In this document: positions 1 to 34,027 of the stretch, piece after piece | How positions within the stretch are numbered: the first letter of the stretch is position 1 | Layout: each line of letters begins with the position of its first letter | Source: a virus | Taxonomy: Duplodnaviria > Heunggongvirae > Uroviricota > Caudoviricetes | Strand: one strand, 5' to 3' | IMG/VR virus record: IMGVR_UViG_2698536418_000026 | Length of the DNA: 34,027 bases | Notes under the pieces: generated by a model | Database searches by the model: none | What the model was told of the DNA's origin: nothing | Seen by the model: the letters and a program-made list of their open reading frames with translations, nothing else | Translations under genes and position numbers: made by a program

Positions 1-1011
1 TTATAACGTCACTCCGCCTTTTAGTGGATTCAGAGCGACGGCGTTCTGCAGGTAGTCAGGCGCAAGGTGCGCATAGGTCATTGTCTGCTGAATGCTCGCA
101 TGCCCCAGAATCTGTTGCAGTGCAATTATGTTGCCCCCATTCATCATGAAATGGCTTGCGAATGTATGCCGCAGAATGTGGGTTGCCTGATTGGGAGGTA
201 TATCAGGTTTCACTCTGCGTAAAATCCCGCAAAACTTCTCATAATCTACCTTGAACAATTTGGCGCTGGCCTCCTCTTTAACTTTTTTCTCCAGTTCCTC
301 AGAAATCGGCACTGTTCGCTTTTTACCGTTTTTGGTTTTCAGGAAGGTAACCCTGCAACTTGTAATCTGTGCTGGTTTTAGCGTGGCAACTTCCGTCCAC
401 CTTCCTCCAGTGCTCAGACATAAAAGCGCGACAAGTAAGTCATCACCAGTCAAAACATTTAGCAGTTTTTCGATTTCTGCTTTTTCCAGGAACGTCATTT
501 CAGGGTTAGCCTCCGTCAGTGGCGGCAGTCCGTGAATTGGGTGTTGCCCGGAAAATTCATCCAATTGAATTAATTTTGTGAACATGCCGGATAATCGGTA
601 CATGTCGCGGTTTATCGTTGCAGCACTGATGCCATCACGTAGTCGCATGGAGCGATAATCCATCAAAGCCCTTTTGTTCATCCGACTCACTGGTATATCA
701 CCTATGCCGCTGATGGTTTTGAGCAGATGATTAAACTCTTTTGTCCCATGCTCGTGGTTTTGCCCGTGGTATTTCCACCAGATGTCGAGTAATTCTGTCA
801 AAGTTCGGCGGTCTGCTCGCTGGCCTCCCCATTCTTTCTGACTGGCATTGGCGATTGTGTATCGCTCAAATGCTAGTGCTTCAGCTTTTCTTTCAAATTT
901 CCTGCGGATGCGTTTTCCGTCGCGACCGCGAGGTCTAATGTCCACTTCATAGCGACCATCATCGAGCTTCTTAATTGCCATAAGAAAGCCCTCCGGCGCT
1001 GTATTCACCAT
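1..1011 (-). CDS. int: Tyrosine integrase (P2 Int-like)
   Basis: 336-aa ORF; C-terminal tyrosine-recombinase motifs (HILRHTFASH ... LGHASIQQTMTYAHL); sits next to the C repressor as in P2. True start may be the internal Met (MAIKKLDDGRYEV, about nt 981). Stop codon is at the window edge (nt 1-3). Confidence 0.9.
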   Translation of the reverse strand: MVNTAPEGFLMAIKKLDDGRYEVDIRPRGRDGKRIRRKFERKAEALAFERYTIANASQKEWGGQRADRRTLTELLDIWWKYHGQNHEHGTKEFNHLLKTISGIGDIPVSRMNKRALMDYRSMRLRDGISAATINRDMYRLSGMFTKLIQLDEFSGQHPIHGLPPLTEANPEMTFLEKAEIEKLLNVLTGDDLLVALLCLSTGGRWTEVATLKPAQITSCRVTFLKTKNGKKRTVPISEELEKKVKEEASAKLFKVDYEKFCGILRRVKPDIPPNQATHILRHTFASHFMMNGGNIIALQQILGHASIQQTMTYAHLAPDYLQNAVALNPLKGGVTL

Positions 1012-1050
1012 CTTGGTGGCAAATGGTGAAAATGTAATTTTTATATAGAG

Positions 1051-1344
1051 TTAGCCAATCCTTTTCGCGGAGTGGTTGGATTCTGTTGACTCTGGCCCAC
1101 TGTGCGCGAGAGCCGGTGCGATTTGTCCCGCTTCCGGCGCTGTTTTATCTGTCATGAGCCATAGTGTGTATTTTTGGAACTGAGGTGCATTGGTGACCTG
1201 CAACACAACTTGGATGCCAGGGTCTTGATGGCCTCCTTCGTAATTCTTTAGCGTTCCTAACGCTATGCCGCTGATTTCACTGAATTTTGCTTGAGTTAGC
1301 CCTTCCGATTGTCTTATTGCTCTTAATTTCTGTGCGATATTCAT
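1051..1344 (-). CDS. C: Immunity repressor C (P2 C-like)
   Basis: ORF track gives 1051..1527, but the conserved repressor begins at the internal Met (MNIAQKLRAIRQSEGLTQ ... QFQKYTLWLMT ... GQIAPALAH), about 97 aa. Matches remembered P2 C length and C-terminal sequence; HTH in N-terminal part. Confidence 0.75.
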   Translation of the reverse strand: MNIAQKLRAIRQSEGLTQAKFSEISGIALGTLKNYEGGHQDPGIQVVLQVTNAPQFQKYTLWLMTDKTAPEAGQIAPALAHSGPESTESNHSAKRIG

Positions 1345-1376
1345 TTGACATAGTCCTGACTTAATGACTATATTCC
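1345..1376 (+). promoter_or_regulatory. Candidate early promoter Pe (TTGACA - 17/18 nt - TATATT) for the cox operon, directly abutting the C start codon
   Basis: Read directly: -35 TTGACA at 1345-1350, -10-like TATATT at 1369-1374; position fits the face-to-face Pe/Pc switch of P2-like phages. Confidence 0.4.
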
Positions 1377-1479
1377 CCGAAAAGGTCATTAATCCAGAAC
1401 CTTTTCGGGCGTGAGTCCAGCGCCGCTTAAACGGTTCCAAGCGGTTTTTAAGGGGCTGGATCCTATGAGGGTAACATAG

Positions 1480-1752
1480 ATGGAAGTTAATGATTATGTG
1501 ATTAAGTACCCGCTTGATGCGGTACATGCGGAAAAGTTTGCAGATTTATTGGGTAAACCAAAAACCGCAGTTACAGAAATGATAAAGGCTAACAAGCTAC
1601 CGGTTATCGAGCTTCGAGATCCAAATAAGCCGAAGGCCCGCGCCGGTGAGAAATGGGTTTTCATTCCAGAGTTTAATCGCGCTGTACGTGAGGCGTTTTA
1701 TAACCGACCGGTTGAACAGCGTGATGCATGGCTTTTGTGGATGGGGTTGTGA
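1480..1752 (+). CDS. cox: Cox (excision directionality factor / Pc repressor)
   Basis: 90-aa ORF transcribed away from C; length matches P2 Cox (91 aa); C-terminal WLLWMGL-type ending typical of P2 Cox from memory. Confidence 0.75.
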   Translation: MEVNDYVIKYPLDAVHAEKFADLLGKPKTAVTEMIKANKLPVIELRDPNKPKARAGEKWVFIPEFNRAVREAFYNRPVEQRDAWLLWMGL

Positions 1753-1754
1753 TT

Positions 1755-1925
1755 ATGAATGAACCGCGTTGTATTGCTCAGTTACTGCGTAACGAAAGCC
1801 CCAGGGCGATTGACTTCACCATCACCCACGGGAAGGGACGCAAGGGAATCATTATCCGCACCAAAAAACAGAGTCCGTTAAAAAAGGCTCTGACCTTTCT
1901 GAAAAGCCGGAGGGTATGGAAATGA
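1755..1925 (+). CDS. Small early protein (P2 orf78 position)
   Basis: ORF beginning at ATG 1755 (MNEPRC...), overlapping the cox stop; position only, no recognisable motif. Confidence 0.35.
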   Translation: MNEPRCIAQLLRNESPRAIDFTITHGKGRKGIIIRTKKQSPLKKALTFLKSRRVWK

Positions 1926-2422
1926 CAGTGATGACGCTCAATCTCGTTGAAAAACAGCCAGCAGCTATGCGCCGGATAATTGGTAAGCATCTGGCCGTCC
2001 CTCGCTGGCAGGATACATGTGATTATTATAATCAGATGATGGAGCGCGAACGGCTAACAGTTTGCTTTCATGCGCAGTTAAAACAACGTCACGCAACGAT
2101 GCGTTTTGAAGAAATGAACGACGTCGAACGTGAACGGCTGGTTTGTGCAATTGATGAATTGCGTGGGGCATTCTCAAAACGCCGTCAGGTTGGCGCAAGT
2201 GAGTATGCATATATTAGTTTTTTAACAGTCAGTCAGCGTCGTACTTTATTTATGCATGCCGGATTGACTGAAAAAGAATTCAACCAGCCATACTGGCGAA
2301 TTAATGAAGAGTCATGTTACTGGCGTGATGCTTTATTCCGTGCATTACGTGAATTATTCAGTCTGTTTGAGTATGCACCGACAATTCTGACGTCGGTAAA
2401 ACCAGAGCAATATCTGCATTAA
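1916..2422 (+). CDS. B: Replication protein B (helicase-loader-like, P2 B position)
   Basis: 168-aa ORF at the P2 gene B position (P2 B about 166 aa from memory); start overlaps the preceding ORF. Confidence 0.6.
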   Translation: MEMTVMTLNLVEKQPAAMRRIIGKHLAVPRWQDTCDYYNQMMERERLTVCFHAQLKQRHATMRFEEMNDVERERLVCAIDELRGAFSKRRQVGASEYAYISFLTVSQRRTLFMHAGLTEKEFNQPYWRINEESCYWRDALFRALRELFSLFEYAPTILTSVKPEQYLH

Positions 2423-2443
2423 GTAATTAACCAGAGTTTTTAA

Positions 2444-2471
2444 CGCACTTAATCGTGCGGGGCTTCTTTTT
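2444..2471 (+). terminator. Hairpin plus T-run after B (candidate attenuator/terminator)
   Basis: CGCAC-ttaatc-GTGCG stem-loop followed by GGGCTTCTTTTT, read directly. Confidence 0.3.
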
Positions 2472-2485
2472 GCCTGGAGAAAGTC

Positions 2486-2710
2486 ATGCATACAGTTTCT
2501 GAAAATCAGTGCGGTAAATACGCATTACTGCTGCAACAGGCCAGAACCGAAGCACAGGCCGACGCTGCGACGCGCTTTTCTTCTCATCTTGACGCCATGA
2601 TTCGCCACATAACAAAGGCGGAGTTATCCCGCGTGGAGATAGTCGAGCTGCTCAGTCAGGAGTCGGAAAAATTTCACAATATCGGATTGTCTCGCGGGGA
2701 GGTGCTTTGA
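2486..2710 (+). CDS. Early-operon small protein (P2 orf80 position)
   Basis: 74-aa ORF; position between B and A as in P2. Confidence 0.5.
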
Positions 2711-3009
2711 TGTCCTGTTCTCATTCAGTTGTATTACTGAATAACGCCTTAAAAATCGCCGTTATGGAAAATGGTGATTTGTCTCTTATTCAACTTTGTC
2801 TTGATAAAGAAAAACGCGACATAACTGAATCTGTTATCGCGATTTATCAGAATGAATTAAACCTCCTGTCTGATGTGGTCAATTTACTTGTTAAACGCGC
2901 TGTATTCCACAAGCAAATTTCCTCCGTGGATGAACTGACAAAATTAACGACAGAACTTGCCAGTTATTGCGCTGATGTATCCAGGAAACTTAACGATAAA
3001 AGGAGCTGA
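2707..3009 (+). CDS. Early-operon small protein (P2 orf81 position)
   Basis: 100-aa ORF with 4-nt overlap to the upstream ORF (translational coupling). Confidence 0.5.
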
Positions 3010-3011
3010 TA

Positions 3012-3236
3012 ATGCCGGACAACGTAGATTTTATTCAGGAACAACAGACTGAATTACTGGAGCGCCAGATTAACGCGGCAAGGGTAAAACATTGCGGTGC
3101 TTCTGCGCTGGTTTGCGAAGAGTGTGACGCGCCAATACCTGCTGCCCGTCGTGCGGCTTATCCGTCAGCCACGCGTTGTGTTTCCTGTCAGTCAGTCTTT
3201 GAAGCAAAAAACAAACATTACCGGAGAACGGCATGA
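3012..3236 (+). CDS. DksA/TraR-family C4 zinc-finger protein (P2 orf82 position)
   Basis: 74 aa with CxxC ... CxxC (CEECDAPIP ... RCVSCQ), typical of TraR/DksA-like phage proteins. Confidence 0.7.
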   Translation: MPDNVDFIQEQQTELLERQINAARVKHCGASALVCEECDAPIPAARRAAYPSATRCVSCQSVFEAKNKHYRRTA

Positions 3237-3508
3237 GTATTCGTATTGAAATTGGCGAACGTTATGTCGTTACCAGTGACAGCTTTCAGTTTATTCTCCA
3301 CGAGAAAAAGAGAGCGGAAAGCGGTAAAAACGCCGGTCAGGAATGGCTGTCGGTGGTTGGTTATTACCCGAAATTAAGCCAGCTCGTTTCCGGCCTGATG
3401 CATCACGATATTCTGACCGGAAGCGCAAAGTCTTTTGCTGATTTAAACGTGCAGGTTGAGCAACTCAGCAAGCGTTGTTCAGAGGCTTTTGGCTCATATG
3501 GCCGTTAA
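3233..3508 (+). CDS. Early-operon small protein (P2 orf83 position)
   Basis: 91-aa ORF overlapping the start of A. Confidence 0.5.
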   Translation: MSIRIEIGERYVVTSDSFQFILHEKKRAESGKNAGQEWLSVVGYYPKLSQLVSGLMHHDILTGSAKSFADLNVQVEQLSKRCSEAFGSYGR

Positions 3509-5777
3509 AGCCTCCGGGCGTTTTGTCCCTCCGTCAGCATTTGCCGCAGGCACCGGTAAGGCGTTTACCGGTGCTTATGCATGGAACGCGCCACGCGAGG
3601 CTGTCGGGCGCGAAAGACCCCTTACACGTGACGAGATGCGTCAGGTGCAAGGTGTTTTATCCACGATTAACCGCCTGCCTTACTTTTTGCGCTCGCTGTT
3701 TACTTCACGCTATGACTACATCCGGCGCAATAAAAGCCCGGTGCACGGGTTTTATTTTCTCACATCCACTTTTCAGCGTCGTTTATGGCCGCGCATTGAG
3801 CGTGTGAATCAGCGCCATGAAATGAACACCGACGCGTCGTTGCTGTTTCTGGCAGAGCGTGACCATTATGCGCGTCTGCCGGGGATGAATGACAAGGAGC
3901 TGAAAAAGTTTGCCGCCCGTATCTCATCGCAGCTTTTCATGATGTATGAGGAACTCTGCGATGCCTGGGTGGATGCGCATGGCGAAAAAGAATCGCTGTT
4001 TACGGATGAGGCGCAGGCTCACCTCTATGGTCATGTTGCTGGTGCTGCACGTGCTTTCAATATTTCCCCTCTCTACTGGAAAAAATACCGTAAAGGGCAG
4101 ATGACCACGAGGCAGGCATATTCTGCCGTTGCCCGTCTGTTTAACGATGAGTGGTGGACCCATCAGCTTAAAGGCCAGCGTATGCGCTGGCATGAGGCGT
4201 TACTGATTGCTGTCGGGGAGGTCAATAAAGACCGTTCTCCTTATGCCAGTAAACATGCCATTCGTGATGTGCGTGCACGCCGCCAGGCAAATCTGGAATT
4301 TCTTAAATCGTGTGATCTCGAAAACAGGGAAACCGGCGAGCGCATCGACCTTATCAGTAAGGTGATGGGCAGTATTTCTAATCCTGAAATTCGCCGGATG
4401 GAGCTGATGAACACCATTGCCGGTATTGAGCGTTACGCCGCAGCAGAGGGTGATGTGGGGATGTTTATCACGCTGACCGCGCCGTCAAAGTATCACCCGA
4501 CACGTCAGGTCAGAAAAGGCGAAAGTAAAACCGTCCAGCTAAATCACGGCTGGAACGATGAGGCATTTAATCCAAAGGATGCGCAGCGTTATCTCTGCCG
4601 TATCTGGAGCCTGATGCGCACGGCATTCAAGGATAATGATTTACAGGTCTACGGTTTGCGTGTCGTCGAGCCACACCACGACGGAACGCCGCACTGGCAT
4701 ATGATGCTTTTTTGTAATCCGCGCCAGCGTAACCAGATTATCGAAATCATGCGTCGCTATGCGCTCAAAGAGGATGGCGACGAAAGAGGAGCCGCGCGAA
4801 ACCGTTTTCAGGCAAAACACCTTAACCGGGGCGGTGCTGCGGGGTATATCGCGAAATACATCTCAAAAAACATCGACGGCTATGCACTGGATGGTCAGCT
4901 CGATAACGATACCGGCAGGCCGCTGAAAGACACTGCTGCGGCTGTTACCGCATGGGCGTCAACGTGGCGCATCCCGCAATTTAAAACGGTTGGTCTGCCG
5001 ACAATGGGGGCTTACCGTGAACTACGCAAATTGCCGCGCGGCGTCAGCATTGCTGATGAGTTTGACGAGCGCGTCGAGGCTGCACGCGCCGCCGCAGACA
5101 GTGGTGATTTTGCGTTGTATATCAGCGCGCAGGGTGGGGCAAATGTCCCGCGCGATTGTCAGACTGTCAGGGTCGCCCGTAGCCCGTCGGATGACGTTAA
5201 CGAGTACGAGGAAGAGGTCGAGAGGGTGGTCGGCATTTACGCGCCGCATCTCGGCGCGCGTCATATTCATATCACCAGAACGACGGACTGGCGCATTGTG
5301 CCGAAAGTTCCGGTCGTTGAGCCTTTGACTTTAAAAAGCGGCATCGCCGCGCCTCGGAGTCCTGTCAATAACTGTGGAAAGCTCACCGGTGGTGATACTT
5401 CGTTACCGGCTCCCACACCTTCTGAGCATGCCGCAGCAGTGCTTAATCTGGTTGATGACGGTGTTATCGAATGGAATGACCCGGAGGTGGTGAGGGCGCT
5501 CAGGGGTGCATTAAAACACGGTCGGAGAACGCCAAGTCGTCAGCAAAGAAACGGAAGCCCGTTAAAACCACATGAAATTGCACCATCGGCCAGACTGACC
5601 AGGTCGGAACGAATGCAAATCACCCGTATCCGCGTTGACCTTGCTCAAAACGGTATCAGGCCGCAGCGATGGGAGCTTGAGGCGTTAGTACGCGGTGCGA
5701 TCGTCAATTACAATGAAAAGCAATTTTCATATCCTGGTGTAGATGAGTGGAGTGGGTTTTCTGGTTATTCAGAGTAA
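3456..5777 (+). CDS. A: Replication initiation endonuclease A (rolling-circle Rep, P2 gpA-like)
   Basis: 773-aa ORF (P2 A about 761 aa); rolling-circle Rep tyrosine motif region GYIAKYISKNIDGY and HxH-like metal motif PHWHMMLF. True start may be an internal Met (about nt 3498). Confidence 0.9.
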   Translation: MSNSASVVQRLLAHMAVKASGRFVPPSAFAAGTGKAFTGAYAWNAPREAVGRERPLTRDEMRQVQGVLSTINRLPYFLRSLFTSRYDYIRRNKSPVHGFYFLTSTFQRRLWPRIERVNQRHEMNTDASLLFLAERDHYARLPGMNDKELKKFAARISSQLFMMYEELCDAWVDAHGEKESLFTDEAQAHLYGHVAGAARAFNISPLYWKKYRKGQMTTRQAYSAVARLFNDEWWTHQLKGQRMRWHEALLIAVGEVNKDRSPYASKHAIRDVRARRQANLEFLKSCDLENRETGERIDLISKVMGSISNPEIRRMELMNTIAGIERYAAAEGDVGMFITLTAPSKYHPTRQVRKGESKTVQLNHGWNDEAFNPKDAQRYLCRIWSLMRTAFKDNDLQVYGLRVVEPHHDGTPHWHMMLFCNPRQRNQIIEIMRRYALKEDGDERGAARNRFQAKHLNRGGAAGYIAKYISKNIDGYALDGQLDNDTGRPLKDTAAAVTAWASTWRIPQFKTVGLPTMGAYRELRKLPRGVSIADEFDERVEAARAAADSGDFALYISAQGGANVPRDCQTVRVARSPSDDVNEYEEEVERVVGIYAPHLGARHIHITRTTDWRIVPKVPVVEPLTLKSGIAAPRSPVNNCGKLTGGDTSLPAPTPSEHAAAVLNLVDDGVIEWNDPEVVRALRGALKHGRRTPSRQQRNGSPLKPHEIAPSARLTRSERMQITRIRVDLAQNGIRPQRWELEALVRGAIVNYNEKQFSYPGVDEWSGFSGYSE

Positions 5778-5985
5778 TAAATATAATGTTTTAGATTGGT
5801 TGCATAATGGTAAGGTTGCTGTTTATCTGTATATGTTAATATGATTACGCTACGTACAAATAATCGACATTTCTTTTTTTTCTATATATTAATATTGATG
5901 ATTTTACTGGTGGTACAATAAGTCTATGTTGAAATTCGAGAATTGTATTATTAACAATAAAAACTGGTTCTTTTTATCATACAAG

Positions 5986-6019
5986 GACCACCTCCTTAGG
6001 AGGTGGTCTTTTACTGTTT
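5986..6019. terminator. Strong hairpin (GACCACCTCC-tta-GGAGGTGGTC) followed by TTTTACTGTTT, between convergent genes A and the cargo helicase
   Basis: 10-bp perfect stem with 3-nt loop and T-run on the plus strand; immediately abuts the stop of the minus-strand cargo gene, so may act bidirectionally. Confidence 0.45.
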
Positions 6020-8501
6020 AACGAGGATTTCGCGTATAGGTTTCAACTATGTCTGATGCACGTAATTTACATGTAATCAATTGTTCTCTTATAAATATCT
6101 CATCGTGTCGTTTATCACTTGTACAAATGGCCGTGATAAAACTGAGGATAGATGCTTTAAAACGTTCAAGATCATTTATGGTCATTATTCGAGACCCTTC
6201 GTTTAGTGTTGCGGCATATTCAGGCATGTTAGAGTGATGTATCATTATAGGTGTGGCGGTAGCAGTTTGATCATACATGTTTCTGAACCATGCACCCGAC
6301 CCATTTAACTGATTGCAGTCATGCTTACTTATTCTTTCTGCGGTTGCTCCATTTTTGCATTCAATTACTAGATAATTGTTTTCTCCCATTGCCCATAAAT
6401 TGTCAGGTCCTTTACCTGTATCATTTTCTGGCCGTTGGCTACGAAAACCGACCAAATATGCAACTTTTTCGATAGCATCTTCGAAGGGATTCGATGTGCC
6501 CTCGGAGAAAATAAGGTTTTCTATTATTGAATTAGTATGCACAACGACTTGATTCGCCGATTCAAAATTACTTCTGAGATAGGAGCTACATTCCCTAGCC
6601 TGTTCAAGTGCCGCACCATTAAGTCTATTATATGTTACGCCGATTAGTGGTTTTAATACCCGATAGTTATCGTTTGATGCAGACTGAAGCAATATCTGAG
6701 CTTCAGATTTGTCATATAAGTTTACATATTCCGCAGCATGTTCTTTTAGATAACCCTTATAAACTTTGTCAGCTGTGCTACTATCATTTTTTAGAGTTAA
6801 AGCGGCTTGTTGAAACATATTTCGTGATGCTAAGTCATATGCCAATCTTTTGTTTATAGTATGCTGGTCAATCTGCTTATTTTCCAATGTTAAGCCAGTC
6901 AATATACCTTTGCTTTTTGAGACCCAGTCAGAATTGCGTAACAGACAATAATCAAGAGCACCTTTGATTGAATCAATAGTTGTATCCGGCAGTATCGATA
7001 CCAATTGCTGTGAAAGTTGAATTTGTGCTTTCGTTGCTGGAGAAAACCTTTCTAAGGAGGAGCCAAGGAAAACAGCGCCATTTAATGCTTTGCCAAGTAA
7101 GATCACTCCGCAGAAGTCGTCGCTTGATCTCACTCCTCGCCCCATTCCTTGTTCAATTTTCTGGATAATTTCATCTTTGGTTTTTTCGCTTCCAAGCAAT
7201 AAGCTTTGTGAGACTTTATCTATTAGTCTACGAACGTCAGGAAGTCCATCTATTACTAATAGACGACATGCGGTATTTGGTAAATCAATACCATCATATC
7301 TATTAACTAGGACTACTAAGCCAACATGTTGTGTCCTTAATTCTTGTACACCTTGATAAATTGTATTTTTATCTAATATTCTGTCTGCAACATCTTGCCA
7401 AAATCTAGTTCTGTAATCGGATGGTACAATTACAACAACATTATGTTTGGAGGATATCTCCTTGCACATAGCTTTGATATCTACATCAGAAAGACTAGGG
7501 TTTATAACCTGAGGCATTAGTATCATTCTATCACCAATATCACCAATTGTTTTTGGTGTTATCGGATTAGAGAGTGATTCATCCGTTATTCCGAAGTGGC
7601 TCGCTAGAATGGATTCATCGACAAGAGTAGCTGTCATGAATATTTTTCTTCTTGCGTTTGATAGGCTTGGGATCATTTGGATTGGTATGCAATGAGGTGA
7701 TATCTCTATTTTGGAAGCACTTACAACGCATTTCGATAATATTAGATTGTCTTTTATTAATGGCCATTTGAAACTCAAGTCATCATGGTCTTTATTTTCT
7801 AACAAGATTGTCATTATATCATTTATGCTTTCTTGCCATTTCCAAAATGGAACTCTCACATAAGCATTTCTATCGCCGGATTTTATCTCTAGTGTTTTTG
7901 CACCAGCTTGTGTCATTAGTGAATTTTCAAAAATTCTGAATAATTTATCATAGGCAGGGTTATTTTTTTGAATGCTAATGGAGAATTGTTCTTCAATTGA
8001 AGAAAGGCAAGCGTGAGCATCGTCAATTATTATAGAGCCTATTGGTATTTTTTGTCCATCATCTCCAACGCCAAATGCAGAACGTCCATTAACCACTTTG
8101 AATATATTTGTAACTAAAATTTCTTTACCTGCAATAAATTTGGGGGACCTCTCATCCTGAGTTACAGGTATACCAAGTTGATTAGCCTCCAAAACCACTT
8201 GCTCAACTAGATAGTTGTCAGGAACAACATATACAGCGGGACCTTCTCCTTCATTTATACAGCTTTTAAGAATGATTAACCCAACTGAAGTTTTACCGCT
8301 TCCGGTATTCATTTTTATTACATTGGTTGGGCTTCTCCTTGCTTCATACCATTTTTCCCAGACCTCTGATTGCACATCTCGAGGGTATTGAAATTTGGTG
8401 TCTTTGCTCGGTAGAGCTGTAAATATATCTCGCGGTGGAATCGCTGTGTCGCTATTTACACTGGGCGAAAGCTTGGTTAAATCAAGGAAAAAACCAGACA
8501 T
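6018..8501 (-). CDS. SF2 (DEAD/DEAH-like) helicase fused to C-terminal PD-(D/E)xK nuclease; candidate single-gene anti-phage defence protein in the P2 tin/old hotspot
   Basis: 827-aa ORF with good RBS (AGAGGA). Helicase motifs read from the translation: I NTGSGKTS (res 64-72), Ia VVPDNYLVEQ, II IIIDDAH (158-163), III MTATL (289-293), V YDGIDLP (402-408), VI QGMGRGVR (451-458). C-terminal PD...ExK: GKGPD(700)NLWAMGENNYLVIE(714)CK(716). Markedly AT-rich compared with the flanking phage genes. Confidence 0.85.
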   Translation of the reverse strand: MSGFFLDLTKLSPSVNSDTAIPPRDIFTALPSKDTKFQYPRDVQSEVWEKWYEARRSPTNVIKMNTGSGKTSVGLIILKSCINEGEGPAVYVVPDNYLVEQVVLEANQLGIPVTQDERSPKFIAGKEILVTNIFKVVNGRSAFGVGDDGQKIPIGSIIIDDAHACLSSIEEQFSISIQKNNPAYDKLFRIFENSLMTQAGAKTLEIKSGDRNAYVRVPFWKWQESINDIMTILLENKDHDDLSFKWPLIKDNLILSKCVVSASKIEISPHCIPIQMIPSLSNARRKIFMTATLVDESILASHFGITDESLSNPITPKTIGDIGDRMILMPQVINPSLSDVDIKAMCKEISSKHNVVVIVPSDYRTRFWQDVADRILDKNTIYQGVQELRTQHVGLVVLVNRYDGIDLPNTACRLLVIDGLPDVRRLIDKVSQSLLLGSEKTKDEIIQKIEQGMGRGVRSSDDFCGVILLGKALNGAVFLGSSLERFSPATKAQIQLSQQLVSILPDTTIDSIKGALDYCLLRNSDWVSKSKGILTGLTLENKQIDQHTINKRLAYDLASRNMFQQAALTLKNDSSTADKVYKGYLKEHAAEYVNLYDKSEAQILLQSASNDNYRVLKPLIGVTYNRLNGAALEQARECSSYLRSNFESANQVVVHTNSIIENLIFSEGTSNPFEDAIEKVAYLVGFRSQRPENDTGKGPDNLWAMGENNYLVIECKNGATAERISKHDCNQLNGSGAWFRNMYDQTATATPIMIHHSNMPEYAATLNEGSRIMTINDLERFKASILSFITAICTSDKRHDEIFIREQLITCKLRASDIVETYTRNPR

Positions 8502-8562
8502 TTTTTATCCTCTTACAGGTACATTAGTTTAATTGTTAACGCAGAATTATCATTACCATAAC

Positions 8563-8662
8563 TTGCATTAAGTTGCATTACATTGCATTCATAAACGTTA
8601 GCTAGGGGCGAAGTCTGAGGTTTGATGGGCTATGGTGTCCCCTTTAATACGAGGTTGCATTA
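8563..8662. promoter_or_regulatory. Phased TTGCATT(A) repeats upstream of the cargo gene start (candidate operator/promoter element)
   Basis: TTGCATTA at 8563-8570 and 8573-8580, TTGCATTC at 8583-8590 (exact 10-bp spacing) and TTGCATTA at 8655-8662; read directly. Confidence 0.3.
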
Positions 8663-8684
8663 AAACCGCCCCATGAAGCGGGCG

Positions 8685-8703
8685 GGCGAGGCGGGGAAAG
8701 CAC
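8685..8703. other. cos: cos site (19-nt P2-type cohesive end GGCGAGGCGGGGAAAGCAC)
   Basis: Exact match to the P2 cohesive-end sequence as I remember it, at the expected position between the old-locus cargo and Q. Confidence 0.55.
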
Positions 8704-8840
8704 TGCGCGCTGGCGGTGGTGCTGATTTTATTTTTTCAGCGTCTGAGCGCGTCTTGATGGCGTTTAGATTGTGCGCCGGGGCGTTGGTGTGTCTGCGGGG
8801 TGTTTTGTGCGGTGGTGAGCGTGTGAGGGCGTGATGACGG

Positions 8841-8868
8841 GGTGTAAAAAAGCCGCCCGCAGGCGGCG
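8841..8868 (-). terminator. Rho-independent terminator downstream of Q (minus strand)
   Basis: GCCGCC-cgca-GGCGGC hairpin followed on the minus strand by TTTTTT (plus strand GGTGTAAAAAA). Confidence 0.5.
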
Positions 8869-8872
8869 ATGT

Positions 8873-9907
8873 TCAGCCGTTGTCAGTGTCCAGTGAGTAG
8901 TTTTTAAAGCGGATGACCTCCTGGCCGAGCCAGCCGTTTATTTCCCGAATCCTGTCCTGTAACGGGATAAGTTCATTGCGGACAAAGACCTTTGCCACTT
9001 TCTCAATATCACCCAGCGACCCGACGTTCTCCGGCTTGCCGCCCATCAACTGAAAGGGGATGCGGTGCGCGTCCAGCAGGTCAGCGGCGCTGGCTTTTTT
9101 GATATTAAAAAAATCGTCCTTCGTTGCCACTTCACTGAGCGGGATAATTTTAATGCCGTCGGCTTTCCCCTGCGGGGCATAGAGAAACAGATTTTTAAAG
9201 TTGTTGCGGCCTTTCGACTTGACCATGTTTTCGCGAAGCATTTCGATATCGTTGCGATCCTGCACGGCATCAGTGACGTACATGATGTATCCGGCATGTG
9301 CGCCATTTTCGTAATACTTGCGGCGGAACAGCGTGGCCGACTCATTCAGCCAGGCAGAGTTAAGGGCGCTGAGATATTCCGGCAGGCCGTACAGCTCCTG
9401 ATTAATATCCGGCTCCAGCAGGTGAAACACGGAGCCGGGCGCGAAGGCTGTCGGCTCGTTGAAGGACGGCACCCACCAGTAAACATCCTCTTCCACACCA
9501 CGGCGGGTATATTTTGCCGGTGAGGTTTCCAGCCTGATAACTTTACCGGTGGTGCTGTAACGCTTTTCCAGAAACGCATTACCGAACACCAGAAAATCCA
9601 GCACAAAGCGGCTGAAATCCTGCTGGGAAAGCCACGGATGCGGGATAAATGTCGACGCCAGAATATTGCGTTTGACGTAAATCGGTGAGCTGTGATGCAC
9701 GGCAGCACGCAGGCTTTTTGCCAGACCGGTAAAGCTGACCGGTGGCTCATACCATCTGCCGTTACTGATGCATTCGACGTAATCCAGAATGTCACGGCGG
9801 TCGAGTACCGGCACCGGCTCGCCAAAGGTGAATGCCTCCATTTTCGGGGTGCTGGCGGTCATTTTTTTTGCCGCAGGTTGCGGTGTTTTCCCTTTTTTCT
9901 TGCTCAT
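8873..9907 (-). CDS. Q: Portal protein (P2 gpQ-like)
   Basis: 344 aa, identical in length to P2 Q; position and orientation (divergent from O-N-M) as in P2. Confidence 0.9.
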   Translation of the reverse strand: MSKKKGKTPQPAAKKMTASTPKMEAFTFGEPVPVLDRRDILDYVECISNGRWYEPPVSFTGLAKSLRAAVHHSSPIYVKRNILASTFIPHPWLSQQDFSRFVLDFLVFGNAFLEKRYSTTGKVIRLETSPAKYTRRGVEEDVYWWVPSFNEPTAFAPGSVFHLLEPDINQELYGLPEYLSALNSAWLNESATLFRRKYYENGAHAGYIMYVTDAVQDRNDIEMLRENMVKSKGRNNFKNLFLYAPQGKADGIKIIPLSEVATKDDFFNIKKASAADLLDAHRIPFQLMGGKPENVGSLGDIEKVAKVFVRNELIPLQDRIREINGWLGQEVIRFKNYSLDTDNG

Positions 9908-11709
9908 CAGTAAAACTCCAGAATGGTGGATGTCAGCGGAGTGCTGATACCCGCGGTGAGTGGCTCATTTAACAGGGCGTGCATGGTCGCCCAGGCGAGG
10001 TCGGCGTGGCTGGCTTCCTCGCTGCGGCTGGCCTCATAGGTGGCGCTGCGTCCGCTGCTGGTCATGGTCTTGCGGATAGCCATAAACGAGCTGGTGATGT
10101 CGGTGGCGCTGACGTCATATTCCAGACAGCCACGGCGAATAACGTCTTTTGCCTTGAGCACCATTGCGGTTTTCATTTCCGGCGTGTAGCGGATATCGCG
10201 CGCGGCGGGATAGAACGAGCGCACGAGCTGGAACACGCCGACACCGAGGCCGGTGGCATCAATACCGATGTATTCGACGTTATATTTTTCGGTGAGTTTG
10301 CGGATGGATTCCGCCTGGGTGGCAAAGTCCATGCCTTTCCACTGGTGACGCTCAAGTATTCTGAATTTGCCACCGGCCACCACCGGCGGTGCCAGCACCA
10401 CGCATCCGGCGCTGTCGCCACGGTGTGACGGGTCGTAACCAATCCATACCGGGCGGGAGCCGAACGGATTGGCGGCAAACGGCGCATAGTCTTCCCATTC
10501 TTCCAGCGTGTCGACCATGCAGCGTTGCAGCTCCTCGAACGGGAATACCGACGCCTTGTCGTCAACAAATTCACACATGAACAGGTTTTTAAAATCGTCG
10601 GCGCTGTTTTCGCGTTTGAGCTGCTCAATGTCGAACAGCGTGCAGCCGCCTTTCAGTGCGTCCTCAATGGTGACAATCTGCCGCCACTGGCCGTCCGCAC
10701 AGAGAAGACCACCGGCAAGGGCGTTATGACTGACGTCGATTTCCACGCGTTCGGCGGCGCTGGCGCGTCCCCGGTTGAACAGTTCACCCGACCAGAACGG
10801 GTAGGCGTCGTGCGCCAGCGTGGATGGGGTGGAGAAATAGGTCGAGCGCAGGTGACTCTGTGAGGCCATACCTGATGCCACCTTACGCAGTACCTGAAAA
10901 TTCGGGATCCAGAAAATCTCGTCGACGTACAGGTCGCCGTTATGGCTCTGCGCGGTGTTGGAGTTGGTGCCGAGAAAAATCAGTTTTGCGCCGTTATTGC
11001 CCAGGACAATCGGGTCACCGGTCAGGTCAACGTCAACCAGACGGGCAAAGGCGATGATGTATTCGCGGAACACATACGCCTGCGTTTTACTGGCCGACAG
11101 AAAAATCTGGTTATGGCCGGTTTTCAGGGCGCGCAGCAGCGCCTCGCGGGAAAAATAAAATGTCGCGCCAATCTGGCGGGATTTCAGGATATCGCGGATG
11201 CGGTGCTCAAGCCCGGCGCGATACCAGTGCAACTGATAGTCGAAAGACTGCTCAAAGAAAATCTGCTCCAGCTTTTCGATGGCCTCGTCACTGAAAAAAT
11301 TCTTTTTCGGTTTGCGGCGCCCGCCTTTGTTGCGGTTAGCGACGTTCGGATTAAGGTCTGCCTCGTTGCCGGTCTGGCTGTAGCGGTTGACCCGTGCCAG
11401 TCGTTCAATCTGGCGTCCCAGCAGGTCAATTTCCTTGAAATCACCGCCGGTTTTCTGCGGTTTGATGATGAGCTGGGTCAGCCGCGCTTCCAGACTCATT
11501 TCGACACGGCTGATGGGGGCAACGCTGTCCCAGCCGTCGCGCTGTTTCCAGCTCTGCACCGTCGGGCGTTTCATCTGCAACATGGCGGCAATCTGCGGCA
11601 CGGAAAATCCCTGCCAGTACAGCAGCGCCGCCTGACGACGCGGGTCGTGTAAAAGAGTGGTGTCTGTGGTGATGGTCATGAATACCTCGCCGTGATGAAT
11701 ACACGGCAA
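9907..11709 (-). CDS. P: Terminase large subunit (ATPase/nuclease, P2 gpP-like)
   Basis: 600-aa ORF (P2 P about 590 aa; likely start at internal Met MTITTD, about nt 11679); start/stop overlap with Q. Confidence 0.9.
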   Translation of the reverse strand: MPCIHHGEVFMTITTDTTLLHDPRRQAALLYWQGFSVPQIAAMLQMKRPTVQSWKQRDGWDSVAPISRVEMSLEARLTQLIIKPQKTGGDFKEIDLLGRQIERLARVNRYSQTGNEADLNPNVANRNKGGRRKPKKNFFSDEAIEKLEQIFFEQSFDYQLHWYRAGLEHRIRDILKSRQIGATFYFSREALLRALKTGHNQIFLSASKTQAYVFREYIIAFARLVDVDLTGDPIVLGNNGAKLIFLGTNSNTAQSHNGDLYVDEIFWIPNFQVLRKVASGMASQSHLRSTYFSTPSTLAHDAYPFWSGELFNRGRASAAERVEIDVSHNALAGGLLCADGQWRQIVTIEDALKGGCTLFDIEQLKRENSADDFKNLFMCEFVDDKASVFPFEELQRCMVDTLEEWEDYAPFAANPFGSRPVWIGYDPSHRGDSAGCVVLAPPVVAGGKFRILERHQWKGMDFATQAESIRKLTEKYNVEYIGIDATGLGVGVFQLVRSFYPAARDIRYTPEMKTAMVLKAKDVIRRGCLEYDVSATDITSSFMAIRKTMTSSGRSATYEASRSEEASHADLAWATMHALLNEPLTAGISTPLTSTILEFY

Positions 11710-11852
11710 GGCTACTGAGTCGCACCCCGCGATTCGCTAAGGTGCTGTTGTGTCAGTGATAAGCCATCCGGGACTGATGGCGGAGGATGCGCATCGTCGG
11801 GAAACTGATGCCGACATGTGACTCCTCTAATCACTATTCAGGACTCCTGACA

Positions 11853-12707
11853 ATGGCAAAAAAAGTCTCAAAATTCTTTCGTATCGGCGTTGAGGGTGAC
11901 ACCTGTGACGGGCGTGTCATCAGTGCGCAGGATATTCAGGAAATGGCCGAAACCTTTGACCCGCGAGTCTATGGTTGCCGCATTAACCTGGAACATCTGC
12001 GCGGCATCCTGCCTGACGGTATTTTTAAGCGTTATGGCGATGTGGCCGAACTGAAGGCCGAAAAGATTGACGATGATTCGGCGCTGAAAGGCAAATGGGC
12101 GCTGTTTGCGAAAATCACCCCGACCGATGACCTTATCGCGATGAACAAGGCCGCGCAGAAGGTCTATACCTCAATGGAAATTCAGCCGAACTTTGCCAAT
12201 ACCGGCAAATGTTATCTGGTGGGTCTGGCCGTCACCGATGACCCGGCAAGCCTCGGCACGGAATACCTGGAATTCTGCCGCACGGCAAAACACAACCCCC
12301 TGAACCGCTTCAAATTAAGCCCTGAAAACCTGATTTCAGTGGCAACGCCTGTTGAGCTGGAATTTGAAGACCTGCCTGAAACCGTGTTCACAGCCCTGAC
12401 CGAAAAGGTGAAATCCATTTTTGGCCGCAAACAGGCCAGCGATGACGCCCGTCTGAATGACGTGCATGAAGCGGTGACCGCTGTCGCTGAGCATGTGCAG
12501 GAAAAACTGAGCGCCACTGAGCAGCGCCTTGCTGAGATGGAAACCGCCTTTTCCGCACTTAAGCAGGATGTGACTGACAGGGCGGATGAAACCAGTCAGG
12601 CATTCACCCGCCTGAAAAACAGTCTCGACCACACCGAAAGTCTGACCCAGCAGCGCCGCAGTAAAGCCACCGGCGGTGGCGGTGACGCCCTGATGACGAA
12701 CTGCTGA
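11853..12707 (+). CDS. O: Capsid scaffolding protein (P2 gpO-like)
   Basis: Start placed at internal Met MAKKVSKFFRIGVEGDTCDGR... giving 284 aa as in P2 O; ORF track start 11787 is probably an over-extension. Confidence 0.9.
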   Translation: MAKKVSKFFRIGVEGDTCDGRVISAQDIQEMAETFDPRVYGCRINLEHLRGILPDGIFKRYGDVAELKAEKIDDDSALKGKWALFAKITPTDDLIAMNKAAQKVYTSMEIQPNFANTGKCYLVGLAVTDDPASLGTEYLEFCRTAKHNPLNRFKLSPENLISVATPVELEFEDLPETVFTALTEKVKSIFGRKQASDDARLNDVHEAVTAVAEHVQEKLSATEQRLAEMETAFSALKQDVTDRADETSQAFTRLKNSLDHTESLTQQRRSKATGGGGDALMTNC

Positions 12708-12765
12708 CCGGTGTCAGTCAGTCCGGGAAAACCTTCACGATTAACCCTTAATTTCAGGAAAAACT

Positions 12766-13839
12766 ATGCGCCAGGAAACCCGCTTTAAATTTAATGCCTA
12801 CCTGTCCCGTGTTGCCGAACTGAACGGCATCGACGCCGGTGATGTGTCGAAAAAATTTACCGTTGAACCGTCGGTCACCCAGACCCTGATGAACACCATG
12901 CAGGAGTCCTCTGACTTTCTGACCCGCATCAACATTGTGCCGGTCAGCGAAATGAAAGGGGAAAAAATTGGTATTGGTGTCACCGGCTCCATCGCCAGCA
13001 CCAGCGACACCGCCGGTGGCACCGAGCGTCAGCCGAAGGACTTCTCGAAGCTGGCGTCAAACAAGTACGAATGCGACCAGATTAACTTCGATTTTTATAT
13101 CCGCTACAAAACGCTGGACCTGTGGGCGCGTTATCAGGATTTCCAGCTCCGTGTCCGTAACGCCATTATCAAACGCCAGTCCCTTGATTTAATCATGGCC
13201 GGTTTTAACGGCGTGAGGCGTGCCGAAACCTCTGACCGCAGCAGCAATCCGATGCTGCAGGATGTGGCGGTCGGCTGGCTGCAGAAATACCGCAATGAAG
13301 CCCCGGCGCGCGTGATGAGCAAGGTCACTGACGAGGAAGGGCACACCACCTCTGAGGTTATCCGCGTGGGTAAGGGCGGTGATTATGCCAGCCTTGACGC
13401 ACTGGTGATGGATGCGACCAACAACCTGATTGAGCCGTGGTATCAGGAAGACCCTGACCTTGTGGTGATTGTGGGACGTCAGCTACTGGCGGACAAGTAT
13501 TTTCCCATCGTCAACAAGGAGCAGGACAACAGCGAAATGCTGGCCGCTGACGTCATCATCAGCCAGAAACGCATCGGTAACCTGCCGGCGGTACGCGTCC
13601 CGTACTTCCCGGCGGATGCGATGCTCATCACAAAGCTGGAAAACCTGTCCATCTACTACATGGATGACAGCCATCGCCGCGTGATTGAGGAAAACCCGAA
13701 ACTCGACCGCGTGGAGAACTACGAGTCAATGAACATTGATTACGTGGTGGAAGACTACGCCGCCGGTTGTCTGGTGGAAAAAATTAAGGTCGGTGATTTC
13801 TCCACACTGGCTAAAGCGACCGCAGAGCCGGGAGCGTAA
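12766..13839 (+). CDS. N: Major capsid protein (P2 gpN-like)
   Basis: 357 aa, same length as P2 N; conserved position. Confidence 0.9.
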   Translation: MRQETRFKFNAYLSRVAELNGIDAGDVSKKFTVEPSVTQTLMNTMQESSDFLTRINIVPVSEMKGEKIGIGVTGSIASTSDTAGGTERQPKDFSKLASNKYECDQINFDFYIRYKTLDLWARYQDFQLRVRNAIIKRQSLDLIMAGFNGVRRAETSDRSSNPMLQDVAVGWLQKYRNEAPARVMSKVTDEEGHTTSEVIRVGKGGDYASLDALVMDATNNLIEPWYQEDPDLVVIVGRQLLADKYFPIVNKEQDNSEMLAADVIISQKRIGNLPAVRVPYFPADAMLITKLENLSIYYMDDSHRRVIEENPKLDRVENYESMNIDYVVEDYAAGCLVEKIKVGDFSTLAKATAEPGA

Positions 13840-13842
13840 CCG

Positions 13843-14586
13843 ATGACGAGTCCCGCACAGCGCCACATGATGCGGGTCTCGGCAGCGATGACCGCGCAGC
13901 GGGAAGCCGCCCCGCTGCGACATGCAACTGTCTATGAGCAGATGCTGGTTAAGCTCGCCGCAGACCAGCGCACACTGAAAGCGATTTATTCAAAAGAGCT
14001 GAAGGCCGCGAAAAAACGCGAACTGCTGCCGTTCTGGTTGCCGTGGGTGAACGGCGTGCTGGAGCAGGGCAAAGGTGCACAGGATGACATTCTGATGACG
14101 GTCATGCTGTGGCGTCTGGATACCGGCGATATTGCCGGTGCGCTGGAGATTGCCCGTTATGCCCTGAAGTACGGTCTGACCATGCCGGGTAAACACCGCC
14201 GCACCCCGCCGTACATGTTCACCGAGGAGGTGGCGCTCGCGGCCATGCGTGCTCACGCTGCCGGTGAGTCTGTGGATACCCGCCTGCTGACGGAGACCCT
14301 TGAACTGACCGCCACGGCTGACATGCCTGATGAAGTGCGCGCAAAGCTGCACAAAATCACCGGTCTGTTTCTGCGTGATGGTGGTGATGCCGCCGGTGCG
14401 CTGGCTCACCTGCAACGTGCGACACAGCTCGACTGTCAGGCAGGTGTCAAAAAAGAGATTGAACGACTGGAGCGGGAGCTGAAACCGAAGCCGGAGCCGC
14501 AGCCCAAAGCGGCCACCCGTACCCCGCGTAAGACCCGGAGCGTGACACCGGCAAAACGTGGACGCCCGAAAAAGAAAGCCAGTTAA
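13843..14586 (+). CDS. M: Terminase small subunit / endonuclease subunit (P2 gpM-like)
   Basis: 247 aa as in P2 M; basic C-terminal tail. Confidence 0.9.
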   Translation: MTSPAQRHMMRVSAAMTAQREAAPLRHATVYEQMLVKLAADQRTLKAIYSKELKAAKKRELLPFWLPWVNGVLEQGKGAQDDILMTVMLWRLDTGDIAGALEIARYALKYGLTMPGKHRRTPPYMFTEEVALAAMRAHAAGESVDTRLLTETLELTATADMPDEVRAKLHKITGLFLRDGGDAAGALAHLQRATQLDCQAGVKKEIERLERELKPKPEPQPKAATRTPRKTRSVTPAKRGRPKKKAS

Positions 14587-14685
14587 CAACCGAATGCGCC
14601 CCGCGCCAGGGCGGCACGCCGGTCAGGGAGGGTGAATCACCTGACGCTGTACCGGCGTCCACCGCCCGACTTTTCAGAGGTAGTC

Positions 14686-15195
14686 ATGATGACGCTGATT
14701 ATTCCGCGAAAGGAGGCTCCCGTGTCCGGTGAGGGTACGGTGGTCATCCCGCAACCGGCAGGCGACGAGCCGGTGATTAAAAACACGTTCTTTTTTCCCG
14801 ATATCGACCCGAAGCGCGTCCGGGAACGTATGCGCCTTGAGCAGACCGTCGCCCCCGCCCGTCTGCGTGAGGCCATCAAGTCAGGCATGGCGGAGACGAA
14901 TGCGGAGCTGTACGAGTACCGCGAACAGAAAATTGCCGCCGGTTTTACGCGTCTGGCGGACGTTCCGGCGGACGACATCGACGGTGAAAGCATCAAAGTT
15001 TTTTACTACGAGCGCGCCGTGTGTGCGATGGCGACCGCGTCGCTTTATGAGCGTTACCGCGGCGTGGATGCCAGTGCGAAAGGCGACAAGAAGGCCGACA
15101 GCATTGACAGCACCATTGATGAGCTGTGGCGGGATATGCGCTGGGCGGTGGCGCGTATCCAGGACAAGCCGCGCTGCATCGTGAGTCAAATCTGA
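14686..15195 (+). CDS. L: Head completion/stabilisation protein (P2 gpL-like)
   Basis: Start at internal Met MMTLIIPRKE gives 169 aa as in P2 L. Confidence 0.85.
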   Translation: MMTLIIPRKEAPVSGEGTVVIPQPAGDEPVIKNTFFFPDIDPKRVRERMRLEQTVAPARLREAIKSGMAETNAELYEYREQKIAAGFTRLADVPADDIDGESIKVFYYERAVCAMATASLYERYRGVDASAKGDKKADSIDSTIDELWRDMRWAVARIQDKPRCIVSQI

Positions 15196-15398
15196 TGAAG
15201 ACCTTTGCGCTACAGGGCGACACGCTCGACGCCATTTGTGTCCGGTATTACGGGCGCACTGAGGGCGTGGTTGAGACCGTGCTCGCCGCAAATCCGGGAC
15301 TGGCTGAACTGGGTGCGGTGCTGCCACACGGCACCGCCGTCGAACTGCCCGACGTTCAGACCGCGCCCGTGGCTGAAACTGTCAATCTGTGGGAGTAA
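15195..15398 (+). CDS. X: Tail protein X (LysM-like, P2 gpX)
   Basis: 67 aa (MKTFALQGDTLDAICVRYYGRTEG...), same length as P2 X; ATG overlaps the L stop. Confidence 0.85.
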   Translation: MKTFALQGDTLDAICVRYYGRTEGVVETVLAANPGLAELGAVLPHGTAVELPDVQTAPVAETVNLWE

Positions 15399-15401
15399 CG
15401 C

Positions 15402-15683
15402 ATGACAGCAGAAGAAAAAAGCGTCCTGTCGCTTTTCATGATTGGGGTGCTGATTGTTGTCGGCAAGGTGCTTGCCGGTGGTGAACCCATCACCCCACGT
15501 CTGTTTATCGGGCGCATGTTGCTCGGTGGTTTTGTCTCGATGGTTGCCGGTGTTGTTCTGGTGCAGTTTCCTGACCTGTCACTGCCTGCGGTGTGCGGCA
15601 TTGGCTCCATGCTGGGTATCGCCGGTTATCAGGTGATTGAGATTGCCATTCAGCGCCGCTTTAAGGGCAGGGGGAAACAGTAA
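15402..15683 (+). CDS. Y: Holin (P2 gpY-like)
   Basis: 93 aa with hydrophobic transmembrane segments and a charged C-terminus. Confidence 0.85.
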   Translation: MTAEEKSVLSLFMIGVLIVVGKVLAGGEPITPRLFIGRMLLGGFVSMVAGVVLVQFPDLSLPAVCGIGSMLGIAGYQVIEIAIQRRFKGRGKQ

Positions 15684-16180
15684 TGCCGGTAATTAACACG
15701 CATCAGAATATCGCCGCCTTTCTCGACATGCTGGCCGTGTCCGAAGGGACGGCAAATCATCCGCTGACGAAAAACCGGGGCTATGACGTGATAGTCACCG
15801 GACTGGACGGGAAGCCGGAAATTTTCACCGACTACAGTGACCACCCGTTCGCACATGGCCGACCGGCGAAGGTGTTTAACCGTCGCGGTGAAAAATCCAC
15901 GGCCTCCGGTCGCTATCAGCAGCTTTACCTGTTCTGGCCGCATTACCGCAAACAGCTTGCCCTGCCGGATTTCAGTCCGTTGTCACAGGACAGACTTGCC
16001 ATTCAGTTGATCCGCGAACGCGGTGCACTGGATGACATCCGGGCGGGACGCATTGAGCGAGCCATTTCACGCTGTCGCAATATCTGGGCGTCCCTGCCGG
16101 GTGCCGGTTACGGTCAGCGTGAGCATTCACTGGAAAAACTGGTCACCGTCTGGCGTACCGCTGGCGGCGTACCGGCTTAA
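15683..16180 (+). CDS. K: Endolysin / lysozyme (P2 gpK-like)
   Basis: 165 aa; lysis-cassette position after the holin. Confidence 0.9.
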   Translation: MPVINTHQNIAAFLDMLAVSEGTANHPLTKNRGYDVIVTGLDGKPEIFTDYSDHPFAHGRPAKVFNRRGEKSTASGRYQQLYLFWPHYRKQLALPDFSPLSQDRLAIQLIRERGALDDIRAGRIERAISRCRNIWASLPGAGYGQREHSLEKLVTVWRTAGGVPA

Positions 16181-16194
16181 ACGGAGTAAACACC

Positions 16195-16620
16195 ATGAAG
16201 AAATTATCCCTTTCACTGATGCTGAACGTGTCGCTGGCGCTGATGCTGGCACTGTCCCTGATTTACCCGCAGAGCGTGGCCGTCAGTTTTGTCGCCGCCT
16301 GGGCGATTCTGGCGACGGTTATCTGTGTGGTTGCCGGTGGTGTCGGCGTGTATGCCACTGAGTATGTGCTGGAACGCTACGGGCGGGAGCTTCCGCCGGA
16401 ATCGCTGGCCGTGAAGATTGTCACGTCGCTGTTTTTGCAGCCGGTGCCGTGGCGCAGACGGGCGGTGGCTCTGGTGGTGATGGTGGCGACGTTTATCTCG
16501 CTGGTCGCTGCCGGGTGGATTTTTACCGCGCTGATTTATCTCGTGGCGTCGGTGTTCTTCCGGCTGATACGTACGGCCTGCCGTCAGCGTTTTGAGGGGC
16601 GGGAACCATGTCAAAGCTGA
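16195..16620 (+). CDS. lysA: Lysis timing membrane protein LysA
   Basis: 141 aa, strongly hydrophobic; same length and position as P2 LysA. Confidence 0.8.
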   Translation: MKKLSLSLMLNVSLALMLALSLIYPQSVAVSFVAAWAILATVICVVAGGVGVYATEYVLERYGRELPPESLAVKIVTSLFLQPVPWRRRAVALVVMVATFISLVAAGWIFTALIYLVASVFFRLIRTACRQRFEGREPCQS

Positions 16621-17033
16621 TGATTGTGATGGTTGTGCTGTTATCGCTGGCGGTGGCGGGGCTGTTTCTGGTGAAGCATGAAAACGCCAGCCTGCGCGCC
16701 TCGCTGGACAGGGCGAACAACGTCGCCAGCGGGCAGCAGACGACCATCACCATGCTGCAAAATCAGCTTCATGTTGCCATCACCAGGGCAGACAAAAACG
16801 AGCTGGCGCAGGTGGCACTGCGTCAGGAACTGGAGAACGCCGCGAAGCGTGAAGCACAGCGCGAGAAAACCATCACGAGGTTACTTAATGAAAACGAAGA
16901 TTTTCGCCGCTGGTACGGCGCTGGCCTGCCTGATGCTGTGCGCCGGTTGCACCAGCGCCCCGCCTGCACTGACGCCAGTGATTGTCGCCAACGCCTGCCC
17001 GAAAGTGAGCCTTTGCCCGATGCCGGGCAGTGA
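16608..17033 (+). CDS. lysB: Inner-membrane spanin (Rz-like) LysB
   Basis: 141 aa with N-terminal TM segment and coiled-coil periplasmic part. Confidence 0.8.
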   Translation: MSKLMIVMVVLLSLAVAGLFLVKHENASLRASLDRANNVASGQQTTITMLQNQLHVAITRADKNELAQVALRQELENAAKREAQREKTITRLLNENEDFRRWYGAGLPDAVRRLHQRPACTDASDCRQRLPESEPLPDAGQ

Positions 17034-17178
17034 CCCGCAGACGAACGGCGATTTAAGTGCCGATATCCGGCAGCTTGAGAACGCGCTGGCACGCTGTGCC
17101 AGCCAGGTAAAAATGATTAAACACTGTCAGGACGAAAACGATGCTCAAACCCGACAGCCTGCGCAGGGCGCTGACTGA
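16888..17178 (+). CDS. lysC: Outer-membrane lipoprotein spanin (Rz1-like) LysC, embedded in +1 frame of lysB
   Basis: Internal Met of the 16678..17178 ORF: MKTKIFAAGTALACLMLCAGC with lipobox L-C-A-G-C; 96 aa as in P2 LysC. Confidence 0.7.
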   Translation: MKTKIFAAGTALACLMLCAGCTSAPPALTPVIVANACPKVSLCPMPGSDPQTNGDLSADIRQLENALARCASQVKMIKHCQDENDAQTRQPAQGAD

Positions 17179-17608
17179 TGCCGTCACGGTGCTGAAAACT
17201 AACCCCGATATGTTGCGGATATTCGTGGATAACGGGAGTATTGCCTCCACGCTGGCGACGTCGCTGTCATTCGAAAAGCGTTACACGCTCAATGTGATTG
17301 TGACCGACTTTACCGGTGATTTTGACCTGCTCATCGTGCCGGTGCTGGCGTGGCTGCGGGAAAATCAGCCCGACATCATGACCACCGACGAAGGCCAGAA
17401 AAAGGGCTTCACGTTTTATGCGGACATCAACAATGACAGCAGCTTTGATATCAGCATCAGCCTGATGCTGACCGAGCGCACGCTGGTCAGTGAGGTGGAT
17501 GGCGCGCTGCATGTGAAGAATATCCCGGAACCCCCGCCGCCGGAGCCGGTCACCCGCCCGATGGAGCTTTATATCAATGGTGAACTGGTGAGCAAGTGGG
17601 ATGAATGA
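17141..17608 (+). CDS. R: Tail completion protein R
   Basis: 155 aa as in P2 R; conserved position. Confidence 0.85.
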   Translation: MLKPDSLRRALTDAVTVLKTNPDMLRIFVDNGSIASTLATSLSFEKRYTLNVIVTDFTGDFDLLIVPVLAWLRENQPDIMTTDEGQKKGFTFYADINNDSSFDISISLMLTERTLVSEVDGALHVKNIPEPPPPEPVTRPMELYINGELVSKWDE

Positions 17609-18053
17609 GTTTAAGCGTTTTGAAGACCGGCTGACCGGACTGATTGAGTCGCTGTCACCGTCAGGGCGTCGGCGACTGAGCGCCGAACTGGCGAAACGTC
17701 TGCGTCAGAGTCAGCAGCGCCGGGTGATGGCACAGAAAGCCCCGGACGGCACACCCTACGCACCACGCCAGCAGCAGAGCGCCAGAAAAAAGACCGGTCG
17801 CGTTAAGCGAAAAATGTTTGCGAAACTTATCACCAGTCGTTTTTTGCATATCCGCGCCAGCCCGGAGCAGGCATCAATGGAGTTTTACGGCGGGAAGTCG
17901 CCGAAAATCGCCAGTGTGCATCAGTTCGGTCTGTCGGAAGAAAACCGGAAAGACGGTAAGAAAATTGATTATCCGGCGCGTCCTCTGCTCGGCTTTACCG
18001 GTGAGGATGTGCAGATGATTGAAGAGATTATCCTGGCTCACCTCGACCGTTAG
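17601..18053 (+). CDS. S: Tail completion protein S
   Basis: 150 aa as in P2 S. Confidence 0.85.
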   Translation: MNEFKRFEDRLTGLIESLSPSGRRRLSAELAKRLRQSQQRRVMAQKAPDGTPYAPRQQQSARKKTGRVKRKMFAKLITSRFLHIRASPEQASMEFYGGKSPKIASVHQFGLSEENRKDGKKIDYPARPLLGFTGEDVQMIEEIILAHLDR

Positions 18054-18054
18054 T

Positions 18055-18083
18055 TGTGCCATTCCCGACACCTCATCGGCACA
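18055..18083 (+). promoter_or_regulatory. Dyad TGTGCC-N17-GGCACA upstream of V (candidate late-promoter activator site)
   Basis: Perfect 6-bp inverted repeat read directly; P2 late promoters are Ogr-dependent with TGT/ACA dyads, but the spacing here differs from the remembered TGT-N12-ACA. Confidence 0.25.
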
Positions 18084-18119
18084 TTGCCGCCGGTATGACC
18101 CGGCGGCATCCTTCCCGTT

Positions 18120-18755
18120 ATGAACACTCTCGCAAATATTCAGGAACTCGCGCGCGCACTGCGCAACATGATCCGCACCGGCATTATCGTCGAAACCGAC
18201 CTTAACGCCGGTCGCTGCCGTGTGCAGACCGGCGGCATGTGCACCGACTGGCTTCAGTGGCTGACCCATCGCGCCGGACGTTCGCGCACATGGTGGGCAC
18301 CTTCCGTGGGGGAACAGGTGCTGATTCTGGCCGTGGGCGGTGAACTCGACACGGCGTTCGTTCTGCCGGGGATTTATTCCGGCGATAACCCCGCGCCGTC
18401 TACGTCGGCGGATGCCCTGCATATCCGTTTCCCTGACGGGGCGGTGATTGAGTATGAACCCGAAACCAGTGCACTCACGGTAAGCGGAATTAAAACGGCC
18501 AGCGTGACGGCTTCTGATTCTGTTACTGCCACGGTGCCGGTGGTCATGGTGAAAGCGTCAACCCGCATCACCCTGGACACCCCGGAGGTGGTCTGCACCA
18601 ACAGACTGATTACCGGCACGCTGGAAGTGCAGAAGGGCGGGACGATGCGCGGCAACATTAAACATACCGGCGGTGAACTCTCATCAAACGGTAAGGTACT
18701 GCATACCCATAAACACCCCGGCGACAGCGGCGGCACAACCGGGAGTCCTCTATGA
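18120..18755 (+). CDS. V: Baseplate central spike (P2 gpV-like)
   Basis: 211 aa as in P2 V. Confidence 0.9.
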   Translation: MNTLANIQELARALRNMIRTGIIVETDLNAGRCRVQTGGMCTDWLQWLTHRAGRSRTWWAPSVGEQVLILAVGGELDTAFVLPGIYSGDNPAPSTSADALHIRFPDGAVIEYEPETSALTVSGIKTASVTASDSVTATVPVVMVKASTRITLDTPEVVCTNRLITGTLEVQKGGTMRGNIKHTGGELSSNGKVLHTHKHPGDSGGTTGSPL

Positions 18756-19099
18756 CAGTGCGTTATCTTGGAATGAATCGCAGTGATGGCCTGACTGTCA
18801 CTGACCTTGAGCATATCAGCCAGAGTATCGGCGATATCCTGCGCACGCCGGTCGGCTCACGGGTGATGCGTCGTGATTACGGCTCATTGCTGGCGTCAAT
18901 GATTGACCAGCCGCAGACCCCGGCGCTTGAGTTGCAGATTAAGGTCGCCTGTTACATGGCGGTGCTGAAATGGGAACCCCGCGTCACCCTGTCATCCGTC
19001 ACCACTGAGCGCAGTTTTGACGGGCGAATGACGGTCACGTTAACCGGCCAGCACAACGACACCGGCCAGCCACTTTCGTTAACCATCCCTGTGAGTTGA
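18752..19099 (+). CDS. W: Baseplate wedge protein (gpW, T4 gp25-like)
   Basis: 115 aa as in P2 W. Confidence 0.9.
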   Translation: MTVRYLGMNRSDGLTVTDLEHISQSIGDILRTPVGSRVMRRDYGSLLASMIDQPQTPALELQIKVACYMAVLKWEPRVTLSSVTTERSFDGRMTVTLTGQHNDTGQPLSLTIPVS

Positions 19100-19103
19100 A
19101 ACC

Positions 19104-20012
19104 ATGCCGATTATCGACCTGAACCAGCTACCCGCACCGGATGTGGTCGAGGAGCTGGACTTTGAAACCATTCTTGCCGAACGCAAGGCGACACTGATTT
19201 CCCTTTACCCGGAAGACCAGCAGGAGGCGGTTGCCCGTACCCTGACGCTGGAATCCGAGCCTCTCGTCAAACTGCTGGAGGAAAATGCTTATCGTGAGCT
19301 TATCTGGCGTCAGCGTGTGAATGAGGCCGCACGGGCGGTAATGCTGGCCTGTGCCGCCGGTAATGACCTTGATGTGATTGGTGCCAATTACAACACCACG
19401 CGCCTGATTATCACCCCGGCAGATGATTCGACCATCCCGCCGACACCGGCAGTGATGGAGTCTGACACCGATTATCGTCTGCGTATTCAGCAGGCGTTTG
19501 AGGGCTTAAGCGTCGCCGGGTCGGTGGGAGCCTATCAGTATCATGGTCGCAGTGCCGACGGGCGTGTCGCGGATATTTCTGTCACCAGTCCGTCTCCGGC
19601 CTGCGTCACCATCTCTGTGCTGTCACGTGAAAATAACGGTGTGGCATCCGAAGACCTGCTGGCGGTGGTGCGCAACGCCCTTAATGGTGAGGACGTCAGA
19701 CCGGTGGCCGACCGTGTGACCGTGCAGTCTGCCGTCATCGTTGAATACCAGATAAATGCCACGCTTTACCTTTATCCTGGCCCCGAAAGCGAACCCATTC
19801 GCGCTGCCGCCGTGAAAAAACTGGAAGCGTATATCACGGCACAGCACCGGCTGGGGCGCGACATCCGACTGTCTGCCATTTATGCCGCTTTGCATGTGGA
19901 AGGCGTGCAGCGTGTCGAACTGGCTGCACCGCTGGCCGACATCGTGCTCAACAATACTCAGGCGTCTTTCTGTACCGAATACAGCGTCGTGACCGGAGGC
20001 TCGGATGAGTGA
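19104..20012 (+). CDS. J: Baseplate protein J
   Basis: 302 aa as in P2 J. Confidence 0.9.
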   Translation: MPIIDLNQLPAPDVVEELDFETILAERKATLISLYPEDQQEAVARTLTLESEPLVKLLEENAYRELIWRQRVNEAARAVMLACAAGNDLDVIGANYNTTRLIITPADDSTIPPTPAVMESDTDYRLRIQQAFEGLSVAGSVGAYQYHGRSADGRVADISVTSPSPACVTISVLSRENNGVASEDLLAVVRNALNGEDVRPVADRVTVQSAVIVEYQINATLYLYPGPESEPIRAAAVKKLEAYITAQHRLGRDIRLSAIYAALHVEGVQRVELAAPLADIVLNNTQASFCTEYSVVTGGSDE

Positions 20013-20616
20013 TTCGCGACTGCTGCCGACCGGCTCATCACCGCTTGAAGTCGCTGCCGCAAAAGCCTGTGCGGAAATTGAAAAAACGCCGGTCAGTATT
20101 CGTGAGCTGTGGAACCCGGACACCTGCCCGGCAAATCTGCTGCCGTGGCTGGCGTGGTCATTTTCGGTTGACCGCTGGGATGATAAGTGGCCGGAAGCGA
20201 CAAAACGCGCTGTTATCCGCGATGCGTATTTCATTCACTGCCATAAGGGCACTATAGGCGCAATCCGGCGTGTGGTGGAGCCGCTCGGCTATCTGATTGA
20301 GGTGAGGGAGTGGTGGCAGCTCAACGAGGAGCCGGGGACGTTCCGCATCGTTGTTGGCGTGCTTGAGCAGGGTATTACCGAGGAAATGTATCAGGAGCTG
20401 GAGCGCCTCGTTGCTGATGCAAAACCGGCAAGCCGCCATCTGACGGGACTGGCTATCAGCTTAAGTACAACCGGCAACATTTTTGCCGGTGCGGGATGCT
20501 ATCACGGCGACGCCATGACGGTTTATCCCTACACCCCGGAGGCCATTATTGTCGGAGGGGATTATTTCCCGGCCTCGGCCATTCATTTAATTGATAACCT
20601 GAGAGTAAACGCATGA
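20005..20616 (+). CDS. I: Baseplate/tail protein I
   Basis: 203-aa ORF overlapping the J stop (ATGAGTGA) and the H start. Confidence 0.9.
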   Translation: MSDSRLLPTGSSPLEVAAAKACAEIEKTPVSIRELWNPDTCPANLLPWLAWSFSVDRWDDKWPEATKRAVIRDAYFIHCHKGTIGAIRRVVEPLGYLIEVREWWQLNEEPGTFRIVVGVLEQGITEEMYQELERLVADAKPASRHLTGLAISLSTTGNIFAGAGCYHGDAMTVYPYTPEAIIVGGDYFPASAIHLIDNLRVNA

Positions 20617-21977
20617 CAGTGAAATACTACGCCATTCTGACTAATCAGGGCGCAGCACGGCTGGCTAACGCGACGATGCTCGGCAGTAAGCTGAATCTGA
20701 CGCAAATGGCCGTTGGTGATGCGAATGGTGTCTTGCCGACCCCAGACCCGGCACAGACAAAACTGATTAACCAGAAACGCATCGCGCCGCTGAATCTTCT
20801 GAGTGTTGACCCGAACAACCAGAGCCAGATTATTGCGGAGCAAATCATCCCTGAGAACGAGGGCGGATTCTGGATCCGTGAGATTGGGCTTTATGATGAT
20901 GAAGGCGTACTCATTGCGGTGGCGAACTGCCCGGAAACGTACAAACCGCAGTTGCAGGAAGGCAGTGGTCGTACCCAGACTATCCGCATGATTCTGGTTG
21001 TCACGAATACCGAAGCCATCACGCTGAAAATCGACCCGTCGGTGGTACTGGCGACCCGTAAATACGTGGATGATGAAGTCCTGGAATTAAAGCTGTATGT
21101 GGATGACCAGATGAGGAACCACATTGCCGCACAGGATCCTCATACCCAGTATGCGCAGAAACATAATCCGACATTTACCGGAGAACCAAAAGCGCCGACG
21201 CCTGCCGCAGGAAATAACACCACGCGGATTGCGACCACTGCGTTTGTTCAGGCCGCTATTACCGCTCTGATTAACGGTGCGCCAGCCACACTGGACACAC
21301 TGAAAGAAATTGCCGCGGCCATTAACAATGACCCGAAATTCAGCACCACCATTAACAATGCGCTGTCAGGTAAGCAGCCACTGGATGAGACGCTGACTCA
21401 TTTGAGTGGAAAGGATGTTGCCGGTCTTCTCGCATACCTTGGTTTGGGAGAAGGCTCTGCATTACCGGTTGGGGTGCCTGTTCCGTGGCCTTCAGCCACT
21501 CCGCCAACAGGCTGGCTGAAATGCAATGGTGCGGCTTTTTCTGCTGAAGAATACCCGGAACTGGCAAAGGCTTACCCGACCAATAAATTGCCTGATTTAC
21601 GCGGTGAATTTATTCGTGGCTGGGATGATGGACGTGGAGTGGATGCGGGGCGAGCCTTGCTAAGTCTTCAGGATGACTCTTTTGAAGCTCACAGGCATGA
21701 GTCCTTTTTTTACGCGGGTATTTCACGCAATGAAATACCATTAAAAAATCTTCCAAGTTCAGACGAGATGCTGACTTTAAGTTCTACAACTAATGCCTTG
21801 TCCCCGGACGGTATTGATGCCACTAATTCGTTAATTGGTAATGATGATTACAACTGTCTGATTGAAGGAAATAAAAATAACAAACGAACAGCGACGGGGT
21901 TGAGTACCAGTATTGTCGGTGCAGCAGAGACACGCCCACGTAATATTTCATTTAATTACATTGTGAGGGCTGCATGA
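20613..21977 (+). CDS. H: Tail fibre protein H (constant N-terminus plus invertible C-terminal tip with tail-collar motif)
   Basis: 454 aa; C-terminal part has the phage tail-collar signature (...NKLPDLRGEFIRGWDDGRG...); residues 91-454 are duplicated in inverted orientation at 24115..25208. Confidence 0.9.
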   Translation: MTVKYYAILTNQGAARLANATMLGSKLNLTQMAVGDANGVLPTPDPAQTKLINQKRIAPLNLLSVDPNNQSQIIAEQIIPENEGGFWIREIGLYDDEGVLIAVANCPETYKPQLQEGSGRTQTIRMILVVTNTEAITLKIDPSVVLATRKYVDDEVLELKLYVDDQMRNHIAAQDPHTQYAQKHNPTFTGEPKAPTPAAGNNTTRIATTAFVQAAITALINGAPATLDTLKEIAAAINNDPKFSTTINNALSGKQPLDETLTHLSGKDVAGLLAYLGLGEGSALPVGVPVPWPSATPPTGWLKCNGAAFSAEEYPELAKAYPTNKLPDLRGEFIRGWDDGRGVDAGRALLSLQDDSFEAHRHESFFYAGISRNEIPLKNLPSSDEMLTLSSTTNALSPDGIDATNSLIGNDDYNCLIEGNKNNKRTATGLSTSIVGAAETRPRNISFNYIVRAA

Positions 21978-22196
21978 TGTATAATGCCATCTTGAATAGT
22001 AAATTTATTGCCACAAAGGCAGGAGAGATTACCGTTTATAACTATGACAGTGAGACACGGGAGTATATTTCTGCATCAACTGAATATCTTGCTGTGGGTG
22101 TCGGTATCCCTGCATATTCCTGTTTAGATGCTCCTGGCACACATAAGGCGGGTTATGCAATCTGCCGTTCGGCAGATTTAAACTCATGGGAATATG
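20884..22196. repeat. Inverted repeat A (copy 1): H codons 91-454 plus G codons 1-74
   Basis: Mirrored at 23896..25208 (x maps to 46092-x); embedded ORF translations are identical in the ORF track (e.g. 20891..21124 vs 24968..25201, 21352..21567 vs 24525..24740). Confidence 0.9.
21427..21452. other. gix/hix-like 26-bp crossover site inside H (TTCTCGCATACC-TT-GGTTTGGGAGAA)
   Basis: Imperfect palindrome matching the remembered Gin/Hin half-site pattern TTnnCnAAACC; a near-identical site lies at the 5' end of the alternative tip ORF (22744-22769); both encode the shared peptide LGLGE. Confidence 0.45.
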
Positions 22197-22261
22197 AACG
22201 CGTTGACGTGACTCCCCTGCAGCCAGCAAACGCCCGGCCTGCTCCCACTCACTCGTGGTGA
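21974..22261 (+). pseudogene. Tail fibre assembly gene G, N-terminal fragment (first ~74 codons) fused out of frame into the antisense of the invertase copy
   Basis: First 73 aa identical to the full G at 23513..24118, then diverges exactly at the breakpoint nt 22197. Confidence 0.6.
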
Positions 22262-22694
22262 GTTTAGGACGTCTGCCACCAATACGACCTTTGGCTCTGG
22301 CCGCTTCCAGCCCGGCTCGAGTCCGCTCGACAATGAGTTCTCGTTCCATTTCGGCCAGGGCACCCATCACATGAAAGAAAAAACGCCCCATCGGCGTGCT
22401 GGTATCAATAGCATCCGTCAGGCTGCGAAAATTAACGCCGCGTTCGCGCAGCTCCTCAACCAGAATGACCAGATGCCGCATACTACGCCCCAGCCGGTCC
22501 AGCTTCCAGACTACCAGTGTATCCCCCTCCGATAATGTCCTGAGCAGTTTTTTCAGTCCCGGCCTGTCGGACTTCGTGCCGCTGATTTTGTCCTCAAAAA
22601 TCAGCTCACATCCTGCGCACTCCAGCGCGTTACGCTGCAATTCCGTGCTCTGGTCATTTGTTGACACGCGTACATAGCCAATAAGCATGAGCAT
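22029..22694 (-). pseudogene. Gin-family invertase, truncated copy (catalytic domain codons 1-~165, HTH DNA-binding C-terminus replaced by junction-derived sequence)
   Basis: First 168 aa identical to the intact invertase at 25984..26583; C-terminus reads into antisense G/H sequence after breakpoint nt 22197. Confidence 0.6.
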
Positions 22695-22715
22695 CCCCCT
22701 GAATAAAAACCGGAG

Positions 22716-23105
22716 ATGATGCCAGTTAGCCGTAATCTCTGCATTTTCTTAAACGTTGGTTTGGGGGAATTGGCTCTGGCTGGCGCAACAACCGGCGCTA
22801 TGTTGGTGAATGGGTATGTAGCAATTCCATTAATTATTTCTGGCGTTCGGAGACCACTTATTATCCAGTGGGGAGTGGGGCAGTTTGGGGGAAGTCTGGG
22901 GGATGATGCGGGATATTTAAACAATTTCCCTTTCGCTTTTCCGTCGGCGTGCTACGTGATGGTTGCCAGCCACGTGGGGCATACACCTTCGGGTGCCGGA
23001 ATACTATCTGCTTCCGCAATCACAAAAAGCGGCTTTCGTGGTTTTTCCAGCGTAGTGACTGCCGCAAATCCTGTATCGGGCTGTTATGTTGCTATAGGAG
23101 GGTGA
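22716..23105 (+). CDS. Alternative tail fibre C-terminal tip segment (Hv'), expressed only when fused to the H constant part by inversion
   Basis: 129-aa ATG-to-stop ORF; the segment after the crossover site (GLGELALAG...) would replace the H tip; followed in the same orientation by its own chaperone gene. Confidence 0.6.
   Translation: MMPVSRNLCIFLNVGLGELALAGATTGAMLVNGYVAIPLIISGVRRPLIIQWGVGQFGGSLGDDAGYLNNFPFAFPSACYVMVASHVGHTPSGAGILSASAITKSGFRGFSSVVTAANPVSGCYVAIGG
22744..22769. other. gix/hix-like crossover site (TTTTCTTAAACG-TT-GGTTTGGGGGAA) at the 5' end of the alternative fibre tip, 21 bp from the invertase start
   Basis: Same half-site pattern as the H-internal site; arrangement (site between divergent invertase and variable fibre segment) mirrors Mu gixR/gin. 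Confidence 0.45.
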
Positions 23106-23106
23106 T

Positions 23107-23541
23107 GTGTTTTTTAGTCCATCTTTAAATATTTTTGTGAATCCTGCGCTTAAGGATGACTACATCAATGTAAATTCATGGCCAGATGATGCTGTTGAAG
23201 TTGATGAGCAGGTGTATATTGAGTTTTCCGGATTACCGCCGAAAGGAAAAATCCGTATCGCTGGGGAAAATGGTTTTCCTGCATGGTCTGAAATTCCACC
23301 ACCAACGCATGAGGAACAGATTGCCGCAGCCGAATTGAAAAAACAGCAATTGATTAATCAGTCCAACGAATATATGAATACCAAGCAATGGCCTGGTAAA
23401 GCGGCTATTGGTCGTCTGAAAGGTGAGGAACTGGCGCAATATAATTTGTGGCTGGATTATCTGGACGCACTGGAACTGGTTGATACCTCCAGTGCTCCAG
23501 ATATTGAATGGCCTACGCCTCCGGCAGTTCAGGCCAGATGA
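23107..23541 (+). CDS. Alternative tail fibre assembly chaperone (Tfa', U'-like)
   Basis: 144 aa; C-terminus ...DTSSAPDIEWPTPP resembles the G C-terminus (...DTSTAPDVIWPELP); convergent 29-bp overlap with G as for U/U' in Mu-type invertible segments. Confidence 0.8.
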   Translation: MFFSPSLNIFVNPALKDDYINVNSWPDDAVEVDEQVYIEFSGLPPKGKIRIAGENGFPAWSEIPPPTHEEQIAAAELKKQQLINQSNEYMNTKQWPGKAAIGRLKGEELAQYNLWLDYLDALELVDTSSAPDIEWPTPPAVQAR

Positions 23542-24118
23542 CATCCGGCGCGGTGCTCGTATCTGTTGCCGTCACCGCGTCAATGTAATCCAGCGCAGCG
23601 TTAAGTCGGGCGGTTTCTGCCTGCGTCAGATTCCGTCCGGCCTGCAATTTCAGCTGAATCAGACTAATGGAAGCCATTGCAGTATCAATCAGTGACTGAC
23701 GCTGTGCTTCTGCCGCGCCTACTGCGGCGCTATGCTGTGCCACAGTATCTGTTACCCATTTCTCACCATCCCATTCATCGTATGGCGTTAACGGGGCGAT
23801 AGTGGTTGTATTTTCAGGATAATCACCCGGAGCTGTGATTTCTTTCGATTCTCCTGTTTCGGTGCTATAGATGATTTCACCGCGATGGTCTGACACATAT
23901 TCCCATGAGTTTAAATCTGCCGAACGGCAGATTGCATAACCCGCCTTATGTGTGCCAGGAGCATCTAAACAGGAATATGCAGGGATACCGACACCCACAG
24001 CAAGATATTCAGTTGATGCAGAAATATACTCCCGTGTCTCACTGTCATAGTTATAAACGGTAATCTCTCCTGCCTTTGTGGCAATAAATTTACTATTCAA
24101 GATGGCATTATACATCAT
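23513..24118 (-). CDS. G: Tail fibre assembly chaperone G (full length)
   Basis: 201 aa, directly downstream of and overlapping the H-fragment stop on the minus strand; typical Tfa C-terminus. Confidence 0.85.
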   Translation of the reverse strand: MMYNAILNSKFIATKAGEITVYNYDSETREYISASTEYLAVGVGIPAYSCLDAPGTHKAGYAICRSADLNSWEYVSDHRGEIIYSTETGESKEITAPGDYPENTTTIAPLTPYDEWDGEKWVTDTVAQHSAAVGAAEAQRQSLIDTAMASISLIQLKLQAGRNLTQAETARLNAALDYIDAVTATDTSTAPDVIWPELPEA

Positions 24119-25208
24119 GCAGCCCTCACAATGTAATTAAATGAAATATTACGTGGGCGTGTCTCTGCTGCACCGACAATACTGGTACTCAACCCCGTCG
24201 CTGTTCGTTTGTTATTTTTATTTCCTTCAATCAGACAGTTGTAATCATCATTACCAATTAACGAATTAGTGGCATCAATACCGTCCGGGGACAAGGCATT
24301 AGTTGTAGAACTTAAAGTCAGCATCTCGTCTGAACTTGGAAGATTTTTTAATGGTATTTCATTGCGTGAAATACCCGCGTAAAAAAAGGACTCATGCCTG
24401 TGAGCTTCAAAAGAGTCATCCTGAAGACTTAGCAAGGCTCGCCCCGCATCCACTCCACGTCCATCATCCCAGCCACGAATAAATTCACCGCGTAAATCAG
24501 GCAATTTATTGGTCGGGTAAGCCTTTGCCAGTTCCGGGTATTCTTCAGCAGAAAAAGCCGCACCATTGCATTTCAGCCAGCCTGTTGGCGGAGTGGCTGA
24601 AGGCCACGGAACAGGCACCCCAACCGGTAATGCAGAGCCTTCTCCCAAACCAAGGTATGCGAGAAGACCGGCAACATCCTTTCCACTCAAATGAGTCAGC
24701 GTCTCATCCAGTGGCTGCTTACCTGACAGCGCATTGTTAATGGTGGTGCTGAATTTCGGGTCATTGTTAATGGCCGCGGCAATTTCTTTCAGTGTGTCCA
24801 GTGTGGCTGGCGCACCGTTAATCAGAGCGGTAATAGCGGCCTGAACAAACGCAGTGGTCGCAATCCGCGTGGTGTTATTTCCTGCGGCAGGCGTCGGCGC
24901 TTTTGGTTCTCCGGTAAATGTCGGATTATGTTTCTGCGCATACTGGGTATGAGGATCCTGTGCGGCAATGTGGTTCCTCATCTGGTCATCCACATACAGC
25001 TTTAATTCCAGGACTTCATCATCCACGTATTTACGGGTCGCCAGTACCACCGACGGGTCGATTTTCAGCGTGATGGCTTCGGTATTCGTGACAACCAGAA
25101 TCATGCGGATAGTCTGGGTACGACCACTGCCTTCCTGCAACTGCGGTTTGTACGTTTCCGGGCAGTTCGCCACCGCAATGAGTACGCCTTCATCATCATA
25201 AAGCCCAA
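23896..25208. repeat. Inverted repeat A (copy 2, reverse complement of 20884..22196)
   Basis: See copy 1; boundaries determined by base-by-base comparison at both ends. Confidence 0.9.
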
Positions 25209-25230
25209 AGCGTCCAGATAATCCAGCCAC
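24115..25230 (-). pseudogene. Tail fibre H fragment (codons 91-454, lacks N-terminal virion-attachment part and its own start)
   Basis: 371-aa ORF identical to H residues ~84-454 after a short junction-derived N-terminus (MAGLSGRFG). Confidence 0.7.
24640..24665. other. gix/hix-like site, inverted copy of the H-internal site
   Basis: Reverse complement of 21427..21452, inside inverted repeat A copy 2. Confidence 0.45.
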
Positions 25231-25571
25231 AAATTATATTGCGCCAGTTCCTCACCTTTCAGACGACCAATAGCCGCTTTACCAGGCCATTGCTTGGTAT
25301 TCATATATTCGTTGGACTGATTAATCAATTGCTGTTTTTTCAATTCGGCTGCGGCAATCTGTTCCTCATGCGTTGGTGGTGGAATTTCAGACCATGCAGG
25401 AAAACCATTTTCCCCAGCGATACGGATTTTTCCTTTCGGCGGTAATCCGGAAAACTCAATATACACCTGCTCATCAACTTCAACAGCATCATCTGGCCAT
25501 GAATTTACATTGATGTAGTCATCCTTAAGCGCAGGATTCACAAAAATATTTAAAGATGGACTAAAAAACAC
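25101..25571 (-). pseudogene. Alternative chaperone Tfa' copy with junction-altered C-terminus
   Basis: First ~120 codons identical to 23107..23541, then diverges at breakpoint nt 25209 into antisense H sequence. Confidence 0.6.
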
Positions 25572-25572
25572 A

Positions 25573-25962
25573 TCACCCTCCTATAGCAACATAACAGCCC
25601 GATACAGGATTTGCGGCAGTCACTACGCTGGAAAAACCACGAAAGCCGCTTTTTGTGATTGCGGAAGCAGATAGTATTCCGGCACCCGAAGGTGTATGCC
25701 CCACGTGGCTGGCAACCATCACGTAGCACGCCGACGGAAAAGCGAAAGGGAAATTGTTTAAATATCCCGCATCATCCCCCAGACTTCCCCCAAACTGCCC
25801 CACTCCCCACTGGATAATAAGTGGTCTCCGAACGCCAGAAATAATTAATGGAATTGCTACATACCCATTCACCAACATAGCGCCGGTTGTTGCGCCAGCC
25901 AGAGCCAATTCCCCCAAACCAACGTTTAAGAAAATGCAGAGATTACGGCTAACTGGCATCAT
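25573..25962 (-). CDS. Alternative tail fibre C-terminal tip segment (Hv'), second copy, in the orientation expected for the silent position next to the invertase
   Basis: Identical 129-aa translation to 22716..23105; divergent from the intact invertase with a 21-bp gap. Confidence 0.6.
   Translation of the reverse strand: MMPVSRNLCIFLNVGLGELALAGATTGAMLVNGYVAIPLIISGVRRPLIIQWGVGQFGGSLGDDAGYLNNFPFAFPSACYVMVASHVGHTPSGAGILSASAITKSGFRGFSSVVTAANPVSGCYVAIGG
25909..25934. other. gix/hix-like crossover site adjacent to the intact invertase (gixR-equivalent)
   Basis: Reverse complement of 22744..22769. Confidence 0.45.
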
Positions 25963-25983
25963 CTCCGGTTTTTATTCAGGGGG

Positions 25984-26583
25984 ATGCTCATGCTTATTGG
26001 CTATGTACGCGTGTCAACAAATGACCAGAGCACGGAATTGCAGCGTAACGCGCTGGAGTGCGCAGGATGTGAGCTGATTTTTGAGGACAAAATCAGCGGC
26101 ACGAAGTCCGACAGGCCGGGACTGAAAAAACTGCTCAGGACATTATCGGAGGGGGATACACTGGTAGTCTGGAAGCTGGACCGGCTGGGGCGTAGTATGC
26201 GGCATCTGGTCATTCTGGTTGAGGAGCTGCGCGAACGCGGCGTTAATTTTCGCAGCCTGACGGATGCTATTGATACCAGCACGCCGATGGGGCGTTTTTT
26301 CTTTCATGTGATGGGTGCCCTGGCCGAAATGGAACGAGAACTCATTGTCGAGCGGACTCGAGCCGGGCTGGAAGCGGCCAGAGCCAAAGGTCGTATTGGT
26401 GGCAGACGTCCTAAACTCACCACGAGTGAGTGGGAGCAGGCCGGGCGTTTGCTGGCTGCAGGGGAGTCACGTCAACGCGTGGCACTGATTTTTGATATTG
26501 GCCTGTCCACGCTCTATAAAAAATTCCCCGCCTCAGTGACAAAAAATAAATTGTGTCATCCCTTAGCCAACCGGGACAAATAG
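25984..26583 (+). CDS. Site-specific DNA invertase, serine recombinase of the Gin/Hin/Cin/Pin family (intact)
   Basis: 199-aa ORF (probable start at second Met, MLIGYVRVSTNDQ); catalytic Ser in RVSTNDQ; near-collinear match to remembered Gin sequence (DTLVVWKLDRLGRS, MGRFFFHVMGALAEMERE) and C-terminal HTH (LIFDIGLSTLYKKFPA). Confidence 0.9.
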   Translation: MLMLIGYVRVSTNDQSTELQRNALECAGCELIFEDKISGTKSDRPGLKKLLRTLSEGDTLVVWKLDRLGRSMRHLVILVEELRERGVNFRSLTDAIDTSTPMGRFFFHVMGALAEMERELIVERTRAGLEAARAKGRIGGRRPKLTTSEWEQAGRLLAAGESRQRVALIFDIGLSTLYKKFPASVTKNKLCHPLANRDK

Positions 26584-26642
26584 CCTGACATCTCCGGCAC
26601 AACTGAAAATATCACTCACCCATTAACCACGGAGTTAAACGG

Positions 26643-27833
26643 ATGAGTGACTATCATCACGGCGTGCAGGTGCTGGAGATTAACGACGGCACCCGCGTCA
26701 TTTCCACCGTATCCACTGCCATTGTCGGCATGGTCTGCACGGCCAGCGATGCGGATGCGGAAACCTTCCCCCTCAATAAACCTGTGCTGATTACCAATGT
26801 GCAGAGCGCAATTGCAAAGGCCGGTAAAAAAGGCACGCTGGCGGCATCGTTGCAGGCCATCGCTGACCAGTCAAAACCGGTTACCGTTGTCGTGCGTGTT
26901 GAAGACGGCACCGGCGACGACGAAGAAACGAAACTCGCGCAGACCGTTTCCAATATCATCGGCACCACTGACGAAAACGGTCAGTATACCGGACTGAAAG
27001 CCCTGCTGGCGGCGGAGTCGATAACCGGTGTTAAACCGCGTATTCTCGGTGTGCCGGGACTGGATACCAAAGAGGTGGCTGTTGCACTGGCATCCGTCTG
27101 TCAGAAGCTGCGCGCTTTCGGGTATATCAGCGCATGGGGCTGTAAAACCATTTCCGAGGTGAAAGCCTACCGCCAGAATTTCAGCCAGCGTGAGCTGATG
27201 GTCATCTGGCCGGATTTCCTCGCATGGGATACGGTCGCCAGTACCACCGCCACCGCGTATGCCACCGCCCGTGCGCTGGGTCTGCGCGCTAAAATCGACC
27301 AGGAGCAGGGCTGGCATAAAACGCTGTCCAACGTCGGGGTGAACGGTGTTACCGGCATCAGCGCGTCCGTATTCTGGGATTTGCAGGAGTCCGGCACCGA
27401 TGCTGACCTGCTTAACGAGTCAGGCGTCACAACGCTGATTCGCCGTGACGGTTTCCGCTTCTGGGGTAACCGTACCTGCTCTGATGACCCGCTGTTCCTC
27501 TTTGAAAACTACACCCGCACCGCGCAGGTGCTGGCCGACACGATGGCTGAGGCGCACATGTGGGCGGTGGACAAGCCCATCACCGCAACGCTGATTCGCG
27601 ACATCGTTGACGGCATCAATGCCAAATTCCGTGAGTTGAAAACAAACGGCTATATCGTGGATGCGACCTGCTGGTTCAGCGAAGAATCCAACGATGCGGA
27701 AACCCTCAAGGCCGGAAAACTGTATATCGACTACGACTATACACCGGTACCTCCTCTTGAAAACCTGACCCTGCGCCAGCGTATTACCGATAAATACCTG
27801 GCAAATCTGGTCACTTCGGTTAACAGCAATTAA
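26643..27833 (+). CDS. FI: Contractile tail sheath protein (P2 FI-like)
   Basis: 396 aa as in P2 FI. Confidence 0.9.
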   Translation: MSDYHHGVQVLEINDGTRVISTVSTAIVGMVCTASDADAETFPLNKPVLITNVQSAIAKAGKKGTLAASLQAIADQSKPVTVVVRVEDGTGDDEETKLAQTVSNIIGTTDENGQYTGLKALLAAESITGVKPRILGVPGLDTKEVAVALASVCQKLRAFGYISAWGCKTISEVKAYRQNFSQRELMVIWPDFLAWDTVASTTATAYATARALGLRAKIDQEQGWHKTLSNVGVNGVTGISASVFWDLQESGTDADLLNESGVTTLIRRDGFRFWGNRTCSDDPLFLFENYTRTAQVLADTMAEAHMWAVDKPITATLIRDIVDGINAKFRELKTNGYIVDATCWFSEESNDAETLKAGKLYIDYDYTPVPPLENLTLRQRITDKYLANLVTSVNSN

Positions 27834-27845
27834 GGAGCCTGACCG

Positions 27846-28364
27846 ATGGCAATGCCGCGCAAACTCAAGTTAATGAACGTCTTTCTGAACGGCTACAGCT
27901 ATCAGGGCGTTGCAAAGTCCGTCACGCTGCCAAAACTGACCCGTAAGCTCGAAAACTATCGCGGTGCGGGGATGAACGGCAGCGCACCGGTAGACCTCGG
28001 CCTTGATGACGATGCGCTGTCAATGGAGTGGTCGCTCGGTGGCTTCCCGGATTCGGTTATCTGGGAGCTTTACGCCGCAACCGGTGTGGATGCCGTGCCG
28101 ATTCGTTTTGCAGGCTCTTACCAGCGCGACGATACCGGCGAAACGGTGGCCGTCGAAGTGGTCATGCGTGGCCGTCAGAAAGAAATCGACACCGGCGAGG
28201 GTAAACAGGGAGAAGACACCGAGTCGAAAATCTCCGTGGTCTGCACCTATTTCCGGCTGACGATGGACGGTAAGGAGCTGGTCGAAATTGACACCATCAA
28301 CATGATTGAGAAGGTGAACGGCGTCGACCGACTGGAGCAACACCGCCGCAATATCGGCCTGTGA
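27846..28364 (+). CDS. FII: Tail tube protein (P2 FII-like)
   Basis: 172 aa as in P2 FII. Confidence 0.9.
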   Translation: MAMPRKLKLMNVFLNGYSYQGVAKSVTLPKLTRKLENYRGAGMNGSAPVDLGLDDDALSMEWSLGGFPDSVIWELYAATGVDAVPIRFAGSYQRDDTGETVAVEVVMRGRQKEIDTGEGKQGEDTESKISVVCTYFRLTMDGKELVEIDTINMIEKVNGVDRLEQHRRNIGL

Positions 28365-28420
28365 TTTTCATCCGGTCAGCCTGGCTGACCGGTTAACCCT
28401 GATTCAGAAGAGAGAAAACC

Positions 28421-28696
28421 ATGAACAAAGAAAATGTGATTACCCTGGACAATCCGGTCAAGCGTGGTGAGCAGGTCATCGAACAGGTCACGCTGATGAA
28501 ACCCAGTGCCGGGACGCTGCGCGGTGTCAGTCTGGCTGCGGTCGCGAACTCCGAAGTCGATGCACTGATTAAGGTGCTGCCGCGCATGACGGCACCGATG
28601 CTGACCGAGCAGGAAGTCGCCGCGCTGGAACTGCCTGACCTTGTGGCGCTGGCCGGTAAGGTGGTCGGTTTTTTGTCGCCGAACTCGGTGCAGTAA
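28421..28696 (+). CDS. E: Tail assembly chaperone E
   Basis: 91 aa as in P2 E; contains slippery heptamer. Confidence 0.85.
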   Translation: MNKENVITLDNPVKRGEQVIEQVTLMKPSAGTLRGVSLAAVANSEVDALIKVLPRMTAPMLTEQEVAALELPDLVALAGKVVGFLSPNSVQ

Positions 28697-28848
28697 CGTT
28701 CCCGAAAAATCTCTCGGTCGATGACCTGATGGCGGATGTGGCAGTGATATTTCACTGGCCGCCATCAGAACTGTATCCCATGAGCCTGACCGAACTCATC
28801 ACATGGCGCGAAAAGGCGCTCCGGCGAAGCGGAAACACGAATGAGTAA
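28421..28848 (+). CDS. Tail assembly chaperone E+E' produced by programmed -1 frameshift
   Basis: Slippery sequence G GTT TTT TG at 28667-28675 in the E frame; the -1 frame stays open to TAA at 28846-28848, overlapping the T start, as in P2. Confidence 0.6.
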
Positions 28849-31288
28849 CAATGTAAAATTACAGGTATTGCTCAGGGCTGTTGACCAGGCATCCCGCCCG
28901 TTTAAATCCATCCGCACAGCGAGCAAATCGCTGTCGGGGGATATCCGGGAAACACAAAAATCACTGCGCGAGCTGAACGGTCAGGCATCCCGTATTGAGG
29001 GATTTCGCAAGACCAGTGCACAGCTCGCCGTGACTGGTCATGCACTTGAAAAGGCTCGGCAGGAAGCCGAAGCCCTTGCCACACAGTTTAAAAACACTGA
29101 ACGTCCGACCCGTGCTCAGGCGAAAGTGCTGGAATCCGCAAAGCGTGCGGCGGAGGACTTACAGGCGAAATATAACCGCCTGACGGATTCCGTTAAACGC
29201 CAGCAGCGGGAACTGGCCGCTGTGGGAATTAATACCCGCAATCTTGCACATGATGAGCAGGGACTGAAAAACCGTATCAGTGAAACCACCGCACAGCTTA
29301 ACCGTCAGCGTGATGCGCTGGCGCGTGTCAGTGCGCAACAGGCAAAACTTAACGCAGTAAAACAGCGTTATCAGGCCGGAAAGGAACTGGCCGGAAATAT
29401 GGCCTCAGTGGGCGCTGCCGGTGTGGGGATTGCGGCGGCGGGAACGATGGCCGGAGTTAAGTTGCTGATGCCCGGTTATGAGTTTGCGCAGAAAAACTCA
29501 GAATTGCAGGCCGTGCTCGGAGTGGCAAAAGACTCCGCCGAAATGACCGCACTACGCAAACAGGCGCGCCAGCTCGGTGACAACACCGCCGCCTCGGCGG
29601 ATGATGCGGCCGGTGCACAGATAATCATCGCGAAAGCGGGTGGGGATGTTGATGCCATTCAGGCGGCAACGCCGGTCACGCTGAATATGGCGCTGGCGAA
29701 CCGCCGCACGATGGAAGAAAACGCCGCCCTGCTGATGGGGATGAAATCCGCCTTTCAGCTTTCAAACGATAAGGTCGCTCATATCGGGGATGTTCTCTCC
29801 ATGACGATGAACAAAACCGCCGCCGATTTTGACGGCATGAGCGATGCGCTGACCTATGCCGCACCTGTGGCAAAAAATGCCGGTGTCAGCATTGAAGAAA
29901 CTGCCGCAATGGTCGGGGCGCTGCATGATGCAAAAATCACAGGCTCAATGGCGGGGACGGGAAGCCGTGCCGTGTTAAGTCGCCTGCAGGCACCGACGGG
30001 AAAAGCATGGGATGCACTCAAAGAGCTTGGCGTGAAAACCTCAGACAGTAAGGGGAATACCCGACCAGTATTTACCATTCTGAAAGAAATGCAGGCCAGC
30101 TTTGAGAAAAACCGGCTCGGTACTGCCCAGCAGGCTGAATACATGAAAACTATTTTCGGGGAGGAGGCCAGCTCAGCCGCCGCCGTGCTGATGACTGCCG
30201 CCTCAACCGGAAAGCTGGACAAACTGACCGCTGCGTTTAAAGCCTCAGACGGGAAGACCGCCGAGCTGGTAAATATCATGCAGGACAACCTCGGCGGTGA
30301 CTTTAAGGAGTTTCAGTCCGCTTATGAGGCGGTGGGGACTGACCTGTTTGACCAGCAGGAAGGCGCACTGCGTAAGCTCACGCAGACGGCCACAAAGTAT
30401 GTGTTAAAACTCGACGGCTGGATCCAGAAAAACAAATCACTGGCGTCAACCATCGGCATCATTGTCGGTGGTGCACTGGCACTGATTGGTGTCATCGGTG
30501 CCATTGGCCTCGTAGCCTGGCCGGTTATCACCGGCATCAATGCCATCATCGCGGCAGCAGGCGCAATGGGGGCAATCTTCACGACGGTTGGCAGTGCTGT
30601 TATGACCGCCATCGGAGCGATTAGCTGGCCGGTTGTGGCCGTGGTGGCCGCCATTGTCGCCGGGGCGTTGCTTATCCGTAAATACTGGGAGCCTGTCAGC
30701 GCATTCTTTGGCGGTGTGGTGGAAGGGCTGAAAGCGGCATTTGCGCCGGTGGGGGAACTGTTCACGCCACTTAAGCCGGTGTTTGACTGGTTGGGCGAAA
30801 AGTTACAGGCCGCGTGGCAGTGGTTTAAAAACCTGATCGCCCCGGTTAAAGCCACCCAGGACACCCTGAACCGTTGCCGTGACACGGGCGTCATGTTCGG
30901 GCAGGCACTGGCTGACGCGTTGATGCTGCCGCTTAATGCGTTCAACAAACTGCGCAGTGGTATTGACTGGGTACTGGAAAAACTCGGTGTTATCAACAAA
31001 GAGTCAGACACACTTGACCAGACCGCCGCCAGAACTCATGCCGCCACGTATGGCACCGGTGGTTATATTCCGGCGACCAGCTCTTATGCAGGCTATCAGG
31101 CTTATCAGCCGGTTACGGCACCGGCTGGCCGCTCTTATGTGGACCAGAGTAAAAACGAATATCACATCAGTCTGACGGGCGGTACTGCGCCGGGGACTCA
31201 GCTCGACCGCCAGTTACAGGATGCGCTCGAAAAATACGAGCGGGATAAACGTGCGCGCGCCCGTGCCAGCATGATGCATGACGGTTAA
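28841..31288 (+). CDS. T: Tail tape measure protein (P2 gpT-like)
   Basis: 815 aa as in P2 T; coiled-coil N-terminal half, Gly/Ala-rich hydrophobic segment in the middle. Confidence 0.9.
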   Translation: MSNNVKLQVLLRAVDQASRPFKSIRTASKSLSGDIRETQKSLRELNGQASRIEGFRKTSAQLAVTGHALEKARQEAEALATQFKNTERPTRAQAKVLESAKRAAEDLQAKYNRLTDSVKRQQRELAAVGINTRNLAHDEQGLKNRISETTAQLNRQRDALARVSAQQAKLNAVKQRYQAGKELAGNMASVGAAGVGIAAAGTMAGVKLLMPGYEFAQKNSELQAVLGVAKDSAEMTALRKQARQLGDNTAASADDAAGAQIIIAKAGGDVDAIQAATPVTLNMALANRRTMEENAALLMGMKSAFQLSNDKVAHIGDVLSMTMNKTAADFDGMSDALTYAAPVAKNAGVSIEETAAMVGALHDAKITGSMAGTGSRAVLSRLQAPTGKAWDALKELGVKTSDSKGNTRPVFTILKEMQASFEKNRLGTAQQAEYMKTIFGEEASSAAAVLMTAASTGKLDKLTAAFKASDGKTAELVNIMQDNLGGDFKEFQSAYEAVGTDLFDQQEGALRKLTQTATKYVLKLDGWIQKNKSLASTIGIIVGGALALIGVIGAIGLVAWPVITGINAIIAAAGAMGAIFTTVGSAVMTAIGAISWPVVAVVAAIVAGALLIRKYWEPVSAFFGGVVEGLKAAFAPVGELFTPLKPVFDWLGEKLQAAWQWFKNLIAPVKATQDTLNRCRDTGVMFGQALADALMLPLNAFNKLRSGIDWVLEKLGVINKESDTLDQTAARTHAATYGTGGYIPATSSYAGYQAYQPVTAPAGRSYVDQSKNEYHISLTGGTAPGTQLDRQLQDALEKYERDKRARARASMMHDG

Positions 31289-31302
31289 GGAGGTGACGAA
31301 AA

Positions 31303-31782
31303 ATGATGCTCGCGTTAGGTATGTTTGTTTTTATGCGCCAGACGCTGCCACACCAGACCATGCAGCGTGAATCAGATTATCGCTGGCCGTCAAATTCCCG
31401 TATCGGTAAACGGGATGCCTTTCAGTTTCTCGGTGTTGGCGAGGAAAACATCACGGTTGCCGGTGTGCTTTATCCCGAACTGACCGGCGGAAAGCTGACG
31501 ATGACCACGCTCAGGCTGATGGCAGAGGAAGGCCGGGCGTGGCCGTTGCTGGATGGCACCGGCATGATTTACGGCATGTATGTCATCAGCAGGGTGAGTG
31601 AAACAGGGAGTATTTTCTTTGCAGACGGCGCACCCCGGAAAATTGATTTTACGCTGTCGCTCACCCGCGTTGATGAATCACTGGCCGCGCTTTATGGCGA
31701 TATCGGTAAACAGGCGGAATCGCTCATCGGTAAGGCTGGCAGTATGGCGACCAGATTCACGGGTATGACGGGGGCGGGATAA
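31303..31782 (+). CDS. U: Tail protein U
   Basis: 159 aa as in P2 U. Confidence 0.9.
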   Translation: MMLALGMFVFMRQTLPHQTMQRESDYRWPSNSRIGKRDAFQFLGVGEENITVAGVLYPELTGGKLTMTTLRLMAEEGRAWPLLDGTGMIYGMYVISRVSETGSIFFADGAPRKIDFTLSLTRVDESLAALYGDIGKQAESLIGKAGSMATRFTGMTGAG

Positions 31783-32945
31783 TGCTGGATGCGCTGACAT
31801 TTGATGCAGGCAGTACGCTGACGCCGGATTACATGCTGATGCTCGACAGCAGGGATATTACCGGCAATATCAGCGACCGTCTGATGAGCATGACCCTGAC
31901 GGATAACCGGGGCTTTGAGGCTGACCAGCTTGATATTGAACTGAACGATGCCGACGGGCAGGTCGGGCTGCCGGTTCGTGGCGCTGTCCTGACGGTGTAT
32001 ATCGGCTGGAAAGGTTTTGCCCTGGTATGCAAAGGGAAATTTACCGTTGATGAGGTTGAACACCGGGGCGCGCCGGATGTGGTTACCATCCGCGCCCGGA
32101 GTGCAGATTTTCGCGGGACGCTCAATTCCCGCCGTGAAGGCTCCTGGCATGACACCACGCTCGGTGCGATTGTTGAGGTGATAGCCTCCCGTAACAGGCT
32201 GGAAGCCAGTGTCGCGCCGTCACTGGCCGGAATTAAAATCCCGCACATCGACCAGTCGCAGGAGTCTGATGCAAAATTCCTGACCCGCCTTGCTGAACGC
32301 AACGGCGGTGAGGTGTCGGTAAAAATGGGAAAACTGTTGTTTCTCAAAGCGGGGCAGGGAGTGACGGCCAGCGGTAAAAAAATCCCGCAGGTCACCATAA
32401 CCCGCAGCGACGGCGACCGCCATCATTTTGCGATTGCTGACCGTGGAGCCTATACCGGCGTAACGGCAAAGTGGCTTCACACCAAAGACCCGAAGCCGCA
32501 AAAGCAGAAGGTAAAACTGAAACGCAAAAAGAAAGAAAAACACCTGCGCGCACTGGAGCACCCGAAAGCGAAACCGGTCACGCAGAAGAAAGCGCCAAAA
32601 GTACCGGAAGCGCGCGAAGGTGAATACATGGCCGGTGAGGCTGACAACGTTTTTGCCCTGACCACGGTATATGCCACGAAAGCACAGGCCATGCGTGCTG
32701 CTCAGGCGAAGTGGGATAAACTGCAACGGGGCGTTGCGGAGTTCTCCATCATCCTGGCTACCGGTCGTGCAGATATTTACACGGAAACACCGGTTAAAGT
32801 GTCAGGCTTTAAGCGCGTCATAGACGAGCAGGACTGGACAATCACTAAGGTGACACATTTTCTGAATAATAGCGGCTTCACGACGTCCTTAGAGCTTGAG
32901 GTCAGGCTTTCTGATGTGGAGTATGAAACAGAAGATGATGAGTGA
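31782..32945 (+). CDS. D: Tail protein D (late-gene product)
   Basis: 387 aa as in P2 D. Confidence 0.9.
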   Translation: MLDALTFDAGSTLTPDYMLMLDSRDITGNISDRLMSMTLTDNRGFEADQLDIELNDADGQVGLPVRGAVLTVYIGWKGFALVCKGKFTVDEVEHRGAPDVVTIRARSADFRGTLNSRREGSWHDTTLGAIVEVIASRNRLEASVAPSLAGIKIPHIDQSQESDAKFLTRLAERNGGEVSVKMGKLLFLKAGQGVTASGKKIPQVTITRSDGDRHHFAIADRGAYTGVTAKWLHTKDPKPQKQKVKLKRKKKEKHLRALEHPKAKPVTQKKAPKVPEAREGEYMAGEADNVFALTTVYATKAQAMRAAQAKWDKLQRGVAEFSIILATGRADIYTETPVKVSGFKRVIDEQDWTITKVTHFLNNSGFTTSLELEVRLSDVEYETEDDE

Positions 32946-33026
32946 TGTTTTTATTTTATCTGTTTGTTTTATAAGGATAAATTAACTAAAATGGCACCAT
33001 CAACAAAACCGGAAGAGGTGCTCGCG

Positions 33027-33245
33027 ATGTTTCATTGTCCTTTATGCCAGCATGCCGCACATGCGCGTACAAGCCGCTATATCACTGACACGACAAAAGA
33101 GCGTTATCACCAGTGCCAGAACGTGAATTGCAGCGCCACGTTCATCACTTATGAGTCGGTACAGAGATACATCGTGAAGCCTGGAGAAGTCCACGCCGTG
33201 AGGCCGCACCCGTTGCCGTCAGGGCAGCAAATTATGTGGATGTAA
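33027..33245 (+). CDS. ogr: Late-gene transcription activator Ogr (zinc-finger)
   Basis: Internal Met of the 32964..33245 ORF gives 72 aa MFHCPLCQHAAHARTSRYITDTTKERYHQCQNVNCSATF... with the CxxC ... CxxxxC zinc-finger of the Ogr/Delta family. Confidence 0.85.
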   Translation: MFHCPLCQHAAHARTSRYITDTTKERYHQCQNVNCSATFITYESVQRYIVKPGEVHAVRPHPLPSGQQIMWM

Positions 33246-33254
33246 TTACAAACA

Positions 33255-33286
33255 GAAAGCCCCTCAGTCGAGGGGCTTTCTGTTTT
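33255..33286 (+). terminator. Rho-independent terminator after ogr
   Basis: GAAAGCCCCTC-agtc-GAGGGGCTTTC hairpin followed by TGTTTT. Confidence 0.6.
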
Positions 33287-33385
33287 GGGGAATATTCTTC
33301 ATTAAAAGTAGTGGATCACGTTTAATAAACTATGTTTATCATATACTTAAAAGTAACTTTTTAAAGTTGGACAGGTTGGTGGAAA

Positions 33386-34027
33386 ATGGAAAAAGTTATA
33401 ATTGAGCTTGATAATCGTTGGGAGTTAGCTGATTTCGCGGTCTTAACGAAAGAGTATTTGCAGCTATATGGTTTTTTTTATGGCCTAAAAGGAGGATCAA
33501 GAGGATATTCAACAATGCCTTGGGAGGGTGGGCACAGTGTAGTGAACTTTTTTAGAGGGGCTTACAGTGCGACTCCACCAGATTTACGTCCTGTAGTGAA
33601 AAAAATTCAGTATGCCTCTCCTGGCTTTATTGAATTGTCTGCTCTTATTGATATCTCTTGGCAGATTGCTGAGTTAGTTACTGCTGTTGGTGGAAGTATT
33701 CTGGCTGCCAACAAAGTTTACGATCAGGTGATGCGTACATATCGACAAAGAGAATGGGCAAAGTTGAAATCAGAGAAGCTGCGTATACAGAATCAAATTA
33801 AAGAGATTGAACTTGTTTCTGACGCAGTTAAATCACTTGAATCTGTGATGGCACTTAGTGAAGAACAACGTAAAAACTTGGTTCAACTATCGGGGGCAGA
33901 TGAACTGGTTCAGTTAAAGATACTTTTGGCTGTTTACCGACGGTTATCTCCTCTTGTTGAGTTGCAAAACAGCGGGAAAGCTAATTTTTCTGCAGGGAAA
34001 AATAAAAATTTAAAAGCGTCCGATTAA
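33386..34027 (+). CDS. Hypothetical protein, AT-rich, unknown function (possible moron or flanking host gene)
   Basis: 213-aa ORF with SD GGTGG 6 nt upstream; coiled-coil-like C-terminal half; no motif I can recognise; stop codon coincides with the window end. Confidence 0.55.
   Translation: MEKVIIELDNRWELADFAVLTKEYLQLYGFFYGLKGGSRGYSTMPWEGGHSVVNFFRGAYSATPPDLRPVVKKIQYASPGFIELSALIDISWQIAELVTAVGGSILAANKVYDQVMRTYRQREWAKLKSEKLRIQNQIKEIELVSDAVKSLESVMALSEEQRKNLVQLSGADELVQLKILLAVYRRLSPLVELQNSGKANFSAGKNKNLKASD

Follow-up and report, generated by a model that had tools for sequence, protein, structure and literature searches.

Hna is a family of single-protein helicase-nucleases with anti-phage activity, reportedly described by Sather et al. 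in 2023. According to published work, the Hna proteins of S. meliloti and E. coli protect by abortive infection triggered by phage SSB, and an account of Hna structure and mechanism is available (Hooper et al. 2026, PMC13381803). SmHna, encoded by S. meliloti pSymA (PDB 9YHN/9YKJ/10UJ), has neither an Fe-S cluster nor unwinding activity, and in its K729A and PDE mutants the nuclease activity is abolished or lowered (PMC13381803). E. coli Hna proteins protect E. coli and are reported to be SSB-activated; the published EcHna (Sather 2023; bioRxiv 2025.07.10.664194), which may be another protein than the one discussed here, is a mixture of 97 kDa monomer and 194 kDa dimer that is nuclease-silent without a trigger. 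A length of ~830 aa and the Pfam pair ResIII and Helicase_C_2 have been reported for the family (PMC11232893).

P2-like prophages possess a hotspot that adjoins cos and for which 1,650 alternative cargo arrangements have been catalogued (Rousset et al. 2022, PMC9122126). One entry in that catalogue, system #28 ('ResIII/DEAD', 130 loci), was labelled 'Type III REase' (Table S5B); it occupies the gpA/gpQ locus considered here, was outside the systems tested in that study, and predates the description of Hna. The sequence printed for system #28, which covers ~400 N-terminal residues, is identical to that of the 827-aa protein that is the subject of this work. This protein is therefore P2-hotspot cargo already catalogued in 2022, and we claim neither a new mechanism nor a new class of system. 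Our literature search found no publication linking Hna with P2-like prophages, and no paper in it mentions the corresponding RefSeq product, WP_021570163, in its main text.

Assignment of the 827-aa protein to the Hna family

The gene, hereafter hna, occupies positions 6018..8501 (minus strand) of the window, by which we mean the whole 34,027-nucleotide stretch that was analysed. It starts with ATG and encodes 827 aa (~92 kDa). An open reading frame of this length in DNA of 37% GC, with thousands of full-length homologues, is not a chance occurrence. A phmmer search of the PDB returned the Hna entries 9yhn, 9ykj and 10uj (E 5.8e-121, residues 60-792), and BLASTP against full-length SmHna, whose gene was taken from pSymA by tblastn, gave 32% identity over 751 aa (E 2e-129), with the N-terminal ~60 residues left out of the alignment. 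The AF2 model (pLDDT 87.4) led to the same family: the best Foldseek match was the Hna monomer 9yhn (E 3.1e-61, TM 0.69, 834 columns), followed by both chains of the Hna dimer, and the next class, comprising DinG, XPD and CasDinG, appeared only at ~1e-11. Pfam domains were ResIII (8.9e-10), DEAD and Helicase_C_2, so that the protein has both the domain pair and the approximate length reported for Hna. The best PADLOC model was PDC-S28 (PDLC04986), matched over the full length with 1055 bits. Since proteins of the SmHna clade match the same model, PDC-S28 is an earlier, candidate name for the Hna family, one that is computational and carries no function or mechanism. Taken together, these findings establish that the 827-aa protein belongs to the known Hna family rather than representing a system of a new kind. 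A preliminary description of this DNA had suggested a resemblance to Hna-type proteins and proposed PADLOC and structure prediction as checks; both bore the suggestion out, as did the mapping of individual residues described below.

By homology, the protein can be divided roughly into an SF2 ATPase core of HEL1 and HEL2 (~40-480), a helical linker (~480-680) and a PD-(D/E)xK nuclease (~685-800), the last coinciding in the AF2 model with a beta-strand core at 701-715 flanked by helices. Sequence, structure and residue mapping thus agree with the earlier view that an SF2 helicase and a C-terminal PD-(D/E)xK nuclease are combined in a single gene. All of the motifs named at that time are present, namely GSGKT (67-71), DDAH (160-163), TAT (290-292), GIDLP (404-408), QGMGRGVR (451-458), GPD (698-700) and ECK (714-716), and the residues proposed for mutagenesis (K70, D160/D161 and D700/E714/K716) were numbered correctly; the spacing given for the nuclease motif was wrong, as it reads GPD-N12-IECK rather than GPD-N14-IECK.

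Each published catalytic residue of SmHna has an exact counterpart. The Walker A codons (8289..8303, minus strand) encode K70, equivalent to SmHna K72. The Q-motif-like codons for R41-D-V-Q44 (8370..8381, minus strand) supply the equivalents of R36 and Q39, the ATP-coordinating pair altered in the published RQ mutant (PMC13381803). The nuclease core codons (6354..6410, minus strand; G698-P-D700...I713-E714-C-K716) place P699, D700, E714 and K716 at the positions of P712, D713, E727 and K729. In an alignment of 114 family sequences, K70, D160, D161, R41, Q44 and R455 were invariant throughout, and P699, D700, E714 and K716 were invariant among the full-length members. The two proteins also share a single-gene organization on mobile DNA, a length of ~830-845 aa, an N-terminal DinG/XPD-like SF2 core lacking an Fe-S cluster and, as judged from the model, the same fold. 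They differ in overall sequence (~32% identity), in the N-terminal loop, which is shorter in SmHna and there contains T30 and D31, and in location, SmHna residing on a rhizobial megaplasmid and the present protein in the hotspot of an E. coli P2-like prophage.

The gpA–gpQ hotspot and the boundaries of the cassette

The genes flanking hna are those for the P2 replication endonuclease A and the portal Q, and hna is the sole cargo of the gpA–gpQ/cos hotspot, with a hairpin (5983-6011) on one side of it and cos (8685-8703) on the other. The latter is a single exact match, on the plus strand, to the 19-nt P2 cohesive-end sequence GGCGAGGCGGGGAAAGCAC. Similarity to the P2 backbone stops at ~5750-5768 (5845 in one phage) and restarts at 8656, delimiting a variable, AT-rich cassette of ~2.9 kb (5769..8655) whose intergenic flanks contain no further ORF longer than 45 aa. 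The GC content of hna is 0.34-0.40, compared to 0.52-0.61 for the backbone. These observations uphold the original picture of one large, AT-rich minus-strand gene between gene A and cos. The same hotspot houses tin and old in P2, and their role, the exclusion of other phages, is the one predicted for hna. Neither P2 Old, an ABC-ATPase joined to a TOPRIM nuclease, nor the unrelated Tin is homologous to the 827-aa protein or matches it in Pfam or PADLOC. Pfam, PADLOC and NCBIfam gave no OLD, TOPRIM or ABC-ATPase match, in keeping with the initial judgement that the protein is neither Old nor Tin.

The hairpin (5983..6011, plus strand) lies 7 nt past the hna stop codon and consists of a 13-bp GC-rich stem followed by a T-tract (-21.6 kcal/mol, z -4.6). 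The strong hairpin noted beside the gene is real. Its T-tract is present on the plus strand alone, making it a canonical terminator for transcription from gene A, while in the direction of hna the hairpin lacks a U-tract. The structure probably ends transcription of gene A (early operon) and thereby shields hna from antisense read-through. We also considered whether the hairpin is a piece of the mobile cassette, and rejected this idea because the Pectobacterium homologue has another downstream terminator.

Upstream of hna, the cassette-specific interval 8502..8655 (minus strand) contains a ribosome binding site, AAGAGGA, 8 nt before the ATG, together with three TTGCATT repeats at 8563, 8573 and 8583 in exact 10-bp phase. 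The heptamer is not over-represented across the whole window (8 found vs 9.5 expected), and only this local phased triplet stands out. No sigma-70 consensus promoter was detected upstream on the hna strand, and for this reason expression of hna in the lysogen is an assumption. Neither the Pectobacterium nor the P. aeruginosa homologue is preceded by DNA conserved with this interval.

Alternative identities and the N-terminal loop

The label in Table S5B implies a different function, that of a Type III Res subunit cutting unmodified DNA with its Mod partner encoded elsewhere. The Pfam ResIII match (8.9e-10) and the Res-like order of an SF2 ATPase followed by a PD-(D/E)xK nuclease, along with the label 'Type III REase' that Rousset et al. 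gave system #28, are compatible with such a function. However, ResIII is a generic model, and no PADLOC Type III REase or NCBIfam Res model was matched; the RecA2 domain instead matches Helicase_C_2, of the DinG/XPD type, and not the Helicase_C domain typical of Res, and the top 50 Foldseek matches comprised Hna, DinG, XPD and SecA, with no Type III Res among them. The genetic context is equally discordant. No mod or other methyltransferase gene is present in the hotspot cassette, and the near-identical prophage of E. coli strain CH4804, shown to be colinear with the window over positions 1-17499 bar one IS3 insertion, has none annotated anywhere, as expected from the preliminary description, which saw no methyltransferase partner but allowed for a Mod outside the window. 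Moreover, the catalogued loci hold no other cargo, and the homologues of the gene elsewhere are solitary as well. We regard a Type III Res function as largely refuted and its probability as close to nil.

A repair or CRISPR-accessory helicase of the DinG/XPD or CasDinG type, serving phage replication or repair rather than defence, must likewise be weighed. The 827-aa protein shares the fold of its SF2 core, in which the Arch domain is reduced, with DinG, XPD and CasDinG (Foldseek ~1e-11), and it matched the PADLOC model typeIV_DinG (2.6e-12) and PHROG 'DNA helicase' families. By comparison with the match to Hna they are weaker by ~50 orders of magnitude, a gap in the Foldseek results that also speaks against placement in a housekeeping helicase family, an outcome that the preliminary description had named as fatal to its proposal. 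DinG and XPD are housekeeping proteins with an Fe-S cluster, whereas hna is an accessory, mobile, predicted defence gene whose product lacks one: the four-cysteine Fe-S domain inserted in HD1 is absent, and the stretch from Walker A (residue 70) to motif II (residue 160) has a single cysteine, C81. There are no csf or CRISPR genes close by, SmHna is without unwinding activity, and the hotspot accommodates cargo in 1,650 alternative arrangements. Furthermore, hna DNA was absent from deposited phage genomes in a DNA-level search that included P2-like phage records, indicating that the phage has no need of the gene. A role in phage replication or repair is thus very improbable. The ExoDinG enzymes are likewise 3'-5' ssDNA exonucleases (PMC13381803), but their exonuclease is N-terminal and DnaQ-like, in contrast to the C-terminal PD-(D/E)xK domain found here.

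We next consider whether a true Hna homologue might respond to something other than phage SSB. Of the three dimer-interface residues of SmHna (T30, D31 and P34), only the proline is kept (P40, conserved in 112 of the 114 sequences); opposite T30 the alignment has D34, and opposite D31 a gap, so that dimer geometry and trigger specificity may differ from those of SmHna. The loop in question is 3 residues longer than that of SmHna yet strongly conserved within the clade of the 827-aa protein, the N-terminal ~60 residues lie beyond the BLASTP alignment, and Hooper et al. expect orthologues to recognise differing phage factors (PMC13381803). These features would suit a clade whose diverged regulatory loop senses another cue, or one that attacks the 3' ssDNA ends of phage DNA non-abortively. 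Retention of R41/Q44, P40, the Walker motifs and the nuclease triad points instead to the same ATP switch, and one E. coli Hna reportedly dimerises and is activated by SSB; we therefore judge a departure of this kind unlikely.

A related and still doubtful idea, to which we give slightly more credence, is that the enterobacterial prophage clade has kept the ATP switch and nuclease while its remodelled N-terminal loop recognises another trigger, or another SSB family (e.g. T-even gp32), than SmHna does. Tin poisons the T4 SSB gp32, and in that respect Tin and Hna would both work through phage SSB. If the idea is correct, replacement of tin by hna at the P2 locus would be a like-for-like exchange of SSB-directed exclusion modules, and the P2 hotspot would offer a natural test bed for the evolution of Hna trigger specificity.

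Predicted mode of action, distribution and significance

Taking these considerations together, hna is very likely a defence gene, the sole accessory cargo of the P2-like gpA–gpQ hotspot, whose product acts as the biochemistry of SmHna indicates. By analogy with SmHna, the DinG/XPD-like SF2 core, devoid of an Fe-S cluster, would bind ATP as long as the lysogen is uninfected, and the protein would be held as an autoinhibited homodimer in which the nuclease domain is disengaged. Phage SSB would release this ATP-locked dimer, and the freed PD-(D/E)xK domain (D700/E714/K716) would then serve as a Mg2+-dependent 3'->5' ssDNA exonuclease. The resulting DNA damage would kill or arrest the infected cell ahead of progeny release, protecting the lysogen population and the prophage with it. 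Rather than unwinding DNA as a motor, the helicase core is predicted to be an ssDNA-stimulated ATPase that operates as an ATP-dependent switch.

The prophage of strain CH4804 is inserted beside cpxP, and its gene, which encodes WP_021570163, is 100% identical to hna at the DNA level. A search of 5426 complete E. coli genomes found copies of at least 99% identity in 70 of them, and E. coli plasmids bear other Hna lineages. Homologues occur in Pectobacterium, as a solitary gene in an integrase island adjoining a Lamassu-like module, and in P. aeruginosa, as a solitary gene on an integrase/RepC element; others, likewise solitary, are found on 234 plasmids, and the surrounding genes are unrelated between loci. 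The phage collection gave a single protein-level match, with 30% identity, encoded by a gene on a Salmonella contig. Hna thus moves as a ~2.9-kb single-gene cassette among prophage hotspots, integrative islands and plasmids.

The assignment is of use chiefly for annotation. Relabelling is due: the product is no more than a 'DEAD/DEAH box helicase family protein' in RefSeq and a Type III restriction enzyme in the P2-hotspot catalogue; the proper label is Hna. A P2-like prophage with hna is present in approximately 1.3% of complete E. coli genomes, and lysogeny by these phages would provide the host with a ready-made abortive-infection system, a circumstance that bears on host range in phage therapy.

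Assignment of the cassette gene to the Hna family

The preliminary description had tentatively likened the product of the minus-strand gene at 6018..8501 (827 codons; hna hereafter) to Hna-type helicase-nucleases, and this assignment proved correct in sequence comparison, fold search and residue mapping. A phmmer search of PDB sequences matched residues 60-792 to an 845-aa protein (9yhn/9ykj/10uj; E 5.8e-121) titled 'Helicase ATP-binding domain-containing protein'; in these entries Hna of Sinorhizobium meliloti (SmHna; PMC13381803) was solved by cryo-EM as a monomer and as a dimer. We consider this match decisive for the identity of the window protein. For direct comparison the full-length SmHna gene was recovered from pSymA, and the BLASTP alignment of the two products spanned 751 residues, 32% of them identical (E 2e-129). 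Pfam matches of the hna product were to ResIII (8.9e-10), DEAD and Helicase_C_2 (7.4e-6), in agreement with the size (~840 aa) and Pfam pair tabulated by others for Hna (PMC11232893). No curated NCBIfam family matched, while PHROG 16128 (function unknown) matched at full length (1979 bits), as did the candidate family PDC-S28 (1055 bits) in the PADLOC run that had been proposed for this protein. Since PDLC04986 is the best PADLOC match of SmHna-clade proteins as well as of the window protein, PDC-S28 is a label given to Hna before the family was published.

Structure prediction and fold search, likewise proposed earlier, also placed Hna on top. For the AlphaFold2 model (mean pLDDT 87.4), computed from a family alignment of 114 sequences, Foldseek ranked the Hna monomer first in the PDB (E 3.1e-61, TM 0.69 over 834 columns) and two Hna dimer chains second and third, followed by DinG, XPD and CasDinG (~1e-11).

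All motifs listed in the preliminary description were recovered, namely GSGKT (67-71), DDAH (160-163), TAT (290-292), GIDLP (404-408), QGMGRGVR (451-458), GPD (698-700) and ECK (714-716), and the residue numbers it gave for mutagenesis are correct; the spacer between GPD and IECK, put there at 14 residues, is in fact 12. In SmHna, mutation of K729 yields a nuclease-dead protein, P712, D713 and E727 form the nuclease metal site, R36 and Q39 coordinate ATP, and T30, D31 and P34 belong to the dimer loop (PMC13381803). Alignment places SmHna K72, R36 and Q39 at K70, R41 and Q44 of the window protein, and P712, D713, E727 and K729 at P699, D700, E714 and K716; all seven window residues are invariant in the family alignment, the nuclease residues among its full-length members. 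The dimer loop appears only partly conserved. Its proline is kept (P34 to P40; 112/114), T30 is aligned with D34, D31 falls opposite a gap, the window loop is three residues longer, and the first ~60 residues lie outside the BLASTP alignment with SmHna.

Alternative readings and a proposed mechanism

A Type III restriction endonuclease Res subunit fails on its defining feature, as no Mod gene was found at the window locus or beside homologues. Res-specific matches were also absent, both among PADLOC and NCBIfam profiles and among the 50 best structures in the Foldseek ranking. Placement in a housekeeping helicase family of the DinG/XPD type, or as CasDinG, fails as well: the fold search does retrieve these proteins, but their likeness lies 50 orders of magnitude below the Hna match, and hna is a rare accessory gene with no CRISPR genes nearby. 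Moreover, the stretch from Walker A to motif II contains a single cysteine, indicating that the window protein lacks an Fe-S cluster, as does SmHna. The sole live alternative lies within the Hna family, where the window clade may answer a trigger other than that of SmHna because its N-terminal loop has diverged.

Homology, predicted fold, conserved active sites, solitary architecture and mobile carriage were established for the window protein itself; the ATP-dimer, SSB trigger, exonuclease and cell-death steps of its proposed mechanism are inferred from biochemical work on SmHna (PMC13381803). Accordingly modeled, the window protein would bind ATP and form an autoinhibited homodimer with its nuclease domain disengaged. 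A phage-encoded SSB would compete at the dimer interface and release this inhibition, freeing the PD-(D/E)xK domain for Mg2+-dependent 3'→5' degradation of ssDNA and leading to cell death or growth stop without phage release. The SF2 core would support ssDNA-stimulated ATP hydrolysis and no DNA unwinding. Independent reports describe activation of both the S. meliloti and E. coli Hna by phage SSB. The published E. coli protein, which may not be the window allele, occurs both as monomer and as dimer (97/194 kDa), is nuclease-silent in vitro absent a trigger, and protects against at least one BASEL phage.

The cassette and its flanks

A P2-like prophage fills the window, from the integrase gene (1..1011, minus strand) to the ORF after ogr. 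Replication endonuclease gene A, ending at 5777, and portal gene Q (8873..9907) flank hna, which is AT-rich relative to the backbone, as had been noted (GC 0.34-0.40 vs 0.52-0.61). Similarity to deposited P2-like phages is lost at ~5750-5768, or at 5845 in one phage, and restarts at 8656; these breakpoints therefore delimit a variable cassette of ~2.9 kb with hna as its one gene, and its intergenic flanks hold no further ORF >45 aa. The position of cos on the Q side was borne out by a single exact match in the window (8685-8703) to a 19-nt sequence that we take to be the P2 cohesive end. The hairpin terminator described on the other side holds for one direction only. This 13-bp, GC-rich hairpin (5983-6011; -21.6 kcal/mol, folding z-score -4.6) sits 7 nt past the hna stop codon with its T-tract on the + strand, and is thus a canonical terminator for transcription leaving gene A, but for hna it is a hairpin without a U-tract.

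No sigma-70 consensus promoter was found upstream on the hna strand. Three exact TTGCATT heptamers lie upstream of hna in strict 10-bp phase (8563, 8573 and 8583; 8563-8589), and a fourth at the cassette/backbone junction (8655-8661). The heptamer is not enriched across the window (8 found vs 9.5 expected), nor conserved upstream of the Pectobacterium and P. aeruginosa homologues; the repeats could be a candidate operator or promoter element particular to the E. coli cassette.

At the opposite prophage end, AT-rich DNA after ogr carries the final ORF of the window (33386-34027, + strand, 213 aa), which in E. coli strain CH4804 directly precedes chromosomal fieF. It had no Pfam match and matched PADLOC PD-T4-10_B (E 1.3e-34) over the C-terminal part of the profile only (139-346 of 353), with no PD-T4-10_A partner in the window. 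This profile match makes it a candidate for further defence-related cargo, at the ogr-attR end.

Distribution and relation to catalogued systems

Among 5426 complete E. coli genomes, 70 contained hna, always as one chromosomal copy of at least 99% identity and under no more specific annotation than 'DEAD/DEAH box helicase family protein'. CH4804 carries a 100% identical copy between replication endonuclease and portal protein genes of a P2-like prophage adjoining cpxP, colinear with window 1-17499 save an IS3 insertion. That prophage has no annotated methyltransferase at any position, and the gene was solitary at every homologue location examined, upholding the earlier remark that it lacks a methyltransferase partner. 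The IS3-family insertion (4659-6219 of the CH4804 prophage record) splits a TraR/DksA-like zinc-finger gene and is absent from the window (~3086-3090); outside it, identity is 100% (window 1-3090) and 99.4% (3086-17499). In several complete E. coli chromosomes (e.g. NZ_CP055251.1, NZ_CP148581.1, NZ_CP081333.1) hna lies at record coordinates 2520-5003, so position 1 of these records coincides with the first base of prophage replication gene A; apparently the P2 replication gene, instead of dnaA, was used as the rotation point of these assemblies.

The Hna family is large and mobile: it numbers at least 3954 proteins of ~830 aa and has homologues on 234 plasmids, including those of Legionella, Agrobacterium, Salmonella and a few E. 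coli. A P. aeruginosa homologue (54% identical) lies within an integrase/RepC element, and one from Pectobacterium (80% identical) in an integrase island adjoining a Lamassu-like module. This module (MC3 and LmuB_C domains; 14476-17953 of the Pectobacterium region) is ~4 kb from the homologue, with a T6SS Hcp gene between them, all in one integrase-bounded island, apparently a defence-island setting of Hna beyond prophages. On pSymA, a 308-aa ORF (5434-6360 of the region, L007) begins 79 bp past the SmHna stop and contains DAFAGGGS, which is similar to motif I of methyltransferases; the window gene has no equivalent neighbour.

Across 18,150 loci the gpA-gpQ interval shows 1,650 arrangements, and Rousset et al. 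2022 (PMC9122126), who defined it as a hotspot for defence, give WP_021570163, the RefSeq product of the CH4804 gene, as the sole cargo at several loci (Table S5A). Table S5B of that study counts 130 occurrences of system #28, 'ResIII/DEAD', and comments on it as 'Type III REase'; its protein agrees with the window protein across the ~400 residues printed, and the system is absent from the table of tested systems. The window protein had thus been recorded before, in 2022 among the cargo of the P2 hotspot (PMC9122126) and under the name PDC-S28 in PADLOC. Description of the Hna family dates from 2023, and publication of its structure and mechanism from 2026 (PMC13381803). In light of present evidence the 'Type III REase' label of system #28 (PMC9122126) is outdated and should give way to Hna.

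Our analysis thus adds this relabelling, which replaces both Type III REase and generic DEAD-box helicase, and explicitly connects Hna with the P2 hotspot, a connection of which we found no statement in the searchable literature. Tin, cargo of reference P2, poisons the T4 SSB gp32, so P2's own copy of the locus has an unrelated SSB-directed exclusion gene. The parallel is neat rather than a discovery: at the same locus, Tin and Hna are unrelated genes that would both provide SSB-directed exclusion.

Follow-up and report, generated by a model that had tools for sequence, protein, structure and literature searches.

Does an inverted duplication written across the tail-fibre locus of a prophage record a true rearrangement of phage DNA, or was it produced on the way from sequencing reads to a public assembly? 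This question is raised by a 34,027-nucleotide stretch of viral DNA (IMG/VR record IMGVR_UViG_2698536418_000026; hereafter the window, by which we mean the whole stretch), in which truncated copies of four tail-fibre and invertase genes accompany intact ones.

Results

Two pairs of perfect inverted repeats enclose a single-copy centre

Comparing the window with itself, we found that 20884-22196 is the reverse complement of 23896-25208 (1313 nt, 0 mismatches) and that 22198-23468 is the reverse complement of 25210-26480 (1271 nt, 0 mismatches). A longer second arm returned by the program, 22198-23473 against 25205-26480, takes in two mismatches, so the shorter boundaries are exact. Perfect repeats of about 1.3 kb, as found across 20884-26480, are far from plausible as a product of chance. 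The letters at 22197 and 25209 are both A and fit neither parental continuation (T or C expected at 22197; T or T at 25209). This self-comparison reproduced the pattern reported in a preliminary description of the sequence, namely two duplicated 1.3-kb arms, a 427-bp single-copy centre and one odd A per junction. The statement there that the second pair "recurs" was right in that the repeat is exact, but the wording hid the inversion, as both pairs are inverted. The features of the locus are collected in the table.

Table. Genes, crossover sites, junctions and constituent contigs of the tail-fibre locus (window coordinates).
Feature	Position	Strand	Description
Contig X	1-22196	+	left part of P2-like prophage, through H and first 74 codons of G; ends 744 nt beyond left crossover site; N follows in record
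Contig Y	22198-25208	-	3011 bp; natural locus in full, reverse-complemented, running from H codon 91 via invertible segment to about invertase codon 165
Contig Z	25210-34027	+	from within antisense Tfa' through antisense Hv', right crossover site and intact invertase to sheath, tube, tape measure and remaining prophage
Scaffold gap 1	22197	.	A in window; N at record position 11585 (CYCB01000023.1, L006)
Scaffold gap 2	25209	.	A in window; N at record position 14597 (CYCB01000023.1, L006)
Single-copy centre	23469-23895	-	427 nt; 3' end of Tfa' and C-terminal two thirds of G; middle of invertible segment; only stretch of locus represented once
Left crossover site (gix-like, 26 bp)	21427-21452	+	TTCTCGCATACC TT GGTTTGGGAGAA; inside H at constant/variable boundary; CH4804 alignment changes strand here
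Right crossover site (26 bp)	25909-25934	-	inverted relative to left site; directly upstream of invertase gene; core TTGGTTTGGG common to left site
Artefactual second right crossover site	22744-22769	+	in contig Y, 22198-23468 arm; core at 22756
Artefactual second left crossover site	24640-24665	-	in contig Y, 23896-25208 arm; core at 24644
Intact H	20613-21977		454 aa; PF12571 and PF07484
Intact G	23513-24118	-	Caudo_TAP
Intact Tfa'	23107-23541	+	144 aa; Caudo_TAP
Intact serine DNA invertase	25984-26583	+	199 aa from first ATG; Resolvase PF00239 (4.5e-52) and HTH_7 PF02796 (4.8e-13)
Artefactual truncated G	21974-22261	+	74 real codons, then read-through over gap 1
Artefactual invertase chimera	22029-22694	-	residues to about 165, then across gap 1 into antisense G and H; Resolvase domain, no HTH_7
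Artefactual 5'-truncated second H	24115-25230	-	from codon 91; ORF start made across gap 2; 354-aa product in CYCB01000023.1
Artefactual Tfa' chimera	25101-25571	-	about 120 real codons, then read-through over gap 2

Both novel junctions are single-N joins in the public record

We compared the window with the public record CYCB01000023.1, part of the E. coli draft assembly GCA_001283405.1, to which an exact look-up of the intact 454-aa H protein had led. An 827-aa helicase, listed in 850 blocks, proved too widespread to lead to the outer parts of the record. The comparison covered window positions 10613-31977, which lie between outer parts at 1-10612 and 31978-34027, and over this range 21,363 of 21,365 positions were identical in a gap-free alignment. 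The two exceptions were Ns in the record, opposite window positions 22197 and 25209, and no other N occurs in the record across the matching stretch. Because CYCB01000023.1 carries N exactly at the two junctions and is otherwise identical to the window, both novel junctions are unsequenced scaffold joins of one N each, and the supposed "untemplated A" is how the window displays an N. The preliminary description had treated these single bases as part of the breakpoints; they are real letters of the window, but as placeholders in the public record they are no signature of how a junction formed. A literature search for papers naming GCA_001283405.1 found none.

Three overlapping contigs collapse to a simple natural locus

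Divided at the two Ns, the window falls into three pieces, contigs X, Y and Z. Each of X, the reverse complement of Y, and Z is an exact substring of a collapsed locus of 31,441 bp, 2,586 bp shorter than the window, with the reverse complement of Y beginning at collapsed position 20884. The only window 31-mers missing from either strand of the collapsed locus are those across the two N positions. Contig Y is correctly placed in the scaffold, yet overlaps of 1313 nt with X and 1271 nt with Z were left unmerged.

The collapsed locus reads H constant part, crossover site, Hv, G, antisense Tfa', antisense Hv', crossover site, invertase. When we flipped it at the central TT of both 26-bp sites, it aligned with a prophage of E. 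coli CH4804 over 5,815 bp, gap-free and at 99.0% identity. Records L002, L003, L005, L007 and L009 have the simple arrangement too, and the natural locus is widespread among the 5,426 complete E. coli genomes searched and is present in phages such as pro483. Held against the natural locus and CH4804, the topology and gene map of the preliminary description were correct, its placing of the breakpoints away from the crossover sites was borne out by alignment and site positions, and its prediction of an excess of about 2.6 kb over related prophages agrees with natural loci that are 2,586 bp shorter.

The underlying locus is an invertible tail-fibre switch

Beneath the apparent duplication lies a tail-fibre host-range switch of the well-known Gin/Cin/Pin invertible type, carried by a common P2-like prophage. 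The constant N-terminus of the fibre lies outside the invertible segment, and inside it two alternative C-termini, paired with one Caudo_TAP chaperone apiece, are opposed tail to tail; the alternative fibre tip matches PF21882 (Pfam). The two 26-bp crossover sites are imperfect dyads in inverted orientation that share the core TTGGTTTGGG and a central TT/AA, and the strand switch in the CH4804 alignment falls exactly there. The core occurs only at the four copies of the true sites (21439, 22756, 24644 and 25913), hundreds of bases from the junctions. Both orientations occur naturally, with CH4804 opposite to the collapsed window locus and L002 and others oriented as in the window. H is 454 aa long in one switch state and 391 aa in the other.

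The window arrangement does not recur in other genomes or collections

The 8.4-kb arrangement of the window was found at one place in 0 of 5,426 complete E. coli genomes, and none of the phage records searched carries it. Neither junction was found in the phage records or in the same 5,426 genomes, and in the genomes matches to junction-spanning queries ended exactly at the N position. Searches with junction 34-mers of the genome, viral and metagenome contig collections gave zero matches. Genome contigs were scanned with the A form of each junction; queries with a spacer of 0-4 bases covered both junctions in the viral collection and, in the metagenome collection, junction 1. The exact A-form query missed even the source record, because the source has N there.

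The same locus is mis-assembled differently in a second assembly

An independent assembly, GCA_001265535.1, includes a contig (JHRP01000069.1, L004) that is 100% identical to window positions 10613-22196 (about 11.6 kb). This contig is a hairpin free of Ns: the left flank leads into the segment, after which the left flank returns in reverse complement, the arms being at least 8,664 bp long. It encodes a 454-aa H on one arm and a 391-aa H on the other. Its sequence indicates that both segment orientations were present among the reads of a single sample, and the hairpin arose because the segment was read in both.

The joins generate chimeric gene calls

In CYCB01000023.1, open reading frames crossing the joins were called as a 219-aa resolvase fusion, a 156-aa Tfa fusion and the truncated second H, and the 95-aa truncated G has no gene call. 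The intact invertase is called at 197 aa in public annotations, and relatives label it "recombinase family protein" or "DNA invertase". An exact protein look-up of the 221-aa chimera, the 95-aa truncated G and the 199-aa invertase found none on record at those lengths. The 199-aa invertase, and probably the 221-aa chimera too, went unmatched because the start codons chosen in the public calls make them two residues shorter, at 197 and 219 aa.

Discussion

We conclude that the duplication is not a real biological feature and has no biological significance. Almost certainly, it is an artefact of scaffolding and gap filling in a short-read E. coli draft, arising at an ordinary Gin/Cin/Pin-type segment. 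The perfect inverted duplications appear because the middle contig entered reverse-complemented, with its overlaps with both neighbours unmerged. The sequenced culture would have contained the segment in both orientations, a state documented for invertible loci of P2-like prophages in single-colony E. coli cultures (PMC4272514), and coexisting orientations made by the invertase are most likely the root cause of the error. All three contigs would follow orientation 1, with ends running some 543-744 nt beyond the crossover sites; the extensions measure 744, 546, 543 and 699 nt. The scaffolder may then have put the segment in the orientation-2 placement, and if every piece is cut back as far as the crossover sites, what remains is precisely the natural locus in orientation 2. 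At each gap, the extensions entering from left and right presumably could not be merged, leaving one N per join. Scaffolding and gap-filling tools write a single N for gaps that are negative or cannot be closed. The joins imply some read-pair support for the order and orientation of the scaffold, which we would assign to orientation-2 molecules.

A step of contig-end extension is required, because de Bruijn assemblers normally give no contigs overlapping by 1.3 kb. We infer this step from the geometry of the extensions and from how gap-filling tools work. By their authors' own accounts, SSPACE and GapFiller are greedy and can make false joins; joins are recorded as N, and GapFiller extends each edge of a gap and closes it only when both extensions merge (PMC5320598; PMC3446322). 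A direct mis-join through the short crossover repeats alone was considered and rejected: the junctions lie 543-744 nt from the sites and share no homology, and extension followed by a scaffold join fits.

The preliminary description had offered two alternatives, a structural variant made by template switching or illegitimate recombination and a mis-assembly of an invertible region. The evidence favours the latter, both junctions being N in the record and the pieces between the Ns overlapping copies of one natural locus. In its full form the variant would be a real dupINVdup, an inversion with flanking 1.3-kb inverted duplications produced by two template switches or by illegitimate recombination, with the junction bases merely left ambiguous. 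The order as written, A-C'-B'-A'-C, fits such an event, but only as scaffolded, and the joins point indirectly to read pairs favouring that order and orientation. We nevertheless regard a real event as very unlikely. Unique junctions normally assemble easily, whereas CYCB01000023.1 has N at the two novel junctions and nowhere else in the compared stretch; true perfect inverted copies of 1.3 kb would usually be collapsed by de Bruijn assembly; and neither junction appeared in any other genome or contig searched. The switch, in its two natural states, accounts for everything, and a prophage in which kilobase palindrome-like repeats separate additional, truncated copies of H, G, Tfa' and the invertase would be unstable.

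It is still less probable, and hardly to be credited, that the arrangement was made after download, while the window was being prepared, and is foreign to the public assembly. The change of N to A at both junctions shows that some processing took place, but the whole duplicated arrangement is already there base for base in CYCB01000023.1, and nothing except that change is specific to the window. The least credible origin of all is action of the DNA invertase at secondary (quasi) crossover sites, for instance between sister chromosomes. Quasi-sites are occasionally used by Cin and Gin, and the adjoining invertase, with both of its domains, looks active from its sequence. However, conservative site-specific inversion cannot duplicate DNA, no TTGGTTTGGG core lies near the junctions, and these are Ns in CYCB01000023.1. 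The earlier verdict that the structure is not a product of the invertase therefore holds for the positions of the junctions, but it leaves aside the orientations coexisting through the enzyme, which probably set the error in motion.

These results have consequences for reading such data. A source N may be displayed as A in this data set, so whenever a lone "untemplated" base marks a breakpoint, the original record should be consulted. Invertible segments repeatedly yield false inverted duplications or hairpin contigs in draft assemblies, as illustrated by two types of artefact at one locus in two independent assemblies, and such artefacts put chimeric gene calls into public records.

Comparison with known systems

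The rearrangement class dupINVdup is a complex one, consisting of an inversion flanked by inverted duplications. If real, the window would hold a bacterial rearrangement of this type at a site-specific inversion locus. Our literature search on rearrangements of the dupINVdup type returned only general papers on inverted duplication. As the record is written, its segments follow one another in an order and orientation resembling those of human dupINVdup and DUP-TRP/INV-DUP events attributed to template switching (FoSTeS/MMBIR). Genuine human dupINVdup events, however, have sequenced breakpoints, often with microhomology or short insertions, whereas the junctions of the window are unsequenced Ns.

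A closer likeness is to false joins of the SSPACE/GapFiller type, with which the window shares N-marked joins, a probable independent extension of edges that failed to merge, and a locus polymorphic in orientation. The hairpin contig JHRP01000069.1 comprises the same prophage and the same invertible locus, but the window differs from it in topology, being a scaffold of three contigs with Ns.

The switch itself belongs with the Din family (Mu G/Gin, P1 C/Cin, e14 P/Pin and Salmonella Hin). It has the same adjacent serine invertase with Resolvase and HTH_7 domains, the same inverted 26-bp sites with a common central dinucleotide, and the same constant N-terminus served by two C-termini with Caudo_TAP chaperones. 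Unlike the switches of Mu and P1, that of the window lies between H and FI of a P2-like (Peduovirus) prophage, and an invertible tail-fibre locus has already been reported in P2-like prophages of EPEC (PMC4272514).

The junction bases are Ns in the source record

The window carries two pairs of perfect inverted repeats, with 20884-22196 the reverse complement of 23896-25208 (1313 nt) and 22198-23468 the reverse complement of 25210-26480 (1271 nt), around a single-copy centre of 427 nt (23469-23895). The analysis confirmed that the duplication is present in the sequence, in the layout that the preliminary description had reported; a repeat finder returned a slightly longer second arm, but this takes in two mismatches, so the exact boundaries are those originally given. 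At 22197 and again at 25209 there is an A that agrees with the continuation of neither flank.

Eight loci were returned when the intact H tail-fibre protein was looked up by exact sequence. One of them, in the E. coli draft assembly GCA_001283405.1 (record CYCB01000023.1, 81,544 bp), has the same unusual gene order and matches window 10613-31977 at 21,363 of 21,365 positions, without gaps. The two differences are 22197 and 25209, where CYCB01000023.1 has N, and there is no other N in the compared stretch. Because the window contains no non-ACGT letters, each N must have become A during its preparation. Thus, the single odd base that had been noted at each breakpoint is present in the window but is an N in the source record, and its reading as an untemplated junction signature fails. 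Both A's are therefore gap placeholders, and both novel adjacencies are scaffold joins with no contiguous sequence behind them. Any N of CYCB01000023.1 opposite window 1-10612 or 31978-34027 would likewise show as A, and other single-base oddities in the window merit comparison with this record.

The collapsed locus is an invertible switch

A P2-like E. coli prophage (Peduovirus) makes up the window, whose first 20.8 kb are 99.2% identical to a prophage of E. coli CH4804. Natural relatives have the order H, chaperone, antisense chaperone, antisense alternative tip and invertase, in a locus 2,586 bp shorter than that of the window, as anticipated by an earlier estimate of about 2.6 kb. We removed the extra copies by joining window 1-22196, the reverse complement of 23469-23895, and 25210 to the end, giving a collapsed locus of 31,441 bp. 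This is collinear with CH4804 apart from one inverted 1.9-kb segment, and the strand switches sit at two 26-bp imperfect-dyad sites. When flipped at the central TT, it yields a single gap-free alignment of 5,815 bp to CH4804 (99.0% identity); the true locus is therefore a standard Gin/Cin/Pin-type invertible tail-fibre switch.

Genes and crossover sites of the tail-fibre locus, in window coordinates
Feature	Position (strand)	Length	Domains or sequence
Tail-fibre H		454 aa	Phage_tail_fib + Collar
Chaperone G		201 aa as ORF	Caudo_TAP
Chaperone Tfa'		144 aa	Caudo_TAP
Alternative fibre tip			Gp53-like_C
Serine invertase	25984-26583 (+)		Resolvase + HTH_7
Left crossover site	21427-21452 (+)		TTCTCGCATACC-TT-GGTTTGGGAGAA
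Right crossover site	25909-25934 (-)		Inverted partner of left site, same TTGGTTTGGG core

CH4804 (L001, hit H46; NZ_CM166344.1) is the closest complete-genome relative (99.2%), with its invertible segment opposite to that of the collapsed locus and an IS3-family transposase insertion inside the region homologous to window 1-20800. The invertase N-terminus, MLMLIGY, has two in-frame ATGs (25984-25992; 22686-22694 in the chimeric copy), and public gene calls start at the second, giving 197 aa for the intact and 219 aa for the chimeric copy. That start explains why exact-sequence look-up of the longer intact ORF found no match, and probably explains the same result for the longer chimeric ORF.

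Other features of the prophage

An 827-aa DEAD/DEAH-ResIII helicase (6018-8501, minus strand), encoded between gene A (replication) and the portal gene, aligns end to end with PDC-S28, a candidate defence family in PADLOC (1055 bits), and is widespread, occurring in 850 blocks of the collection; at the same spot, the related locus L015 has an additional reverse transcriptase and retron Ec48 effector. At the far right end, past D and the ogr-equivalent region, a 213-aa ORF (33386-34027, plus strand) has no match in Pfam and hits PADLOC PD-T4-10_B (1.3e-34) over the C-terminal part of the profile only (139-346 of 353). Possible readings are a defence cargo gene and a fragment. The left edge of the window coincides exactly with the stop codon of a 336-aa integrase gene (1-1011, minus strand; Int_N + Phage_integrase), and the right edge, at 34027, exactly with that of the last ORF. 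This suggests a predicted prophage cut at gene boundaries, in which case the window probably does not include the attachment sites.

Origin of the arrangement

CYCB01000023.1 consists, over this region, of contig X (to 22196), an N, contig Y (22198-25208), an N, and contig Z (from 25210). X, Z and the reverse complement of Y each occur exactly within the collapsed locus, and no 31-mer of the 34-kb window is missing from both strands of that locus except those across the two Ns. The 3,011 bp of contig Y, bounded by H codon 91 and roughly codon 165 of the invertase, take in the entire natural locus; the contig is correctly positioned but reverse-complemented, unmerged with X (1313-nt overlap) and with Z (1271-nt overlap). 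The inverted duplications are these overlaps of Y with its neighbors. All three contigs would be in orientation 1 of the switch; trimmed to the crossover sites, the scaffold order would become orientation 2, as in CH4804. The two natural states thus seem superimposed in the record: the contigs would carry the sequence of the majority state, and their placement in the scaffold would reflect the other state or an arbitrary choice.

Even in E. coli cultures derived from a single colony, invertible loci of P2-like prophages occur in both orientations, visibly so in paired-end data (PMC4272514). Joins made by paired-read scaffolders are written as N; in GapFiller, each contig edge is extended into the gap, which is closed only when the two extensions merge; both SSPACE and GapFiller are called greedy, with false joins possible; and GapFiller is run for 120 iterations in one widely used pipeline (PMC5320598; PMC3446322). 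If edges were extended along the majority orientation from a segment contig placed in the other one, the two extensions could never merge and would leave an irreducible gap. The extensions beyond the four site copies (744, 546, 543, and 699 nt) are consistent with this route, which we infer to be the most likely origin.

A second record, JHRP01000069.1 (GCA_001265535.1), is 100% identical to window 10613-22196 and is a mis-assembly of a different kind at the same switch. Its locus (2186-21365) is a hairpin contig without Ns, in which the left flank leads into the invertible segment and then into the reverse complement of that flank; the arms are at least 8,664 bp long and 99.97% identical. One arm encodes the 454-aa H and the other a 391-aa alternative H fusion, which indicates that a single sample yielded sequence of both orientations and that the invertible switch confuses assemblers.

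We weighed edge extension and scaffold joining against three other explanations. The arrangement was not made during preparation of the window, as it is already in CYCB01000023.1. Action of the invertase at secondary sites can in practice be dismissed: no core motif is present other than in the four true site copies, the crossover sites are 543-744 nt away from the novel junctions (in keeping with the preliminary description, which had placed the breakpoints away from gix-like sites), and conservative inversion cannot duplicate DNA. A real dupINVdup-type variant is highly improbable. It requires that both Ns, the only ones in the compared stretch, happen to coincide with the only two junctions that are novel, and that these unique sequences went unassembled while 1.3-kb perfect inverted repeats were written twice. 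Among 5,426 complete E. coli genomes and the phage records, none has the 8.4-kb query in one place, and 141-nt junction-spanning queries gave thousands of matches, all ending at the junction (query 1-70 or 72-141). The junction strings were not found in the genome (A form), viral or metagenome contig collections, with a 0-4 base spacer allowed for junction 1 in the viral and metagenome collections and for junction 2 in the viral collection.

Of the two possibilities originally raised, a structural variant with untemplated bases is unsupported, both junction bases being N in CYCB01000023.1, whereas mis-assembly of an invertible region is supported by those Ns and by pieces that are exact parts of the collapsed locus. 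We conclude that the inverted duplication is almost certainly not a real biological feature, and that the real content of the locus is an invertible tail-fibre switch of a kind already known.

Follow-up and report, generated by a model that had tools for sequence, protein, structure and literature searches.

The 34,027-nt window analysed here, i.e. the whole of the IMG/VR virus record IMGVR_UViG_2698536418_000026, raises the question whether the invertase gene downstream of its tail-fibre gene H serves to switch the fibre tip, and whether the doubled, partly inverted layout of the genes between the two is part of such a switch. Our analysis gives strong confidence in a P2-type E. coli prophage with a Pin/Gin-type invertible segment of ~1.9 kb, the extra copies of its genes and sites coming from a contig that bridges the locus and was inserted backwards.

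The window is an apparently complete P2-type (Peduovirus-like) E. coli prophage. The Pfam domains on the identical contig follow the series terminase, GPO, capsid and GpL to V, W, J, I and H, and continue after H with sheath, tube, E, T, U, D and Ogr. In P2 (AF063097) fun(Z) comes after the V-operon terminator and before pF, and the module of the window occupies this same position, from the end of the V operon to pF/FI, with the homology to P2 resuming at ~26551 in the pF activator-binding region. The alignment with P2 thus bears out the first-pass annotation, which had put the module in the Z/fun position between G and FI. An invertase is frequently present in this hotspot (bioRxiv 10.1101/2024.10.15.618418). 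The right neighbour of the module in the P2 backbone is the following gene.

26643..27833, plus strand: FI tail-sheath gene, assigned by the alignment with P2 AF063097 and by Pfam sheath domains on the identical contig

The doubled layout of the window is a draft-assembly scaffolding error and not biology. A base-by-base comparison shows that the window is contig CYCB01000023.1 (L006) of GCA_001283405.1 with two differences only, both of them N versus A. We call these positions scaffold joins, since the single Ns lie exactly at both breakpoints of the layout.

22197, no strand: scaffold join 1, N in CYCB01000023.1 and A in the window
25209, no strand: scaffold join 2, N in CYCB01000023.1 and A in the window
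22198..25208, minus strand: bridging contig in the wrong orientation, the exact reverse complement of 20884-22196 and 25210-26480

The window holds two perfect inverted repeats of ~1.3 kb, namely 20884-22196 with 23896-25208 and 22198-23468 with 25210-26480, and flipping the middle piece yields perfect overlaps of 1313 and 1271 nt among the three pieces. Read on its minus strand, 22198-25208 runs from H codon 91 through the tip Hv1 and the full chaperone gene Tfa1, and then through antisense tfa' and the silent tip to the first ~164 invertase codons. One bridging contig inserted backwards explains both repeats, the truncated second copy of the invertase and the two surplus crossover sites. The native order, from H through the middle stretch to the right site, is read continuously and at 100% identity in a contig from another isolate (L004). 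Chimeras from whole-genome amplification or from fold-back reads were also considered, and were dropped once the Ns had been seen at both breakpoints.

Several ORFs of the window arise from this misplacement. A chimeric invertase ORF of 219/221 aa (22029..22694, minus strand) comes from the misoriented piece; by exact look-up, its 219-aa form, which begins at the start given in the record, is found among all indexed assemblies on the source contig only, and an exact protein look-up of the 221-aa form gave no match. The 95-aa ORF at 21974..22261 is an artefactual chaperone fusion across the first join, and an exact look-up did not find it in the gene-position index. No viral, genome or metagenome contig contains the junction 30-mer CATGGGAATATGAACGCGTTGACGTGACTC, as is to be expected given the N of the record at the position of the window's A. 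None of the complete E. coli genomes and none of the phage records covers at least 80% of 20500-26700. The 1.3-kb inverted repeats, the broken chaperone ORF at 21974..22261 and the chimeric invertase copy had gone unmentioned in the first-pass annotation.

The native order of the locus is H and a TfaE-like chaperone, then on the opposite strand a TfaP-like chaperone and a silent tip, and then the invertase and FI. Its parts have the following places in the window.

20613..21977, plus strand: tail-fibre gene H, 454 aa, with the constant part at 20613-21439 and the expressed tip Hv1 at 21440-21977
21974..22196, plus strand: TfaE-like chaperone of Hv1, first 74 codons, truncated at scaffold join 1
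23469..23895, minus strand: middle of the invertible segment, sole copy, containing the 3' portions of the two convergent chaperone genes
25210..25571, minus strand: TfaP-like chaperone belonging to the silent tip, first ~120 codons, in true position and orientation
25573..25962, minus strand: silent alternative tip, Pfam Gp53-like_C

In the true locus the stretch 23469..23895 stands reverse-complemented between 22196 and 25210. The full TfaE-like chaperone is given by the 201-aa copy at 23513..24118 (minus strand), which is 88% identical to TfaE of the defective K-12 prophage e14. The full TfaP-like chaperone is given by the 144-aa copy at 23107..23541 (plus strand) on the misoriented piece, with a Pfam Caudo_TAP match of E=3e-35 and 60% identity to e14 TfaP. 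H has the Pfam domains Phage_tail_fib (1-150) and Collar (287-334) and a weak S_tail_recep_bd match, and exactly this protein is encoded on 24 public contigs. The convergent native order of the cassettes is also seen in the loci L002-L011.

The exchange of the two tips is in frame. When it is carried out in silico, the part 25573-25921 (112 aa) joins H, and a fibre of 454 aa becomes one of 391 aa with ~175 residues replaced by ~112. This agrees with the swap proposed in the first-pass annotation, as does the presence of two Caudo_TAP chaperones, one for each tip. The tip domains themselves are unrelated, i.e. Collar versus Gp53-like_C, suggesting that the two C-terminal ends may confer different host ranges.

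Invertases of the Gin/Hin/Cin/Pin family are proteins of ~190 aa with an N-terminal resolvase-type domain that holds the active-site serine (Ser9 of Gin) and with a C-terminal HTH domain. Their substrate is a pair of imperfect 26-bp palindromes that are inverted relative to each other and have a central dinucleotide in common. We assign these elements in the window as follows.

25990..26583, plus strand: Pin/Gin-family serine DNA invertase, 197 aa from MLIGYVRVS or 199 aa from an upstream ATG at 25984
26008..26079, plus strand: stretch homologous by alignment to the Fis-dependent enhancer of P1 cin, which the P1 record annotates at cin nt 19-90
21427..21452, plus strand: left site (pixL/gixL-type), TTCTCGCATACC-TT-GGTTTGGGAGAA, inside H at the codons LAYLGLGE
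25909..25934, plus strand: right site (pixR-type), TTCCCCCAAACC-AA-CGTTTAAGAAAA, the true inverted partner of 21427-21452

The gene at 25984..26583 is an intact Gin-like invertase, as the first reading of the sequence had it. Its product matches Pfam Resolvase (PF00239, E=4.5e-52) and HTH_7 (PF02796, E=4.8e-13), aligns end to end with the Gin structure PDB 3uj3 (E=4.9e-94), and is 86% identical to e14 PinE, 78% to Cin and 77% to Mu Gin. In the alignment the column of the catalytic Ser9 is invariant, S9 lies inside the invariant block MLIGYVRVSTN, and all the columns invariant among Gin, Cin and Pin are kept. Judged by these alignments, the protein is a serine recombinase of the Gin/Hin/Cin/Pin type. 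Its C-terminal tail is longer than that of the e14 protein because the stop codon falls in the P2 pF promoter region. The candidate enhancer is identical to that of P1 at 57 of the 72 positions, a conservation that is confounded by the constraint on the encoded protein. It contains candidate Fis sites at 26011-26025 and 26060-26074, and the Fis consensus is matched at 15/15 positions at nt 71-85 of all four invertase genes, again within coding sequence. The homology inside the coding region may reflect an enhancer and a dependence on Fis.

Four core matches are found in the window, two of them on the misoriented piece bounded by Ns. The 26-bp quasi-palindromes lie at 21427-21452 and 22744-22769 and their reverse-complement copies at 24640-24665 and 25909-25934, the duplicates at 22744-22769 and 24640-24665 being supplied by the piece 22198-25208. 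The native locus and all the examined relatives have two crossover sites each. The central dinucleotide of the sites is TT, and they match pix, cix and gix. The literature yielded no useful gix/hix/cix alignment, and the gix, cix and pix sites were taken directly from the Mu, P1 and K-12 records. The left site agrees with e14 pixL at 23/26 positions, and the reverse complement of the right site agrees with that of e14 pixR at 24/26; in both cases no chance match with up to 3 mismatches is expected from shuffled sequences. The gix-like palindromes that the first-pass annotation saw at 21427-21452 and at 22744-22769 (codons FLNVGLGE) are therefore real and align with known sites. These two lie on the same strand with a central TT and with the conserved right half GGTTTGGGRGAA on the same side. 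They are direct repeats, so that an exchange between them would delete the interval and not invert it. The sites at 21427-21452 and 25909-25934 are ~1.87 kb apart once the artefact is removed.

Two loci provide natural evidence of switching, as read from their assemblies. E. coli CH4804 carries the same module inverted, with all five module proteins 100% identical and the DNA 99.4-99.9% identical. CH4804 combines the left half of site L with the right half of site R, and its sites are exactly the predicted reciprocal hybrids TTCTCGCATACCTTGGTTTGGGGGAA and TTCTCCCAAACCAACGTTTAAGAAAA. By tblastn, CH4804 has an H protein 100% identical to the 391-aa product obtained in silico by fusing the constant part of H to the alternative tip. 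Since CH4804 differs in orientation though the module proteins are identical and the DNA nearly so, the flip must be recent. The second case is the hairpin contig L004, which contains both junction types, with one parental and one hybrid site; its arms of 8642 nt are perfectly complementary apart from the hybrid half-site. A first BLAST with three mismatches raised the idea that L004 is two prophages joined together, which we rejected because the hybrid half-site accounts for all of them and the remainder of the arms is 100% identical. Over the 5426 complete genomes the junction of orientation 1 (H to Hv1) is found in full length in 481, and the full-length junction of orientation 2 is found in 22 complete genomes. 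Experiments in EPEC have demonstrated that P2-like prophages undergo inversion (PMC4272514).

We propose that the switch would work by analogy to Gin, Hin and Cin. The invertase would bind the two inverted 26-bp sites, form a complex with Fis at the enhancer inside the 5' end of its own gene, and cut at the shared central TT/AA dinucleotide, whereupon the half-sites would rotate by 180 degrees. The late V-operon transcript would read the constant part of H with Hv1 (454 aa) and its chaperone in one orientation, and the constant part with the alternative tip (391 aa) and its chaperone in the other. Particles of two kinds, differing in receptor specificity, could be the outcome. The dependence on Fis, the rate of switching and the difference in host range are what we infer here, next to sites, enzyme family, in-frame exchange and natural orientations that are in the data.

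A different view would be that the system is a frozen relic, with the invertase or the sites dead and the orientation differences among genomes old, which we consider very unlikely. The left half of site L, CATACC, is off the AAACC core and a simple scan found no sigma-70-like promoter near the invertase, but e14 pixL and the sites of the relatives deviate from the core in a similar way and the invertase ORF is intact with the invariant columns of its family. Moreover, the flip in CH4804 is recent, and the read set behind the hairpin L004 must have contained both junction types.

Still somewhat less probable is that the doubled layout A-B-C-A'-B' is genuine, i.e. a dupINVdup formed by two template switches, the Ns being unresolved bases at real junctions. 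There would then be four sites and an extra partial invertase copy, and the prophage could act as a multi-inversion system that shuffles among several fibre/chaperone configurations. The layout does have the formal structure of a dupINVdup, scaffolders use read-pair evidence, and shufflon-like three-site versions occur in another P2-like prophage (PMC4272514). However, the record has a single unsequenced N at each breakpoint, and the perfect overlaps obtained on flipping have the look of redundant contigs of one locus. The chimeric ORF is on one contig among all indexed assemblies, no complete E. coli genome and no phage record shows the layout, and it would break the chaperone gene adjoining H. 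We give practically no credence to the geometry of the first-pass annotation, an inversion between 21427-21452 and 22744-22769 as laid out in the window, which the sequence refutes: both sites exist and their junction would be in frame, but they are directly oriented, and the second lies on the misoriented scaffold piece.

The segment of ~1.9 kb with one site on each side has its closest relative, by the sequence comparisons, in the e14 P segment with Pin and not in Mu. The e14 locus of K-12 (stfP/ycfK-tfaP, tfaE-stfE, pinE) has the same gene order and logic as the window: the constant fibre part, a site, a tip with its chaperone, a convergent second chaperone and tip, a site and the invertase. 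In addition to the identities of the invertase (86%) and chaperones (88% and 60%), Hv1 is 53% identical to the StfE C-terminus, and the pix sites share the central dinucleotide with the window. In culture the e14 segment has been shown to invert (PMC4272514). The differences are that e14 is a lambdoid remnant while the window is an apparently complete P2-type prophage, and that the silent tip here is Gp53-like, with 39% identity to e14 StfP over 54 aa only.

The Mu G/Gin and P1 C/Cin systems are similar to the window in their serine invertases (77-78% identical), in the 26-bp sites with an AAACC-NN-GGTTT core at the joint of the constant and variable parts of the fibre gene, in the convergent tip-plus-chaperone cassettes and in the invertase adjoining one site. 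Within the constant region of H, aa 184-266 share 62-74% identity with elements that are repeated in P1 S. Mu and P1 have an enhancer within the 5' coding region of the invertase (P1 annotation), which here is a candidate only. The tips and chaperones are different, and tblastn against the Mu S/U region gave no match; the sites here have TT at the centre where Mu has TC, and the segments of Mu and P1 are larger (3 kb and 4.2 kb). Hence, of the proposal that the Mu G-segment logic was transplanted into a P2 backbone, the concept of the switch holds, while the nearest counterpart is e14 P/Pin and the transplant is not new.

Escherichia phage pro483, the P2-type phage of E. coli O157:H43 T22 and Salmonella phage MET_P1_103_31 have the same backbone with a DNA invertase in the same position. 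These phages and the invertible loci of P2-like prophages in EPEC E2348/69 carry the same double tip/chaperone module there and differ in cassette content alone; one invertase among such P2-type phages and prophages is 98.5% identical to that of the window. The close relatives L002, L007 and L009 have another silent tip (133 aa) and chaperone (139 aa). Multi-site systems, e.g. the p15B Min region and the shufflon-like locus of an EPEC P2 prophage, have at least three sites as compared to the two of the native locus.

Invertible phage segments yield misjoined scaffolds and hairpin contigs in short-read assemblies. In the window the artefact resembled a perfect 1.3-kb inverted duplication with chimeric ORFs because the single-N joins had been silently turned to A, and scans of raw sequences should distrust large perfect inverted repeats around invertase genes. 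The Pin/Gin-type fibre switch in P2-type prophages is already known. The locus thus adds little to the biology, as such switches are widespread in E. coli, with hundreds of complete genomes, named P2-type phages and the literature attesting to them.

In the window, the P2 tail-fibre gene H is followed by an odd stretch of ORFs because the region contains two exact inverted repeats. A repeat search gave 20884-22196 against 23896-25208 (1313 nt) and 22198-23468 against 25210-26480 (1271 nt), and the order A-B-C-A'-B' equals A plus the reverse complement of (A-C'-B') plus B'. The ORF listing of the deposited layout is as follows.

20613..21977: tail-fibre gene H, 454 aa
after H: 95-aa ORF, chaperone-like at its start, continuing into invertase antisense
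22029..22694, minus strand: invertase-like ORF, 221 aa
plus strand: tip ORF (129 aa) and chaperone (144 aa)
minus strand: chaperone (201 aa) and a copy of the H C-terminus (371 aa)
minus strand, next after the 371-aa H copy: copies of the tip and a truncated chaperone
25984..26583: intact invertase, with FI next after it

This doubled layout is a scaffolding artefact caused by a misoriented scaffold piece. At most 59% of 20500-26700 is covered by any complete E. coli genome or phage record. H was found by exact match on 24 contigs, and all but two have a simple order, i.e. H, 200-aa chaperone, convergent chaperone and tip, invertase and sheath. One exception is CYCB01000023.1 of GCA_001283405.1, the public contig of the window, which has exactly the gene series of the window. 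Base by base the two differ only at 22197 and 25209, where the record has 'N' and the window 'A'; both positions coincide exactly with the layout breakpoints, and the scaffold therefore consists of three pieces joined by single Ns. When flipped, the middle piece (22198-25208) overlaps its neighbours perfectly over 1313 and 1271 nt and the common order is regained. The chimeric invertase ORF occurs in this contig only among all indexed assemblies, and the native order is continuous, with 100% identity, in JHRP01000069.1 of GCA_001265535.1. The true locus is 20500-22196, the reverse complement of 23469-23895, and 25210-26700 (~3.6 kb). Hence there is no biological counterpart to the truncated invertase, to the broken chaperone ORFs or to two of the four candidate sites. 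When the window was made, ambiguity codes were apparently turned into A, which hides the joins from a sequence-only reader. The contig ends (20884, 22196, 25210 and 26480) are 543 and 546 nt away from the crossover sites on the outer side, and 744 and 699 nt away on the inner side. Such near symmetry suggests that the sites are where the assembly graph branched, possibly owing to mixed orientations among the isolate's reads, and that the assembly paths extended by about one insert length.

The intact invertase is a Gin-family enzyme, as initially proposed. It has Resolvase and HTH_7 domains, aligns over its whole length with the sequence of the Gin crystal structure (E=5e-94), and is 86%, 78% and 77% identical to e14 PinE, P1 Cin and Mu Gin, respectively, with an invariant catalytic serine block. 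P2 homology restarts rightward at ~26551, within the activator-binding (Ogr) region of pF, and the last ~11 invertase codons are therefore P2 promoter DNA. This backbone-derived C-terminal tail marks the right edge of the inserted module. The end of the ORF (26545-26583) lies in DNA homologous to the pF promoter at 2056-2152 of the P2 sequence. In P2 itself fun(Z) fills the interval of the module, so the location had been correctly named the Z/fun position. An 827-aa helicase-like ORF (6018..8501, minus strand; ResIII/DEAD/Helicase_C_2), with a full-length match to the PADLOC candidate defence family PDC-S28 (E=0, 1055 bits), occupies the other P2 cargo hotspot, i.e. the old/tin region of P2 between gpA and portal gene Q.

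The two genuine crossover sites are given below.

21427-21452, inside H: site L, pixL-type, TTCTCGCATACC-TT-GGTTTGGGAGAA
25909-25934: site R, pixR-type, as reverse complement TTTTCTTAAACG-TT-GGTTTGGGGGAA

With reference sites extracted straight from the records of K-12, P1 and Mu, we found that site L matches e14 pixL at 23/26 positions and site R matches e14 pixR at 24/26, and that both, like cix and gix, have an AAACC-NN-GGTTT core. A scan of the window for e14 sites with at most 3 mismatches returned only these two and their artefactual copies (0 expected in shuffles), and a window search with the degenerate core gave no further occurrence. The inversion had been placed between 21427-21452 and 22744-22769. 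In the window, however, each of these carries TT at its centre, and their conserved half-sites lie on the same side, which makes them direct repeats. Site L has its correct inverted partner in site R, 4456 nt apart in the window and ~1.87 kb in the true locus.

Inversion is seen in E. coli CH4804 (NZ_CM166344.1), which has the same module with the segment inverted and all five proteins 100% identical. There, a 391-aa H precedes the 144-aa chaperone, and the opposite strand carries the tip expressed in the window (Hv1) and the 200-aa chaperone. When the exchange is made in silico at the central dinucleotide, the product is a 391-aa protein with 100% identity to CH4804 H, which bears out the expected in-frame tip swap. 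The two CH4804 sites are exactly the predicted reciprocal hybrids, which narrows the crossover to positions 13-22 of the 26-mer. Among complete E. coli genomes, the full-length junction of the H constant part with Hv1 was found in 481 and that with the alternative tip in 22, including a 100% match. JHRP01000069.1 (28.7 kb; locus at 1-21365) is a perfect hairpin. Its arms, 100% reverse complements of each other for at least 8642 nt, flank one segment copy, with one parental and one hybrid (recombinant) site. For such a path to arise, one read set must supply both junction types, which means a mixed culture or, less probably, two identical prophages in opposite states. The hairpin itself is an assembly artefact that reveals mixed orientations in the reads.

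The 5' coding sequence of the invertase may contain an enhancer. In the P1 record, cin nt 19-90 are annotated as the Cin enhancer, and 26008-26079 aligns with this stretch at 57/72 identical positions. All four invertase genes match the Fis consensus GNNYRNNWNNYRNNC in full at nt 71-85. A second G...C 15-mer at nt 22-36, 49 bp upstream, is conserved in Mu, e14 and the window; it was read from the alignment, has a poor fit to the Fis consensus and did not show up in the consensus scan. This evidence is suggestive only, since the stretch is coding sequence.

Among known systems, the e14 P segment with Pin comes closest: it has the same order as the true locus, with the homologues TfaE (88%), TfaP (60%) and StfE (53%). 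Mu G/Gin and P1 C/Cin have the same logic and enzyme family but different tips. P2-type phages in GenBank with a DNA invertase at the same place include pro483, the O157:H43 T22 phage and, with an invertase 98.5% identical to that of the window, a Salmonella phage. In EPEC E2348/69 two P2-like prophage loci, one with three repeats, were found by sequencing to invert in culture (Goldberg et al. 2014, PMC4272514), and according to a 2024 preprint (10.1101/2024.10.15.618418) the P2 Z/fun hotspot often encodes a DNA invertase, accompanied by inversion of neighbouring genes. Five close relatives (L002, L003, L007, L009 and L011) have an identical H protein and 97-98% identical H/Tfa1 DNA, a pixR-type site identical to that of e14, and a different silent cassette with a 133-aa tip and 139-aa chaperone (equivalent to 25343-25909). 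Prophages that are otherwise nearly identical therefore exchange the silent half of the segment. H residues 184-266 (21162-21410) have 62-74% protein identity to the tandemly repeated b1/b2 of the P1 gene S constant part, a likeness at the end of the H constant part that is the known P2/P1 fibre-gene mosaicism.

Overall, the first-pass annotation is borne out in part: its enzyme, sites and in-frame exchange are real, but the site pair that it named and the apparent architecture are artefacts of the misoriented scaffold piece. Its interpretation is right in concept, and the arrangement is already known and very common. The main value of our analysis is a warning on N-to-A substitution and on scaffold errors at invertible segments.

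Follow-up and report, generated by a model that had tools for sequence, protein, structure and literature searches.

A P2-like prophage carries a stand-alone homologue of the PD-T4-10B C-terminal module as optional cargo between ogr and attP

The last open reading frame of a 34,027-nt stretch of viral DNA (the window) encodes 213 amino acids (ORF213). A P2-like prophage integrated between cpxP and fieF carries it as optional cargo (a 'moron'). Profile comparisons identify its product as the C-terminal module of PD-T4-10B in free-standing form; PD-T4-10B is the toxin of a validated abortive-infection system made up of two genes. We regard the cargo status and the module homology, taken jointly, as almost certain. 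On the basis of this homology and of the mobile and defence-rich contexts of its relatives, we give an anti-phage defence function of ORF213 about an even chance. The features of the locus are listed below with their window coordinates, strand and the evidence used.

33027..33245, + strand: ogr (ogrK), the last backbone gene ahead of the attachment region (ORF listing; ogrK annotated equivalently in L001, L066, L067 and L068)
33256..33286, + strand: Rho-independent terminator serving ogr and the F operon; stem AAAGCCCCTC/GAGGGGCTTT with downstream T-run (sequence; identity to the P2 terminator)
33280..34027, + strand: AT-rich cargo cassette of ~751 bp, leader plus ORF213 (terminator-to-arm-site distances; GC profile)
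33287..33385, + strand: AT-rich leader, presumed promoter region of ORF213 (sequence)
33386..34027, + strand: ORF213, stand-alone homologue of the PD-T4-10B C-terminal module (PADLOC, hhalign and family searches)
33386..33643, + strand: ORF213 residues 1-86, predicted small alpha/beta domain with most of the invariant residues (AlphaFold; 45-sequence alignment)
33647..33970, + strand: ORF213 residues 88-195, predicted helical, coiled-coil-like region (AlphaFold; alignment)

ORF213 spans 642 bp from an ATG start to a TAA stop, which is the final codon of the window; the right edge of the cassette lies about 12 nt past the window end. The reading frame is a real gene and not a chance frame: copies with at least 99% identity occur in 158 complete E. 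coli genomes, and homologues form a large family. The terminator upstream consists of a GC-rich hairpin (33256-33279) and a T-run up to 33286, and includes a 34-nt stretch identical to the terminator annotated in P2 (AF063097); a simple terminator scan missed it. Between it and the ATG lies a leader of about 100 bp with a GC content of 0.325-0.385 (200-nt windows), so that the initial annotation, which had described an ogr terminator followed by some 100 bp of AT-rich DNA, was accurate on this point. It was equally accurate in calling the ORF far more AT-rich than the phage: the GC content of ORF213 is 39.7% (GC3 31.3%) versus 54.9% for the backbone (window 9000-32900), and the composition of the cassette is foreign.

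The leader carries a GGTGG ribosome-binding motif at 33378-33382, 3 nt ahead of the ATG. It contains no small ORF of 20 aa or more except one overlapping the end of ogr, no Rfam match and no RNA-like element conserved upstream, and shares no more than short motifs with the DNA that precedes the homologues in Kosakonia and Enterobacter. As a promoter scan returned no consensus sigma-70 match upstream of the ATG, the promoter of ORF213 is placed in the leader by inference only. Given the strong terminator ahead of the gene, transcriptional read-through is unlikely.

The locus of E. coli 504239 matches without a difference over 782 nt and has the gene order cpxP - int ... ogr - ORF213 - fieF. The att core is a 47-bp exact direct repeat, GACACCATCCCTGTCTTCCCCCACATGATGTGGGGGTTTTTTTTATC, found once directly after cpxP (L002, 7522-7568) and once between ORF213 and fieF (L001, 8865-8911, with ORF213 at 8141-8782), some 83-85 bp past the ORF213 stop. 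There is no copy between ogr and ORF213 or anywhere in the 34,027-nt window, in which the initial annotation had likewise seen none. Directly 3' of the stop codon stands CGATGTGGACGCTATGTGGACA, with repeats of the TGTGGAC type; its homologue in P2, GATGTGGTCAATGTGTGGAC, is an annotated Int P-arm binding site located 4 nt past the ogr terminator, and a matching TGTGGAC repeat occurs on the opposite side of the prophage, between the att core and int. Since the att core and the Int P-arm sequence lie downstream of ORF213, ORF213 is phage DNA: it sits inside the prophage, between attL and attR, and the first host gene beyond is fieF. The ~751-bp cassette occupies precisely the interval from the ogr terminator to the Int P-arm of attP, so that it is packaged and moves with the phage.

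The same order of ogr, ORF213, att and fieF recurs in a record of Salmonella enterica, whose protein is 100% identical, and in Kosakonia arachidis, with a 77%-identical homologue followed directly by att core sequence. In the latter (L011, 5663-7810) the att core and fieF are separated by an ORF of 599 aa whose N-terminal region is hydrophobic; the Kosakonia site thus has a further insertion beyond attR. The att core itself is a hairpin with a T-run at the 3' end of the cpxP transcription unit and, as integration duplicates the core, cpxP keeps a terminator; this is presumably also the location of the 3' end of the CpxQ sRNA. The cpxP-fieF interval is a known integration site of P2-type phages, used by Wphi1 of E. 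coli W (PMC3032704). A bioRxiv paper naming a cpxP-fieF insertion concerns a different phage and was set aside as irrelevant.

The ogr-attP junction occurs in three states among complete E. coli genomes. The integrase type of the window is present in 777-790 of them, and the slot is empty in 586, holds ORF213 in 158 and holds a different cargo, ORF135, in 44; with a sum of 788, these states account for essentially all genomes with this integrase type. In the empty state the terminator abuts the P-arm, and ogr and fieF are 236 bp apart. Terminator and arm site are 18 nt apart in the empty slot (E. coli W, L073), 769 nt apart with ORF213 (L001) and 525 nt apart with the ORF135 cargo (L071). ORF135 is encoded on the other strand, and its 135-aa product is unrelated to that of ORF213 and has a signal-peptide-like N-terminus. 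Relative to all 5,426 complete E. coli genomes, the 158 with ORF213 amount to ~3%. P2-like prophages at other att sites (yegQ, pflB) had no cargo at the ogr-attP junction.

ORF213 thereby has the properties of a cargo gene, namely a location inside attL-attR, presence or absence with sharp boundaries, and an atypical composition. Of the two placements originally proposed, the moron at the right prophage end is the one borne out: the att geometry shows it, as does the finding that a single slot can be empty, hold ORF213 or hold ORF135. The other made ORF213 the first host gene beyond attR, chromosomal rather than phage cargo. It could draw on the non-phage composition and on ORF213 being the last ORF ahead of host DNA, but the att core repeat and the Int P-arm are both downstream of the gene, and in empty-slot E. 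coli with the same prophage type fieF follows ogr after 236 bp. Moreover, only genomes that carry the prophage match positions 516-586 of the query, which precede the att core, K-12 MG1655 and like genomes match only from query position 587 (core and fieF-upstream DNA), and the identical gene beside Salmonella fieF lies within the same prophage. Nor did we find the combination of an att core between the ogr terminator and nt 33386 with a conserved chromosomal homologue. We consider the probability of a host gene to be negligible.

In deposited phages, a tblastn search of 50,697 records returned no match to the ORF213 protein, and the only plasmid matches were a Vibrio replicon and a piece of Salmonella chromosome under a wrong label. 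The record of Salmonella phage STYP1 (L010, KX833211.1) contains the 140-nt leader of the cargo gene at 97% identity and ends at 28946, one base before the ATG. This 'complete genome' record is probably a prophage extraction that ends prematurely, and the STYP1 phage itself may carry the cargo gene.

For the identification of the protein, Pfam, PHROGs and NCBIfam gave nothing significant, in line with the initial statement that no motif could be recognised; that statement did not hold for PADLOC, whose PD-T4-10_B profile matches ORF213 with an E-value of 1.3e-34, aligning residues 3-201 to profile positions 139-346 of 353. The individual models were PDLC04024 (E 1.3e-34), PDLC04025 (E 7e-23) and PDLC04026 (E 3e-19). 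Comparison of the short forms of the family with the long forms by hhalign yielded a probability of 100% and an E-value of 1.8e-54, with the whole short form corresponding to long-form columns 143-355. By these profile comparisons ORF213 is identified as a free-standing version of the PD-T4-10B C-terminal module. DUF6575 (PF20215) was matched neither in ORF213 nor in any of 45 short forms, and searches of 45 family members against Pfam and of the family profile against PDB sequences gave no match.

Homologues with 57-77% identity are present in other Enterobacterales (Kosakonia, Enterobacter, Siccibacter), and an exhaustive HMMER profile search returned 794 cluster representatives at E<=1e-3; it was this search that exposed the long forms, a second, word-indexed profile search having recovered near relatives only. 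Short forms have ~205-240 aa, as ORF213 does, and long forms ~330-370 aa, with an additional N-terminal domain of ~130 aa matching DUF6575. Short forms make up 301 of the 365 sampled family members, in a sample drawn mostly from short-form-seeded searches. In a rough neighbour-joining tree with 175 tips there were about 10 changes of architecture, and the two architectures were largely clade-coherent; the short form is therefore an established lineage and not a sporadic truncation. In BLOSUM62-based alignment distances from ORF213, the nearest long forms lie at ~0.67-0.72 and the nearest short forms at 0.36-0.61.

An AlphaFold model of ORF213, built on the 45-sequence alignment (mean pLDDT 84.5), predicts a small alpha/beta domain for residues 1-86 and helices for residues 88-195, including one of 50 residues, and so matches the initial description of a globular N-terminal and a coiled-coil-like C-terminal half. 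In the alignment, W12, Y24, Y28, G48, G49, S51, Y76-A-S-P-G80, K178 and R185 are invariant, the latter two residing in the last helix (YRR motif). The motifs W-x-GG-x-S, QYASPG and LK-x-LL-x-x-YRR are also kept in the long forms. No catalytic motif is recognisable in ORF213. The idea of a membrane protein was rejected, as ORF213 has no transmembrane segment and a maximal 19-residue Kyte-Doolittle hydropathy of 1.35.

PD-T4-10 of E. coli ECOR65 consists of two overlapping ORFs and acts as a toxin-antitoxin-like abortive-infection system (Vassallo et al., 2022; PMC9519451). PD-T4-10B is toxic, PD-T4-10A neutralises it and cannot be deleted, deletion of B abolishes defence against T4, and B is required for defence against T-even phages (PMC9519451). 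The whole of ORF213 is homologous to the C-terminal module of B, the two have motifs in common, and both reside on mobile elements. However, ORF213 is a single gene of 213 aa, versus ~148 + 353 aa, without A and without DUF6575, and toxicity and defence are known only for the ECOR65 system.

The full PD-T4-10 architecture was absent from the ORF213 locus, which has neither the DUF6575 N-domain nor an overlapping upstream PD-T4-10A gene. Upstream of ORF213 are ogr, the terminator and 100 nt without an ORF, and a search of the six-frame-translated window with the A profile revealed no PD-T4-10A-like ORF (best E 1.5). At five of five long-form loci, a short ORF was located directly upstream, overlapping or a few nucleotides away. 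Strong matches to PD-T4-10_A were seen for three of these ORFs (E 1e-34 to 1e-44) and a weak one for a fourth (E 0.003); the fifth had no PADLOC hit. For the short forms, all-against-all BLAST of 48 loci found no neighbour family in common, and among the 141 nearest neighbours at 39 loci (Pfam and PADLOC) no family was matched by more than two neighbours.

DUF6575 also occurs with an unrelated C-terminus, in 406-aa proteins that did not match the module profile even without filters and that are likewise preceded by an overlapping A-like gene (E 1.9e-22). These loci come from gut metagenome contigs (L076 and L077, 1567-3277) and have an FRG-domain gene and an integrase nearby; the pair may represent a second, undescribed variant of the PD-T4-10 type. 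As A accompanies the DUF6575 N-domain even with another C-terminus, PD-T4-10A together with the N-domain looks, from these gene arrangements, like a detachable regulatory unit, and the C-terminal module would be exchangeable and able to stand alone. The long-form relatives of ORF213 fuse a DUF6575 N-terminus to a module of the ORF213 type, while ORF213 itself has no DUF6575 match.

Among the genomic contexts of other short forms, the Vibrio homologue is a single-gene cassette between VCR/attC-like repeats, in an array of 11 copies of a 136-nt repeat. The homologue of Pseudomonas sp. GM80 (L005 / L012, 1297-12376) lies in a small integrase-bearing element that also encodes PyocinActivator, ANT, S24 repressor, CP76 and a VapE-type primase. 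There it stands directly upstream of a DUF4917 protein matching the PADLOC candidate PDC-S21 (E 2.5e-97), and the two genes may form a defence islet in a satellite-like element. Matches to defence models were obtained for about 12-14 of the 141 nearest short-form neighbours, including PifA, ShosA, ThsB, AbiU, GajA, PDC-S21 and PD-Lambda-4_A; as a raw, unnormalised count, this is no more than suggestive of a role in defence.

Like the P2 morons old, tin and fun(Z) and the cargo of the hotspots A-Q and Z/fun (Rousset et al., 2022; Vassallo et al., 2022), ORF213 is AT-rich optional single-gene cargo between conserved backbone features. Its sequence is unrelated to old, tin and fun, with no PADLOC matches to them, and its slot, between the ogr terminator and the Int P-arm, is a different one, described neither by Rousset et al. 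(2022), where ogr is not mentioned, nor by Vassallo et al. (2022). Unlike the hotspots, the ogr-attP slot is also low in diversity, with three states in ~790 E. coli genomes. For PD-T4-10 and DUF6575, the literature found comprised only Vassallo et al. (2022) and its preprint, with PD-T4-10 additionally named once in a 2024 bioRxiv survey. What was already known is that the family is detectable by an existing PADLOC model and that the long form is a published system. Undescribed in the literature searched are the stand-alone architecture without A and the N-domain and its predominance in the sampled family, the modular unit of A plus N-domain with exchangeable C-termini, and the ogr-terminator/P-arm junction as a P2 cargo slot.

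The window contains further loci of note. An AT-rich island at 5600-8600 (GC 35-39%), between the replication gene and the portal side, corresponds to the classical P2 hotspot 1 and is occupied: the ORF at 6018-8501 (- strand) encodes an 827-aa helicase-like protein (ResIII/DEAD/Helicase_C_2) matching the PADLOC defence candidate PDC-S28 (E=0). A serine recombinase/invertase is encoded at 22029-22694 (- strand; Pfam Resolvase, E 7e-52), adjoined at 23513-25962 (- strand) by opposite-strand ORFs for tail fibre and tail-fibre assembly (Collar, Caudo_TAP, Gp53-like_C). Together, invertase and fibre ORFs suggest that the P2-like tail-fibre region contains an invertible segment for host range, comparable to Mu G and P1 C.

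Our best overall explanation, for and against which we see the balance as roughly equal, is that ORF213 is optional P2-like cargo encoding a lysogen-expressed, single-protein anti-phage factor. The protein would be inert in uninfected cells and would be triggered by infection with a heterologous phage, T-even-like by analogy with PD-T4-10, whereupon it would halt either the infection or the infected cell. Triggering would likely take place at the W-GG-S / QYASPG / K...RR surface, at the junction of the alpha/beta domain and the last helix; this conserved surface might sense or act on an infection-specific target, and the long helical hairpin might mediate oligomerisation or assembly. For this specific trigger-and-arrest mechanism, which is modelled on PD-T4-10, our confidence is lower than for the defence function and falls short of even. 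Two cases stand in tension here. Should the toxicity of PD-T4-10B reside in the C-terminal module, a copy on its own has to stay silent by itself until something triggers it. Should it reside in the N-domain, the module alone would sense without having an effector, which leaves room for a decoy or anti-defence role, or for an unlinked partner.

The decoy role would have ORF213 bind or co-assemble with host proteins of the PD-T4-10 type, or with their trigger, and so blunt an abortive-infection response against the P2-like phage; alternatively, ORF213 could be a moron with a role other than defence, for instance in lysogenic conversion. That a phage carries a homologue of just one domain of a defence toxin would suit a decoy, as would a coiled-coil region fit for hetero-oligomerisation, and such a role raises no toxicity problem. 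Most short forms, however, are found outside phages, in chromosomal integron cassettes and small integrative elements and beside defence genes, which fits a host-beneficial function better than anti-defence, and the nearest long forms are distant (~0.67-0.72, against 0.36-0.61 for short forms), unlike the close mimicry expected of a decoy. We judge a counter-defence or non-defence function unlikely. A similarly low probability is assigned to ORF213 being a non-autonomous defence component that depends on an unlinked partner, supplied by the host or by the prophage itself (for example the PDC-S28 helicase of hotspot 1). Such a dependence would parallel that of PD-T4-10B on A, and the same prophage does hold another defence candidate; yet no neighbour is conserved over the 48 loci in very different hosts and elements, and the Vibrio homologue constitutes an integron cassette by itself.

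Finally, the match to only the C-terminal 60% of the PD-T4-10_B profile might indicate a decayed remnant, a functionless PD-T4-10B truncated at its 5' end after loss of A and the N-domain. We hold this to be very improbable. Short forms are the majority architecture in the (mostly short-form-seeded) sample; they are full-length, begin at the module boundary, form clades of their own and keep all invariant residues, and PADLOC has a 244-position profile for their size class. ORF213 itself is intact throughout the 158 genomes, at the identity given above, and has no remnants of PD-T4-10A or of the N-domain upstream.

In a wider and more tentative reading, which we consider possible but place clearly below even probability, the free module would be a self-contained one-protein anti-phage system, acting by abortive infection or exclusion, with a fold absent from solved structures. 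It would be the predominant form of the PD-T4-10B family, spread as single-gene cargo by P2-like phages, small integrative elements and integron cassettes, with A and DUF6575 as an add-on regulatory layer and with the ogr-attP junction as a third, so far undescribed cargo slot of P2-like phages.

PD-T4-10 is a validated defence system whose mechanism is not known, and the ORF213 locus shows the modularity of its toxic protein, the C-terminal module being far commoner alone than fused in a short-form-biased sample. This modularity makes it testable which module kills and what restrains the killing; for such a test, ORF213 (642 bp) can be used as it stands, together with its own leader. The ogr terminator/Int P-arm slot is an additional cargo site of P2-like phages beside the two known hotspots. 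If active, ORF213 would add a one-gene family to the known defence repertoire, and if current callers require both genes, as we assume, they probably miss genes of its type.
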